A stretch of DNA of 62,114 bases, filler included, from Hausera hauseri (Eukaryota), in the NCBI GenBank assembly GCA_046269625.1. It is 10 parts of 10 records of this genome, joined end to end, with 100 filler letters (N's around TTAATTAATTAA, not from the genome) between each part and the next. Parts side by side here need not be neighbours in the genome. Positions count along the whole stretch, not along the records: positions 27,177 to 33,219 come from JBJURY010148978.1; 9 more parts are not named here. The stretch is one strand, 5' to 3'. The notes beneath the pieces are model-generated. The model was not told where the DNA came from, ran no database searches, and saw only the letters and a program-made list of their open reading frames with translations. This document shows positions 1 through 62,114 of the stretch, piece by piece (the first letter of the stretch is position 1; every line of letters starts with the position of its first letter). The translations under genes and the position numbers were made by a program.

Positions 1-86
1 GGACTGCAATAGCTATGTCTACACGGCAGTGTAGTTTTGTCTTGCGTTATTTCCTCGAGGCAGATAGGACATTTTTCTGGTTCCAT
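1..86 (-). CDS. RING finger (C3HC4-type) protein, N-terminal part, truncated by window start; not in ORF track
   Basis: Manual translation from ATG at 86: MEPEKCPICLEEITQDKTTLPCRHSYCS, i.e. CxxC...CxHxxC, the first half of a RING domain. Confidence 0.75.
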   Translation of the reverse strand, partial: MEPEKCPICLEEITQDKTTLPCRHSYCS

Positions 87-283
87 CCTATCTTCGCTTT
101 CGTTTGTGGTTCCGTTTCCTTAAATGGTAGCAATTTATTCCAAGTATTTTCATATTTGTTAATAATCGTAATTTTCTTTTAATAAAAACGACTTCTTCAC
201 GATTCCTCAATTTCACTTATCAAGTCACATGGGAATGTAATAACAAATTTCACAAAATACGATAATCAATTTAATTAAACATT

Positions 284-547
284 TTACAAATTCATCCATC
301 TATCAATCTCTTCTAAGTCATTTCCTGATAAGGAGCAAATAGGGCATACCAGAAAACAATTTGAGTCCATGGTCATAACGCTTATATTGACTTCTTCCCC
401 GCAGTATGCGCATTCGAACATATCTTCCTGATGCTTCATCTTTTCAACAAGACAACATAGTGGGCATGAATTTTTTCTTCCATTGTTAATTTCCGGAGAT
501 TCTTTGCATATGACACATTCTAAAGTAACATTATTAATTCCAATTAT
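284..547 (-). CDS. Small Cys-rich protein with four CxxC pairs (double zinc-ribbon-like); not in ORF track
   Basis: Stop-to-stop frame of 87 aa: ...ECVICKE...SCPLCC...FECAYCGEE...LVCPICS...RWMNL*. No upstream ATG, so it may be expressed by splicing. Confidence 0.55.
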   Translation of the reverse strand: MIGINNVTLECVICKESPEINNGRKNSCPLCCLVEKMKHQEDMFECAYCGEEVNISVMTMDSNCFLVCPICSLSGNDLEEIDRWMNL

Positions 548-677
548 CTAATTTTGTTTAATTTCTATGTTCTGATTTGATATTCAGGCAATTATTCGTT
601 TAACAATTCCTTTTCATTTATTTCTCTGTTTTAACAATGATGTTCTAAGTCGGTTTTCAACATTTATTAATTAACTA

Positions 678-968
678 TCACAAGGGCATATATACCAGCC
701 CGTTGGGTCCGAATACATACAGGTCATTTGGATCTCCATCTACTTCAGTTACTTCTTCCTCTTCTTGATCATCAGGGATCACAACTACTGTAATACCCCA
801 ACACTGATATGATGTGACCTTCCTCCTACAGAATGGGCATGACTGGTTTTTTGCTAACCAGTTATCAGCACAACGGGTACACATGATATGTGTACATCTG
901 AGCAATGCGTATTTTCTCCCGAGGGGTCCAAAGCATATGTCGCAAGGTGTAGTTCCTAAAATTACCAA
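678..968 (-). CDS. RING finger (C3HC4) protein with acidic tail
   Basis: CDIC...CTHIMCTRC..W...CPFC, the full RING-HC spacing, followed by DDQEEEEV. Confidence 0.8.
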   Translation of the reverse strand: MVILGTTPCDICFGPLGRKYALLRCTHIMCTRCADNWLAKNQSCPFCRRKVTSYQCWGITVVVIPDDQEEEEVTEVDGDPNDLYVFGPNGLVYMPL

Positions 969-1073
969 GACTAAAGTTTACTATGGTGCTAAATGTATTT
1001 TACAATAGGATATCAATTCATTTATCTTGATGCTCCATTTCTTACATCCAAATCCTTATAACCATTATGTGCT

Positions 1074-1090
1074 CCTCACTCGGGGCACCA
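1074..1090 (-). promoter_or_regulatory. Retroelement primer-binding site complementary to elongator tRNA-Met 3' end
   Basis: Minus strand reads TGGTGCCCCGAGTGAGG. The plus strand CCTCACTCGGGGCACCA resembles the 3' end of animal elongator tRNA-Met including the non-templated CCA. Confidence 0.7.
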
Positions 1091-1243
1091 GTTTATATGT
1101 TAGTATGCCGATATAATATTTCTACAGGTTAGTACACACTAACATATAAATGATTATTTTCATTTTTGTTAGTCATGTGAAGTATTTTCTTATGTCATCC
1201 TTTAAATCCGTGAGTTCTTGGGGCGGTCTGATCCATGTTAAGA

Positions 1244-1327
1244 TCCGGCGCCCTTTTACTTTCAAATTTCTATGTTCAAATATTTTCCGGCGCCCTTTTA
1301 CTTTCAAATTTCTATGTTTAAATATTT
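1244..1327. repeat. Two-copy 42-bp tandem duplication
   Basis: ccggcgcccttttactttcaaatttctatgtt occurs at 1245 and 1287. Confidence 0.9.
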
Positions 1328-1399
1328 CTTTCTTGCTATAAGATTTGGTACCGCTTTTACCATATAATCCGTTATTATTCCTTCTTTATTTGTTTTAGC

Positions 1400-2300
1400 C
1401 CTATCAAAGGGTTATAAGTCGTAAGATTATGAACTTAAATTCAATAAGATCAATGAGGTCCATGGGGTTAAAAACCAAGTAATATTTGATAACATTGCTC
1501 GTGTTTATGCTTATGAATTGGAACTGATTTTTATTAGTTATATCTTATCTCTATTATTCGTCTCATAGTTTCTTTTTCGCATTCCGTCAGTTAGGACGTA
1601 CGTTTTCTATCGTATGTCAACAGTTTTCTAGATTACTCTAATATTAGAAATCTTCAGTATGAAAGTTTGGATAACCCAGTTATAAATTTTATCTGTTATA
1701 CCTTTGTTGGTCTTTTGGTTTGTCCTTTAGTTACAATATGGTTGTAACTATACGCTGATATCTCTATTAATACCTTCTTGACCAGGGTTTATTTACATGT
1801 GCAATTCATTCATATGACTCTATAGGATTCGTCTATTCGCTTTGTTTCTCTCAGTATATGAGATATATTCTTACGTTTACAATGCGTATTTCTTCTGTCC
1901 AGGGTTACCCCTTTACTCATAGTCATTGTAAGTGTGCCTGGAACTAAATATTTCATTGCTCTGAATTTCAGCGTATTTCGCATCTTCAAACCATCTCTTA
2001 GCCATACCTATTTCACCTTTTGATCAAAAGAGCAATAACTTCTATCTTCAATATAAATGTGCCAAAATACTCAAGTTTATTCTTTTATTATTTAAATTTT
2101 GTTCATAATTTCTTCAGTCGTACCTAATCCTTTCATTCCTCGATTTTGGGGAATCAACACGTAGTATGTTTAATTGATTGTATATTATACCAAAATCCTC
2201 ATTATTAGGTACGCCTTATTGATGCTATCTACCTCTAAAATATTCATATAATGGGGTTCGAGAGGCCTTTCACTTTCATGTTTTAATCTTGCACAAAATT
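1400..2300 (-). pseudogene. Heavily decayed relative of the retroelement exonuclease-like accessory ORF
   Basis: Fragments LKIEVIALLIK and KVLIEISAYSYN...KFITGLSK occur in the same order as LEFRVVTLPVK and IPIEISIRGEN...EVTGIKQ of ORF 11582-12592. Confidence 0.35.
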
Positions 2301-3364
2301 TGAAATTTTTATTTAAATTTACAATACAAAATTTTATTCTTTGTATAAATGATTAACTACTCCACCACACACATTGGACAATACACTACTACAATGATCC
2401 CTAATTTATGCCAACAAACAAAGTTTTAATCTCTGTTAATATTTTACACGTCCTATAGACTACACCGTAGGCAAGAATGAAAATCTTTCAAAATGACCAT
2501 CATTGTTAGTATATATTTATCGAACATATCAATCCCGTCTCTATATGTTCTACAATGGTGTTAATATAAAAGAAACTATTGCTCAATCGGGACTTTTCAT
2601 TGCTGTACCAAGTTTCACACTTAAAATAAGATCAAACTCTATCCAGCAATTTAACCAAACATCAAAAGTTCAGTAAAGATAAATTGGTCGAATTGACAAG
2701 TTAATTTGCTAATCCTCGAATTTGTGATTTTTCAGTCTAAATACATGCCTTACTTATTGAATGGGGTACTTTTGTCATTAGGGGTTTCACATGTCACTAT
2801 TTCAACTGATGACGGACACCTTTAGATTTTTACATTAGATTTCTCTATCAATCTGATCGAACTTTCTATTCCGTTAGACGTTGAATCATCAATTTAGGTC
2901 TGAAGGTTTGATCTTTCATTTGAATGTTTCAAATTATCATTATTCGTATCGATTTTTGACTCATAATGATGGCCATTACCACAATCATTCACATAAAATT
3001 CTTTAAACGTCTTTTAACACGCAATTCTGTCCCTTTCTTGACGCGAAGAGGGTAAATCAAATACAATTGTCCGTATATTATCAAACTGTATATTTCATTA
3101 GTATATAAAAGTCGCATTTTAAAATAAGGTAGAATAAATTTTGAGAAATATAAAATAAGTTCCAAATGATCGACAATTAATTTGAAAATACTTAAATTTA
3201 ATTACTTGTAATAACAAATTATAGAAATAATCACACCCAACGACTATGAGGTTGTGTACGAGCGTAATAACAACAACCGTTAACACTAGTCATTATAACA
3301 TCTGAATTATTTCACTTACGTGTGACCATCGGGCCACGACTCTCTCAACTCCGGGCATTATTAT

Positions 3365-3531
3365 TATCCCACATAATCCGTCCTACATTGTAGTTGATGT
3401 CACGCAGCGGATTTCGAGTCGCAGTTACCATGAGCAGATTTGTTGCTATCCCACATAATCCGTCCTACATTGTAGTTGATGTCACGCGGCGGATTTCGAG
3501 TCGCAGTTACCATGAGCAGATTTGTTGCTAT
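3365..3531. repeat. Two-copy 82-bp tandem duplication
   Basis: tatcccacataatccgtcctacattgtagttgatgtcacgc...gttgc repeated, with 1 mismatch seen. Confidence 0.9.
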
Positions 3532-4283
3532 CGTCGTATCGTCGTTGATTTTCATCTGGCATCATTAAATTCTTTAAAACCTACTCACCTTTCAGTCACC
3601 ATAGTAGGAGTCAATTATAATTTATTAAATCATAAATTTTATTTATAAAAATATATTTACATATACAAAATCGTACAAAATTCATAAATTTTAAACAATG
3701 ACAAATATGGGATGAATAAACATTTACCCGTTGTCTCTTGTTGAGTATTTAATTCTTCTGTTCGTCGTCCGGCCATATCGAGCTTTGACGCCAAAAAATA
3801 ATTTTGATAATTTGGTAATTTGTAATGAATGTCCTCAGTTATTGGTTTCTGTTTCTTCCTGACAATCCGGAATCGAATATTTTAACTATCTATTGCAATT
3901 ATATAGATGTGTATATATACGTTCAAACCTATAACCAACCTTTTATGGCTATAGGGAAAATCCTCTTCAATTATAATGCAAGAGCTTCAAACTAATAATT
4001 GTATAAGCAAGTAACGAAAAATTTTTTGGTTGGTTCTGTTAAATCGTCTGCCCTTTTATAGTTGCTTTTCAATTCTAGAAAATGATTTTGAAAATTTAAT
4101 TTCCTGCTTGATTTCCTATTTTCTTTTAAATTCTTAATTGAATTTTGAAATTAATTTTGATTTTGGCTTACCACATTAGATGTTTTCAGGAAATTGATTT
4201 CCTGTTCTTGTCCCGTTTTCTAAAATCAATTTTAGAATTCGTCAGACACTAATTTCTCGATAGACATTAGTTTCCTCTTTCTA

Positions 4284-4370
4284 TAATGCTTCACGGGACC
4301 ACATATCCGTTCTAATTTACCTTACCATTACGCTAATGCTTCACAGGACCACATATCCGTTCTAATTTAC
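4284..4370. repeat. Direct duplication, period 50 bp
   Basis: taatgcttcac(g/a)ggaccacatatccgttctaatttac at 4284 and 4334. Confidence 0.85.
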
Positions 4371-4675
4371 ATTACTACTACACCAATCTCCGGATGTTTC
4401 TGTCTACCTTAGTCTCTATTTTTCACAGAAATACATGTATCATGAGTGACTGTTACGATTTGAGAATCGTTGTTTAATTAGAATGGTTTTTTGTTTAATT
4501 AAAAAAAATATTCAATCATCCCATACTGTCGGCTGTTCATGGTTACAGTTTATGTACATGCAGCAGTGAAGGAATAGATACCCATCAAAGGGTTTTAACA
4601 TAAACTAAGAACTAAGAATTGAGATGTCAAAATATTTATTAATTATAAAAAAAATTCACAAAATTCACATGTTAA

Positions 4676-4744
4676 GGTGTAAAAAGAGTTCGAATGTCAA
4701 AGTGATTATGGTGTAAAAAGAGTTCAAATGTCAAAGTGATTATA
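4676..4744. repeat. Two-copy 34-bp tandem duplication
   Basis: ggtgtaaaaagagttc(g/a)aatgtcaaagtgattat twice. Confidence 0.9.
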
Positions 4745-6530
4745 GGGTTTTCAAATTGTTTCTCTGATTATGCGAGGAGTCGGTCGAATCAGTTTAAGCC
4801 TCAACACTCGTTAAATTAAAAACAAATTCGTTAATGTTATCCATATGATTTGCAAGACGAAGCATCTGAAGAATTTATATAACGTTCGCATAATAAAATT
4901 CCTCTAACATCACTTACATCCTTATTAAAATATGGGACTATATTCATTATTTTACCACTGAACATGAATTTTATTGAATTCAACTCACAAATTTTCTTAA
5001 TTTTTAATAATTGTTCATTGTATTTGAAACTACAAGAATATAAACTTACTTTAATATTAATCACAGCTTTATTGGAATATAAAATTCTTTTCTCTATTTT
5101 ACTATTTAATCCAATACTCGTCACTTAGTTTTAAATTTTTCTCAATCTCAAATAATAGTTCATTAATTATGAAAATGAACAAAATTATGCTCAACTTAGT
5201 TTGTAAAATACATACAACCATTCTGATTCCCTCTAACATACAAGCAACTTTTCTCATGAAACAACCCACATCAACAATTGTGAAACGGAAAAATCAAGAA
5301 CAACTAACGATATAATTAGAACAATCTCTAACCGCTTTAAACCTCAATTCACACGTAATCAATATTTTTTCGCCAATGCTATTTTTGTCATTATCTATCA
5401 AAGAGTCAGACTCAACTTTGGCATTTTCATTGCCTGTTTCTTCAATTTTAACATACTTGTCTTTTCTAACTTTTTATCGGTTTTGTCTTTGTTAATATGT
5501 TTAATACTTTCACTTTTCAAATTTTGTCCGGTATCGTATATTAAATGTTTTGTCTGTTATTGTCAAACCCTTGATGGTATCCCTACCATTACTGTCATTT
5601 GTAAGATAATTGTTACCTAAAGTGGAAAAAATAACCATGCAATTAAATAATGAAACAGAATTTTAGTAAAAGGTAATTTTTAAAACAAATTCAAATGATA
5701 TTGCGAAATACGCGAAGAATATTGTTTCACTTGATCTATTAGAATTGCTAATTTATAAAAGTTACAAAATTGTCCAAGTCAATTTACAAAATTAATTAAA
5801 CCAGATGACTAGTCACCCATCATACGACCTGAGACATACAAAATACATAATTTTGGAAATTCTCTATTGATTCATACGAACCACCAAAATTTGGAAATTC
5901 CCTATTAAGACGTATAAGTCACGAAAATTTAAAATCCACTATCGATTTGCATGAGACACGAAAGTTTCAAAATTTCTCCCTACCAATTCATGCGATAGTG
6001 ACAATTTCTAAAATCTCAATTGGATAACGAATTAGATATCAAAATTCTCAATAATGATTTAGGAATTTCCAAAATTGGACTATCAAAGTTGATTAAATTG
6101 TTGTAGGTAATATATGGTAATATCTGAAAATCAGGGAGGGAACAATTCAAAAGTAGTTTGAACTTGTTGTTTCATCACACTGTTATATAGTAAATGAATC
6201 ATCACATCATTAATGTTATTATTGTAGGTCTCGGGCGCATCCACGCCGTCCACATCGTCGCCTAGCTTGCGTAAGTTTGGAAAATCCCCGACTACTGGCA
6301 TGTCCGCTTAAGCATAATTTGATCTTTTGTAATTACTCATTGCAAAGTAACACCAGTTTTTAAAAATCATGTTGTATCTCAAAATACTCATTTGAAAAAA
6401 ACTTTTCGAAAATTCCAAAATAAAGTTATACTTTTAATATTACATTTTTAATTTAAATTCATGGTCAAATTTATAACATTTAAAAATGTTTCTAATTTAA
6501 ATTTAGAATTTCCGTTCTCGATTATATCCT

Positions 6531-6548
6531 CACATTCCCCTTTTTTAA
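6531..6548 (-). promoter_or_regulatory. Polypurine tract and start of a 3' LTR
   Basis: Minus strand AAAAAAGGGGAA-TGTGAG lies directly downstream of the integrase remnant. Confidence 0.6.
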
Positions 6549-6549
6549 G

Positions 6550-7100
6550 AATCTTTGTAGTTTCTCGACGTTTCTCTCCAAGGTTTGGCTATCTTCATGT
6601 CGTAGTACGCATCGCTTGTCGTGAACTTTCTTAATGATCGTGAACGGGCCTTCGTATTTGTCTTTCGCCTTTGTTCCCGATTCCTTCCGTACCAGCACCC
6701 GATCCCCTACTTCAAACGTCCTTTTAACTGTGGATCCTTCCTGACCCTGTGTGTTCCTTTCTTCCGTTCCCTCTTTTTGTCCATACCGTCTTTCTCTATA
6801 TATCTTTCTTCCAAATATTATCTCTGCTGGGCTTTTACCCGTCGTTCAACGTAAATTCTATTTCTGTTCGTGTGTCCTCCCAGTCCACTCTCGATTTTTC
6901 TGCTATCGTGGCATTTATATATTCCCTGATTGTTTGAAATTGTCGCTCGATTATGCCATTTGTTTTGTGGTGGTATGGGCTTGAGTAGCACACTTTTATA
7001 TACATTGATGACGCCATGTCTTTTATCAATTTTGACCCAACTGCTTTCTCGCAGTCTGTATGTGTTTCTTTTGATGCTCCGTATTTGAAGATCCATTTCT
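6550..7100 (-). pseudogene. Ty3/Gypsy integrase C-terminal remnant
   Basis: SSPYHHKTNGIIERQFQTI...W...IEFTLN (rve catalytic Glu region), then a GPY/F-like segment. Confidence 0.7.
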
Positions 7101-7309
7101 TTTCTATCTCTGCTTTGATGGTTGCTTCGTCTTGCCTCGATATAGCAATTAGGATTTGGTGTCTACTGTCCTGATCTATCATTGCTAAAATGTATCTTTT
7201 TTCTCCATGTCTCCTTTATTGGTCCACAGATATCTATATTTTCTCGAATGGCTTGTTTGCTGATTAGTTCACTGCTTCTTCCTTCATGCTCGTTGTCAAG
7301 GTTTTACTT

Positions 7310-7830
7310 CGAAGTCTCTGTAAAGCTCGACATGACAATAAACCAAGAAAAGTCAAAATTATCTCAAAGAAAGATATCGTTCCTGGGACACATACTAGAA
7401 GAATGCACTATGAAACCCTATACTGTTCGATTCCAGACTATCATAAAACGAAAAGAACCATAATCCAAAAGTGAAATGGATAAAATAATCGGTCAATTCG
7501 CCTACTACGCTAATGGTATCCCAAAATGCTCCGAACATACAAGCCAGCTGACATCTGAAAAAGAAACACTTTCTCATAAAGGATTAACCGAAAAGTCAAA
7601 AAGTCACTCATAACACTTAAGAAACTTCTTAAAGAAGTAACCCTCCGCTCCATCAATTAATTTCTCCAACTAACAATGGAAACCGATGCATTATATAGAG
7701 CACTACGCGGAATACTTTCTAAATCCAGTAAACCAGTCACATTTTACTCCCGAACTCTGCACAAAGCGGAAAAACAACAGACCATCACACAACGAGAAGC
7801 TTGCACCATCACCGAATGCTGCAAAAATGG
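7310..7830 (+). pseudogene. Ty3/Gypsy RT / RNase H remnant, opposite strand to the adjacent integrase
   Basis: INQEKSK...ISFLGHI (RT end) and METDA...KPVTFYSRTLHKAEK...ITQREA (RNase H). Confidence 0.7.
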
Positions 7831-8181
7831 AATTACTAAATACAGTCAGTTCCTTTCGTTAATATTATCACAGACCAATAAACCGTATCCCTTATACTCG
7901 GCAATTATAACTTTTATAAGTGAAAAATAATTTAACATTAAAAATTGAAAATGTCTTTGGAAATCTATTATTTTTTCTACTTATAATAAAAATTTCTTAA
8001 CACAAATGTCTCGTTCTGGAGTTTGTGATACTAATTGTCGACGCAACCTTTCAATATGCAAACGAAAAGAACAAATTCAGCCTTCGCTCCATTTCATTAA
8101 GTGAGGATCCTGTTGAGAATTAAAATTCCAAACTCGAGAACAAGACATTTCTGTTAAGAAATTTGAAATAAAAATTTTGAT

Positions 8182-8281
8182 NNNNNNNNNNNNNNNNNNN
8201 NNNNNNNNNNNNNNNNNNNNNNNNNTTAATTAATTAANNNNNNNNNNNNNNNNNNNNNNNNNNNNNNNNNNNNNNNNNNNN
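8182..8281. other. Artificial contig linker (also at 15098-15197, 22705-22804, 27077-27176, 33220-33319, 37393-37492, 47820-47919, 52974-53073, 57081-57180)
   Basis: Identical N44-TTAATTAATTAA-N44 blocks that place stop codons in all six frames. Confidence 0.97.
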
Positions 8282-9126
8282 ATTGTGTCTAATTTGGATT
8301 TATTATGGTCTACAGTAAAAATATGTTTAAAAGAATTAATTGTATATAGTATTTCAGTAAAATGATACTACAGTATATGAATATACATTACTTCGTAATC
8401 TTTATAGTGTTTAACAACTTATCAGACAACTTATTTAATAGTTTATTGGTCAAATACTTAGCTGTTTGAAAAGTTGTAAAACCAACAATGTAGCAGTTCT
8501 TTGGTGACAGCCTTTAAATATAAAGTTACATATACAGAAGATTCTGCTGACATTAATGCATTTTGTTTCTAGCAGTCAAACTATAGGAGCGCTTATACGA
8601 AAAAACTAATGAATATTAAGTGTGCTACATCCAAACAATATAAATAAACATCTGTTTTGAGAACTTTCCCACTGATCCCTTTTCCCTACCATAATCGTCA
8701 ATAAACGAAATTTATTCGTCAATATGTCGAAATAAAACTTTGAGATCCCCCAACGTCGTATTTATTTGAATTCTTTCGAAAATACTTCCGTTTATTGCAT
8801 ATTTCTATGAAGCAAAGAGAAAAAATGACTTTTGAATAAACATGTACAATCAGGTGATTTTATCTTACAGTACAAGCACTGAGAGGACCAGGGTGGTCCC
8901 GTAAAAAAAAATTTCCAGTTTTATTTTTCAAGATATGCCGTGTTATATTCTTCGAAAATCCAAAACGCTGTTTCTTGCAAGCGCGATAAAAAATTAAACT
9001 ATTTACACAAAAATTGCACAACCTGACTTTTCTGTGTATGTTAGTTATGGAACTGTGAATTGATCATAGTTTCTCATCTGTTTTCATTTTGTTTGGCATT
9101 TCAATTAATTTATGTTACGTAATTCT

Positions 9127-10100
9127 ATATTGATGTAAATAAATGGGTAAATGCCTGTGACGTATGTGCAACCAAGCAAAAGAAGACGAAAATTACATGA
9201 CCGAATTAAAACCAATTGAGGTACCCGATATGCCCATGCAAGCCATGTCGATGGATATTGTAGGACCTCTTCCTACAACTTACAAGAACAATAAGTATAT
9301 CTTAACTTGTATTGATCGATTAACTCATTTCGTCGAGTTCATAGTACTAATTGATCAAAGGGCAGAAACCTTGGCAGAAGCCGTAGTAAAAAAAATCATA
9401 TGTCGATATGGATCCCCAGATCAGATACTCACAGATCGAGGAAGAAATTTTACCAGTCAACTTTTTAAGAAGATTTCCAAAATATTTGAAATCGAAAGGT
9501 TAACAATTACTGCATATCATCCTCAATGTAATGGAATGGTGGAACGAATGAACGCAGCCGTCATACGCATATTATCAACAGTAGTAGCAAAGGACCAAAA
9601 AAATTGGGATGAGTTTCTGGAAGGAACCCAATTTGCGATTAATACTACACCACACCCGGCGACAGGATTTACACCATTCTTTATGATGTATAGACGTGAA
9701 GCCTTGTTACCCACGGACTGAGAACTGACGCCATACACGGTTAACCTCGAAGATTTAGAACAAAACTTCGCAGAAGTATTACAAACGCGATTGCAAAAGT
9801 GTTGGGAAATCGCCAAAGAATTATCCCGAGAATATCAAGAGCAGTTTAAAAAGCAATACGATAAGAAAGCAAAACCACATGATATAGAACAAAGAAATTG
9901 GGTTTATGTACATTACCCAGTAGCCAAGAAAGGCACCTCATTAAAATTAACTCGCACAGGCAGAGGACCGTACGAAGTTACCAAAGTTACGCCAACTACA
10001 ATATATATCAACAAAAATGGAAAGGAAGAAGTTGTATGAGTACAAAGAGTTGTCAAGACAGAGATACGACCCAATAAACGTTATAATTTACGCTAACGCA
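9127..10100 (+). pseudogene. Gypsy integrase (Zn finger end, DDE core, GPY/F), with stops and frameshift
   Basis: CDVC; SMDIVGPLP; ILTDRGRNFTS; TAYHPQCNGMVERMN; RGPYEV. Confidence 0.92.
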
Positions 10101-10120
10101 AAATAAAAACTTCCTCAATA

Positions 10121-11545
10121 GTGGCTAGACCGATATCGTACGTTCAGATAGTTTTAGCATTATCACTAATTGTTTCTTATATTCCGGGAACAAATCTCAA
10201 TGGTGGCACGACGAATTTACGCCAGGATATGTATATGGAATTCAGAAAAGTGGATCAAAATTGGAAATTGTCAAAACAGAAAAGAAACCGACAGCCGAAG
10301 AAATTCAAAAACAAGAAAACACCAAATTATTACAATCCATGACAATTCATTATTATTCGCCAAACTCCGTATGCGTTGGATTTAAAGCTTGGAAACTACA
10401 TCACGATTCAGGAAGACTTCAAATTGTCTTACTTGACGTAACCACAAAAGAAGCAAAAAATTGTGATTTTAAACCTGGAGATTACATGCAGTGTTGCGAC
10501 ATAAAGTTTGGACGCACTTATAACCTCACCTGTCGCTTATACTTACCAGACTTGTCCGAAGTATATATTGAAACGAAACCACAATTCCAATTAGTCGTCC
10601 CTGCATGGAACCGACATCACGGGGTGAAACCAAACGAAATGCTACAATCCACTGACCCAGATATAAGAATATTAGACGAAAATATCAAAAGAATCTCTGT
10701 GAATAAGGACAAACAATGCATTCAAGTAAATGCCCAAACAGGATTAACTATTAGTCAGGAAATTAGCATCACATTTGAAGCAACAGTTGGACCGACTCCG
10801 AATATAGGATATTGTTCTATCCGTGCAGGCGTGCAACATCTATGCTGCAGAAGTCCTGTGAACCAAGAATTTAAGATAAAATTCGATTGATATTAAGTAC
10901 GGCCTAACAAACCAAGTGTAAAACTCCGAACTTACTATCCAGAAAATAAAATTTGGAAAATTTCAGTGGAAACAACCACCAGAAGACCGACTACTCGGGT
11001 TGATGCTATTACGAGAACCGCTACGTCGGGCAGTATGTCTAAAAGAAAATTAGGAAGCACACCTATTAAATATTCGGCGCATCAATCTAAGATTGTTTTC
11101 TTTGTGGAGGAAAAACAAAACTACTATATACACATAAGTTGCGAACAACGTAAAATAATCACATTGTAATGTTATCTAAAAACACTTATCAAACAGAAAG
11201 CAATTTACTGAAACCACAATCTGAATACATAGTACAAGTGCATGCAGAGAACAAACAAATCCAAACAATGACATTGCATACCTTAGCCGAAATTCACGCA
11301 AGATCGCATACATACAAAGATATGGACGACGAAACTACAACGTCATTTACTACTCGAGCACCACTAGGATTAACTACCTTACCAATTGCATCTATTGCAG
11401 CACTGTCAACGTTTGTCCTCATCATATTAATTGCGATTTTTCGATTAGTTACCAAAAATTGTTATTCTAAGTGTCCTAAAAATTCAGAATAGGAATTAAG
11501 GAAATTGGAAAAACCTGTAGACCCATATGATAAAATAACCTCACA
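10121..11545 (+). pseudogene. Env-position type I membrane protein: signal peptide, Cys-rich FN3-like ectodomain, TM helix (frameshifted)
   Basis: Hydrophobic IVLALSLIVSYIP; FN3-like F-strand motifs IKFGRTYNLTCR and LKPQSEYIVQVHA; TM IASIAALSTFVLIILIAIF; tail motif YDKI. Confidence 0.65.
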
Positions 11546-11613
11546 ATTAGAGAACAGGTTATTCTGTCATCAAACAAAGAATTGGTTTGGTTTAAAGCCA
11601 TACTTTGTTTTAA

Positions 11614-11650
11614 GATTAACCTTTATGTTTTCTTTTTCAGACTGGTAAGT
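11614..11650 (+). promoter_or_regulatory. Branch point, polypyrimidine tract, 3' splice acceptor, 4-nt exon and 5' donor
   Basis: gattaac-ctttatgttttctttttCAG|ACTG|GTAAGT; the same layout is present in copy B. Confidence 0.65.
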
Positions 11651-11662
11651 AGTCAGATTCGA

Positions 11663-12900
11663 ATGAACCCAAGCCGACATAGAATCGACAAAGAGAAGCA
11701 TACAAGCCGACCTAGTATTGACGAATTCTTGCAGCGATATGTGAGAGTGCGGATTCCGAATTCAAAGGCCATCTATATGCAAATCAATACAGAATTACAA
11801 GGAAAGGGCTTCGTTCGATACGGAAAAGTTGGTGAGATACCAAACGGTCTGAAAGGAACGACCGAAGAGGCCAGAGTTATATATTTATACGCCTGGAGAG
11901 AGGATAAAGATGCCAGAGCATATCCTTTGCAACAGATCGCCCAGTACATAACGGACAAGGAGCAAAGAATATATATACACGTGACCGACGGAGAAATCTA
12001 TTATCGGCTGAAAGACCAAAAATGGGACTCTTTCCAAGGGAGGCAAAGTCGATTTAACACGTTTGTAATTGAGAGTAGGAACCTCCATAATTATGAGCTG
12101 GAGTTTCGGGTGGTCACTTTACCTGTAAAGATGATGATCGAAATAACTAAAGAGGAAATAATACTTATCGCATTACCGCCCCTAGACGTTAGGCAAAGGC
12201 CAACAGAAGAAGTACAATACGCGCATCTGAATTCATTCCGACTCGTGGCCGATGACAGAAATATCCGGATTGCCGCAATAAATTATGGAGAAGGAGAAGA
12301 AGGGAATTACATCCCCATTGAAATATCCATACGAGGAGAAAACGGGGTAGAGATCTATTCAAAGATTATTAACCCAATGAAAAAAGTACGAGAAACCTAC
12401 GCAGAAGTAACCGGAATCAAACAAGAACGAATAATCTACGAAACGGATTCCAAGTTAGTGCAGGAGAAAGTAGCACAATGTCTGTACGGATACGTCTTAG
12501 TGGGGTATCAACTCGAAAGGATGATAGAAAAACTAAACATACCAGTAACTCATCTTGCCGGAACCAGAGAGATAGAAACCCACCAATTATAAAGAGACAA
12601 ATGGAGATTCAGGACAAAGAAAAAAGGTCATCTATTACTGACTGTAGAAGGTCGGTTTAAGTTAATGGTATAGGCGATGACCGGAGGAAACATGAAAGTT
12701 AGCCTACTGCTGACCGCTAGCCAGAGGTCCCAATATTTAAGAGATATAAATGCCGGATTAAGGTGGGATCATGAGTGGATTCCCAGTAATCCCGGACAAA
12801 ACTTACGGAATTTTCCCAAACTGGAAGAATCGATGCAAAATATAGAAAACACTTCTGTCCATACTCTCCACCGAGAAACGTCGAGGCGACACCTAATTGG
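11663..12900 (+). pseudogene. Accessory ORF: unknown N-terminal domain plus DEDDh (ISG20/REXO4-like) exonuclease-fold domain lacking catalytic residues
   Basis: IAAINY...IEISIRGENGVEIYSKIINPMKKVRETYAEVTGI...VQEKVAQCLYGYVLVGY...GTREI follows the DEDDh pattern, but the ExoI DxE motif is absent. Confidence 0.6.
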
Positions 12901-13800
12901 AACTATCAAATAACTATCAAAGGATTGAAACAGAGAAAACAGAAGACGAATGGCAGCCCAACGAGGAACCGAGTACAAGTTACGACACCATGACCAATGA
13001 TAATTCATTTAAAGTACCCGAAATTCCTTGGAAATATTTAGCAGAAAAAGATAGAATTTCAGAAATCGAAACCGGGAAGACGGCCAAAAGCAAAACCTCC
13101 TTCTTCAATTATTTATTTAAGAAAAGAAGTAAAGAAGGAGAGAAGGAATTGAAGGAGGGACACAAAGCGGACAGTAAGGATTCAAAACAAAAAGAAGCCG
13201 ACAAACCGAAAACACCAGCAGAAGGATCCTTAAGAACAAACCCACAGTTTCATGTGGAGAAACCTACGAGAATACCGAGTAAACAAAGAGAACAGATAAC
13301 AGAAATAAACGTCATGCAGAAAAGGAACTCTACAGAAAATGTACACTACGCCATTACGGCGGATTACCCCAGGATGTTAATAGCCACAGAATATTATAGT
13401 AAACAGAAGATTAAAGAGGCAATGTTCTTTGTCAAATCAATGCCAGACAAGTTTACGAGAACACCTATGTCTGGGAAAACCCCAAAATCGGAAAGTATGT
13501 GGCCCCAATATTTCAATCGAGAAGGAATGACAAACTTTTAGTTCCCGTAGATGGGTCTGTGAAATCATTGCTTAAAAAGCAATAACAAAAATACCGATCG
13601 ACTGGTGAAGTTCCCGACTTAGATCGAGATACTGTCAGCGATTGGACCATAATATCTGTGGGATGCGATCCTAAGAAAAGCTCTATAAACCCAAAACAAA
13701 AAAGAATATATGCCTATTTAAATCAGGACGCCAATGGATTGATGATAGAGCCTATCTAGATTATGATAAGAGTCGATTTGGACTACGAAAACTGGGAAAA
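12897..13800 (+). pseudogene. Lys/Glu-rich linker plus conserved unknown domain (frameshifted)
   Basis: EYYSKQKIKEAMFFVKSMP / YENTY...PKIGKYVAPIF...VPVD matches EEYVSRWKIKEAVFYIRTVP...HENAY..PKLGRYLTPLF...VPVD of 27532-27774. Confidence 0.6.
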
Positions 13801-13809
13801 GAAGAAAAT

Positions 13810-14184
13810 AAATGCCCCGTATGTGAGGCAAACCTGAAACAAGGGTACATAATGCTGAATAACCCCGATTACCGACATAAATATTGCAGATTTTGTGTAG
13901 AAAAATGGACACTGAAGAATGGGAAAACCACATGTCCAGTATGCCGAGTGGAGGGTGCCGACCTAAATTACTACTCGAACGGTAGTTGCACTAGAATAGT
14001 GAGGATAAAGCCCTACCATAGTTATGAACTAGAGACAAATTCCAGAGAAGAACAGCCTAGTATCAGCTCTAGCCCCAGTCTAAGAAAACGCATGGAAATG
14101 TTACGACAGCCGCGACATCACGGCACCTCTCCTGACGCAATGGGCACATCCGAGGATGCCGCTCAGGGAGAAGAAATGTTGTAG
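13810..14184 (+). CDS. RING finger domain, terminal accessory ORF of copy A
   Basis: CPVCEANL...(Y)RHKYCRFCVEKW...TTCPVCR; the third Cys is mutated to Tyr relative to copy B. Confidence 0.75.
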   Translation, partial: KCPVCEANLKQGYIMLNNPDYRHKYCRFCVEKWTLKNGKTTCPVCRVEGADLNYYSNGSCTRIVRIKPYHSYELETNSREEQPSISSSPSLRKRMEMLRQPRHHGTSPDAMGTSEDAAQGEEML

Positions 14185-14970
14185 AGACGTCAAATATTGA
14201 GAAGACGTCCAAATTGTAAATAATATTATAAGCAGCATATTGTAAATATTTACTATTTTATGATATTTGCTTATTGATGTACGAACTTAGGAATTTGTTC
14301 AAATATAAAGGAGGCATTTATCAATAATTTGGTATATTTTTCAAAATTTTTGGAGAAAGTGTTGAATTTATATTAATTTTTAAATTGGATAATACTGAAA
14401 AATTCAGTTAAAACTGTTTATAATTCCAAGAATATGAAATGAAATCAGTCACGTACACAGTGGCATTAGTATATAAAGTGCAGCAGATATGAAAGATTTG
14501 AGTTATTTGAAGTTTATTGGAGCTGATTTGAAGATTTTTAGATTTGTTCTTGAGAAGACTGTTGTTGATCAAAATCCAAAGGATAAATCTGTCGAGTTAT
14601 TAAAAGGACATTTGACACCGTGCTTCAGTGATTATCTTGGAAAGATTGGTAATTGTCTTGTTAATAAATTTTTATTGAGTAAATTTATTCATAGTTTTGC
14701 TTCACTTCTTAAAAGCGATTTGACGTCCCTAAGGTTAAATTCATTACGATAAACTCCATAGCTAAGAGAAGAATTTGTTTAACATTTTGCACAGGACCGC
14801 AAGCAATCACCAGCATTGTAACGAAATAATTAACAAGGTACATTCTGTCTATTTGATAACGATAGACCGATCTGCGTAAATTATCAAAACTTCAAGTGTA
14901 ATTATTGTTATATATTTGGAGTTGAATAAGGGCCACCCCAATATATAGCACAAGTCTTCAGTGTTCTACA
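14165..14970 (+). repeat. PPT (14165-14176) and probable ~790-bp 3' LTR (14180-14970)
   Basis: AGGGAGAAGAAA followed by TGTAGA...TCTACA terminal inverted hexamers. No second LTR is available in the window to confirm the boundaries. Confidence 0.55.
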
Positions 14971-15229
14971 TTATTATTATTATCCTGTGAATATATGTCA
15001 GTTGTTTAATGAGTTTTTTCTTTCTTTCTTTTAACTGATGAAATGATCGATTAGGCATATAACGTAACCAGTTACGTGACACACGTGACGCGTGCGCNNN
15101 NNNNNNNNNNNNNNNNNNNNNNNNNNNNNNNNNNNNNNNNNTTAATTAATTAANNNNNNNNNNNNNNNNNNNNNNNNNNNNNNNNNNNNNNNNNNNNGAA
15201 TTGGCCGGTTTTTACATCTATATATATGT

Positions 15230-15860
15230 TGTTTAATTGATTCAGTACGTCGCATCTAATCAATATTTCGTTAGTCAAGTTTTAACTACTCTGATGGTGT
15301 AATTTATCGTTTGGCTACAGATCTTCATCTTGGCATTCAAGACCGTTTTTATTTCGTCTTCCATACCAAATGCTCTAATACTGACCAATGTTTTCGTTGG
15401 CTTCCGTAGCTTCTTTATTAATTCTTTAGGTAGCTGACTCCTCCCCATTATTGTAGTAGTGGATCCCGTATCTGTTAACGCCGTTAGAGGGTGTCAATTT
15501 ACTTCGACTTATATTTTCGGTCTCATAACCGACCGGGGCCCATTTTTATCACTCGTTTTATATGTGGGTTCACGGTTATATTGTATGAAATCTTTCTCGT
15601 AATTTTATTTCATTCGTAAAACTTGATACGTGGGATACATTCCTCCATGTTTCACATATTGAGGGGCTGATTGATTCACTAACATTTGTTCATTATAAAC
15701 TTGCCCATGATATTCTTCTGTTGGGTCTAACTGTAGTAAGTCTGTCACCAGTTTTCGTTTGTACTTCTGTCTTCGTGACTTTAATGAAAATCGTTAAAAT
15801 TTTGTTATATGTCTACCACTTCTAGACTTAACATCCGAATCGTCGTCGTCACTCAAAAAA
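15230..15860 (-). pseudogene. Decayed retroviral-type aspartic protease region
   Basis: Manual translation HPLTALTDTGSTTTIMG (DTG active-site motif near 15465). Confidence 0.55.
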
Positions 15861-17224
15861 TTAAACTTTTAATTAAGCAGGCAAATAACATTTCAAATGA
15901 ATAACGAAAGTCGGGTAACCTGGAAATCACAATATGAAATCACGGGTTCGCCCAACATCAAACTAAAAAAATATAAATAAATTAAAAAGCAAATAGGGGG
16001 ACTGCAAGTGCTGGGGCAAACAACACTTGTAACCAACAAAAAATCACAAAATAAAATCTGTGGATTTAAATTCATTTGTTTAAATCCACAGTTTAAAGTA
16101 GGGAGAAATTATTCAAAAAGAAAACTATTCAAAAGGAATTTGTTCAAAGAAAAGAAAAAATAAAAATTACAAAACAATGCCCGAAACACTGAAAAATCGA
16201 GGAAAGGACCAAACGGCAAAACAGAAAACAGCGCTGGGACGGGAACGCATGAAACCCGAACAGCAAAACCCGGCGAACCAATCGTCAGGAAAGACGCAAA
16301 GGCCATCCTAGCCGATGCAGCCGTCCAACCAAACGCCACCCTTGGCGAAAGGAAGACCATATCGATTCCGTGGTACGCATTCCCAAGGTACTCCGACCAG
16401 TACACGCCGAAGCGGAAAACAACACCAACAGCCGTGTCGCCTCACCGGAACCAGGTCGATCAGAAAAGCGGCAACAAACAGCCCGGAGGAATACCGTCCC
16501 ACGCGGCAGACGACATCGCAACACCGACAAGTGAGTCCCGTACCGGTTTTACTCAAACTTTCTGACGGTAAGGAAGGTTTACAACGGAGCCGTTTCATAC
16601 GGCACTTAGTCAGGCTGGAGCGAGACGACCCTTAGCTCTACCGGTGGCAACGCTCCATCGGTTATACGAGGACGGGAAAAATCGACGTCTCTTCGACTCG
16701 TCGGTTTTCCTGCCCGTGTTCCTGAGACTGATGGCGGCAACCGACCGCCTTTACGAATCCGTGGCCCCTCGGAAAGCCGGTTAATCCCGATACGACAAAA
16801 TCACCAACAGCTGCGTATAAGGACCTCAAGGCCCGTGATTCCCCGAAATTACGTCGTCGCCGCCGTATGGCCCTGGCACTAAGGAAACCCGCACCGATGA
16901 TTCAAGCTCGGACGACGCTCCGACCGGTGTACGCCGAGGTCACCGAAATGGCCCGGCATTATCCTCCACGGACGCCTCGAACGCCTTGATTGACTCGGCC
17001 AACAAGGATTGTGATAACAATAAAAGTTGTGACCATTACTCCGTTTTTTCTCTTCATTGTCTCGTGCCATTTTTAGTTTATTGTTTTGTCGCTATTATGT
17101 GGTGGGCCAGATGTAAGGCCTGCTTTAAGGCACCGACATCTAAAATTGTCATGTAGTGTATTCGAAATATGACCGTCTGCATTTATTTCACATGTCTTTA
17201 CGGCTAATGTAACCGTTTTTGGAC

Positions 17225-17830
17225 CTATTCACAAAATTGCAGTTCCGTTTCCATTAATAAATCGTGTGGTATAATATAGTAGCGGAAGACTGATTCTGAG
17301 TTAGTCCACTTTACTATAATATCGGATTCCACATCGGATGAAAAGTTCAATTTTTCACCAATTATAACATGGCCACCTAGCCGTAGACGTTTTGAGTGTA
17401 CATTGATTGATGGAAAACCCCATATCTGACCATCAGCTATAGAATTAAACTGCATCTCAATGGGATTTCGATGCATTAATTTTATACGGTAGTTTGAAAA
17501 ATAAGCATAAACCGAGAAATTTTCTCGCGAATAATTGCGAAGAATATATCGGTTATTGTGTCGGATTGTCCGCAAACGATTTGAAATAGGTTACGTTTCC
17601 TGTCGGCTAAAGTAAATACCACTGTTCTGACGAATTTTCATTTGTGAAAATGTAAATGTGAATTCCGTCAAAGCCACTTCGCAGGCCCCGTGGCGTAAAT
17701 TGATCGGTTGGTCCAAGTGCATGGTAAGCTGTTTAGCGGTAATATCATTGTTGTCGTCATGTTGTGATAATGATCTGTTACTATCAAGTAACAAATAAAT
17801 GCTGCTGCTGCTTCCCATTGAATTTGTGAT
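17225..17830 (-). pseudogene. Orphan Polinton/adintovirus penton (minor capsid)-like fragment
   Basis: IYLLLDSNRSLSQHDDN...MHLDQPINL...EVALTEFTF parallels FYVTLPSNVSLNTFPDN...VKLPQTIDL...EVGLVEIEF at 42569-42778. Confidence 0.5.
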
Positions 17831-18242
17831 GCAAAAGTTTAACTCAGTGCAGTGTATCCGTGACACTTGACGCATATTGTTTATTCGAACCTTAGCCACG
17901 TGAACTGAGAATTTCCTGAATACGATATACATCGGATTTCTAGGACAGTACCTGTAGTTTCTGTTCGTAGAATTTACTGCGTATTTCCTCACCGTTTTCA
18001 TCCTCTAAAACGTACATCGTCGCTCCAGCTCTGATTGAAATTCTTAATGAATGGCGTCATACTTATTTTCGAAATACGTACTTAAGCACCGATGTTATAT
18101 TTTGGGAGTTTAATTGCCTGTTGTTGTGTTCGATTTTGATAAAGCCACATGTCCAAACCATCGATTACGTCAACCGGACGTAATCCATTGATGCCAAGAT
18201 GTGTCGAATGATTGTATGAATGAATAATATCCGGCATTACAT

Positions 18243-20081
18243 CTACCCATACGTTTTTTGCCTTCCTTTGCGCATCTCGCTGGAAATCAATTTATTATTC
18301 TTATAATGATTAAATACTGTGATGCCAGTTTCCGGATCTCTTATTTCCTCCGTCCTGTCAGGCCCTTTTTTCTCCGACTCCGCAGCCCGTCCGGCCTGTT
18401 GCTGCACAGCCGCAAAATTCCTTATCACATCCGCAAGCGAATTCAGATTTACAACCTGATCCTGCAGACGATCAAGCCGTGTAAAAATCACTTTTTGATA
18501 ATTCCCGGCTGTTTTTGAGTAGGTATCCACTTTATCGTTTATAAGAGAAGTCTGGCTGTATTGCTCATTTGCTGAGGCATCAATCGCGCTCTTAATGTTC
18601 TCGATTGCCCGCACGCTTGTATCCAGGCTACCCTGAATCGACTCAATCTGCCTTCTTGCCTCATTTGAAAAACGCACGATCTGGTTAAATATTCCATCAG
18701 AAGCGCTCTTCGCTTTTTGAGCATCCTCTTCTTGATCATCTAATAACTGTATCATTAATCTGGCAAGTTCATTCTGCATTACAGAGGCTTTATTGCTCAA
18801 CTCTTCAGCCTTAGCCTCCATATCAGCCTTTCCGCTGGCAGCAGCAGAGCTGATAATGCTTGTAAGCTTAGCTTCTGCATCGCCAATTCTTTCTTCACAG
18901 GCCAAGCTGCCATTATTAATGGCTTCCGATATTCCCTCCAGTCTATCTCCAACATACGCAAAGGCCTCGTCAGTTTTGGAAATGATATGTCCCTCTGCCG
19001 CAAACGCCGTTTTCCTCTGTTCTGTATCAGACTGCTCAATCTTATCCACAATTTGTATTGTACAATTGTTGGTATTATCTACCGAATCGTCTACCTTTTG
19101 CTCCAATTCTCCAATCTGACTTTGGATATCTTTCAAATTAGAGGCTTCTTTCTCTCCAATCTCATTTGAATTGCTGATAATGTTTTTTTCTGAAGATATG
19201 ATTTGCCTCCTGACATCCTCATAAGCCTGCTCATCACCCTCGTTCTTTTCAACAATCTTTGTAACAATGGCGTTTCCTATATCGCTAATGGATTGGACGA
19301 TACGTTCTGTATCCTGGACTGTGGATGTCTTGACTCCAGCGAGCGTCTGTGCAATATCTGCCGCAAGCGTCGCCGTTGCTTTGTCTGATTCTTCAATCAT
19401 ATTCCGGATCTGCAGCTGGGCCTTTTCCTGATTCACTCTATTCGCATCATCCCGGGTTTCACTGGCCTTTTGGTTCTTTGCTGCATCTGAGATCATCCGC
19501 TCTACTGCTTCTGCTATTGCTGCATCCGTCTGTTTTCCAGCAACTGATACAAGCGTGGCAATTTGTTCCGTACTGCTGCGCGCATTATCTGCCATATTCC
19601 TAGCCTCGTCTTTGATCAGGCTCTGCGTGCTCATAATATTTGATGACAGTTCCTTTGTCTGTGATTCAGCAGCCTCTTCCACTTTTCTCTTAAGGCTCGC
19701 ATCCGTCAGTTCAATTGCTCCACGAATCTCCGTGATGGCTTTTGCAGTGTTTTCATCTATTGACCTCTTAAGGACTTCAGATAACTGTTCTTCCAGTTCA
19801 TCTATGTGCTTCTGCAGATTATTGATACGATCAAATATATTTTCTTGCCTGTTTGCCATATAGGCCTTGCATTTTTGTCTGGAATAATTATACATAATCG
19901 CAATGTACGCCGTTGCCAGGATGATTAAGACAATCATAATAATATTACAGGCCCATAACGGTATCACTATACTTAAGAACCCATAGTCAGCAATTCCCAA
20001 TACTACAAAAACCGCCGCCACAATATACCAATACCTGGCCCTCTCCTCAAAGAATCGTTTCATCCCATTTTGCATCTTCAT
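18243..20081 (-). CDS. Bacterial hypothetical protein: two N-terminal TM helices and a long coiled coil; probably 3'-truncated at the junction
   Basis: RBS (GGAGG) precedes ATG at 20081; two hydrophobic segments; ~500 aa of helical sequence; the stop lies at the compositional break. Confidence 0.8.
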   Translation of the reverse strand: MKMQNGMKRFFEERARYWYIVAAVFVVLGIADYGFLSIVIPLWACNIIMIVLIILATAYIAIMYNYSRQKCKAYMANRQENIFDRINNLQKHIDELEEQLSEVLKRSIDENTAKAITEIRGAIELTDASLKRKVEEAAESQTKELSSNIMSTQSLIKDEARNMADNARSSTEQIATLVSVAGKQTDAAIAEAVERMISDAAKNQKASETRDDANRVNQEKAQLQIRNMIEESDKATATLAADIAQTLAGVKTSTVQDTERIVQSISDIGNAIVTKIVEKNEGDEQAYEDVRRQIISSEKNIISNSNEIGEKEASNLKDIQSQIGELEQKVDDSVDNTNNCTIQIVDKIEQSDTEQRKTAFAAEGHIISKTDEAFAYVGDRLEGISEAINNGSLACEERIGDAEAKLTSIISSAAASGKADMEAKAEELSNKASVMQNELARLMIQLLDDQEEDAQKAKSASDGIFNQIVRFSNEARRQIESIQGSLDTSVRAIENIKSAIDASANEQYSQTSLINDKVDTYSKTAGNYQKVIFTRLDRLQDQVVNLNSLADVIRNFAAVQQQAGRAAESEKKGPDRTEEIRDPETGITVFNHYKNNKLISSEMRKGRQKTYG

Positions 20082-20094
20082 TTCCTTCCTCCCT

Positions 20095-21045
20095 TTATAT
20101 AACCTGAACGTTATCTCCCTGGCTTCTAAGCCACATATCAATTCCTGTCCCAAACACTTCCGCGCTTAATGTATAGACCCCATCCTCTTCCGAAATAATC
20201 TGCGCGGTCGGAAGCCTGTCAAGTATTGAATCCAAATCATTTCCCAGATATCTAAACTTCACTTTTCTAAGAGTTCCGCCATACATAAACTGTACTCGTT
20301 TCCGAAATTCCCCTTCTTCAAATCTGCTGCTGTAAGGAATGTGAAAATGTTCGTCCAGCACCTTATATTTTTTGATTCTGTCTAACCTATATATTGTGGG
20401 ATAAGAATCATTAAGCACCTGGAAATCTTTTCTTACGTCCTTGTCGTCTATAAATGCTGTCAGATAAAAATAGTACTCGGAAAACATAATCGCAACCGGC
20501 TTAATCTTTCTGGCCACCGTCTTTTTATCTTTCATACGGTAATACTTTATTTCCAAATAACTACGATTTCGAATTGCCTGTCCTATTTCCCAGATTGTAT
20601 GGATACATTTGGTCTTATGCCTTGGTTCGACATAGTGATATAACTCATTCTCAAGAAGTTCAGATACCGCTTTCCGATTCGTCATTGGAACACAGCAGTC
20701 AACCAGTTTTCCAACAATTTCTTTCATCTCATCCTTTGTAAACGCTCTGCTGTCTAGCAATATCTTGCAAAGCGCCAGTATCACTCCATTTGTAAGTTTT
20801 GATTTGTATGCCTGCTCTAAGCGATATCCTTTATCTATTCGGTCATAAACTATGCTATTCACGAATCCGGAATGCTCTGCCTGAAGTTCCAGATAATTCC
20901 TTATGTCATCAATATCCCGTTGTATACTTCTCTCATTAACATTGTAATTAAGTGCTTCTTCAGCCTTATTTACAATGTTTCCATTCAGGAACTTCGTGTA
21001 TAGCCCCAAAACACGTTCTATCTTGTTATTCTTTATCTCCTCCAC
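20095..21045 (-). CDS. WYL-domain transcriptional regulator (wHTH-WYL-WCX)
   Basis: HTH YNVNERSIQRDIDDIR; WYL core PVAIMFSEYYFYL...YRLDRI; C-terminal WLRSQGDNVQVI. Confidence 0.92.
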   Translation of the reverse strand: MEEIKNNKIERVLGLYTKFLNGNIVNKAEEALNYNVNERSIQRDIDDIRNYLELQAEHSGFVNSIVYDRIDKGYRLEQAYKSKLTNGVILALCKILLDSRAFTKDEMKEIVGKLVDCCVPMTNRKAVSELLENELYHYVEPRHKTKCIHTIWEIGQAIRNRSYLEIKYYRMKDKKTVARKIKPVAIMFSEYYFYLTAFIDDKDVRKDFQVLNDSYPTIYRLDRIKKYKVLDEHFHIPYSSRFEEGEFRKRVQFMYGGTLRKVKFRYLGNDLDSILDRLPTAQIISEEDGVYTLSAEVFGTGIDMWLRSQGDNVQVI

Positions 21046-21071
21046 AAACTCACCGTCATTCTTTATTTTTT

Positions 21072-21108
21072 TGTATTATACCAAATCAGAAGGACAGAAA
21101 ATGTCACT
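21072..21108 (-). promoter_or_regulatory. Extended -10 promoter (TGgTATAAT) with upstream GACA-N5-TGTC palindrome, candidate WYL operator
   Basis: Minus strand GTGACATTTTCTGTCC...TTTGGTATAAT lies about 30 nt upstream of the WYL start. Confidence 0.45.
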
Positions 21109-21373
21109 CTAAAAGTTATCTTTTATTTAAGAAATAAAAATGTATTGCTCATATTAAAGCAATGCATTCTGTAAGTATCCGTTGGCTACAATTTAACAGT
21201 TCCTATAGTTTTACGTCACAGATTTTCATCTGTTTTGCCCTCATATGTGTACTTAAGTTATTGTACGCATTGTGGTGAAAATTGTCAACATTCATATTGT
21301 GCATTTTCTACAATTCTAAACCAGGAACTGATAAAAAATCATAATTTTTCAACAACATTTCTTCGTACCCAAG

Positions 21374-22303
21374 TCATAACGAGGTCCCCTTAAAATACTC
21401 CTTCGCTATCCGAATAAAATCCTGCGCATACGCCGACAGATACGCCCCTTTCCGATAGGTGATCATGGTGGTGGCGAACGCTTCGGGATCGTTTAAGGAA
21501 AAGCAGACCGGCGGCGTATGAAACGTCATGTTGCGGATATAGGTTTCCGGCGCAAAGCAAATCCCCTCATTTTGCTGGACCAGAAGAAGCGCCGCCTGCG
21601 TATTGCGCGTATAGAATGGCACAGTGGGCGTGATTCCGTGTTTTTTCAGAAGATGTCCGGTGATCGCTCCCGTATTCTGCTCCGGATGGTGCAGGATGAA
21701 CTTCTCGTTATGAAGCTTTGACCAGTCCACGGGCGGATAGCCGCCCTCTTTTAAAAGATCACAGGCAGCATCCTTTGCCAGGGGATTGTCCGCCGACACG
21801 GCCAGCAGGATCTCTTCCTGACCCAGCACCTCGTATTCCAGCTTGGGGTTCGGGTCGCCTCCGCTGAAAATGGCAAAGTCGATCCGGCCGTCATTTAACA
21901 GGCGTTCCTGGATGGCATAAGTCTCCTCCAGAAAATTCAGGCGGATATTCGGATGCAGCTGGCGGAATGCGGGGAGAATCCAGGGAATCATGCAGGAACT
22001 TCGCATCAGTGGGAATGCCACATTCAGTTCGCCGTCATTCAAGGCCCGGAGGTCCTCCAGCTCCTTCTCCCAATTCCGGGTCAGTTCCAGAACGCGGCTG
22101 GCATATTCCATATAACGCCTGCCCGCGTAAGTCGGGATATAGCAATTGTCCACCCGGTTAAAAAGCTTGATTCCCAGTTCCCGCTCAAGTTTCCCCAGGT
22201 GCTTGCTCAGCGTCGGCTGGGAGATATACAGTTCCCGGGCCGCCTTCGTCATATTCTGATGCTTGGCTATGCAGAGTACATAGTTCAACTCGTGTATGTT
22301 CAT
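21374..22303 (-). CDS. LysR-family transcriptional regulator
   Basis: NMTKAARELYISQPTLSKHLGKLERELGIKLFNR...PTYAG HTH; 309 aa. Confidence 0.96.
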   Translation of the reverse strand: MNIHELNYVLCIAKHQNMTKAARELYISQPTLSKHLGKLERELGIKLFNRVDNCYIPTYAGRRYMEYASRVLELTRNWEKELEDLRALNDGELNVAFPLMRSSCMIPWILPAFRQLHPNIRLNFLEETYAIQERLLNDGRIDFAIFSGGDPNPKLEYEVLGQEEILLAVSADNPLAKDAACDLLKEGGYPPVDWSKLHNEKFILHHPEQNTGAITGHLLKKHGITPTVPFYTRNTQAALLLVQQNEGICFAPETYIRNMTFHTPPVCFSLNDPEAFATTMITYRKGAYLSAYAQDFIRIAKEYFKGTSL

Positions 22304-22317
22304 AAGTTCCCTCCGGG

Positions 22318-22336
22318 CTATTCCAAAATGGAATAG
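22318..22336. promoter_or_regulatory. LysR recognition site (T-N11-A palindrome)
   Basis: CTATTCCA-AAA-TGGAATAG perfect inverted repeat between the divergent lysR and permease genes. Confidence 0.65.
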
Positions 22337-22466
22337 GATTGATGATTAACATGAATTAGACTTACCGCTATGGTTATCATACAATGTAAAAAGGAAAGAA
22401 TCAAGAAAACACAACAGAGTACGCGCCTTTCTAGACGCACTCCAGAGAAAGGCAGGAACAATCTAT

Positions 22467-22704
22467 ATGAAACAGTGGTTGGAAAGACAGTTTAAATTGT
22501 CAGAGTTTCATTCAAATGTCAGGACAGAACTTCTGGCCGGCCTGACTACCTTTGTAACAATGGCCTACGTGCTGGCAACAGTACCGAATATGATGGAGTC
22601 CGCAGGATTAGACAAGCACGTCATGTTTACCGTGCTGATTCTGCTCGTAATCCTTACGACCTGCGCCATGGCATTCTATACGAACCGTCCATTTGCGCTG
22701 GCGC
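22467..22704 (+). CDS. NCS2/AzgA-family purine permease, N-terminal fragment (contig end)
   Basis: LERQFKL...VRTELLAGLTTFVTMAYVL..VP...NRPFALA. Confidence 0.9.
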
Positions 22705-22804
22705 NNNNNNNNNNNNNNNNNNNNNNNNNNNNNNNNNNNNNNNNNNNNTTAATTAATTAANNNNNNNNNNNNNNNNNNNNNNNNNNNNNNNNNNNNNNNN
22801 NNNN

Positions 22805-25060
22805 TAATTCCGTGATAGACTTAACTAAATCTCAGCCATATTGTTCTCTAATTGGGAATATAAAGAAAAACTTGAGGAAAATGAAGAATTTATTCCATTA
22901 CACGTCAGAAAGCCACTACGGACCGATGGAGCAGTGAAAAGCCTAAGACACGGCACAACACTTCACTTAACGTTCCAGCTAAAAGGAGGAAGCGAAATAA
23001 CAGCGAACGAATTCAAAGAACGTATTGTCGAGCGACGAAGACCCATAAATGAATTGGCTTTGATTCGAAGAAGATTGATGGATGTAAATTTGAACGAACA
23101 TGATTACAAGGTATTCCATCAAAGTTATTAGAAGGTTTTTTCGAGTGTTCAAGAAGAGCTATGCATATTGACAACCGTAGCCAGGAAATTAAAAAGGAAA
23201 GATAATGTAACATTACTAGAGAATAAAATGGAGAAACTAGACGTGCAGAACGAAAAGATCAACGCAATTATCTATGAGGAAAGCTTAAGGGAAAGCAAAT
23301 CGGCAATTAATACAAGAAGAGGTGCGGATAGTGGTATAAAGGAAAAGGTCATACTGCCGAAATTGCAGAAGTTAGAACTCCCAAAGTTTGGCGGCATAAT
23401 TACAGAATATGATAAATGGAAGTGAACGTTTGACACCTGCGTTCATAAGACGTCAATGTCTGACATCTACAAACAATTGAAATTAAATTAATGCCTGTAC
23501 GGAGAACCGAAGAGATAGTTGAGAACTTCGACTTTTTTGAACAAAGCTATAAGGCTGCAATGGGAAAACTTCACTCTTATTATGTGGGAGAACAACGGTA
23601 TTATGCTGCCTTTATGACCGAAGTGATGCGTTTTAAACCAATCAAGGAAGAAGACATCATAGGCCTAGATCGATTTGTTGCTTTGTTGGATGGCATAACA
23701 GTAAGATTGCAAAATTTGGGAATGAAAGAAGAAATAGGTCGAGAGTTCTTATACCAAAGTCTTGTAGAGAAACTCCCGGAATCCATAGTATTGTTATGGG
23801 AGAGATATGCCGCCGAAGAGAGGTTAAATCGGACGGTTGAAGAACTGAAAACTTGGGTGGAGTCGGAAGCGAGCATACGAAGGAGTACCATTGAAAGAAT
23901 TAGAGGTATCAACGTCTTCAATACATTCGATGCTAGATCACCGTCAAGATTTGGAAATGAACATAAATTTGATCAAACAACAACTAACGATCGTTCGAGA
24001 GTTGAAAATTATTTCCCCTCTATGGGTAAGAATAACACATCGTTCGGAACCAGGAGACACGATAAAGAAACACGAAAGAGTTTTTACATAGATAGAAAAT
24101 CTAATTAAAATGAGTCCCAAATTCATGACAAGACAAAGAAAGGTAACAATACTAAAGCCACGGATAAGACCGAGAAGATGCTTTGTTAAAAATTTGAGGA
24201 GGGGACTTGTAAATTCGGGAATAACTGTAAATTCTTACACAAGAAGAAAAGGAAAAATGAATCGCGAATATGTAAATACTATCTGAACGGCAAGTGTATG
24301 TACGGAGAAAAATGTCACTTTGTTCAGTGATCACCGCTGAAAAAGGGTAATTCTAAAAAACAAGAAAAAACATTCTATACACTCAATACGAAAGAAAGAA
24401 TAAACAAAGAGGAAGACGTGGAGGACGATATTGAGGCACGGGTTAACACGTACGTAATTCAACGGTCAGAAGGGAAAACAACAGGGAATAAAATAGCATT
24501 GCGTACTGTGGTTGTGTGGTTGGAAAATGGAGAGCGAAAAGTAAATGTCTGTATGTTGTTAGATGACGCGAGTACAGAATGCTTCGTAAAACGTTCTGTC
24601 TCAGAGCAATTAAAATTAGTTGGTAGTCTGGAAAACGTGTCTGTCATGGTGGTAGGTGGAGAAACAACAAAATCGAAAATGGAGAGGGTAAAAATGAAGT
24701 TACGAAGTAAGAACGGGAAGGTTAACACCCAATTTGAAGCGTTGGTCCTCCATGATCCAACTGGGAAAATGATGGTCGTGAATTGGGAGGTCGAGAAAAG
24801 CAAATGGCCACATTTGAGAGCAATAAAGTTCGCCGCTCAAAAATCGCCGAAATCGGTTGATGGGATAATTGGTTCGAACTATATGCATCTACATAGGTCT
24901 ATAAAGGAAATAGTAGGAAAAATAAACGTGCCTGTAGCCAGATTAACCCCACTTGGATGGACGTGCGTTGGGGTGATCGGAGATGAAAAGAAAAAGGTAA
25001 GGACTAACTTCGTTAGAACATTCTGGACTAGAACCGATGAAATACGAAAAGATTGGAACA
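22805..25060 (+). mobile_element. BEL/Pao LTR retrotransposon gag and aspartic protease remnant
   Basis: LPKLQKLELPKFGG...W (DUF1759-like gag); LVEKLP...W; MLLDDASTECFV; IIGSNY; PVARLTPLGWT. Confidence 0.85.
24178..24330 (+). pseudogene. Two tandem CCCH (C-x7-C-x5-C-x3-H) zinc fingers within BEL gag
   Basis: LC*KFEEGTCKFGNNCKFLH...ICKYYLNGKCMYGEKCHFVQ*. Confidence 0.7.
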
Positions 25061-27076
25061 TACCATGGGAAATATAGAAAAAGAGCGTGCTGAATCAATC
25101 GATGACGAGCTTAAGGATCGGGATGACAAATCAGAATTAATTACCAATGAAGTTTCAAAAAATGAAATCACCAATGTACCTTCCATTATTGTCAGTCTTG
25201 AATCCACACAACAGAACAAACACACGCTTAAGAGCTACAGCGATATGTTAGAAGACTGCACAGATAAATTAGGAAATAATTTGAAACCGGTGGCAAAGGA
25301 AAGTATAAAAATTGGTGGGCAGTCTTGTGCTTCTAAAGTTAATGATTTTCTGGATTCAGTTTGGGAAGAAGTCGATACTACAGAAGATGTCATTCAAGAA
25401 AAAGATATTTAAAATGAACAAGCCATATTAATTTCTGCATCATTGATCGATGATATCAATACTATATCCGACTGGTTTCGACTAATGGAAAATACACCGT
25501 TCTTAATTGATACTGCTAGTCCGGATCAGAAAATGATTGAATTAAAATTAATGGAATTGAAAACTTTAAATGCTGAATTATTTTCACAGTCTCAGAAATT
25601 AGATAAAATCAAGACGTTGATTTCGGATGTTATCATATTTTCTGTTTCGTCACAAAAGCAAAATCTTCTTGACCTGAAAAAGGATCTTGTTGAAAAGTAC
25701 AATGCGTTAGTCAAAGCAGTTATGGATATTCATAATAACCTTCAAAAGAGTTACACGGAAATTGAAGATATTGATTTAGGTTTCGATGATAACGTTGGAA
25801 TCCTTCAAGAATTAGGAAACCAACTCAACAATATTTCTGTTGAATCTTGTTGTAGAGATCCCGAATATACATATGCTCGGTTGAGAAATTTACAGTTGTT
25901 ATCTGCCGTTTTCGACAATTTACAAATAAAAATCCAGGAACTTAAGGGAAAAGTTGAAACTTTCAATCATTCGGAAAAATCAGGATTCCTGCAAAGAAGT
26001 GGAAATTGATTGTCTAAATGAATTCATTAAAAATCTAATTCCAGATAAGGAGAAATTGCTAAAAGCTATTCAAAACAAAGAGAAGAAAATGTCAAAAAAC
26101 GTACAAGGACAAATATCTCAAATTAATGAAATTAAACAGTTTTTAACACAACGCTCAGTAATTGGTTTCAATCGTGATTCCATTGAACGGAATATAAAAA
26201 AATACATGGAATGTTTTAGTCAGTTGATTGAAAAAAAAGAACGAATTAGAGACGTTGACAGCTGATGTTTTGGGATTTAGTGAAAACGGTCCCGAAGAGA
26301 AATGTGTATATTTTGGAACGTTGTTTAAATCTATGAATCATGTACTCAGACGTTGTTTGTATGTAACAAATAAACGGAAATCGGAATTAGATACAGCTGT
26401 TTAACGTAATTTACTGTTAGACTTGGAGAAACAACAGTTAATGACGGAAATCCTCGAATTCGAAAATTTTCCTTTACTAAAATTAGCTCCGAGTAAAATC
26501 ACCACTAAATACACAGAACAAATTAATATAATAAGGGCAGATATTGCTAAAGCGCAACGCCACTTTGAGGACATACAAGATTTTGAGTTGAGGCCTTTCA
26601 CATTCGTGAACTTGGCAGTCGAGTAGAAAATGCCCAAAGGAGCATTGAATTTAAAGAATATAACTTAAAAGTAGGCAAAATTCAAAAATGTCTTCGGAGC
26701 AGATTGCGAATTTTTAATTAGGCATATCGTGAAAGTAAACTTTTTTCGGATTAGTACGATAATCTTAACAATTGGTTGGATGAAAGTTATAATTTGCTGG
26801 AGATTTAAACAAGAACAGTCAAAGGTTCTTGATCATTTGGAAATGTTAAAGCTGAGTTCTCATTATGCTAAATCCCACTGCAAATTCCTTATGGCATCCA
26901 TTTCGATGAAACAATGAAAACTCATGGTGATTTGATTACAGTTGAAAGTATCATTAGTGATTGCCAAGTTGCTAAGCAAGAAGCTAATAGTCATATAAAA
27001 GTTTTCGAAAAACTTAAACTGCTAATGTCTAAAGAAATAAAAGATTATCAAGGGAGCGAAATTTACAATACTATGA
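25060..27076 (+). pseudogene. Decayed fragment of a large coiled-coil/spectrin-repeat-like host protein
   Basis: Successive same-strand helical ORFs with spaced Trp (ISDWFRLME, IGWMK), broken by stops and frameshifts. Confidence 0.4.
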
Positions 27077-27176
27077 NNNNNNNNNNNNNNNNNNNNNNNN
27101 NNNNNNNNNNNNNNNNNNNNTTAATTAATTAANNNNNNNNNNNNNNNNNNNNNNNNNNNNNNNNNNNNNNNNNNNN

Positions 27177-27456
27177 ACTCTATTGTTTTCGCACGAGAAA
27201 AGTATTTTAACTTGGATATTTCTGCTCGGCATACTGGGCATGTCGTTTTTCCATTAATCAGGGTCCACCGCTCTAAGCAATCGCGGCAGTGTCGATGTCG
27301 ACAATTTCTATTAGCAAGAATCACGTATCCTTGCCATAAATTAGCCTCACATACTGGACAAAAACCTTCAGTGTTATTGTCTAACTCACAATCCGTGACC
27401 CATGTTATTTCTTGGGAAAAGAGTCCTTTGGTATTTTTATACAGATATCCGTGCAA
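27177..27456 (-). CDS. RING finger domain, copy B (runs into contig end)
   Basis: CPVCEANLWQGYVILANRNCRHRHCRDCLERW...TTCPVCR. Confidence 0.8.
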
Positions 27457-27531
27457 TTGTTTCTAGTCGGGATCAATTAACCTTTTCCGTGGATCTCCAT
27501 TAACGGCTATTAGGGTCCACTCAATTACGGG

Positions 27532-28199
27532 TTAGGCGTCTAGGTCTAGGATCCCCATTTTCTTGTACTGTTTCTTTATTTTTATTCTTGTCTGGTTGTC
27601 GACTGGTACGGTTATTCTCTTAGTTCCTATTTTCGATTTAAACAGTGGAGTTAGATATCTGCCTAACTTGGGGTCAATTCGTGCATAAGCATTTTCATGT
27701 AGCTCCAGTACTGGTACTGTCCGAATGTAAAATACCGCCTCTTTGATCTTCCAACGACTTACATATTCTTCCATTTTCAGGATGCTAGATTGTTCTTCCG
27801 TGTCTTGTGGTCTTCTGTGGTTATTATTTCCTTGTCTTGTCTTCTTTTTAGAACATTCACTTTCGTAAGGATTTGTTCAGTTTGGGTTGATTCTTTTTAT
27901 TTCTTCTTTAGAAATCCGAATATTGATTTCTTTTTCTTTTCTGGAGATGGGTCTCTCAATTTGGGCCTTTTGGTTAATGTTCCTTGATGGCTCTCTATTT
28001 TCTTTGTTTTTATGGGTACCTGGAATCCATATGTAAGGTTACTGGGTTTATGTTGGGAAATATCTTCCTGCTTTGAGACTGTAAATTGGATATTACTATC
28101 TTTGTTTGATATCGTAATTTTCATGTTATTATCCCTTTTGGGTTCGACAATCCGTATTGGCGAATATGGATGAAATTGCTTTCTGTGGCCAGGATTCAA
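27532..28199 (-). pseudogene. Linker plus conserved unknown domain, copy B
   Basis: KKSIFGFLKKK and WKIKEAVFYIRTVP match SKTSFFNYLFKK and QKIKEAMFFVKSMP of copy A. Confidence 0.6.
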
Positions 28200-29332
28200 T
28201 TCCTATAGGTTTGTATTGCTCTGCAAGTTATTTTTGGGATTCAATGGTAATCATCCATGATCCCATGTGATCATGGCGTAAATATCACGCAGGTATTGTG
28301 TCCTTTTGGTAGCGGACAATTGTCGGTTGATTTTATAGTAGGTTCCGGTCATGATTTCTATCATCGCCTTGAAATGCGTTTCCATGGTCATAGGAGCGGG
28401 TCAACTTACATTATCCATCCTTTTTTTAATCTTGGGGTAAGCCCAAAATTCTCGCATCCCTGCTATATTTTTGGGCCTTATTTCTAATTTGTCTACTTGT
28501 TCTTGTGTTTGGAATCCTGCGATCATACACCCGTACAAGCAGTGGTTTAGTTCTATCTCTACGGCTTTTGTGTCTTTCCCATTTATCAAGTCTTCTTTTC
28601 TTATGCCCGTTATTTCCGCATAAGTTTCTTTTACTCTTTTTCGAGGAGCAATTAGCCTGTAGTAGACTTCTATCCCGTTCATATCTTTAATCAAGACTTC
28701 AATGGGAATGGAGTTTCCGTCGTCTCCTTCTTCGTAATTTGTTGCAATGATACGGACATTCCGTCCATTCTGTACCAGTTTATATGACCATAAATGTTGG
28801 CCTATTTGGTCTTCCGTTGGATACTGATGGTATATCAGGGGAGGCAAGGGTATAATCGGAATTTCCTCGCAGGTGATTTCTATCATAAGTTTTACTGGTA
28901 GGGCTGTGATCCTTATTTCTATTTCTTTTTCAATTAAGCTTCCTCCGCGCAGCTTAAAAGTACTAAATTTATACTGCCGCTCTTTGTTCGAATCCCAGTT
29001 TTGTTCAGTCAATCTATAGTAAACTTTCCCTTTTGCTAGATGTATATATACGTCACTGTGCGTTTTAACTCACATTTTAGTAGGTTCCGTAGTTTGTAAG
29101 ATCGAGCATCTTCGTTGCTCCGCATAGCATATAATCGTATTATTCGGTTTTCTTCTATGATTCCTTTTAAAATGTTGGGTATTTCATTTACTTTATGGTA
29201 CTCCGTTAATGGTTTGTTCTGTAATTCCAAGTGTATCTGCCTGTAGAGGGCTTTAGAGTTTGGAGTTATTATTGTCGCATTCTCTTGCAAAATTCCATCG
29301 ATGTCTGAGTAAGCGTTGTTACTGGCTACCAT
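28200..29332 (-). pseudogene. Exonuclease-fold accessory ORF, copy B
   Basis: PNSKALYRQIHLELQ; ALPVKLMIEIT; IIATNY...IPIEVLI...YAEITGI...CLYGCMIAGF, clearly homologous to 11663-12592. Confidence 0.65.
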
Positions 29333-29335
29333 AAT

Positions 29336-29372
29336 ACTCACCAGTCTGAAATAAAACAAAATAAGATTAATC
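29336..29372 (-). promoter_or_regulatory. Splice acceptor, ACTG micro-exon and donor, copy B
   Basis: gattaat-cttattttgttttatttCAG|ACTG|GTGAGT. Confidence 0.65.
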
Positions 29373-29443
29373 CTAAGACAGATCTTTGTTTCATTACAAA
29401 ACATTGTCACTGTCTGATGACAGAATAACCTGATCTGTAGTTC

Positions 29444-30670
29444 TCAGATTATTTTATCATACAAATCACTTTGGTAAACCACCATTATCCCTCTATCCTT
29501 ATTTTTGGGCTGGTTTTTACAATTTTTGGCAATTACATAAATTGACGCAGTGGAGATTAATAAGACGAACGCTGATACTCCGATAATTGATACAATAGGT
29601 AAGGTTACTAATGGTGTCTGTGTTGTCATATATGTAGTAATTGTGTTTTTGTGTAACTTGACCTTTTTGTAATCATGGGTAACTATCTTCTGCTAAAGTT
29701 TGTAAGGTGATTGTCTGATCCTGCTTTCCGGGTGCGTTAATTTGTATTATGTATTCTGTCTGAGATTTTAAAGATTTACATTCAATTTGTGGTGTATTTC
29801 TTATGAGTACTATTCGGGCGGTAGACTTTTTAGTCGAGATTTCCATTGAAATTTTCCTAATTCTATTTTCTAAATACTAGATTCGTAATTGTACACTTGG
29901 TTGATTTGGTCGTATCTCATATAGGTCAAATCGTATTTTGAAATCTTGGTTCACAGGTATTTTACAGCACGGTTTTTGCACACCATCACGAATGGAGCAA
30001 TATCTTATGTTCGGAGTTGGTCCTATTAGTGCCTGAAACACGATACTGATTTTCCGATTGCCGGTTAGTTCCGTCCGAGTATTTACTTGAATACATTGTC
30101 TTTTCTTATTCACAGAGATTTTCTGGATATTTTCATTTAGCAGTCTTATGTCTGGGTCAGTGGATCTCAACATTTCGTTCAGTTTTACTCCATGATGCCT
30201 GTTCCAAACAGGAATAACTAGTTAGAATTGTGGTTTTATTTCGAAAATTTTAGATTATTTTGGTAGGTACATTCGATAGGTCAGATTATAAGTATATCCG
30301 AAATCTGTGTCGCAACATTGCGTACGTTCTCCGGATTCAAAGTCACAATTCTTCGTTTCTTTTGTTGTTACATCATCTAAGACAATTTGGATCCTTCCAG
30401 AATTTTGATGTGGTTCCCATGTTTTAAATCCAACGCATGTGGAGTTAGGCGAGTAGTAGTAGATCGTTACTGCTTGTAATAATCTTATATCTTCTTGTCT
30501 TTGATTTCATTCGTCTGTTGATTTCTTTTCCGTTTTAATGCTCTCTGATCTTGCTCCACTTTTCCGAACTCCATGAATTTCGTACCACCAGTTAGCTTGT
30601 GTTTTCGGGATATAGAAGGAAATTAACGAAAATGCTAAAATTATTTGAAAGTACGATATTGGTCTATTGA
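29444..30670 (-). pseudogene. Env-position FN3-like type I membrane protein, copy B
   Basis: Signal RPISYFQIILAFSLISFYIP; STDPDIRLLNENIQKISVN; LKSQTEYIIQINA; TM IVSIIGVSAFVLLISTASIYVIA; YDKI. Confidence 0.65.
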
Positions 30671-30699
30671 TTATGGAGGATGTTTTTGTTTTCTTTCTG

Positions 30700-32960
30700 T
30701 GTTGTTGCGAGCTAGATCGCAAATTGTAACGTCTTTCTGGCCTTATTTCTGTTTTAACAACTCTCTGAATAGATACTACCTTTTCTTTGCCATTTTTATT
30801 AATGTACACCGTAGTTGGTGTGGTTCAAATAACTTCGTAAGGTCCTCGTTAAGTGCGACTAAGTTTTAATGATGTACTTTTCTTTGCAACTGAATAGTGT
30901 ACGTAAACCAAGTTTCCTTTCTCTAATTCATGAGGTTTGGCCTTCTTATCATATTGTTTCTTAAATTGTTCTTGATACTCGAGAGTAAGCGTCTTATCTA
31001 TATCCCAGCATTTTTGCAGTCTCATTTGTAGGACTTCTGTAAAGTTTAGCTCTAAATCTTTTGGATTTGCATGATACGGAGTCATCCCTAAGTCCGTAGG
31101 TAAAATCGCTTCGTTTCCATACATCATAAAAAATGATGTAAATCATGTGGCGGGGTGTGGGGTAGTATTAATAGCGAATTGTGTTTTTTCTAAAAATTCA
31201 TCCCAGTCTTTTTGATCCTTTGCTACTACGGTTGATAAGACACGTATAACTGTGGAATTCATACGTTCGACCATCCCATTACACTGAGGGTGATACGCGG
31301 TAGTAGTTAATTGTTCGATTTCGAAGATTTTAGAAATTTTGTCAAATAGTTCGCTTGTAAAGTTTCTTCATTTATAGATCATATTTGATTTGGCGGTCCG
31401 TATCTGCAGATAATTTTCCTTACTACTGCGTCTACTAATGTTTCCGCTTTCTGATCGATTAGTGCGATTAATTCCACAAAGTGTGTTAAACAATTTACGC
31501 ATGTCAAAATATATTTGTTACTTTTATAAGTTGTAGGTAAAGGTCCTACTATACCCATAGACATAGGTTGTATAGGTCTATCTGGTACGTCGATAGGTTT
31601 TAATTCTGCTATATAGTTTTTTACTTTTTTGTTTTGTTGCGCAGACTTCATAAGCGTCCACCAAATGTTTCACGACAATATAAACACTTGGCCAGTAATA
31701 CTTATTCAATATTCTTTCTAATGTTTTCTTTCATGACATATGTTTAGCTAAATGTGAATCATGTTCAGCCATTAACACTTCTGTCCGTAATTCTTTTGGA
31801 ATAACTATCAATTTTCGTCCCTTTTGTTCGTAATATAGGATATTATCCGGATTTGATGCATAATATTTGTGTCCGTGTCTTTGTAAGTGTTTCTTTAGTT
31901 GAAGTCCTTTTGGTACTCGTCTTGTTCGGCAAATTTAACTATTTGTTGGATAACTTTATCTTTAGCTCATTCGGAAGCAATTCTGATTGTCTTATTTAGT
32001 GTTAAGATATGTTGTCGCTCGACTAATTCATTGAGCTGAGCCTTTTCTATGGTCGTAATCGTATTTGTTTTTGTTTTAAGTCTTGATAAAGCGTCTGTGT
32101 CAATATGTTTACTTCCGTGTTTATATTGAAATTCGATATTGTACCGCGAAATTTCCTCAATCCATCGATTTAGTTTATACGTCGGGTTATTAGTCCGTCC
32201 CTTTATAGTGATAACAGCTTTATGATCGGTATCTATAATAATTTTCTGTCCGTAAACACAGACATTGAAATGTCTCAAGACTTCTTTTACGGCTAGTATC
32301 TCTAATTCAGTGACTGAATAGTTTTTCTCAGCTTTTTTAAGCGTTCGTCCTCCGTATGCAGTTGAATGTTCCAATTCTTCGTTTTCTCATTTCTTAGCCA
32401 ATTTATAACCAATTCCTTTTTTACTTGTGTCCGTCTTTATTATGAATGGTAAGTTGAAATCGGGGTATCTCAACACTGGTTTACTTGTTAAAATTTACTT
32501 CATTTCGTCGAACGCCTTCTGTTCAACATCGGTTTATTTCCATTTGATGCCTTTTTTCAATAGCCGATATAACGGCGCATTTATTTTCGAGTTATCCGAT
32601 ACGTAGGTGGCATAATATCCGCATAAACCTAACCAATGTCTTAATTCTTTCTGATTTTGTGGTTTCATACAATCGGATATTTTGTTCAATAAAGGTTTGT
32701 CTGGCTTTGATCCTCCTTCTCCAGCTATATGTCCAAGATAAGATACAGCATTTTTTGCCAATTTACATTTCTTTTGTTTCAGTTTTAATCCTGCCTGTTC
32801 CAAACGCATAAGAGTATCTTTAATGTCCTTTAAATGTTCTTCTTCTGTTCTTGACGCTATCATTACATTGTCTAGATATGCAAACGCATAATCTAGACCC
32901 ATTAGCATCTTGTTCATCATTCTAGTAAAAATAGCTGGGCCGGTTTGTGGTGCCGCGGAT
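30700..32960 (-). pseudogene. Gypsy pol (RT, RNase H, integrase), degenerate
   Basis: FAYLDNVMI (YLDD decayed); VSYLGH; WLGLCGYY; AEKNYSVTELEILAV; TDHKA; DALSRL; IVGPLP. Confidence 0.92.
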
Positions 32961-33319
32961 TCAGGTAGAAGAGCCAACTTTTCAAGAAAAACAATAGTGA
33001 CCGTGAAACGATCTATGAAGAAATGCAAGTTTATTAAACGAGTACTTAAACGACGTGCCATTTGTCTTTGTTCTCGAAGCAAAGTCTTCATGATGTGCAA
33101 ATCGAATAAGTTCTTAATGAAAGTCAGATTATATCAAAGTCTTCGAAAACATAAATGTATCGAAAATTCCCATAGTTTGCCCGAAACCGAAAATCGAACG
33201 AACCAAGTGCAATAAAATANNNNNNNNNNNNNNNNNNNNNNNNNNNNNNNNNNNNNNNNNNNNTTAATTAATTAANNNNNNNNNNNNNNNNNNNNNNNNN
33301 NNNNNNNNNNNNNNNNNNN

Positions 33320-34836
33320 TGTACGTGTGTGAAACATACAGCAAAAGAGGCGTGTCGGTATTCAGAAAGTGAAGTATTACCTTTGCCAGTCGTCTGGTGG
33401 CAAATTTAGTTTTTTGGAAAAGATCAACTATGACAACTATTAGAAGAAAAGGTAGTTCGTCCGTCGTTCGTATCTGGTTTGAAAGTGTAGCCTGAAATGC
33501 ATTTACGGCTTGATTTTTAAACTTTGCGTGGTAAATGCAAACAACGGTGTTTGAAGAGAAATTTTTATTTTAAAATTTGCACCCTAGTCAGCATTTCTTG
33601 GCATTCTTATTGAATCTGCTGTGATAATAGCAGATTGATAACGGCGCATGCGATGGTGACCGGTTTTTAGATGCAGAATGGGCGAGGTCAGCAACAAAAT
33701 CCCTTCGCCAGGATAGGGAAAGCTTGTTTAATTTGTTGTTTATATTGTTAGTTGTTGCGTGTTGTGCAATATTTTCAGCACGTAGCTGATTGAGTTGTTG
33801 CTCTATTGATATGTTATTGCATTGAATATCGTTAGAGACAACTGCCGGCGAAACGACTGGTGGGGAATTTAGATTTAGAATCTCGCGTGACTTGCCGGCT
33901 AATTCGGCCAATTTGTCAAGAGCCGTGGAGTCCTACACCACGGTAAGTAGGGCTCGAATTTGGATGGGTAACGCGTTAAGAAAGTAATGACGCAGTAGTT
34001 CGGGGTTGTGTTCCTTAGTGACGCCGAGCGTGTGCAAATGTGTCAGAGACGTGCGTAAGAATTCTGATTGTCGTTGTGTGCCTATAGCATTGTCATGGAA
34101 GAAGCGTTGTATGATGGTGTCCATTGAGGGTTTTGTGATTTTAAGAACAGCGTTGGAGAGCTGCGAGTGTGGGTCAGGAAGTTCAAATATTCCAAGGATG
34201 TTATGAATTCGTGTTTTAATGTTGTTAGGGAGTAAGAAAAGGAGATTGTGTGCCTTGGTTAAAGGATCGGTGATATTGTTTGCCTGTAGACAGAGTTGAC
34301 GGAATTGCAACCAAGTTTTGCTGGAGCCTTGGTTGTCAATGAAGAATTCGATGCAATTATGGAAAGGAGCGGAAGAGGAAGTAGGTGAAGTATTATTGGT
34401 GGAAGCAGGAGTGGGTTTTTGAAGTAGTATGACAGATTTTGGTTTCGTGGTGGTTTTATCCGTGGTGTCTATGGTGGGCCATGAAATCATGCCACTACGG
34501 ATAAGGAAGTGTATGTGGAGGTGGATATAAGTTGAACAAGGTTGCAGAAACCCAACGAGAGTTACTGTGGAGCCATGGTGTGTGAGGTAAAGGTCAGGTG
34601 AGCGAAGAAAAGTGGCGATGATGTTGTAGATAGTCGCAGTGTTTAGGTGTGTTAATGCATTTGTGCATATGTGTTTATTTAATAAAAGAAGAGGAAATAC
34701 AGAGGTCGTGTAGCCGGGGGCGTGTCGTGGGGCGTCAGAGAACGGTGCCGCGTGATCCAATGGTATAGGGTGGTGATCGGGACTTCGATCTCGCCGTGGC
34801 GGACCGCAAACTTCGGGGTAGCCGAGGTTCCCGCAT
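33320..34836 (-). mobile_element. Second Gypsy family: probable LTR plus degenerate gag with CxYH knuckles
   Basis: IGTQRQSEFLR...LRHYFLNALPIQIRALL...LAG and CYYHSRFNKNAKKC, with a second CIYHAKF copy; typical metazoan Gypsy gag. Confidence 0.7.
33382..33415 (-). promoter_or_regulatory. Candidate -1 ribosomal frameshift signal at the gag end
   Basis: A AAA AAC followed by TAA, then a TTTGCCA-N9-TGGCAAA stem-loop. Confidence 0.5.
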
Positions 34837-34839
34837 GTA

Positions 34840-35610
34840 ATATTTCTTCATCGGTCACTCCATATTTGCTACATAAGAAGTCCATTTTGCAGACAAATGA
34901 CGAATTGTTCGCATAATCCATTTGCAATAGATACGACTCAACGATTACGGCAATTTCTGGTTCATTACTCAATGAAATAATTTTCCCATAAACACCAAAT
35001 GATGCAAGAATTGCCAAAATTGTCATTTCCTCTGTTATTCCTTCAATCATTGCTCGTAAATAGTATTTCCCTTTCAACAAATTACTAAAATGAAATTTCC
35101 CATCATTATTCATGAACGTATTTTGACTGAAATTATCACTAATCATCGACAACAAAATACCCGACACCGATTTACCCGTATTGTTATCTACGACAGTCGC
35201 AATCAATTCTGCTAATTTGTATGCTGTGTATTTGTGTGATTCGCCTATCTGGACGAATTTGTATCCGGGTTTCATAAAGACGAGTTTGTATTTGCCGACA
35301 TTCGGTAAACAGATTTTCGATAATCCTCTGGGGATCTGTAATAAATCAATAAACAATTTTGAGTTGTCGTTTTTAGCGATATAATAATAATAAATATTGA
35401 CGAGATGAGATGGCGAAATGGGCAGCGAGAATCCAATTTTCTCAAATACAAGACCCAAGTCGACATCCTCATCAATTATTGTCGGGGCAATATGCATTTT
35501 ATTCCAGCACCAACGATCATTAATAAGTGGTATATTACTACTACTAGGTGTTAATTCAATTTGATAATTAGTTGGTATAACATTAAAGAGGATTACCTGC
35601 ACGGACAAAA
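34840..35610 (-). pseudogene. Nodal modulator (NOMO)-like host gene fragment with internal deletions, interrupted by the retroelement
   Basis: DRWCWNK; GLSKICLPNVGKYK; YTAYKLA...SGILLSM...GKFHFSNLLKGKYYLRAM; VYGKIISLSNEPE; VTDEE, in NOMO1 order. Confidence 0.7.
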
Positions 35611-37569
35611 GATAATGTTCTAACGTTAAAACTTATTGTCACCAAGAAAATGTCAAATATTGAGTAAGTGCAACACAAAAATTCTGATAAAAATTGTGTT
35701 AAGTTGAAACACTGCTTAACTTTGGTATACAATCAATTTCTATGGCCCCAGACTAGTCTGTCGATTGGAGCAATTTCTTATCTACAACAATGATACTCGT
35801 AGTTGATATATCTGAGTCTGGATCCAAGCTCAACTGATTGATATAAACGATTCTAAGATTGAGTGAAATGTCTAAAACGCGTCAGGAAGCGAAGAACGAA
35901 TCGGAATTCGTAACACAAGATTCACACAAAAAAGCGATAATTACGATAACATTATCAATAACCCAACGTCTTTAGTGACCTGCTAAATCAGACTGGAAAA
36001 CTTTTTGAGGTATTTGAAAACTATTTTTCCGTGGAAATCGTGACGTCGATTTCGATAAAATCTCAAAGGGGTTCTGTAAATTTTGGTATCCACAAAATGT
36101 GAGGTAAAACACTACCGGCAAAAGATCAGGATTTTTTTAAGGAACTTGTTGGAAATATTTCTACCTGAGCCGTTGTTTGATGAAAAGTACCCAACGACTT
36201 TTTGCAGATGTTGATGACTTGATAACAACAAATTTTCCTGAATGTTCAAGTCACAATCAATGCATGTTTCATTAGATTCTTTGACTTGCCGTTAATACGG
36301 ATAATTATCTTGATATTGTTCTTGTTATTTCCCTATTGTTTCAAAAACGTTCATTGGAAGATCGATGCGATTGTAACTGAATTTCCACGAGTCCATTGCA
36401 AGAATTACCCGATTGACGTAGATTGCTGATGTTTGCAAATAGGAATATAATGGACTTGCCAATTGAAATTTATTGAGATTGCTCAAAACGACAAGACCGA
36501 GACTGATTCGTCTTTGATTGATAAACGAACTATTTAATTTACTGCCTATAGAATTTATTGTGTTTAGAAAGGGAACGGTCTTCAGAATTATTCCCCATAG
36601 ATAACTTTAGGAAATGTTCCGCACACGACGATAAATCTTCATTGATTCTGAATCCTGTAAACGAGACAGATTCTAATTTGTTGTTTCTGTAAGTACTACC
36701 AATACTGTTACACTCTTCACTGCTTGATGAGTTGAATGAAGCATTTAACCACTTTGGATTTAATAAATGATCACATGGAATTAAATATCTGATTCGATGC
36801 GTAGTTTGAAATTTAAGCTACTTCTAGATGAAGACGTGTTGATGGACTTGACACAGGAAATTTCTTCTAGATAAGGTACAGAATTATCGTTGCTCGCATC
36901 CGTTCGCCTCATATCACAGCTTAATCAAATCGTAGGTGTGATTTTCGAGTGATCTTACATTGTTGATGCAAATTAAAACATCGTAAAATAAATTTTAGAG
37001 GCGGAAGATCGGGGCGCGCCTATGGGCCCGACGCGGCGGCGGCGGACTCCCGGCCGTGTCCAATCAAATAGGCCAGAGGGCGCCGGCCTCTGTGGGCACC
37101 ACATATAACATTAAAGAGGATTACCTTTATAGGTATATCCGAATGGTACAGATTTTTCTGACACCATTTATTATGTCTTTCGCATGAAACTTTCAAGTGA
37201 TTGAGATATTTAATTGATTCTGGTAAGAAATAATACCTAAACGGAATTTCCGCAACACGTTCACATTTATTTCTGGTAGATAACACTTCATCTTCCACAA
37301 TACCGTCAATTAGACTTATGTATTTGTTCTTGATCAATTTACACAAATCCGGCAGTTGATCAGCATACGGATACCGATTGAGTGATTTCAATNNNNNNNN
37401 NNNNNNNNNNNNNNNNNNNNNNNNNNNNNNNNNNNNTTAATTAATTAANNNNNNNNNNNNNNNNNNNNNNNNNNNNNNNNNNNNNNNNNNNNACAGGTTT
37501 GAGCCACTGAGCAAGTGCGACCGCTCATTCCCGAACGATGCTACCACTCCTGATCTCCCCAGATCCCCC

Positions 37570-38903
37570 TATATAAGAAGTTAAGAAGAAGAGCTCTTCT
37601 TCTGCAACGCAATCATTTTTTATATAGATAGATTCCTTATTTTTCTGCAACCTAAGCATTTTTCATCATCATCATTTTTTTCATCATCATCATTCGTTTG
37701 ATATCGTGTGTAGTTAGTTAGGGGCTATGGGCTATGGCTACAGTAAAGTTATATAAGGAAAAAAGTTAAGAAGAAGGGTTCTTTTTCTGCAATGTCAGCA
37801 TTTTTCTTTTCATCCTCATCATTCTTTTGATGACGTAATTACATTTTTTCGATGGGCAGATAACATAGGTGGATAATAGTAAGGGGTAGGGGTGATGGCG
37901 CGGGGTGGTAGTGATGTTAGCATGTACCTAATAAGGTTTTATTAGCTATTAGTGACCAAGACCTTCCGTCAACTCCATTAGATATATTTAAGTAAGTAAA
38001 TATTTGTATAGGTATTTATATAGTTAGATACACCCTCCTCGTTGTTGACGACATATATAGGTAGTAGATGATGTATACACCATCATCATCATCATTCTTT
38101 TTCATGATATCATCGTCTTGATAACGTAATTTCCTTTTTCTTTAGTAAGACGTGTGGAGTAAGGGGTGATGGCATGGTGGCGTATTATGTTTTTATAGTA
38201 AGTTAGGTACTAGATGATGTATACACGATCATCATCATTCCTTTTTTGATGACGTCAGCATCTTGATGACGTAATATAGTTATTAATGTAGAGTGACTTC
38301 TTTTCTTATTGTAGTAAGGGTGATGGAGCAGGGGTGGCGTGTTATGTGTAGAACCACCCTGTCGTATAAGGGTAGTGTTAGTGACCAAGACATTCCGTCA
38401 TCTCCATTAGATATATTTAAGTAAATATTTTATAGGTATTTATGTAGTTTGATACACCGTAATCAATGTTGATGACATGTCTAGATAGTAGATGATGTAT
38501 ACACCATCATCATCATTATTTTGGTGACATCAGCATTTTGAATACGTAATTTTCTTTTTCTTTAGTTAGACGTGGAATTATGTCGAGTAAGAGGTGATGG
38601 CATGTTGTGTTTTTGTAGTAAGTAAGGTAGTAGGTATACACCATCATTCTTTGTGATGACGTCATCGTCTTAATGGCGTCATATAGCTGTTTATGTAGAA
38701 TAAAGGGCGATGGGTCGGGGGTGAGGTGTTGTGTACGCATCAGGTTCCCTGTTGCATAAGGGTAGTGTTAGTAATCAAGACCTCCCAACACCTCCATATT
38801 CTCTAGTTTAGTTCTTAGATGTAGGAGTCTGTAGACCTTGAAGGCATTGCCGAGGACCCGATCGAGGCTTGTTTGCTTGCAGACTGCCGTGGCACCATTC
38901 GGT
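37570..38903. repeat. Left TIR (outer end missing), containing internal ~420-bp repeats
   Basis: Reverse-complement match to 45808-47190, e.g. gttcttagatgtaggagtctgtagaccttg vs caaggtctacagactcctaaatctaagaac. Confidence 0.88.
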
Positions 38904-39370
38904 AACTAAAAAGTAAAGATACAAGGACACCAAAACTACAACATAAAGACTTTTTTTTATTTTTACATTTTTATTTGCATAAGTATATAGGAAAAAAATT
39001 TTTTCAAAGTTGTTAAATGTTCTAATTTTAGTCTTTTGGTTGGTCTTTTTCGAAAGTCGGTCAAAGGTATGTACTGAAGAAAGGAGGTTTTTCGAAGGGC
39101 TCTCAATTGTAGGGGCTCGGATTAGTCATGAACCGATACACGTAACTGTTCTTCAGACGTGATTTGCGGAGCGATCGAAAGTTGAAACAAAGGTCTGAAC
39201 GAAAGGGTTCGATGGGCTTTGCGTAGATTCGTCAAAGTTCTGTAACGGGTGGGTTTCTCTTGAATTATCAGCCAATGCCATAATATTCTGCAGAGGTTCA
39301 GTTTCCGTGGCTACATCGGTACACGGTTCTCGTTCTGGAACATCCTTTGGTTCTGTTGTTATCTATTTGA

Positions 39371-39580
39371 CTATTTGACGGCAGATAAAATATCACTTTG
39401 CGAGGCGACGAGTTGTTCAAACTCTTCGTATATGAGCGAGATACCTGTTTTCATTGGGTACTTTTTGTTGCTTTCGCCAAGGTATCTTCTAATGTGTATC
39501 AACATTCTGTTACTATATGGAGAAATGGTAACCAATTTCGCCGGCCCTATCGGTTTTGCCAGCACAGCTTCACCCGTCAT
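39371..39580 (-). CDS. PC4-like ssDNA-binding protein
   Basis: VTISPYSNRMLIHIRRY...PMKTGISLIYEEFEQL matches the PC4 consensus. Confidence 0.75.
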   Translation of the reverse strand: MTGEAVLAKPIGPAKLVTISPYSNRMLIHIRRYLGESNKKYPMKTGISLIYEEFEQLVASQSDILSAVK

Positions 39581-39719
39581 GTAAACGTTGTTGTCAATTC
39601 GTGTATTTTTTGAAACAGAAAGATGCCCGGGCGTGTGAGTCGCTTATATACCATTATAACCGATTTCGCCAGCTTTTATTAAGTTATAGTTATTTATAGA
39701 ACAAATTCAAGTCTGTAAC

Positions 39720-40168
39720 CATTGTTGGACTAGGCGCCAACGAGCCTATCGTTGGCGTGCTGTCTCGTAGATGTAAAGGGTATCAGGACGCGTTGCATCG
39801 ATCCCCTCTTGTTTTAATCAGGATGAAATAAATGACGTAGAGTCCACGCATGTTACTAATCATGTCTTGTAAGGGGCGCGCATTATAGATGACAGGTTGT
39901 CAGAGTTACTTTTAATAAAGGCCGCAACGTTTACGTGCAGCGGTGGAAACCCAAATGAATCAAAGTAGTGAAACGTGCCGACAACATCGTAGCACAAAGC
40001 AGCCCAATGAGTGTCATGACGATTGCTGGGATCTGTATTTACGACGAAGATTGCTGGCTTAATCGGGTCGATTCGTTTAGGTAACATATCACAGGGTAAG
40101 ACTTTGACGAGATGTTGGCGGACGAAAATGTCAGATTTTAAAATCACGTATAGCTGTCGAGTATCCAT
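39720..40168 (-). pseudogene. Adenain-like cysteine protease
   Basis: VVNTDPS...THWAAL...YFDSFG, then a frameshifted CGLY segment. Confidence 0.85.
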
Positions 40169-40189
40169 CTTTTAAGCCACAAAGTCTAG

Positions 40190-41450
40190 TAACACTTGAC
40201 GAGTCATGTTCGAGTCTTGTTCGGTGTACACCATGAGTTGTTAGGCATCTGGCGTCGGACAATTTAAACTCTAATGAAAGATGTCCGTTTTTCGCGAGTT
40301 CAAACTGATCACCGTCCAACAGACTGGGACTTAGATCGAAAGCGTAAAGGACATAACTGTTTTTAAAATTCCTGTAGACAACATCGCAGCCAGCATCCTT
40401 ACCGATCAGACCCATGGCTAGATTGGTTCCAAAGAACGCTCAGGTGTAATGTCGCAGTCAAAATCGAAAGTTAACGGCTTCCCCGTGCATGTCCGCCCTT
40501 CGTTCAAGTACCAAAATGTTGAAGTTGAACGGGTTATTTTTGTAGATACCGTTAAAGGCTGAAGAATTGACTATCCCGACCACGATGCGCGTGGGAGTGT
40601 GACTGAGGGAACGGTTATCTTGAATGTGCGACAACATCCCTATAGGAACGGACAAGGTCTTTATTACGACTCGTTTGATGGGGTATTTCGCGTTCGCTGT
40701 AGTCAAGACCTTTTCATGGGCTAGAGAGATGGCTGGATTTCACTTAGGCTTTCCTGACTACGAGTACGGCGTGCGTTATTAAAAAAAAATTATAATCGTT
40801 CGCTGGATCGTCGGCTATGAGGTTGAACGCATCCTTGGACGGGGTGAGTTTGATCTTTACGTCCATCCTGTTCAGCATGTATCGGTCTTGAACATAAATG
40901 TCACAGTGTAACGTTCCCATCATATCCATCTCTCGACTACCTGCAGCCAAATCCCTTCATGTTTTAGCCCGATGTTAGATACACCTTTAGCTTCCTCGAA
41001 AATTTTGACGTATCACTGTAAAAGACAGCCGCAGTCAAGTGATCCTTCTTGGCTTTCAGACCATAATTTAAGGTCAATTCGAGGTAAGATCTTTAAGGGT
41101 ACGTGTTTTCGTTAGGCGTGATGATCGTATCGTTCAGGGCTACGTCCACTTGTGAAAATAAACTGTGTAGGTAATTGTTGACTGAGACGACAGTTGCGTC
41201 GTCGGGTTATGTTGTTGACGTTAGCTAAAACGACTTTGGCTCTCACATGTAAATAAGTATTAAACAAATCTAGATACTCTTCGCTGTTTCCAGATATTAC
41301 AAATTCTGTGGGCACCCTGGATGCGAAAGAAGCGAGAGGGTGCATTTCTACAAACTGTCCTTCCTCTACCGCCGTTTGTGTCGGAGGAATGCTAAACAAA
41401 TCCAATCCAGAATGAAGGCATTCGAACGAGCCGGGGTGAATAAGAGACAT
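40190..41450 (-). pseudogene. Polinton major capsid protein (double jelly-roll), fragmented and partly deleted
   Basis: ECLHSGLDLFSIPPTQT; YLDLFNTYL; LHCDIYVQDRYMLN; KYPIKRV; AFNGIYKNNPFNF; LYAFDLSP. Confidence 0.85.
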
Positions 41451-41469
41451 TATTAATCAAAGATGTCTG

Positions 41470-41925
41470 AACACGGCTTCGCTCGCTTTTTCTAGGATTC
41501 GTTACGAGAAATACTCAAAGTGACCGTTGGTTTTATTCTTTTGCTAAAGGGCTCACCTCGTGGTGCGGCTTTTCTTTTACGCCGAATGAGCTACCTGATT
41601 GGTTGCCTGTCACGTGGTCAACAGCTCCTTGCAGTAGCCACTTTCTCGCCTGTTTGGCGTGGTGTCTAAAGGCTTCACCTACATTTCTACCAGCTAAAAC
41701 GTCTTGGGCGACTTGCAATCCTGTACCAATACCTTCCCTGATCATGGAATTCTCCTCCAGTCTTTAGCCACGAGAGCACCATTTGACCCAAACCGCTAAA
41801 GAAACTTCAAATCCCTCTGCCCCGTTGATGTCTACCACCGATAAATACAGGGATGCCGTATCAGGCTTGACTGCGGTAAAAGTCTTCGTATACCTCGGCG
41901 TTTGGATGCAAAGGAGTATGTCTGA
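41470..41925 (-). pseudogene. Small Gly/Arg-rich Polinton core-like protein
   Basis: FYRSQA*YGIPVFIGGRHQRGRG...TGLQVAQDVLAGRN, in its usual position just upstream of the capsid gene. Confidence 0.5.
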
Positions 41926-41954
41926 CAATCTTTACTGGAAATCAAATTTCTCTT

Positions 41955-42778
41955 CGTCCTAAAATGTAACGTCACCACCAAGGTTCCACTCATAAATGGG
42001 ATCTTTTGTCCCAGTTATTGGTTAAAAGTATTTCCACAGTATCAAAGGAAAAACGGCTCAGCGGTAGGTAATGCGGCTTGTCATAAATTCTAAACACTGA
42101 AGACAAAGTTTTATCCAAAATAGGAACAGTTCATAGTAATGGGACCATGCCATCTGCAAGGGGTCTCTTGGCTACGAGATCAGAGTATACGTACACATTT
42201 CTTTAGTTGCTGTCGAGATTCAATGGTGATTCACCTACTAGTAGTCTCAGAGTATACGTACACATTTCTTTAGTTGCTGTCGAGATTCAATGGTGATTCA
42301 CCTACTAGTAGTGACTTGTTGTCTGCGATGTGTTGGGCTCCGAACTCAGCCATGCTTCTTAGTTTTTCGCTAATATAAATTATGGCATCCTTCTCGTACC
42401 ATTCCAACATGACAGTTTTCTTGACTCTATGATAGTGGACTCTCAGTGGCGGAGGTTCAACATCCTTCACTGCTGCGGTTATCAAACAGTTCAATTCGTC
42501 CTCAGTAGCACCTGGTGAATTGTACAGCCCTAGAGGTAACTTGATTTGTAGGGGTCGTTTTTTAACATCTAAGGGTTTTCGTAATGGAGCCACCACACTT
42601 CGTCTTCTAGAACGTTAAAATAACTGGTTGGAAATTCAATTTCCACCAAACCCACTTCATAATTGGAAGTTAAGTCTATGGTTTGCGGTAGTTTTACGTA
42701 AAACTGACCGGGGGTATTGTCGGGAAATGTATTCAGTGAGACGTTGCTAGGTAGCGTCACATAGAAACTCATTGTCAT
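41955..42778 (-). pseudogene. Penton (minor capsid) paralog 2, disrupted by a 67-bp tandem duplication at 42180-42311
   Basis: MSFYVTLPSN...YEVGLVEIEFP; VYVYSDLV; HYLPLSRFSFDTVEI. Confidence 0.8.
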
Positions 42779-42864
42779 GTCTTTGGGTTCGGTAACCAAG
42801 ACAGGTCCTCGTGCACGTAACCGCAAAGGAAGGTGTCTCACCATTTGTATTGGAAAACTAGTTA

Positions 42865-43609
42865 TCACTTGGATCGAAAATGTAACATCACCACCGATGT
42901 GCCGCTCATAAATGAAATACCGTTAACTTGATCATCGATTAAAAATACCTCTACCGTATCGAAAGAAAATCTATTCAAGGGTAAGTAGTGAAGTTTGTCA
43001 TAAATCCCAAAGACGGCTCTCGACATTGTGTCCAAAATATGGACAGTTCGTATCAAAGGTACCATAACATCTCCTACGGGTCTGGCCGCCACTATATCGC
43101 AGTACACGTACACATTACGTATAAAGTTGTCCAAATTCTCCTGCAATTTTCCTAGTTGAAGAGGGTCTTTGTCTGTTATATGGGTTTTTTGAATGTCCGA
43201 GTATATTTTTCAACTTTTTGCTAATAACACTGTCTGCACACGACTCGAGCCGTTCAAGTAAAATAGTTTTCTGGGCTTTACAATAATGAATCTATAACGG
43301 CGCCGGGTCATTATCTTTTACGGGTGGGAAACAATCTGTTTAATTCTTTGAAGATACTTTCGTGGGTATTGTACAGACCACGACTTAGCGTGATTTTTAA
43401 TGCCGGCGTAATGGTGTTCTTGTGTGGAAGGAAACGTATCCACGTCGTCTTTTAAGACGTTCAAATAACAACTCTGGAATTCAATTTCCACCAACCCCAC
43501 TTCGTAATTGGTAGTTAAGTCTATGGTTTACGGTAGTTTTACGTAAAAGTTCGTTATCTGGAAACGTTTTCATTGAGGAGTTAATAGGCAGCGTCACGTA
43601 AAAACTCAT
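42865..43609 (-). pseudogene. Penton (minor capsid) paralog 1
   Basis: MSFYVTLPINSS...YEVGLVEIEF; VYVYCDIVAARPVGDVMVPLIR...LHFR. Confidence 0.8.
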
Positions 43610-43614
43610 TGTCA

Positions 43615-43875
43615 CGTCTCTACCTTTGGGTTAGGCAACATGTACCCCAGACAACTCGACAGTAGGACGATCCACAATTTTCCCTAGTATACATCACCGC
43701 TTTCTCTGGTTAGATTGAACAGTGTCCCACCAATGACGACGAATATAACCAATATCTGAGAGATGAAGACGACCTCGTCTCGAGGAAGTAGCTTACAAAA
43801 CCATAACGATGCTGATCTCTGTCTTGGTTCTACATCAAAAACTATAGTTTCCACAGCGGCTTCTTCTTCCAACAT
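43615..43875 (-). CDS. Small Polinton membrane protein
   Basis: VVFISQILVIFVVIGGTLFNL hydrophobic segment between integrase and penton. Confidence 0.5.
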
Positions 43876-43889
43876 ATTAGTCTTTATAT

Positions 43890-44915
43890 CTCGAAATATG
43901 TTTGCTCGAAATCCAACTGTTGAATCATGAATTATAACCGAACCATTTCACTAAATATTCTTTACCTCGTGCTGTTCGCCTTTCTCGTATACTGCTTTTG
44001 ATTCGGTAAACTTGTTTGTCACTGACTTTCTGTAACTCTTCCTTGTAAAACGCACCTCACAGTTGCTCGCCACTATCATCTTTCAACACATAAGTTATTG
44101 GACTCGTCGCATTTACATGAGACACGGTAAACAGTTCTTCTGTCCACGCTGGAGTATAAGCTTTTTTAAAAGTCTGAGGCAGACGCGGTCCCCTTCAGTA
44201 AACGCTTGTCTGCCAACGGCGTGGTTCTCTGAATACAAAGTATTCCACACAACGTCTTGGTTATCCAAATTTACTTGCGCAGGAGCCATGCGAGTACTTC
44301 TGTGATATGAATGGTTGCAATTTAGAAGCAAATTGTCTAGCACGTCGATGTACCGAAGTCCGTTTGTTTTCGTAAAGTACTGCGACATTTTTTCTTTTAA
44401 AGTCCTGTTAAAGTGCTCCATCACCACAGCCTTAATATCTTCGTTTTCTGTTGTGAAGAAACGCACGCCTTGGTCTTTAAGAAACTTGAGGAATGTTTTG
44501 TTCATAAATGTGCTCCTTTTGTCGCTCTGCAGTACGGTGGGCTTACGTTGAGAAAATATTTTACTCACGGCCTTAAGGAGCTCCTTACCGGTCTTTGTCT
44601 TTATCAGAATCGCCCACGCAAATTTACTAAACACACCTATACACGTTACTAGATACGCCATCTCATCGTCGTATTTTCTTAAAGTTCTCATATCTATCAG
44701 GCCAGACTGAAACTGGTGACCGATACCCCCTGTCACGATCGGTCGCCTCTTAAACTTGCGACGAACGGGTTTACGAAGAGTATAAGCGTCTTAGTGACTT
44801 AACCATTCCTTAATTTTCTTAGGATCAATTTTGGTAGCTTTTTGTAAGGTGACTGCCCATCCGTCCGCCCCCGGTCGCTTCGGATCGTAGTAATGCTTAT
44901 GTAAAATATGGTTTA
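43890..44915 (-). pseudogene. Polinton retroviral-like integrase with C-terminal chromodomain
   Basis: YLVTCIGVFSKFAWA; LQSDKRSTF; KAVVMEHFNRTLK; YLVKWFGY...NSWI. Confidence 0.88.
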
Positions 44916-45224
44916 CGCATTTACCCATGTTTCCCAGTTGGGCGTGTTGGTTTCCTTATGCCGTTTCCGCAGCTTACGAGACATGGGTATTCCCGACTTC
45001 CTTTTAGCAGCAGAAGGTGGCGACTCAGGAAGTTTGTTAACAGGCGATTGAGGCGTTTTAGCTATGACTTCTTCTTTAAGTACCGTCGGAGAGATGTTCT
45101 CGGTGACTCGAGGCCGGTCCTTGATATCCATTACCCCTAGAGATTTATGTCTGTTCTGTTCGACCCGAAGCAAATAATGCTGCAATGTTTGTTGATACAA
45201 TCTGGCTTTGTTGCGCGCATGCAA
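44913..45224 (-). CDS. Polinton hypothetical protein
   Basis: Same-strand ORF (KARLYQQTLQHYL) abutting the integrase start. Confidence 0.4.
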   Translation of the reverse strand: MHARNKARLYQQTLQHYLLRVEQNRHKSLGVMDIKDRPRVTENISPTVLKEEVIAKTPQSPVNKLPESPPSAAKRKSGIPMSRKLRKRHKETNTPNWETWVNA

Positions 45225-45699
45225 ATCTTCTCTTTACAAGACTTGTTGCATTTCGTTATCTAAAGAAGGCAAGTTATCACTCAGGGCGCCCGGTGGCACG
45301 TTTTACCTTTGGTTCATAGTTTCTAACAACTTGCGGGTCCATCAAAATCATTTTCCTAGCCATGTCTTGAAATCCCAGCACGTCTTTCAGCACGCTCACT
45401 ATTGGTCCCGATAAAGCGCCTATGAATCTGCCTTGTGGTCATCATCATCATCATCATCATTATCATCAGGTGCCGTGCTGCGAAGCACAGGCTGTCATGG
45501 ATCTCCTCCTCTCGCGATTCCTGGTATTTCCAATCATCTCTGCTGTTGACCTACTTCCGAGCCATTCTTTCAAACTATCCAGATACTTTGTTCTTTGCTG
45601 ACCTGGTATTTTGCCTGTGGTGACCAAGTTCTCCAGACCTTCTCTTCTTTAAACATGACCATTCATAGATGCTTGTCTCTTTCTGATCTTACAGATAAC

Positions 45700-45756
45700 G
45701 CTACTGGTCGGTCCCGCGATAAGGGCTGTAAAGGGATATTTCCACCGAGGATCCAT
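45700..45756 (-). pseudogene. Packaging ATPase N-terminal stub, cut within Walker A
   Basis: MDPRWKYPFTALIAGPT followed by unrelated sequence. Confidence 0.6.
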
Positions 45757-45807
45757 ACTTGACAATGTTATATTCCTATGACCCCTTATAAATTTATACT
45801 TTAAACT

Positions 45808-47296
45808 GAATGGTGCCGCGGCGGTCTGCAAGGAAACAGGTTTCGAGCAGTTCCCTGATGATGCCTCCAAGGTCTACAGACTCCTAAATCTAAGAACTAA
45901 GCTAGGGGGAAATGGATGTGTTGGAAGGTCTTGATCGCTAACACTACCTTTATACAAGAGGGCACCTGATGCGTACACAACACCTCACCCCGGTCCCAAC
46001 ACCCTTTATTCTACATAACGAAATTACATAAATAGCTATATGACGCCATCAAGACAATCACGTCTTCAAAAAGTGATGGTGTATACCTACTACCTTACTT
46101 ACTATAAAAACACAACACGCCATCACCCCTTACTCCACATAATTCCACGTCTAACTAAAGAAAAAGAAAATTATGTATTCAAGATGCTGACGTCACCAAA
46201 AGAATGATGATGATGGTGTATACATCGTCTACTACCTGTACATGGCAACAACATTGATGACGGTGTATCTAACTACATAAATACCGATAAAAATATTTAC
46301 TTAAATAATCCAAAGAAGGTGACGGAAGGTCTTGGTCACTAACACTACCCTTATACGACAGGATGGTACTACACATAACACGCCACCCCTGCTCCATCAC
46401 CCTTACTACAAATAAGAAAAGAAGTTACTCTACATAAATAACTATATTACGTCATTAAGATGCTGACGTCATAAAAAAGAATGATGATGATGGTGTATGC
46501 ATCATCTAGTACCTAACTTACTGCAAAGACATAACACGCCACCATCCCATCACCTCTTACTCGAAATAATTCCAAGTCTTACTAAATAAAATGGAAATTA
46601 CGTCATCAAGACGATGTCGTCATCCAAAAAATGATGATGTTGATAGTGTATACATCATCTACTACCTATATATGTCATCAACAATGATGAGAGTGTATCT
46701 AACTACATAAATACCTATGCAAATATTTACTTACTTAAACATATTTAATGGAGTTGACGGAAGGTCTTCGTCACTAATAAATAATAAAATATTAGGTACA
46801 TGATAACATCACCACCACCCCCGCCTCATCACCCCTACCCCATACTATTTCCACCTATGTTATCTACCTATACAAAACAAAATTTAATTACGTTATCAAA
46901 AGAATGATGATAATGAAAAGTAAAAGAATGATGGTGATGAAAAGAAAAATGCTGACATTGCAGAAAAAGAATCCTTTTTCTTAACATTTTTCCTCATATA
47001 ACCTTACCGTAGCCAGAGCCCCATAGCCCCTAACTAACTACACACGACATCAAAAGAATGATGATGATGAAAAAAGAACAATGATGATGAAAAGAAAAAT
47101 GGTGAGATTCCAGAAAAAATATGGAATCTAACTACATAAAAATTTTTTACCTTGCATAAAAACAGCTCTTCTTCTTAACTTCTCATATAACCTTACCGTG
47201 GGTGGCGTCATGAACGCCACCCATAATATTTCCTTATATAAACCATTTGACGCCACCCTGAAAATATGATTACAGCGTGCACCACATACTACTACT
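45808..47296. repeat. Right TIR with intact terminus
   Basis: Inverse of 37570-38903; ends in actactact (5'-AGTAGTAGT on the minus strand), the Polinton terminal repeat. Confidence 0.88.
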
Positions 47297-48289
47297 GACG
47301 ATATGCAACTTCAAGCTGTTAGGAGTTCGGACTGTTACCCACCTGTCTGTGTTTGTGAATGCCCACGTCTATGACGTGAAAGTGAACGACCAGATATAGC
47401 AGCGAATTAAGATTATATATTAAGAGCGACATGTCATTTTCTGCGGTCAATGCAATGTCAAAGACAGATTGTGGAGCATCAACTCAACTAGCAAACAAGT
47501 TTTCGACGACTCACTGGTTGCAAGATTAAAAAAAAAAAAAAAAAAGTCACAAACCAATCTTGAGATGAAGACAATATTCTTGATTTGGAATTGATGTCTT
47601 CCTCGTCGACCCCAAGATTGAGATGTAACTTTCTGGGCTATCATGGCAGTGATCACTACCTTTGTTTCATAATGTTACAGAAATGCAGGACTAGAACACA
47701 CGCCAAAAATGAATTGCTTCTTATAAGACAAATACCAGATTTGATTCTGTGAGTGAAATTAGACAAGATAAACGTTATATTAACAATAACTTTTGGAAAT
47801 AACATGCATATTGAAATGANNNNNNNNNNNNNNNNNNNNNNNNNNNNNNNNNNNNNNNNNNNNTTAATTAATTAANNNNNNNNNNNNNNNNNNNNNNNNN
47901 NNNNNNNNNNNNNNNNNNNCGACCTTCGTAAAACATTGGTTGAAAAAAGAAACGATCGTACGTAAGGAGAGGAAATAGTAAATGTTTACTTCAACTTTGC
48001 TTCAATGTAATTGGTTAGTTTTTGTTTCTATTTTCAAATTTACTATAATTTCTCATTAAATTTGGAGATAGCCTATTTGCCAACCGAGACCGGACATATA
48101 CGCACTGGGCAGTTCCGAACTACGAAAATTGCGCACCTGACAACTGCGCACAATATAGGGATATTAATTATATATTTCTTCCCATTAAAGATAATCACAA
48201 TCCATTTTATTTCTTTTATTACCATTGTTATAACAGCCCAACATGGAATTTTCAAAAACCCAAAGAGGAAATTTAGTGATGACTTATAA

Positions 48290-49370
48290 TGGCCTTGAGT
48301 ATCTCAGGTTTAGGGAGAATAATGGAGTGACAAGATGCAGATGCAGAGTCCAAAAGTTGCAAGTGTAAGTCCACCTTGAAGACATCAGTAGAGAACGTTG
48401 TTAAACAGGTTGAAACACATTCTCATGACTCCTGTCTTCAAAGAGCTAAGCTAATGCTCCCAAGAGTAAAATGAAAGAAGACATGAAAACCATTAGTGCA
48501 ACTTCAAGAAATCTCATTGAAACGGCCCTGAAAATGTGATCACTGATATCTTACACCATATTTCTAAGCCATCATCACTTGCAAGAAACTTCAGGCAGCA
48601 CACACAGGGTGATTATATATCAGTTTCAACAACACCAGTTTATTTCCATCCCAGATAAATATTCTCAGTTCATCCTTCATGACTCATCCTTCATGATCAG
48701 GACAGAACCTTGGTAATTGGACATATGGATCTACTTAAAGAGCTGAACAAGGACACTACTTGTGGAGATGGACCCTTTGACAAAGTTCCCGGCATGTTCT
48801 ATCAATTATACACTTGGCATGCTAAAGTAGGCAATTCCTATCCACCCCGTGTGCACTTTCTCCTGCAGAGAAAAAATCTAGAAACCTACAGCAGTATGCT
48901 TCAAAACCTTCAGCAGATGCTCCCAAATATGGCAGTTCACATTGCTTTTCCACAAGCAATGATTAAAGGCTTCTACTTTCGTCTGTGTCAAAATCTCATA
49001 AGAAAAATCAAGAGTGCTGGCTTGAAAACTGAATATAAAAGTAAAATTGATATCAAGTTGAAACTCGAGAGCCTCGCAGACTAAGCATTTTCTACGAAAT
49101 GAAGTGAGAAACATTTTTGATACTTGAAAGAACTTTTCCAGATGAAAATAGGTATAATGATGTTCTGACTTACCTTTTCACCACATACATTGAGGGTGCT
49201 ACTGGGAGGAATCCAAAGTTTACAATTACAGTTTGAAATCATCTTGAATCTGCTGCTGAGAAGACACCAAAGACAACTAACTGCTGTGAAAGATTCCACA
49301 ATGCCTTGAACTCAATTTTCTATTACAGCCACCCAAGTATCTGGAACATATTGGATGCTCTTAAAAAATA
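48290..49370 (+). mobile_element. Mutator/MULE transposase remnant
   Basis: CGDGPFDKVPGMFYQLYTWH...FLLQRKNLETY...FPQAMIKGFYFRLCQNLIRKI. Confidence 0.8.
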
Positions 49371-49373
49371 CTA

Positions 49374-50958
49374 ACCGTATTTTAGCGTAATACCCTTTTA
49401 GCAATATACCCTTGTTTAGTACTAAACCTACTTTTAGGTAAGATTTTGAAAAAACTTTTTTGACATTGCCACACTTTATTCATCGTAATAACCAAGATAT
49501 TCATCTTCAGAGTCGCTGTTATCAAAATTTACATGATTGGCAAACAGATCAACAACATCATTAACATCTTATTCATCTGCACTTTCTTCACAGATCTTGT
49601 CATCTTCAGGTCCATTCAGAAAATTTGAAATTCCAGTCTTCTTAAATGACTTGATGATGATGTCTTTCCTGATGCTTTCCTAGACATGAAGAACCCATTC
49701 ATAGACCTGTGCAACGCTTGCTCGTCTGCATTCCTCTGTTGACTTTCTTTGTTCATTATCCAACTGTTCTACTCAGTTCGAATTGCTTGCTCAAATGGCG
49801 TGTTGATGGACACATCAAGAGGTTGCAGCTGTAATGCCAGGTCTTCTGGAATGGAATATAGATGCGTCTTCATGTCTGCAATAAATCGTTTTGTTCTTTT
49901 AGTCAGGTTGGCCCTGAACCGATCAAAGACCAAAAGTGATTCCTTTTTCAACAGTCTTTCTTGTCGTCTTCCACAAATTTTCTTAAAATACAGTTTCATC
50001 CCTTCTTCGTCCATCCAGCCCTTCTCGTTGCAATGATTTAGTACTCCAGGTGGGATCTTTTTCTTTGGCATAATCTTTCTCTTGAAGATCAACATGGTTG
50101 ACAGCATTATTCCATTTGCCAAAACAGTCAGCACTGCTGTGAAATGATTCTTCGTTTGCAGTTGTCTTGATTGAAACTTCTTTTTCTCCTCTCTGATGGA
50201 CAGTTCTGTTGCTGGGTGAATCAAGTCATCGGAGTCTCATCCATATTTCCAATTGGGTTCAACGGAAACTGGAACTTCTTCCTTAGCAGAATTACATACT
50301 TCTGGAATTCCAATATTATGCCCTCATTCTTTTGGAATCTTCTGGGCTAGCTCGGTTCTTGTGCACATTGATAAGCCTTGTCTCTTCATAAACTTGAAGA
50401 CCCAGTTAATAGTACCAGTAAAATCGACAATGTTCTCATTTGCAATCCTTCTTGCCTCAAAGAGAACCATTTTCGTTGAAACAACAAGCCATGTCAATCC
50501 ATGTCATGAGATCTTCTTCTAACTTTGGCCACTTTGGTATCGTTTTAACGTTTTCTTCTCTTCGCCAGGCCCGAATTACACTTTTATTTAGTCTAAATTC
50601 NNNNNNNNNNACCTCTGTTTCCATTTGTTTTGGCAAATTCAATGACTTTCAATTTGAAAACAGCAGTGTAGGACGTTTGTTTTATAGGGTTATGCATTAT
50701 TATAAATAAAGCATACTTAGAAAAGTCACATACTTATAGACAGAATACATATTGAATATTGTTATTATAATCAATAATCTAATTTAAGTAAGAGATACAA
50801 ATAGGCTACACAAACAATAAACTACAGTCAGTTAATCTCATGAGTGGTTTATGCATGAGTTGGTATTATCCTAGTGTTATACGTGTATAATACACACCCA
50901 AGTTTTTGGGTTCAAAAAGTTCAAAAAAGGTGCTCCTATACACGCTAACATTCAGTAA
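49374..50958 (-). mobile_element. pogo/Tigger-like DDE transposon remnant
   Basis: WPKLEEDLMTWI (CENP-B HTH); IGNMDETP; TAVLTVLANG; KGWMDE; LLVFD; LQPLDVSIN; decayed CCGTATTT-type TIRs. Confidence 0.82.
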
Positions 50959-51069
50959 TATGGTCAAATAAGGCATAGAATCAAAAAAATAATTGTCTTA
51001 ATGTTATGAAAAAATTCAATATCTTACTAATTAGTCAAATTCAGTGTCTCTGGTCTCAATATTTTCCAT

Positions 51070-52076
51070 TTATGTAAATAAGCGACATTCGTAGAACTTC
51101 TTTGCCAACTCCTTATAAGTATTAGTGGTTAACCGGTATTTGCGGATAGTCTCTTCGTGATAAAGAATATCTCGAACTCCGGCTATCCGCCTGACTGGGC
51201 ATTTGCAGTGATTAATTACCATCTCCAGCACGTCGGCTCCGATTATAATTCTATCTGTGAAAACTTCTGTAATCTTCTGGTAAAACTCATTTGCGTCCAT
51301 CTGGTTATTTATGTGGGATTCTGCCAAACCCGTGAGATGGGTATCAAAATTATTAATTCTTTGGCGAGGGAAAATGACACTATAGAAGAGTGTCTGGCCA
51401 TCCAATGCGATAACCGAACATTCGATCGGTTGCATTTGATTCCACTGGTCATAAGCTAGGTTGACAGCAGCTATGACCAGGTCGTCGTTAGTAATATTTT
51501 GTGTTCTTCTATAAGAGACGGTTTTGTATCGTACGTAGTCGGGTTCCGGAAGGTGAAAACATTTTCCTTCTGGAATCAATGGCTGAAACTTCTCATGCTT
51601 GATTATCTCGAATGCGATCATTATACGGTTAGAAAGAGATCGGACTTTTAGAGTGTTATCTCGTATGAATTTGTAATCAAAGGCCAACGCGTGATCGGGG
51701 TCTATATTGATCAAATCTCTTTGTATGGAAGTTTTACGACTCGTGGTTTTTATTTGAAATTTGCCTGCGATATTGTATATATTCATCGAATGATATCGTT
51801 CTGGAAGGATTATTAAGTCTTGAAGGTGAAAGGAAGTGGCCTTGGTTACTTGGATTAGGGCGAGAGATCTATTGCCCATGCTATATCCTTTAAGATTGTT
51901 GGGAATTTGTGGTGTCTGCGGATAATTCAAACTATAGGTGTAGTCATTATGGGTTACGTAGTACTGATTACTGGGCATAGCGTTTATTAGATGGGTCTTA
52001 GCGTTTGTGAACCAATGCTTTGATCGCGAAATTGATTGTACCTGGTGAGCTGTTGAGGTTCTTATTGAAGTTGATG
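51070..52076 (-). CDS. Divergent third homolog of the retroelement pseudo-exonuclease, preceded by a splice acceptor
   Basis: IAAVNL...PIECSVIALDGQTLFYSVIFPRQRINNFDTHLTGL...RIIIGA...IAGVRDI; acceptor tttctctttaCAG ends at 52077. Confidence 0.6.
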
Positions 52077-53345
52077 CTGTAAAGAGAAATGTCAATGGCA
52101 AGTCAATAACAATAACTACACGCAACACTCAAATTTACTGGGGGACCGTAAAAAGGTCGAACTGGAGTGGTAAGAAAGTCACTAAAGTCACAATGACAAG
52201 CAAGCTCATCCTTTCACTTGGGGGTAACTAATCCGTCTGCAGCAGATGATTTTTGCAATTACAAAAACAATGCTTGATCTGCAATCAAGCAAAGTATTCA
52301 TAAGGAAGTCCTACTCCATTTATAAAGACGAACTGGTGTAGACTGTGGATTCATGAAATAAAGTTCCATAGCTTCTCAGAGTTTTGGTGTCCATCAGCCG
52401 TAATCTTAAATAATCGTTTCTATAACACCAAGTTAATTCTATGGTGGAAAACCTGCGAAAATAATGTCTTCAGGTGCTTTCTATTTAAGTGTACGGCACT
52501 AAACCGCGCCTGCCCAATTCTTGTTCAGGGATCAGCTTCATGGAACAATGCACATTCCCATAAATGTCCCTTTCATCGTCCAATGAGCCAATGGAGAATA
52601 CACTCACTTAAATTTACAGTCTCCTATTAATTTGTTTGTTTAATGCTACTAAACTGTCAAGGACCGACATTGTTAGAAGTCACGATACATGTCCAAGAGA
52701 CTACGACTGCACCTGCTGCACAGAGCTAACGGTCTTTATTACAGTAGGTTGAACGAACGGTGACGACACACAAACTTTTAATTAAACAAATTAATAGCCG
52801 GATGTGTCACAAATTGGAGACGCAGCTTAGGAATGCTCTTGTGTTTCAAGCGTGATGTGAAAAGCCTGGGCTCGAACCCTGTGATAATACTGTAAAGTTG
52901 ATGTACAATTTTGACACATTTAATACACAAGAAACCATCCCTGATCCTAGCATGAGCTGGATCATCATGTTGTNNNNNNNNNNNNNNNNNNNNNNNNNNN
53001 NNNNNNNNNNNNNNNNNTTAATTAATTAANNNNNNNNNNNNNNNNNNNNNNNNNNNNNNNNNNNNNNNNNNNNAGAATAATCAAAAATTATGGTTTCCAA
53101 ATTATATCGACCATGTCATATGGTGAGCAGTAAATGATTATTTCCATCTATATTTGGTAAATGTAAGGGTGCTTGTGACCGGATAAGCATAAATATAAAG
53201 AAATCGTAGCACTCGCTCATGATCGCTAGATGAATAATAGTGTGACCATTAGAGTCTTGGCATTTTTATGTGTCGGATGTGTTATTGCTTAATTGAATTA
53301 TGGCTTCCTTGGCCCTTTCGTCATTTTGTGGTGCTACTGCCAACA

Positions 53346-56300
53346 TCAGTGGATTGTTCCACCATTATTTACTTTGGTATACTCTGCTGGGCTGGTAGGT
53401 TCGTCCGTACACCCTAACATATAGCGTCCTGCCTTTGGCAAGATTTGTTCCTCATTGTTTTCTACATACTGGTAATAATAATCTGCTTTGATGACTGGCA
53501 ACCAATTGTCATAGCCGTCGTCATACTCTACGTTGGTTATAGGAATTTCGAATGATTTGTTGTCATGTGTTATTCCAATAGAGGTTGTGCATTTTCTATT
53601 ACATCTGTGCCTATGTATACATATTGCAAAGATTATTGTAATAGAAAGTGCCACGACAGTTGCTGCTACTATTACTGTTAATAAAAATATATTGATTTAG
53701 TTGACTTTGTTTTATTGGTTCAACTGATGGTGAAACAATTGCTGATGTTCGATTTTGTTTATGTAAGAATGTAGGTTACCTAAAAATAAATTTCCCTCTT
53801 TTTATTATTTTTTCGAATTCTGGGAATCCATATAGCGAATTTACGTCTCTCTTGAGTGTATTTATTTGTAATAAAGCGATCCGTTTTGTTTTCCTAATGT
53901 ATCATAGTAGGGTCGTTGAAGATGAGTCTGATAAGGATAACCGGAAATTAGTTCAGCACATTCAATTATATGTACTGGTAAGGAAGTAAGAAGCATCAGT
54001 GGCGTTTTCCAATGTAATAACATAATTGAACATTATTACATAAGTTGAATATAACACGATCAGATCTCATCTGAAGGTAAATGTCTAATGGTACAAATAA
54101 AATTGTCTTGATTCGTTCTGGAGTCTTTCGTATTCCCGTGATAAAGTAAGGGATGTTATTATGTACGGCGTAGTGAAAACAGTTTAACCAGAATGTATTC
54201 GAGAAAGAAGACTGTAATTGCAAGGACAAGAGTATATGCCGATTATCGCGCTTCGTACAAGATATATGGGGTCGTGCAATTGTGACTTCTATGGTATACA
54301 ATTCTTCAGAGTAACGTTTCGTGGAGCAGGATAGAGCATAATGAGCATTACCAATTTGTACTGCCAGTACAAGTATTCCTTCGTGAAATATTTTCGCTTT
54401 AATTCGTCGGTTATCAACAGGTCTCTGGATACATGGAATCATTGATGCCTTACGTTTGACTCCTTTTATGCTGTGTTTCCAATTGCCATTTACCAAACGG
54501 AAAGTGGCGAACACCAATGAATATTTCTGACCTGTATATGCAAATGTACATGTTTATTGAGTATGTTCCCTGGAGTAGTAGTAGAACATTTCTACAGTTC
54601 TTGGTAATAGAAGTGATCGTATATTAGTTGGTTATTTGTTTCACTCTATGACTCTTGAAAATCTCCTGTCTCATTATACCAGTAGGCACTGATTCTTGAA
54701 TTAGGTTGGCCTATAAATATTCTTTCTTGCAAGATAATCTGTCAATATTGATTGTTCTTTTTGTTCCTGTGAATTTTCTGTTAGGGATAGTGCCACTATT
54801 TTCCTCTGTGGGAATCTGTATAATAATTTTTCGATTTTCCATGAGTTGAAGGTTCTTTTTTTCATGTGTATTTGTAAAGAGTAAGTAATCCTTGGATGAC
54901 CTTACAAGGAATTTTTTCTTTTTCCATGAATGGAAAGTTCACACTGATTTCGATTGTCTATAAAGTGTTAATACCTCTCATTCCTTTTCCATTGATTTGA
55001 TATTTTCTCTTTTGATCTTTTGGGTGGAGCGTGTTATAAGCAGGCATTTTCTTTCATGACTATATTGGAGAAAAAGGTTTCCTGATGTGGTTTCTTGAAT
55101 ATCCCAAAGTTCCGTTTGGGTATTTCGTTGCCGGAATTTCGTAAAATCCGAGAATGTGTCTGGTATTAGTTGACTGGAAAGGGCCATGATTGCTTGCTGA
55201 GGGTTTTTAGTTGATTGCGTTAATGAGCTTGGTATACAGTATGCCAATAGACTTAAAGGTAGGACTATTTGGTGACGTTTGAACCTTTTCCGATTGGATT
55301 AGGCCTTACCCTGATGCAATTAAGAAATTCACTAATTAATTCATTGCTGAATCTCACTTTAAGAATGGGGGTGTGATTTTTATTATGTCGGTGTTAATGT
55401 GATTACAATGGCTATTGAGATATTACAGTCATCAGTAATAATGACTGGTAGTATAGTTGGTATTGTTCCACTATTTTAATTGATGATGTATTTTTGTTTA
55501 TGCTTGACATTCCGTGAGTAGCATTTGAGATTTCATGGTGGAATTGTTATGTTCTTTAGATGTAGTTATGTGGCACATAGCTATGATCTTTTGTTTGAGA
55601 AATGGTTCGTAATGGTGACGCGTTTTCAGAACCGAATATGGGATTAGGCAGGTCTAAGTTGACTAAATTTGACAGATAAGGTCATATCTAAGAAGAAAGT
55701 AACCGTAATGTTTTCAAATGGAGCCTTGTAATTCTGAACAGAAAAACTGAATACGAGGTGGTCAGTTCTTACGCGAAATGAAATATATAATGGGTTAAAT
55801 ACAATTGTTTTGATTTGTTCAAGCAACTGTAGGCTGTTATAAGATGCACTTAGTGGAATTTAGGTGGTTTCGAAGTGGGAAACACTTATCCAAAAGATAT
55901 TCAGACATGTTGATGGCAGTTGAAAGGTCAAAAGTATCTGCCAATCGTCACCAGACGTGCAGATCATTGATTGTGATGGGCTGAAATATTCTATATTTTA
56001 TCGTTTTACTGTACAGATTACAAAGTTAGAGGTGTTATTTGTTCGAGGTGTTATTTTCGTGGGTGCGTCAAAATTTTCCACCTCTGCTGATATTGACTGT
56101 TTGTACTGGGGTATGGACAACATGTGGTTAGCTTTTTCTGTTGTTTTCACGTTTCAATTTTATTTTGATTAGTGAAGTAGTTGTCGTTTCTTCTCAGGGT
56201 ATTTGTGTTAAGAATAGTTCGTCTTACTTTAATGTTGTAGCATAGTCAACTTATAAATTCTGATACTTGGAATATTAGAGAGTAGGTGAATTCTCAAGAA

Positions 56301-57000
56301 ACGCGACATTTTTCCTCTTTTAGTTCTGAGATGGGTCTATGAAACTCATATAGCGTTGCTTCTTCCTTTTCTATTCCTATTGATTTGTTTGAATATGCTA
56401 TTACCAGGAACTTTCTCTCTGGGTTGTATTGGATGGAAAAGTCTTGAACGTGAACTGTCCTTTATCCTTAAATTCGAATCTTAGGTTTTTCTGCAATTTA
56501 GTGTAATCTCGAAATGTGAGTGAATTTTGTTCAATGAGAGGAGTTCTTATTAAAGTCAACCTCGGTTGAGGAACTGGAGTCAATTGTGCTGATGAGCCTG
56601 GTATGCACATGGCTAATATACATGGGAGTTCACACTTACACGGTTAATACTACATCAGTGTCTAACAAAAATACTAATGGGAACAAATATCGTTAGTAAA
56701 ATTTTCCTGTGGCTTGCTGGGGTTTGATTAATAATCCTAGTTGATGACGTATTACTTGGCCTTAGTGGTTCTATTCAGGCTTTTTGATAGTCTAATTGTA
56801 TATTGTTCTTTACAGATAATCTGTCTGGTTCTTTATCCTTGGGTATTGTTATTGTGACAGTAAAATCCCAGGGAGTAAGAAGCCGATTATCTTTGGTCAA
56901 TTTTGGAGTTTTTATATTTAGAAAATACGTAGAACTTCTGGTGACACTACAGCAAACTGTCATTACGAAATGTAATTAATTCACTAATTAGTGAAATATT
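53346..57000 (-). pseudogene. Decayed large type I membrane protein
   Basis: Chain of same-strand ORF fragments ending in TM FLLTVIVAATVVALSITIIFAICI-HRHR and a Tyr-rich tail. Confidence 0.4.
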
Positions 57001-57269
57001 CATAAAATTGTACAATGCATTGCACAGTTCAAGCCATTATTGAATGCTGAAATTTTATACATAAATCTGTGATAATGAAGNNNNNNNNNNNNNNNNNNNN
57101 NNNNNNNNNNNNNNNNNNNNNNNNTTAATTAATTAANNNNNNNNNNNNNNNNNNNNNNNNNNNNNNNNNNNNNNNNNNNNTCAAGAAGACAATATGATAT
57201 TTTTAATAGATTTATTAGTACAAAAAATAGCTACACGTCATAATAAAAATATTTACACATTTACAGTGC

Positions 57270-60200
57270 CACATGCCTGTGAGATACTGTGCTTATTCTA
57301 TCACCCAGGATCTGCCTTTAGTCATCCATCTAATCTAGACTTTCCTTCTGTAATGTTACTGTCTCAGTGGTATGAGCCCTAGACTGGACCCTTCGCATCT
57401 CTGATATTATGTGAGTCTGCTCATGCAGAACTCTCACATAGTCATCGAAGCTGATCTTCTTCACTAAGGTAATCCTTTGAATCCCTTTAGCCGGCCTCTT
57501 TACTTCGCCACATATATCAATGACATATATTTTGGACTTAAGAGCCACAAATCTCGAGTTGATTGCCATATTCACCTCGTCTTTGAATTTTCCAAGGACC
57601 TTATTGTTAATAATTGAATAATTGGATATGCTTCAAATAGTCAGATGTATCCATGTGCTGTACCAACTTACCAAAGTCCGCAAACAAATCTTCAGTATGG
57701 ATCTGATAGATAAAACTATCAGTATCCATGTACATTAGCTGTATGGACGTGAATTTGGGGACCATGATGTCATAGTGGAATTTGTACATCAAGGTCTTTG
57801 ACAAGTCCAGGATTGACATCCCGATATAGATCGGATTTTTAAACTCCAGGGATATCTTGAGCATATGTATGCTCACTAGGTTTTCTGTATATATAATGCT
57901 GGAATGGAAGTTGGGCTTGGCAACAAACTTCTTTCCCCACTTCCAGTCACATAAAAACTCGGTATTTATCCTGTTGAGGATGTTCTCCATCGTTTTGTCA
58001 AAGACCAAGTTGTAATACAACTTGAGTTGGACCTTTTCGAAGTCATTTTTGTCATTGGCCCTCAGCTGCGTGTTGAAGTCTATATACGGCTGCAACCACA
58101 TAGACTGGTTAAATGATAGGGCACGATAGATCCTTGTGACTTTGACACCATTTTTCGTAGCCTGCTGCAGATTAATGCAGTGAGCTACATATCTCTCCCG
58201 ATCATCCAAGTGCCAAAGCAATTTCTTATGTTTTCTATTTGGTGGTTACATGCTCTCCGGGAGAAAAGGCAATTGTTCATGCCTTGAATGGATGCTATGG
58301 GGATATTTTACATCCACTTCCAATATGTATCTCGTATCTTCATTGAAATCCATATCTTGTATTCAGAGCTCTTCGGGATGCTTCACCCATTACAATTGTC
58401 ATAGAGCAATGCGGCACTCATTGCCATCCATATAAATTATTTGCATCCAGGTATGTTATATATGATGATGGTCTGGATGTATCATATTCTGCCATGTATT
58501 TATTGTTTGTCTCACCATACCTGTGAATTGTCTGGCAGATTCCGCTCCAAAAGCTTCTCTCGATCATCAGGGTCATATCATAGTCCTTCAAGATTTGGAG
58601 CCGTATGCCTGTGTAGCGTAGCATCGGTGCGCAGCTCATTCCCGGAACTGTGAAAAAATCAGCTGGATCGTATTTGTGGCTCTTAAGTGTGACATTCCGG
58701 AAGCTTTCAAGTATATACGTCAGCAGCAGCACATCTGTGAGGAGATAGATATCACTATATTCCCTTATTGTACTACATTTAAATGCCTTCCAGACATTTT
58801 GAGCATGCTCGTAGTCCTCATCGCTGATGTCCGTGTCTGAAAGCCTACTTCCTTCTTAGGAGGAATCATTCTTTACAGGTAATTCCGTTTTGTCAAGAGA
58901 TCTCCATGACGTTATGTATTCATAGGGGAATACTCCTTTCTTTTTGACAAAGTCAAATGCTGCCGGGTAGAACCGCTTCATTTCCTTGAGCTCATCAGCT
59001 GGAAGATTCTTGACCAGGCTGTCAAGGGATTATTTCATGAAACGAAGCCGCATTCTCCCCACATGCTTTGTGAATGTGACATATTTCTCCTCACTGTTTG
59101 GGATCACATCGATGCTTCCTTCAATAGCCCCAAATTCCCTAACTATGAAATGAGAATCGTAGTCGCTGAGGTTATGGAATACCACGGGGACATATGTGCA
59201 TGTTTTGCAGCTTACGTTGCAATCATTGCATGCTGCGCCCCGATACATGCCTGTTGTATGTCAATGGTCTCGGACTTTGTGACTGTGTAATGTGAAGGCT
59301 TTTCACACAAGTAACACGGCGTTGCATGTTGCCATTCACATTTCTCCTTTTGCGGCATTTTCACAATATTCTTACACTGCTTCTGCATATTTTCGATCTT
59401 ATATTCAATTTCATCCAAGCGCTTCATAAAATGAAGCGCTGCATATGAACCCCAGTATAGGAATGGCTCCTTGTCCATTTCTAATGCATACATGCAGTAT
59501 GATGGCAGCTTATGATATTGGTAAGCTCTCGTGCTGCTTTGCTGCGGATTCGGAGTGCATCTGTGAACTGGACTGAGGATGGTCTCAAAGTCACAATATA
59601 TGATAATCGGCACTTTCAACATCTTTTCGAACTCTTTGAATTCCAGGCAATCCTCCTTGGGGAATTCTGCTTGGATGCAATAGTTTTATTGCAATGGGTC
59701 TTATGCTCCTTGAGCTTCTCCGCGGCCATGTCACCACTGATACACATCGTTTGCAGATTTCCAGCCTTGACATATGCTTAGATATTTGGGCTCTTACAAG
59801 GCGCTCATGGTTCTTGATCCATATGAAATGCCTCGTTTCTCCATCATCTCTCAGGAGCAGAGCCTTATGATCCCCAAATTCATTTTTGCACACATGTAAG
59901 GGTTAAAATTTGTCCTCCAATTCGAAGATGTTGACGTAAATGTTGTTCACGCTGTCAAATTTCGCAAGTTCATCTAGGCTCGGGAGGAATGAAATACAGC
60001 TGAAGTCGTATGTGTGCTGCTGTTTGTCATATCCAAACTCGGGAAACATATATGTTGATCCTCGACAAGTGTCGACAAAAGAGCATACATGAAACACATG
60101 CTGTCCTCATTATGGACATTTATGCATACCTTTTTCTTAACTATCCATTCAGAAAGTGATATGTAGGAGCTGCCTCTCATGGGAGAATACTTGTGCACAT

Positions 60201-60570
60201 GCACAAGTAATCCCTTTATTGTTGATAAAGTCCAACCACTCTTCTTGTCCTGGATTTCTTCGGCTTCCCGGATGAGCTTTGCATAGTCCTCAGTAATGAA
60301 ATCCTTATTGTTAGATGATTTCAGTATTGTCCTGTTCTTTGTCTTGAAGGCTCCACTAGACAGCTCTCCTTCGACATTGGTGAAGGGCCTTTAGCTCCAC
60401 AAGTTGCCCTGGAGAATTTCAGCTGCCTCCTCCTTTGAATATTCAAGGAATTCATGGCGCAATGTCTGCCCCACTGCGGCTATGAAGTATCGCCGCAACT
60501 TGCTCTTCAGTGCAGCTACATCAACTGGTCGCTGCCGTTGACTTCTTGGCGACACACCATTCGCTGTCAT
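57270..60570 (-). pseudogene. Protein-primed family B DNA polymerase (Polinton/adintovirus type), degenerate
   Basis: YCDFET (ExoI); FHNLSDYDSHFI (ExoII); YLDANNLYGW (PolA); KLYYNLVFDKT (PolB); YMDTDS (PolC); YRGAACNDCN insert. Confidence 0.92.
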
Positions 60571-62114
60571 CGCGCATCGTTTATGCTACTTTGAGGATCA
60601 ATTAAGCCTCGCCGGGGATCCAGGGCGTTGTGTTAAAGTTGATGCTGCAAGCGCTGCAGATGTACAAGGCATAACCGGAACAATGCCTCCCGTCTGTCAA
60701 GATGGGATTGGCATAACTAAAACTATACCGCCTATCAGTGCAGATGTTGAAGGCGTAACGGGTACAATGCCTGCCTTGAATATGGCTCTTTTGAACTTAG
60801 CCGTTTAATCGCGCAAGTGGGTTTTATGAAATTCATAAAACTTACAGTACTCATCTGTGCTGACAGTTTTAGATTCGGAACATATAAAATATTTTACACT
60901 GTTCCAGATCCGACCATAATATTTTCTTATATTTTCATGGCATTTCTGGCCATCATGTGAACTATTTGATACACAATATGTGTATATTTGACATATTTCA
61001 ATGATTTGTTTGAGTGCATATGATAAAGTTGACATCTGAATGCATAATTAATTTAGTAAATGTGAATTAATAAAATTACCATTTGTGGTAAAAATCTTTG
61101 GAATATTCCTTTCTTGAATGTTTTGAACATATTGATATGATGTCTATGACCATCACAGAAATCGTAATAACTTCCTCTGCTGGCCTCCTCACATGTTGGG
61201 TTCATGTAAAATTAAAAGCCATTGAACGACCATTTGTAATATTTTTCCATAATACTGTGGCATGTCTAACCATCATGGATGCTCAACTGGCAATAGGGGT
61301 AAAATGTGCATGTCTAAAAGCATCCTTAATAATAATAGCAATGAAGAACAAAACTTACCATTTTGGAAATAACGTAGATTATTTTATTGATTATTCAATT
61401 TTAAAAACTTTATTTATAATTTGGATGCAGTAAAACAAACTGACGTGGATACCTATTATTTATATACCGTGAATCCTCTGCTCTAAATGCTTGTGTTTTA
61501 CTATAGTTATTAATTATAGGCGCACATTTAAAAGTAAACTCTATATAGTCTTTGTTTTAATACACTACTTTGACATATTACGTAAATGGCGGATTATTTA
61601 CTGTTTTCAAATGTGGGGAATCTGATGGTGTAATCACGATAGGGTAAGAAAAAAATATATAGCATGATAAATCAGGCAATATATATGTCATATTTTCGAA
61701 TATTCCAAAACACTTTGTTTTATTGCATTAATTGCATACATTTCACAGCGCCATATTTAAAATTTGAACAAGGTTTTCATACACGGGAAATCAAATGCAG
61801 TGATCAGACTATTCCAATAATTTACTCTTGACCGAATGTTACCGAATTTTTCAATGTTTTATTTATTTTGAGACGGTTCCAAACACTGCACAACCTATTT
61901 TTGACCTACAAAGGTTTTCGGACATGGGGAATCCCATGGTGTTATTCGAATATTTGAAATCAATCAAAAAATCGGCATTTTAATTTAAGTCACTTTTTGA
62001 ATATCTGACGTTATATTCGGATTCTCCATATACGGTTTTCTATCCCTTTACGCTTTTACATTTTCTGATTTTTGCTTCTATTAAAATAGAAAATCAATTA
62101 TTCGAAAAAGTTCC

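Follow-up and report, generated by a model that had tools for sequence, protein, structure and literature searches.

Decayed Ty3/gypsy copies in Hausera hauseri with a predicted surface-protein Pol extension and a RING-bearing pseudo-enzyme gene

The window analysed here, a stretch of 62,114 nucleotides from Hausera hauseri (GenBank assembly GCA_046269625.1), consists of concatenated contigs and holds two element copies on separate contigs, copy A at 9126-14970 (+) and copy B at 32941-27177 (-). Their parts are listed below with those of a third family member (C); two relatives recur throughout, the intact 870-aa protein P0002 and the locus L015.

9126..10093, +: copy A integrase (IN) core and C-terminus (Pfam rve, 6.6e-14), 5′-truncated, with two in-frame stops
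10097..10201, +: basic linker followed by a hydrophobic signal-like segment (hydropathy 1.96), immediately after IN
10231..11291, +: Cys-containing ectodomain of predicted beta-sandwich (Ig/FN3-like) repeats, fragmented in copy A
11385..11441, +: predicted transmembrane (TM) helix (hydropathy 2.79), present in B too
11520..11650, +: conserved spacer with a splice acceptor at its end; the exon starts at 11641, and a donor-like GTAAGT comes 4 nt later (11645)
11663..14184, +: likely spliced gene 2, a single ORF in intact P0002, interrupted by frameshifts and stops in A
11717..12160, +: AlkB/2OG-Fe(II)-oxygenase-like double-stranded beta-helix domain without the H-x-D...H triad (from the model of P0002 55-205)
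12260..12805, +: ISG20/REXO-like DEDDh exonuclease fold that lacks the catalytic acids
12806..13361, +: variable linker, 27% to P0002, low-confidence model (pLDDT under 50)
13362..13783, +: conserved domain of ~130 aa, unknown family, 45-49% to P0002 and B
13813..13944, +: C3HC4 RING finger (Pfam zf-C3HC4; alignment)
14165..14176, +: polypurine tract (PPT), overlapping the final codons of gene 2
14177..14970, +: putative 3′ LTR, beginning at 14177 or 14180, with TG after the PPT and TGTAGA/TCTACA termini
30717..32941, -: copy B C-terminal RT, RNase H (RH) and integrase (Pfam RVT_1, RT_RNaseH, rve; 39% to L015 RT-RH)
29444..30716, -: copy B signal, ectodomain, TM (29611-29555) and tail
27177..29345, -: copy B splice acceptor with gene 2, which the contig end truncates shortly after the RING (27360-27229)
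51073..52128, -: distant family member C on a separate contig, AlkB-like and dead exonuclease ORF

A preliminary description had recognised two copies on different contigs with a shared order of parts, and the alignments agree with it: blastn gives 72% between A and B over 1,868 nt, spanning IN and the N-terminal half of the ectodomain, and tblastx gives 38-78% at the amino acid level in collinear blocks up to the RING. The assignment to a complex Ty3/gypsy family likewise stands, as RT, RNase H and integrase have Pfam matches, their order in copy B is RT-RH-IN as in Ty3/gypsy (Metaviridae), and copy A has the hallmark PPT adjoining a 3′ LTR that starts with TG (14165-14177). In pairwise comparison, RT and IN are 38-39% identical to those of L015 (for the copy A IN, 38% as far as its R-x-Y-x-L-R end). 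The PPT and the LTR start are retained from the preliminary description, but the right end at 14970 is uncertain: deep cover by run X1 continues past it to 15090. Within the window, no second LTR or target-site duplication was seen. The 5′ half is missing from both copies, with gag, env, PBS and 5′ LTR absent, and stops and frameshifts abound in each. Contigs of run X1 map onto copy A in large number (9,411), and its depth (260-25,000 in element bins as compared to 1.5-3 in the flank) fits a large repeat family. Member C shares 21% with P0002 (E 3e-13) and 59% with P0003. Within the best explanation given below, A and B would be decayed, 5′-truncated representatives of a complex Ty3/gypsy element, each from one of two sister families.

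Gene 1 is an in-frame Pol extension behind the integrase, predicted to form a single-pass surface protein composed of a signal-like segment, a beta-sandwich ectodomain and a transmembrane helix. It had been taken for a separate ORF, which must be abandoned: in copy B, IN and the signal-like segment share one frame without an intervening stop, and in L015 signal, ectodomain and TM likewise lie in the same ORF as IN. In copy A, a short tail after the TM ends at the stop at 11492. The signal-like segment and TM of the initially described signal/FN3-like/TM protein hold up, but its FN3 character is weakly supported, with fn3 leading the Atlas search at 0.89, no Pfam match, a poor model (pLDDT 41) and Ig/FN3 structural matches of low value (Z up to 5.8). 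Between A and B the ectodomain retains 61-65% at the amino acid level; a word-based search, in itself weak evidence, returned no homologues among longer proteins, and a five-way ectodomain alignment gave no reliable homology. The protein had also been considered for entry. Because L015, the one relative with context, has a separate gB-type fusogen upstream of pol, it is now probably to be regarded as an accessory glycoprotein and not as the fusogen. It is unlikely that it represents the element's own env, acting as fusogen or in cell-to-cell spread in A and B families that lack a gB: its location is the usual one for env, signal and TM are present and no gB-like sequence was found within the window, but A and B simply miss the 5′ half, an F- or gB-type Pfam match was not obtained for the protein, small beta-sandwiches are predicted, and L015 carries both such a protein and a gB.

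The splice site noticed at the outset is supported, as its acceptor outscores every other YAG site in both copies (142 such sites in A, 155 in B); the GTAAGT at 11645 is the sole GTRAGT in copy A, and copy B mirrors the arrangement at 29345/29341. Among relatives, an ATG follows a YAG immediately in 5 of 15 loci and after 2 nt in two more. From these signals, gene 2 is likely to be spliced separately. Read-through past the TM, which would make a single polyprotein of the whole cassette, was rejected both on account of the post-TM spacer, which has no codon periodicity, and of L015, in which a stop and a 337-nt gap precede the exonuclease gene. The parts and order of the proposed four-part cassette of ~4 kb are real, but it is better described as two genes, the extension of Pol and a single multidomain gene that is likely spliced.

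Exonuclease, linker, ~130-aa domain and RING constitute one ORF, because the intact relative P0002 has it so; P0002 maps to copy A in four frame pieces (11717-14181), and its C-terminal residues are the same as those of copy A gene 2 at the PPT. Earlier, exonuclease, linker, ~130-aa domain and RING had been listed as separate parts, correctly as to domains and order, while the AlkB-like domain was overlooked. It emerged from a fold search with the model of P0002 55-205, which matched Ofd2 (Z 9.9, rmsd 3.7, 139 aligned), ALKBH6 (Z 9.2), P4H, ALKBH1 and FTO (Z 8.5-9.2); AlkB/2OG family members overall gave Z 8.0-9.9 with 130-147 aligned residues, and cupins match the beta-helix fold too. An Atlas search of the domain had no usable match. 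In the alignment, as distinct from a structural overlay, there is no conserved H-x-D/E...H iron triad, H-x-D/E occurring scattered in 10 of 47 rows. The domain could conceivably still be catalytically active through a non-canonical site, in which case gene 2 would modify RNA or protein beyond binding, and the strong retention of a polar residue set (P99 in 47/47, N100 in 45/47, K103 in 38/47, R110 in 34/46, H146 in 45/51 and E200 in 46/54) points that way, as does the orchid Gypsy AlkB, an active m6A demethylase according to the available part of PMC9289625. Given the lack of a conserved H-x-D/E and the cupin matches, we consider this quite improbable.

For the exonuclease, the profile leads to ISG20L2 (E 1.2e-5) and the fold to ISG20 (Z 16.6, rmsd 2.9, 158 aligned), and the D-E-D-H-D catalytic residues are lost, with A-x-N at ExoI in A, B, C and P0001-3; the label pseudo-exonuclease was well chosen, although the suggested RNase D-like parallel fails, as the domain is ISG20/REXO-like DEDDh and not DEDDy as in rotifers. 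SUMO matches of the single exonuclease sequence were rejected since they vanish with profile and fold search. The RING, too, is sound, with all eight zinc ligands in B and P0002 (copy A is without the third Cys ligand). By sequence, the preceding ~130-aa domain belongs to no family found (no Pfam or PDB sequence match outside the RING), and the C-terminal half of the P0002 model is of low confidence.

In 11 of the 14 blocks aligned between A and B, second codon positions are better conserved than third positions (p<0.01); the contrast is not significant in the signal, TM and post-TM spacer blocks. Estimates of pN/pS are 0.17 for IN, 0.34 for the ectodomain, 0.41-0.42 for AlkB-like and exonuclease domains, 0.45 for the ~130-aa domain and 0.36 for the RING (upper bootstrap limits 0.21-0.62), which are rough bounds, as synonymous sites are saturated and blocks were picked by protein similarity. 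These patterns indicate that the 3′ module was under purifying selection, as had been surmised. They contradict the scarcely credible alternative of passively transduced host DNA in neutral decay, which would suit the many stops and frameshifts of both copies but not the codon-periodic conservation, the existence of intact relatives, a gene 2 ORF whose end falls on the PPT in P0002 as well as in A, or the fact that none of the hits examined was a cellular gene with both domains.

The AlkB-like and exonuclease domains recur together in about 50 relatives. The complete catalytic set is present in 23 of the 45 rows that cover all nuclease sites; active relatives have a His in ExoIII and a Pfam RNase_T match, and a RING was found in one of 35 relatives scanned. 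In a quick tree, to be read with a long-branch warning, the 30 rows without DxE lie on one side of one branch (support 91). The active-nuclease member L015 encodes a polyprotein of >3,200 aa with the same tail order behind pol, one ORF comprising fusogen (Monjiviricetes_fusion PF24664, E 4e-95, residues 263-902), three protease domains, RT, RH, IN and signal/ectodomain/TM, followed by the exonuclease gene; gag was not identified in it, and no similarity between its ectodomain and that of A/B could be detected. It is the only one of 15 loci (drawn from two assemblies, near-duplicates included) in which the exonuclease gene is linked to RT/IN and env, and LTR-like ends were recognised in none of the 15. 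In L003, L005 and L006, a protease-like region (Pfam match in L006) precedes the surface protein and no RT/IN lies between the two, so part order varies among relatives. The word-based homologue search found P0001 only (for the family alignment, P0001 and P0002 only), and scans of viral_contigs and of genome_contigs yielded no family loci.

The best explanation overall, with a probability of roughly 0.6, is that the element combines a predicted surface-protein Pol extension with a likely spliced gene for a predicted RNA-binding pseudo-enzyme, whose RING would tag host RNA-defence proteins. The architecture as described is highly probable; an upstream gB env, by analogy with L015, is slightly favoured, and the predicted counter-defence mechanism with a RING adaptor is tentative, falling somewhat short of even odds. 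Weighing against the explanation are the single locus, L015, that links the exonuclease gene to RT/IN and env, the varying part order among relatives and the RING in just one of the 35 relatives scanned. Signal peptidase would free the type I protein from Pol, with IN staying cytosolic; the task of fusion would fall, as in L015, to a gB-type protein encoded upstream of pol, while the tail protein may serve as attachment factor or decoy. Gene 2 would be read from a subgenomic spliced RNA. Its ancestral protein may have been an active ISG20/SDN1-like 3′-5′ RNase, whose likely targets were small silencing RNAs or RNA by-products; the window lineage would have kept both folds as an RNA/RNP-binding adaptor and gained the RING that would direct ubiquitination to host RNA-defence proteins. 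Ordinary Ty3/gypsy elements need no gene 2 counterpart to replicate, and a RING joined to pseudo-enzymes is typical of viral immune antagonists, which both argue against a service of gene 2 in the element's own cycle (RNA binding, trimming, packaging or export, with the RING controlling turnover of element proteins). Such a role, which we likewise deem unlikely, would accord with two folds that act on RNA, with a gene that very divergent lineages have kept whether catalytic or not, and with the 3′-end processing that Rodriguez et al. propose for rotifer DEDDy ORFs (PMC5408684).

Exonuclease, AlkB and RING cargo are each already known in other Gypsy elements. The Juno/Vesta LTR retrotransposons of bdelloid rotifers (Rodriguez et al. 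2017, PMC5408684) also have a DEDD 3′-5′ exonuclease gene behind pol; however, their ORF3 is RNase D-like DEDDy, catalytically intact, replaces env and has no TM, and 'RING' and 'fibronectin' occur 0 times in that text, whereas here a DEDDh/ISG20-like exonuclease, dead in the window lineage, is joined to an AlkB-like fold and accompanied by a RING. As far as the accessible part of the review by Arkhipova and Yushenova (PMC6431247) goes, the giant planarian Burro/GYPSM1 elements resemble ours in a huge polyprotein, an env that precedes pol in the same frame and cargo related to ubiquitin, among it a RING-type motif, but differ in an F-type env and in BIR, BCL2, MATH and ankyrin cargo upstream of pol; a post-IN membrane protein and an exonuclease are not described there. 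Orchid Ty3/gypsy elements bear an AlkB-type fold as an extra ORF, which in the available text (Alvarado-Marchena et al. 2022, PMC9289625) is recent, near plant demethylases and active, whereas the domain here is a remote fold without the canonical triad and fused to an exonuclease. The cellular DEDDh exonucleases ISG20, ISG20L2, REXO4 and SDN1 are similar in fold (Z 16.6, 15.8, 12.6), and their catalytic residues all recur in about half of the element relatives; in contrast to them, the gene here is element-borne, has a beta-helix domain in front and lost these residues in the window lineage. Finally, Chary and Hayashi (2026, PMC13524379) describe GAG-ENV-POL errantiviruses of the HSV/gB type in Platyhelminthes, Bryozoa and Nematoda, including Smed_errantivirus_1-6, and L015 is like the Schmidtea members in placing a gB-type env before pol. 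By eye and unaligned, its env shares motifs with the Schmidtea rows of the supplement, VYQES occurring in three Schmidtea rows only and AFQTG in Smed_2 only; exonuclease, AlkB, RING, fibronectin, accessory and splicing find no mention in the main text. This likeness rests on L015 and not on an env of the window copies. A fusion of AlkB-like, exonuclease and RING domains was not found in the literature searched, nor was the same architecture, in keeping with the first impression of an unrecognised combination.

It is somewhat doubtful whether these elements represent a diverse and so far undescribed group of complex retroviruses in invertebrates, with a gB fusogen assisted by several Ig/FN3-like surface proteins from one polyprotein, HIV-like multiple splicing, and a dedicated RNA-defence antagonist turned from small-RNA nuclease to pseudo-enzyme ubiquitin ligase. 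To our knowledge, few animal retroelements have a known counter-defence protein. The gene 2 family is a candidate for one, with natural active and inactive forms, with and without RING, in which the shift from enzyme to adaptor is directly testable. If this is true, some invertebrate Ty3/gypsy elements would match complex retroviruses in genome complexity, and their cargo would have gone undescribed in env-centred surveys.

The window consists of contigs joined by N spacers, and the two copies of the element named in the preliminary description lie on different contigs, with the following features.

Copies A and B and the right end of copy A
9126–14970, + strand: copy A; its first base falls mid-integrase
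32941–27177, − strand: copy B; begins mid-RT and is cut by the contig end just past the RING
14165–14176, + strand: PPT of copy A, directly followed by TG at 14177
14180–14970, + strand: putative LTR of copy A, based on the TGTAGA...TCTACA pair of the preliminary description

The common order of parts is borne out, as A and B are collinear in 16 aligned blocks (38–78 % amino-acid identity; 72 % DNA identity over 1,868 nt). Pfam places RT, RNase H, and integrase (IN) in this order in copy B and matches the expected C3HC4 RING at the cassette end in both copies, each of which contains stops and frameshifts. The proposed PPT and the TG behind it stand, but the right LTR end at 14970 is uncertain, since cover is still deep to 15090. 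From sequencing run X1, which may be the source sample, 9,411 contigs map to copy A, mostly 85–99 % alike, with element bins 260–25,000 deep as compared to 1.5–3 in the flanks, a depth that is not a copy number.

The exonuclease, linker, conserved domain, and RING occur in the order described, but form one ORF (gene 2) rather than several, because the intact relative P0002 (870 aa) maps to copy A 11717–14181 in four frame pieces and its C-terminal residues are those of copy A over the PPT. A profile search of gene 2 against 1.84 billion representatives gave 217 matches at E up to 0.001, 150 of them listed; 51 of the latter, picked by eye as family members, were aligned together with one cluster mate (52 proteins) and three window rows. 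The structure model of P0002 is confident over residues about 55–410, and in this predicted structure residues 243–419 match ISG20 (Z 16.6, rmsd 2.9, 158 aligned). The term pseudo-exonuclease is apt for A and B, as the full catalytic set is missing from both, and likewise from the third window copy and P0001–3. With relatives drawn from the matches listed, the ExoI D-x-E is kept in 24 of 55 aligned rows and the complete set in 23 of the 45 that cover all sites. In a quick tree (68 rows including 14 cellular-like outgroup rows; P0140 excluded as too short), the 30 rows without D-x-E all fall on one side of a branch with support 91, to which a long-branch warning applies. Among 35 relatives scanned by Pfam, RNase_T was matched in 11 and a RING in one, P0002. 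Residues 51–207 match 2OG-Fe oxygenases in the predicted structure (Ofd2 Z 9.9, ALKBH6 9.2, P4H 9.1, ALKBH1 8.7, FTO 8.5), with cupins also among the fold matches of this beta-helix domain. A rival reading takes it for an active oxygenase with a non-canonical site; the family alignment has conserved P, N, K, R, H, and E columns and no conserved H-x-D/E motif.

The third family member (51073–52128, −; 59 % to P0003) shows a pyrimidine tract resembling an acceptor close to its start and adjoins a DDE_1 transposase remnant (49772–50236). Two further RING fingers lie at 1–977 (−), one at 678–977 and one at the contig end, with extra Cys pairs between; they weakly match P0002, confined to its RING.

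The membrane protein behind IN (gene 1) had been described as a separate surface protein. In copy B, however, the IN core and the ectodomain share a single frame, 560 codons long, with 7 stops where a random frame would be expected to have 38, and the stretch from IN to the hydrophobic segment is free of stops. In the intact relative L015, the same junction lies inside one ORF, 3,219 codons long or more. The protein is thus an extension of Pol, from which, we infer, it is freed by signal peptidase. Its signal, ectodomain, and TM layout stands, but the FN3 assignment is less secure: Pfam gave no match of the ectodomain to FN3, Atlas leads with fn3 at 0.89, and a poor model (two sequences, pLDDT 41) matching Ig/FN3 sandwiches at Z < 6 suggests such a fold.

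One metagenome scan yielded 15 loci with gene 2 relatives from two assemblies. Along L015, a gB-type fusogen (PF24664, E 4e-95) is followed by TM, two protease domains, signal/ectodomain/TM, and protease; then come RT, RH, IN, signal/ectodomain/TM, and a stop, behind which lie gene 2, with an intact nuclease site, and a small ORF. Positions 1–9657 form one polyprotein; its domains include three aspartic proteases, and gB and the two signal/ectodomain/TM modules make up its three predicted membrane proteins. Before RT lies a stretch that we take, by motif, to be dUTPase-like; Pfam gives no match. Gene 2 and the tail order tie L015 to the window copies, and identities of 39 % (RT–RH) and 38 % (IN) hint at kinship, an unrelated gypsy IN from the window reaching 27 %. 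In a rival reading for the window copies, the membrane protein behind IN would itself be the real env. By eye, the env of L015 has motifs in common with Schmidtea errantivirus rows in the PMC13524379 supplement. In L013, signal/ectodomain/TM is followed by two small ORFs and gene 2. L003, L005, and L006 lead from a protease-like region via signal/ectodomain/TM to gene 2 with RT/IN absent between, meaning that either their gene order differs or they are non-autonomous; the other loci are too short for gene order.

The splice site predicted ahead of the exonuclease ORF ranks first by pyrimidine tract among the 142 sites of copy A and the 155 of copy B; both copies carry a donor-like GTRAGT 4 nt beyond it. 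The ATG of gene 2 comes directly after YAG in 5 of the 15 loci and 2 nt after it in 2, the loci not being independent. Judged from sequence, these acceptor and donor-like sites are probably in use. A common short motif, ACAGCTGT..., with donor-like sites nearby, occurs at L015 9660–9995 and upstream of gene 2 in L007–L010, which is suggestive of small non-coding exons. The downstream ORFs of L015 all begin at AG|ATG.

Purifying selection on the cassette, as previously proposed, is evident.

Pairwise codon comparison of copies A and B (pN/pS)
IN: 0.17
Signal and ectodomain: 0.34
TM part: 0.47
Gene 2, two N-terminal domains: 0.42 and 0.41
Gene 2, unknown domain: 0.45
RING: 0.36
Post-TM spacer: 0.68, interval up to 1.37

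The A/B feature was under selection, with cassette pN/pS of 0.34–0.47 outside the post-TM spacer, values subject to saturated synonymous sites and to blocks chosen via protein similarity; of the 14 blocks tested, 11 are more conserved at codon position 2 than at position 3 (p<0.01). At 10076–11030, synonymous divergence of the ectodomain from copy B is below that of IN or gene 2 (pS 0.56 vs. 0.76–0.83), which hints at later exchange, possibly recombination, between the A and B families.

Elsewhere in the window, 53074–57080 (−) seemingly holds two tandem decayed signal/beta-rich ectodomain/TM modules, reminiscent of the family's surface proteins, with no similarity to A/B by blastp. Polinton/Maverick-like remnants (37493–47819 and 57181–62114) contain an rve integrase and an adenain-like protease (Pfam), long inverted repeats (37570–38903/45805–47189), and, presumably, by motif, capsid-like and DNA polymerase B-like stretches. 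Unrelated retroelement remnants lie at 6522–7930 (−), 23464–25077 (+), and 33588–34847 (−), which by motif we take to be ordinary gypsy IN, BEL/Pao-like, and CsRn1-like gag, respectively; the last sits within a NOMO-like host gene fragment. Bacterial-looking genes (WYL-domain, LysR regulators) at 18243–22704, on a contig that looks eukaryotic in its first part, reflect contamination or chimeric assembly.

The combination had not been recognised in the preliminary description, and no AlkB-fold, DEDDh, and RING gene in a retroelement was found in the literature searched; subscription journals and repeat databases lay outside this scope, so the elements may already be catalogued without annotation of gene 2, whose accessory protein family is apparently undescribed. 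One rival has gene 2 act in the element's own RNA handling. Most likely as a set are the following roles: gB, encoded upstream of pol, would drive particle fusion, the post-IN protein would aid attachment or serve as a decoy, and spliced RNA would yield the gene 2 product, an RNA/RNP-binding adaptor that would descend from an active ISG20/SDN1-like RNase and use its RING to mark host silencing or decay factors with ubiquitin.

Follow-up and report, generated by a model that had tools for sequence, protein, structure and literature searches.

The locus studied here raises two questions: whether the membrane protein at the env position of a Ty3/gypsy element is made as a continuation of Pol, and whether it is a fusogen at all. 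An earlier, sequence-only reading of the window (the whole stretch of DNA analyzed, 62,114 nucleotides with filler, from Hausera hauseri) had proposed that the protein is fused in frame to integrase and looks FN3-like rather than fusogen-like.

Two decayed copies of a Ty3/gypsy family

The window holds two copies, A on the plus strand and B on the minus strand, which are 72-75% identical to each other and are decayed members of a high-copy Ty3/gypsy retrotransposon family. Pfam domain matches place reverse transcriptase (RT) first, then RNase H, then integrase, in the order of Metaviridae (Ty3/gypsy). In copy B, where the contig starts inside RT, the C-terminal part of RT and RNase H lie in decayed form at 32063..32944 (minus strand; RVT_1, 5e-13; RT_RNaseH_2, 7e-29), and integrase occupies 30717..31900 (minus strand), comprising the core, the GPY/F motif (30831-30848), and a tail to RYNLR, with a frameshift near 31380 and several stops. 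The copy A integrase (core, GPY/F at 9962-9979, and tail to RYNLR; 9161..10093, plus strand; Pfam rve, 2.6e-14) carries stops at 9719 and 10037 and shares 70-75% amino acid identity with that of copy B. Both integrases read RGPYEV at the GPY/F motif, a mark of Gypsy-type integrase, and the best PDB matches were to the foamy and Ty3 integrases. As the sequence-only reading had assumed, the domain matches and GPY/F point to a Gypsy-type rather than a BEL/Pao pol. Both contigs are truncated inside pol, and the gag-pol junction lies outside the window.

Decay is heavy, with 8 stops in the 573 codons of the integrase-signal frame in copy B and 3 in 343 codons of the same frame in copy A, two of these inside integrase. 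Because both are so decayed, the two copies alone do not settle the junction, and an open in-frame gap of 20 codons has a chance probability of about 0.09. Purifying selection was indicated on all parts: dN/dS was 0.15 for the integrase tail, linker, and signal and 0.17 for the ectodomain, with dS above 1, and 0.15-0.34 across the membrane protein, whose frame is without introns. The order of parts is equal in the two families that the copies represent, though synonymous sites are saturated. No related loci were found in the metagenome, viral, or prokaryote-genome contigs searched.

An open frame from integrase into a signal sequence

In copy B the frame stays open along the integrase tail, past RYNLR (30717-30731) and then RPISY (30651-30665), until the hydrophobic segment ends, just as the sequence-only reading had described. 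The linker between RYNLR and RPISY (30666..30716, minus strand) is basic, in the pol frame, and free of stops and Met codons. Copy A has the identical frame arrangement, broken, as also described, by a single stop after RYNLR (10094-10096) at the head of its linker (10094..10126, plus strand), which the copy B linker exceeds, in frame, by 18 nt. The claim that no ATG precedes the signal also held, as neither copy has a Met in this frame anywhere from the GPY/F motif up to the signal end; alone, this is weak evidence, since the errantivirus env start comes from an upstream exon. The stop at 30507-30509, which closes the stretch first singled out (30507..30809), is decay, because beyond it the frame still aligns with copy A and with P0001, which was the one intact homolog found.

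Further copies mostly lack the copy A stop. In a depth survey of the copy A family, with variants listed from 8% upward, another letter stood at the first base of the stop in 2497 of 2537 depth units (98%; 80 contigs) in run X1, possibly the very sample from which the window comes, and in 51.7 of 54.1 (96%; 12 contigs) in run X2. The copy A stop is private decay, and the open frame is the state of this family. At the Met codon of P0001, the third base of an ATG was absent in 2549 of 2695 depth units (X1) and 32 of 40.3 (X2), and an ATG at 10121 is possible in up to 5% (X1) or 21% (X2) of depth. A third-position variant at 10105 that could give an in-frame ATG made up 128 of 1515 depth units in X1 (10 contigs) and 0 in X2. 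None of the 21 variant rows listed at the junction makes a pol-frame stop, and no common ATG or frameshift was seen across it in the X1 and X2 contigs, the one indel row reaching 23 of 2019 depth units. Contig depth was about 1500-1900 over the linker versus about 5000 on the flanks.

No slippery heptamer occurs in either junction, and RNA structure there was not significant (z of -1.1 and -0.6). In a simple scoring of our own, the best AG near the signal ranked 44 of 378 in copy A and 29 of 387 in copy B, and the AGs at the junction scored below 0. One AG, in a YAG, stands at matching positions in the two copies (10128 and 30664), immediately ahead of RPISY, and the linker upstream of it is open and in frame in both families, with dS above 1. 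The surface-protein ORF is not separate from pol, unlike errantivirus env of the F or gB type; for the integrase-to-signal part, Pol and surface protein share one frame, as in an Atlas-type polyprotein. An open frame is not proof that the polyprotein is the working route, because errantivirus env and the Cer1 ORF use splicing.

A type I membrane protein with predicted beta-sandwich repeats

Signal and transmembrane (TM) calls were made from hydropathy, and cleavage was placed by eye with the -3/-1 rule. The predicted protein consists of a signal, three beta-sandwich repeats of about 90 residues, a Thr-rich linker, one TM helix, and a terminal YxxI. In copy B (minus strand throughout), the internal signal sequence runs from RPISY to PKTQA (30594..30665), with predicted cleavage after the Ala of PKTQA. 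Repeat 1 (30204..30488) and repeat 2 (29880..30158) each have four Cys, and repeat 3 is a remnant (29694..29816): the Thr-rich linker and the opening half of the repeat, both present in copy A and P0001, are missing. The TM helix (29525..29602) is in a different frame from the ectodomain owing to a frameshift upstream, and the protein ends in YDKII and a stop (29444..29461). In copy A (plus strand), the signal sequence (10127..10189) is followed by a frameshift near 10190 and by the ectodomain (10195..11291), made up of repeat 1 (10321-10608), repeat 2 (10654-10944), the Thr-rich linker, and repeat 3 (about 11062-11291), which has a frameshift near 11170; the TM helix (11379-11456) and a tail ending in YDKIT fill 11379..11540. 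The YDKI reported earlier in both tails was located at 29447-29461 (B) and 11526-11540 (A). Neither a furin site (R-x-K/R-R) nor an internal hydrophobic, fusion-peptide-like window was found in the ectodomains of P0001, copy A, or copy B.

P0001 is a stand-alone call of 479 amino acids and one of two matches in the full representative protein search; the other, P0002, an unrelated fungal-type repeat protein, was dropped as a chance match. The copy A ectodomain matches P0001 with an E-value of 1.2e-23, and the signal is more conserved, with 19 of 26 residues of the copy B signal identical to P0001 versus 80 of 228 in the ectodomain, where the best 26-column window reaches 14. No intact fused protein was found: the copy A ectodomain gave no match among proteins of 406-2000 aa, and P0001 matched only itself among proteins of 263-839 aa. 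P0001 has a Met two residues before RPISY, a feature that the sequence-only reading overlooked together with two downstream accessory modules. Within P0001, the alignment of repeats 1 and 2 outscored all 1000 of 1000 shuffles; repeat 3 is weakly like repeat 2 (score reached by 20 of 1000 shuffles), and its likeness to repeat 1 is not significant (640 of 1000). A seven-row repeat alignment that misplaced repeat 3 was set aside.

FN3 is the likeliest predicted fold of the repeats, but the models of P0001 and copy A are of low confidence (pLDDT 46 and 53). For the P0001 model, the top Foldseek rows were mostly FN3 chains (best E-value 1.8e-3), and fold comparison returned Ig-like/FN3 sandwiches, cytokine-receptor FN3 modules among them (Z 4.5-6.5; rmsd 2.8 over 74 aligned residues). 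For the copy A model, the matches were to cupins and to jelly-roll/GOLD sandwiches, not FN3 (Z up to 7.5; rmsd 2.1 over 80 aligned); its Foldseek matches to cupins and phage tail proteins, with TM-scores under 0.3, were set aside. An atlas feature search placed fn3 clusters on top (0.89), which we treat as a lead only. The ectodomain had no sequence match in Pfam, fn3 included, or in the PDB, solved FN3 sequences included, and a PDB search with a four-row profile of repeats 1-2 gave no match. The motif L-x-P-x-T/S-x-Y before strand F, an FN3 mark, is present in repeat 3 of copy A and P0001 and degenerate in copy B and in repeats 1-2. The FN3-type 'LKP' motif noted earlier survives in part, once per copy and in the third repeat only, with copy B reading LKS. 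The view of the ectodomain as FN3-like rather than fusogen-like divides similarly: the type I anatomy without fusogen hallmarks stands, but there is no Pfam fn3 match and the folds are ambiguous between the two models. No known fusogen was among the fold matches listed, which are beta-sandwiches found with low-confidence models.

Downstream accessory modules

ORF2 of copy B (28449..29332, minus strand) has its own ATG and one frameshift, and its C-terminal half has a predicted ISG20/REXO-like DEDD exonuclease fold with the acidic residues largely lost; that of copy A (11663..12589, plus strand) is likewise DEDD-exonuclease-like in its C-terminal half. A three-sequence profile matched ISG20L2 (E 2.5e-5), SDN1 (2.5e-4), and ISG20 (2.8e-3) (DEDDh), with Asn at the first catalytic Asp in all 3 of 3 rows and the Exo II Asp absent from the profile alignment. 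ORF2 is likely DEDD-exonuclease-like and catalytically dead; a protein homolog search with it found none. Under the same simple scoring, copy B has a strong acceptor-like tract (AG at 29346), followed 4 nt on by a donor-like site (GT at 29341) that would bound a 4-nt exon, at 29336..29377 (minus strand; AG rank 1 of 387, GT rank 1 of 221), and copy A has the equivalent pair (AG ending at 11640, GT at 11645) at 11609..11650 (plus strand; ranks 1 of 378 and 1 of 212). The top-ranked acceptor thus precedes ORF2 in both copies, and the signal is without such an acceptor. RNA structure at the tail and acceptor is weak (z of -1.2 and -2.1).

Further downstream, a RING-finger frame in copy A (13675..14184, plus strand; RING at 13804-13977) matches Pfam zf-C3HC4 above the cut-off (1.4e-5), and the copy B RING (27196..27369, minus strand), where the contig ends, is 64% identical to it. 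A purine-rich stretch near 14164-14178, after the copy A RING, may be the polypurine tract.

Expression route and function

We favor, as the probable though by no means certain reading, a Pol-surface-protein polyprotein that is cut by signal peptidase and yields an adhesin-like protein. A ribosome ending Pol would meet the basic linker and the hydrophobic segment, the ER would take the downstream chain into its lumen while Pol remained in the cytosol, and signal peptidase would cleave after PKTQA. With its terminal YxxI as sorting signal, the freed type I protein would then go to endosomes or to the cell surface, ending near membrane-tethered Pol and capsids. Because its predicted beta-sandwich domains are receptor-like, the protein would likely adhere to cells and not fuse membranes: the three domains, likely FN3-type, would bind a partner on neighboring (germline) cells, with entry then depending on uptake or on a fusogen provided in trans. 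The dead exonuclease-fold and RING module would be made from a second message, likely spliced, and probably acts on host RNA defense.

The membrane protein might instead be made mainly from a subgenomic RNA, spliced or internally initiated, with the open pol frame real but a minor or incidental route; we regard this as a serious, if doubtful, prospect. Pol is usually produced in small amounts, and a surface protein fused to it would be limited accordingly. P0001 carries its own Met, a YAG directly precedes RPISY in both copies, and Tor env can use an internal promoter. Moreover, the errantivirus env start lies in an upstream exon (PMC12992720), and Cer1 exon 5 sits in the polyprotein frame yet is expressed by splicing (PMC10309623). 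Weighing against it, the junction AGs score below 0 and rank 29-44 at best while ORF2 keeps a top-ranked acceptor, the linker upstream of the AG has stayed open and in frame in two families at dS above 1, and, with no stop at the junction, any ribosome on pol reads on. That the read-through is a chance product of decay, or that the membrane protein is a passively captured piece of a host gene, we find barely credible. Both copies do carry many stops and frameshifts, but this explanation is largely refuted by contig depth, which makes the stop and not the open frame the private state in X1 and X2, and by dN/dS of 0.15-0.34 over the membrane protein; the part order kept in two families with saturated synonymous sites and the intronless frame also speak against it.

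As to function, a true envelope fusogen, new or very divergent, whose beta-sandwiches are receptor-binding or class II domain III-like parts, seems quite improbable. The env position, signal, single TM helix, conserved Cys, and YxxI tail would suit it, the unusually conserved signal hints at a role after cleavage, and the fold models are of low confidence; it is opposed by the lack of a furin site and of a fusion-peptide-like hydrophobic stretch, and by tandem short repeats and a Thr-rich linker in place of an elongated fusion domain. We also think it unlikely that the protein is a decoy or signaling modulator, with a cytokine-receptor-like ectodomain and an endocytic tail, that blunts host defense with the RING and dead-nuclease module and does not serve cell-to-cell spread. 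Such a role is compatible with fused expression and would fit both the cytokine-receptor FN3 modules among the fold matches and the RING and ISG20-like neighbors, but the matches are to generic sandwiches (Z under 8) and the predicted role is without a known ligand.

Building on the polyprotein reading, we tentatively put forward a wider possibility: that an animal Ty3/gypsy lineage replaced its fusogen with a captured tandem-FN3 adhesion receptor within the Pol polyprotein, with an internal, unusually conserved signal peptide that releases the receptor and tethers integrase to the membrane, paired with a spliced dead-nuclease/RING counter-defense module. To F and gB this would add a third metazoan Gypsy surface-protein type, whose spread would depend on adhesion and uptake and not on its own fusion. 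If the polyprotein reading is right, retrotransposons would have another possible route between cells, the env slot would provide a natural example of recruitment of a receptor-like domain of cellular type, and there would be a testable model for the first origin of envelope genes. Precedents exist for the parts taken singly, and the combination was not found in the literature searched. In the open literature searched, no FN3-type or fused Gypsy env was found; fused cases could be present in the element tables of PMC13524379. Surveys of Gypsy env would overlook a surface protein that is fused and not a fusogen, since their baits are F and gB and they look for env as an ORF of its own.

Comparison with known systems

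Pol-Env fusion in nematode BEL/Pao elements, which the sequence-only reading invoked, is in print: Atlas virus, of the nematode Belpaoviridae, has a single Gag-Pol-Env ORF (PMC9094657). The present element is alike in having its surface protein in one frame with Pol, for release by proteolysis, and differs in its Gypsy-type pol and three short beta-sandwich repeats, where Atlas virus and its nematode relatives have a BEL/Pao pol and a phlebovirus-like class II GN/GC fusogen (PMC9094657). The separate, spliced F-type env of errantiviruses, with its start from an upstream exon, is likewise documented (PMC12992720). Errantiviruses with F- or HSV/gB-type env share a Ty3/gypsy pol followed by a signal-ectodomain-TM protein; unlike here, they have env as an ORF apart from pol, which in Drosophila iERVs is spliced, with either a furin site and fusion peptide (F) or a five-domain gB fold (PMC13524379, PMC12992720). 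The words 'fibronectin', 'fused', 'exonuclease', and 'ring' have 0 occurrences in the main text of PMC13524379.

Cer1 of C. elegans is also a Gypsy element with an env-position, post-integrase ORF that shares the polyprotein frame without being a fusogen; its product, CERV, is nuclear, lacks both a signal and a TM helix, and is expressed from a spliced mRNA (PMC10309623). The bdelloid LTR elements Vesta and Juno (DEDDy exonuclease, GDSL, or TM ORF3) similarly carry additional 3' ORFs, whose type is DEDD-nuclease or membrane, but theirs are RNase D-like DEDDy ORFs with catalytic residues, whereas the ORF here is ISG20/REXO-like with the acids lost, and an exonuclease-like ORF, a membrane protein, and a RING occur together in one element (PMC5408684). 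Finally, the sORF2/FAST-like proteins of MDG1-group elements are env-independent membrane proteins proposed to act in cell-to-cell spread; they are about 100 residues long, myristoylated, and encoded by a separate ORF, in contrast to the protein of about 470 residues with a predicted folded ectodomain described here (PMC11952523).

Integrase and the membrane protein share one reading frame

The window consists of ten contigs with N linkers between them, two of which carry copies of the same Ty3/gypsy element: copy A on the contig at 8282-15097 (plus strand) and copy B on the contig at 27177-33219 (minus strand), which are 72-75% identical across pol and the membrane-protein region. Both copies are truncated within pol and therefore lack gag, protease and the 5' LTR. 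The types of element present suggest an animal host. The two are also decayed (8 stops in 573 codons of copy B, 3 in 343 of copy A) and so cannot by themselves settle the junction question. When contigs from X1, a public sequencing run, were aligned to the copy A contig, 11,368 were placed, the majority less than 95% alike, indicating a high-copy, diverged family. The reverse transcriptase active-site motif of copy B (32861-32878, minus strand) reads YLDN rather than YxDD, which may be decay.

The sequence-only reading had described a membrane protein fused in frame to integrase, and this description held. Copy B runs from integrase through RYNLR, at the end of its tail, a basic linker, the RPISY that begins the signal and a hydrophobic segment in a single frame with neither stop nor Met. 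In copy A this frame is interrupted by one stop, and the linkers of the two copies differ in length by 18 nt. That reading had also called for a search for a stop after integrase in further copies, and most of the aligned depth in X1 and a second run, X2, lacks the copy A stop. Over 10050-10160, 372 X1 and 29 X2 contigs were aligned to the copy A family, where X1 may be a sample of the window itself. The first base of the copy A stop is a different letter in 2497 of 2537 depth units in X1 (80 contigs) and 51.7 of 54.1 in X2 (12 contigs). At the codon aligned to the Met of P0001, an intact stand-alone homolog, 2549/2695 depth units (83 contigs) and 32/40.3 (11 contigs), respectively, do not match the final base of ATG. 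Read by eye, the 21 variant rows listed introduce no pol-frame stop, the listing covering variants of at least 8%, with depth that falls over the linker and is not copy number. The sole indel row is 1 nt (23/2019 depth in X1, 2.5/29.9 in X2), one contig has a 33-nt skip, and a variant at 10105 (128/1515 depth, 10 contigs) could yield an in-frame ATG.

Between copies A and B, dN/dS was 0.15 across the integrase tail, linker and signal (44 codons), 0.17 in repeats 1-2 (225 codons) and 0.34 from the end of repeat 3 through the TM helix and tail (78 codons); pN/pS was 0.13 for integrase, 0.39 for ORF2, the downstream accessory ORF, and 0.32 for the RING. The integrase-signal fusion is real, under selection and, for the copy A family, family-wide.

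In one X1 contig (depth 136), a skip of 1363 nt (10066-11430) removes the signal, the ectodomain and most of the TM helix; this contig is possibly a deletion derivative. Summed depth is greater across the tail/acceptor region than across the ectodomain, a measure that cannot rank parts.

The membrane protein has a conserved anatomy

A search of 1.84 billion representatives returned one real homolog, P0001, an unnamed singleton of 479 aa (E 1.2e-23, 30%; 37% to copy B over 266 columns). The shared plan begins with a signal and a short charged segment, continues with two ~90-residue repeats of four Cys each, and then has a Thr-rich linker and a third repeat; a single TM helix leads into a short tail with a terminal Y-D-K/R-I. 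This motif ends P0001 and directly precedes the copy B stop; at the following codon in copy A (11542), most aligned depth differs from copy A. The signal is the most conserved part (19/26 residues identical to P0001, versus 80/228 in the ectodomain). By the features tested, the membrane protein is not an errantivirus env.

The sequence-only reading had also proposed an FN3-like ectodomain. The single-sequence model of P0001 (pLDDT 46) has three beta-rich blocks; at that confidence, its top Foldseek rows were mostly FN3 chains (best E 1.8e-3), and VIA-align returned Ig-like and FN3 sandwiches (Z 4.5-6.5). A language-model search, taken as a lead only, also ranked fn3 clusters first (0.89). However, Pfam and PDB sequence searches with the ectodomain gave no match, and the copy A model (pLDDT 53) matched cupins, unnamed and phage proteins, and jelly-roll/GOLD domains (Z up to 7.5). 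A beta-sandwich repeat protein is very likely, and FN3 specifically a fairly likely identity for the repeats.

Downstream modules

ORF2 starts at an ATG of its own and carries an ISG20/REXO-like fold towards its C terminus (E 2.5e-5; language-model atlas search 0.88), in which the position of the first catalytic Asp is occupied by Asn in 3/3 rows. A C3HC4 RING follows; given the frameshifts, it may or may not be part of the same ORF. A third, distant ORF2 homolog (21%, E 5e-11) on another contig (51070-52128, minus strand) also has Asn at this position, and the acceptor in front of it (52077) ranks first of 130 in that region; no recognisable pol or membrane protein was seen upstream of it.

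Routes of expression

Splice sites were ranked with a simple scoring made for this analysis. In both copies the top AG lies directly before ORF2 (best of 378 in A, 387 in B), with the top GT 4 nt beyond it (best of 212 and 221); the combined CAG, ACTG, GTRAGT lies within 11609-11650 (plus) in copy A and 29336-29377 (minus) in copy B. This shared position suggests that a 4-nt micro-exon or splice hub, which may serve multiply spliced accessory messages, has been conserved. AG sites upstream of the signal score below 0 (best ranks 44 in A, 29 in B), including one immediately before RPISY in both copies. With the ORF2 acceptor as internal control, these predicted sites favour fusion over a spliced env, although a weak signal acceptor is possible. 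Mainly subgenomic expression of the membrane protein is a minority reading. The Met of P0001 lies two residues upstream of RPISY, so a relative may produce the protein separately.

That the read-through is an artefact of decay is very improbable, the junction being under selection. It is also improbable, if slightly less so, that the protein is a new fusogen: neither a furin site nor an internal hydrophobic stretch was found in the ectodomains of P0001, copy A or copy B. A decoy or modulator, a role compatible with fusion, is unlikely, a little more so than subgenomic expression. We lean towards a Pol-membrane-protein polyprotein, a model in which the single frame, the selection and the anatomy are observed. 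The internal signal would direct co-translational insertion while Pol stays cytosolic, cleavage would follow PKTQA, at the end of the signal, and YxxI would mediate sorting. The protein may then adhere to a neighbouring cell, the adhesin role being the least certain step, and entry would proceed through uptake or a fusogen supplied in trans.

Other features in the window

Amid eukaryotic repeat contigs, the one at 15198-22704 has a bacterial look, with a GC of 0.43 and long intact ORFs; by eye, it presumably encodes LysR-like (21374-22345) and WYL-like (20095-21075) proteins. Remnants of a BEL/Pao-type gag (DUF1759) and aspartic protease lie at 23464-25077 (plus), and other Gypsy-like fragments, RT (plus) and integrase (minus), stand back to back at 6500-8100. 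Long inverted arms at 37570-38903 and 45805-47189 (80-94% complementary, ~430-nt repeats inside, ~7-9 kb apart) share a contig with an rve integrase (44113-44790) and are possibly a terminal-inverted-repeat element. At 34679-35632 (minus), an ORF whose matches to carboxypeptidase-regulatory/NOMO-like Ig domains fall short of the Pfam cut-offs adjoins a gag-like ORF (33933-34847, by eye).

Comparison with known systems

Searches of the literature, which took in papers but not Repbase, turned up neither an FN3-type surface protein in a Gypsy element nor one fused to Pol; comparison literature included the ICTV profiles (PMC8742986, PMC7879559) and sections of PMC4402516, PMC12440569 and PMC11952523. 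In the portions of the sources consulted, the env of Drosophila iERVs is of the F type, with splicing to upstream exons (PMC12992720), a metazoan survey that used F and gB baits found env of these two types (PMC13524379), and DEDD ORF3s are known from rotifer elements (PMC5408684). Excerpts on Cer1, a Gypsy element, describe a post-integrase ORF in the polyprotein frame, yet with spliced expression (PMC10309623); a Gypsy element with an additional in-frame ORF is therefore no novelty. Atlas virus, as described in part of its report, makes a single Gag-Pol-Env polyprotein (PMC9094657); the element here likewise has its surface protein in the Pol frame, but Atlas virus belongs to the belpaovirids and its fusogen is of class II.
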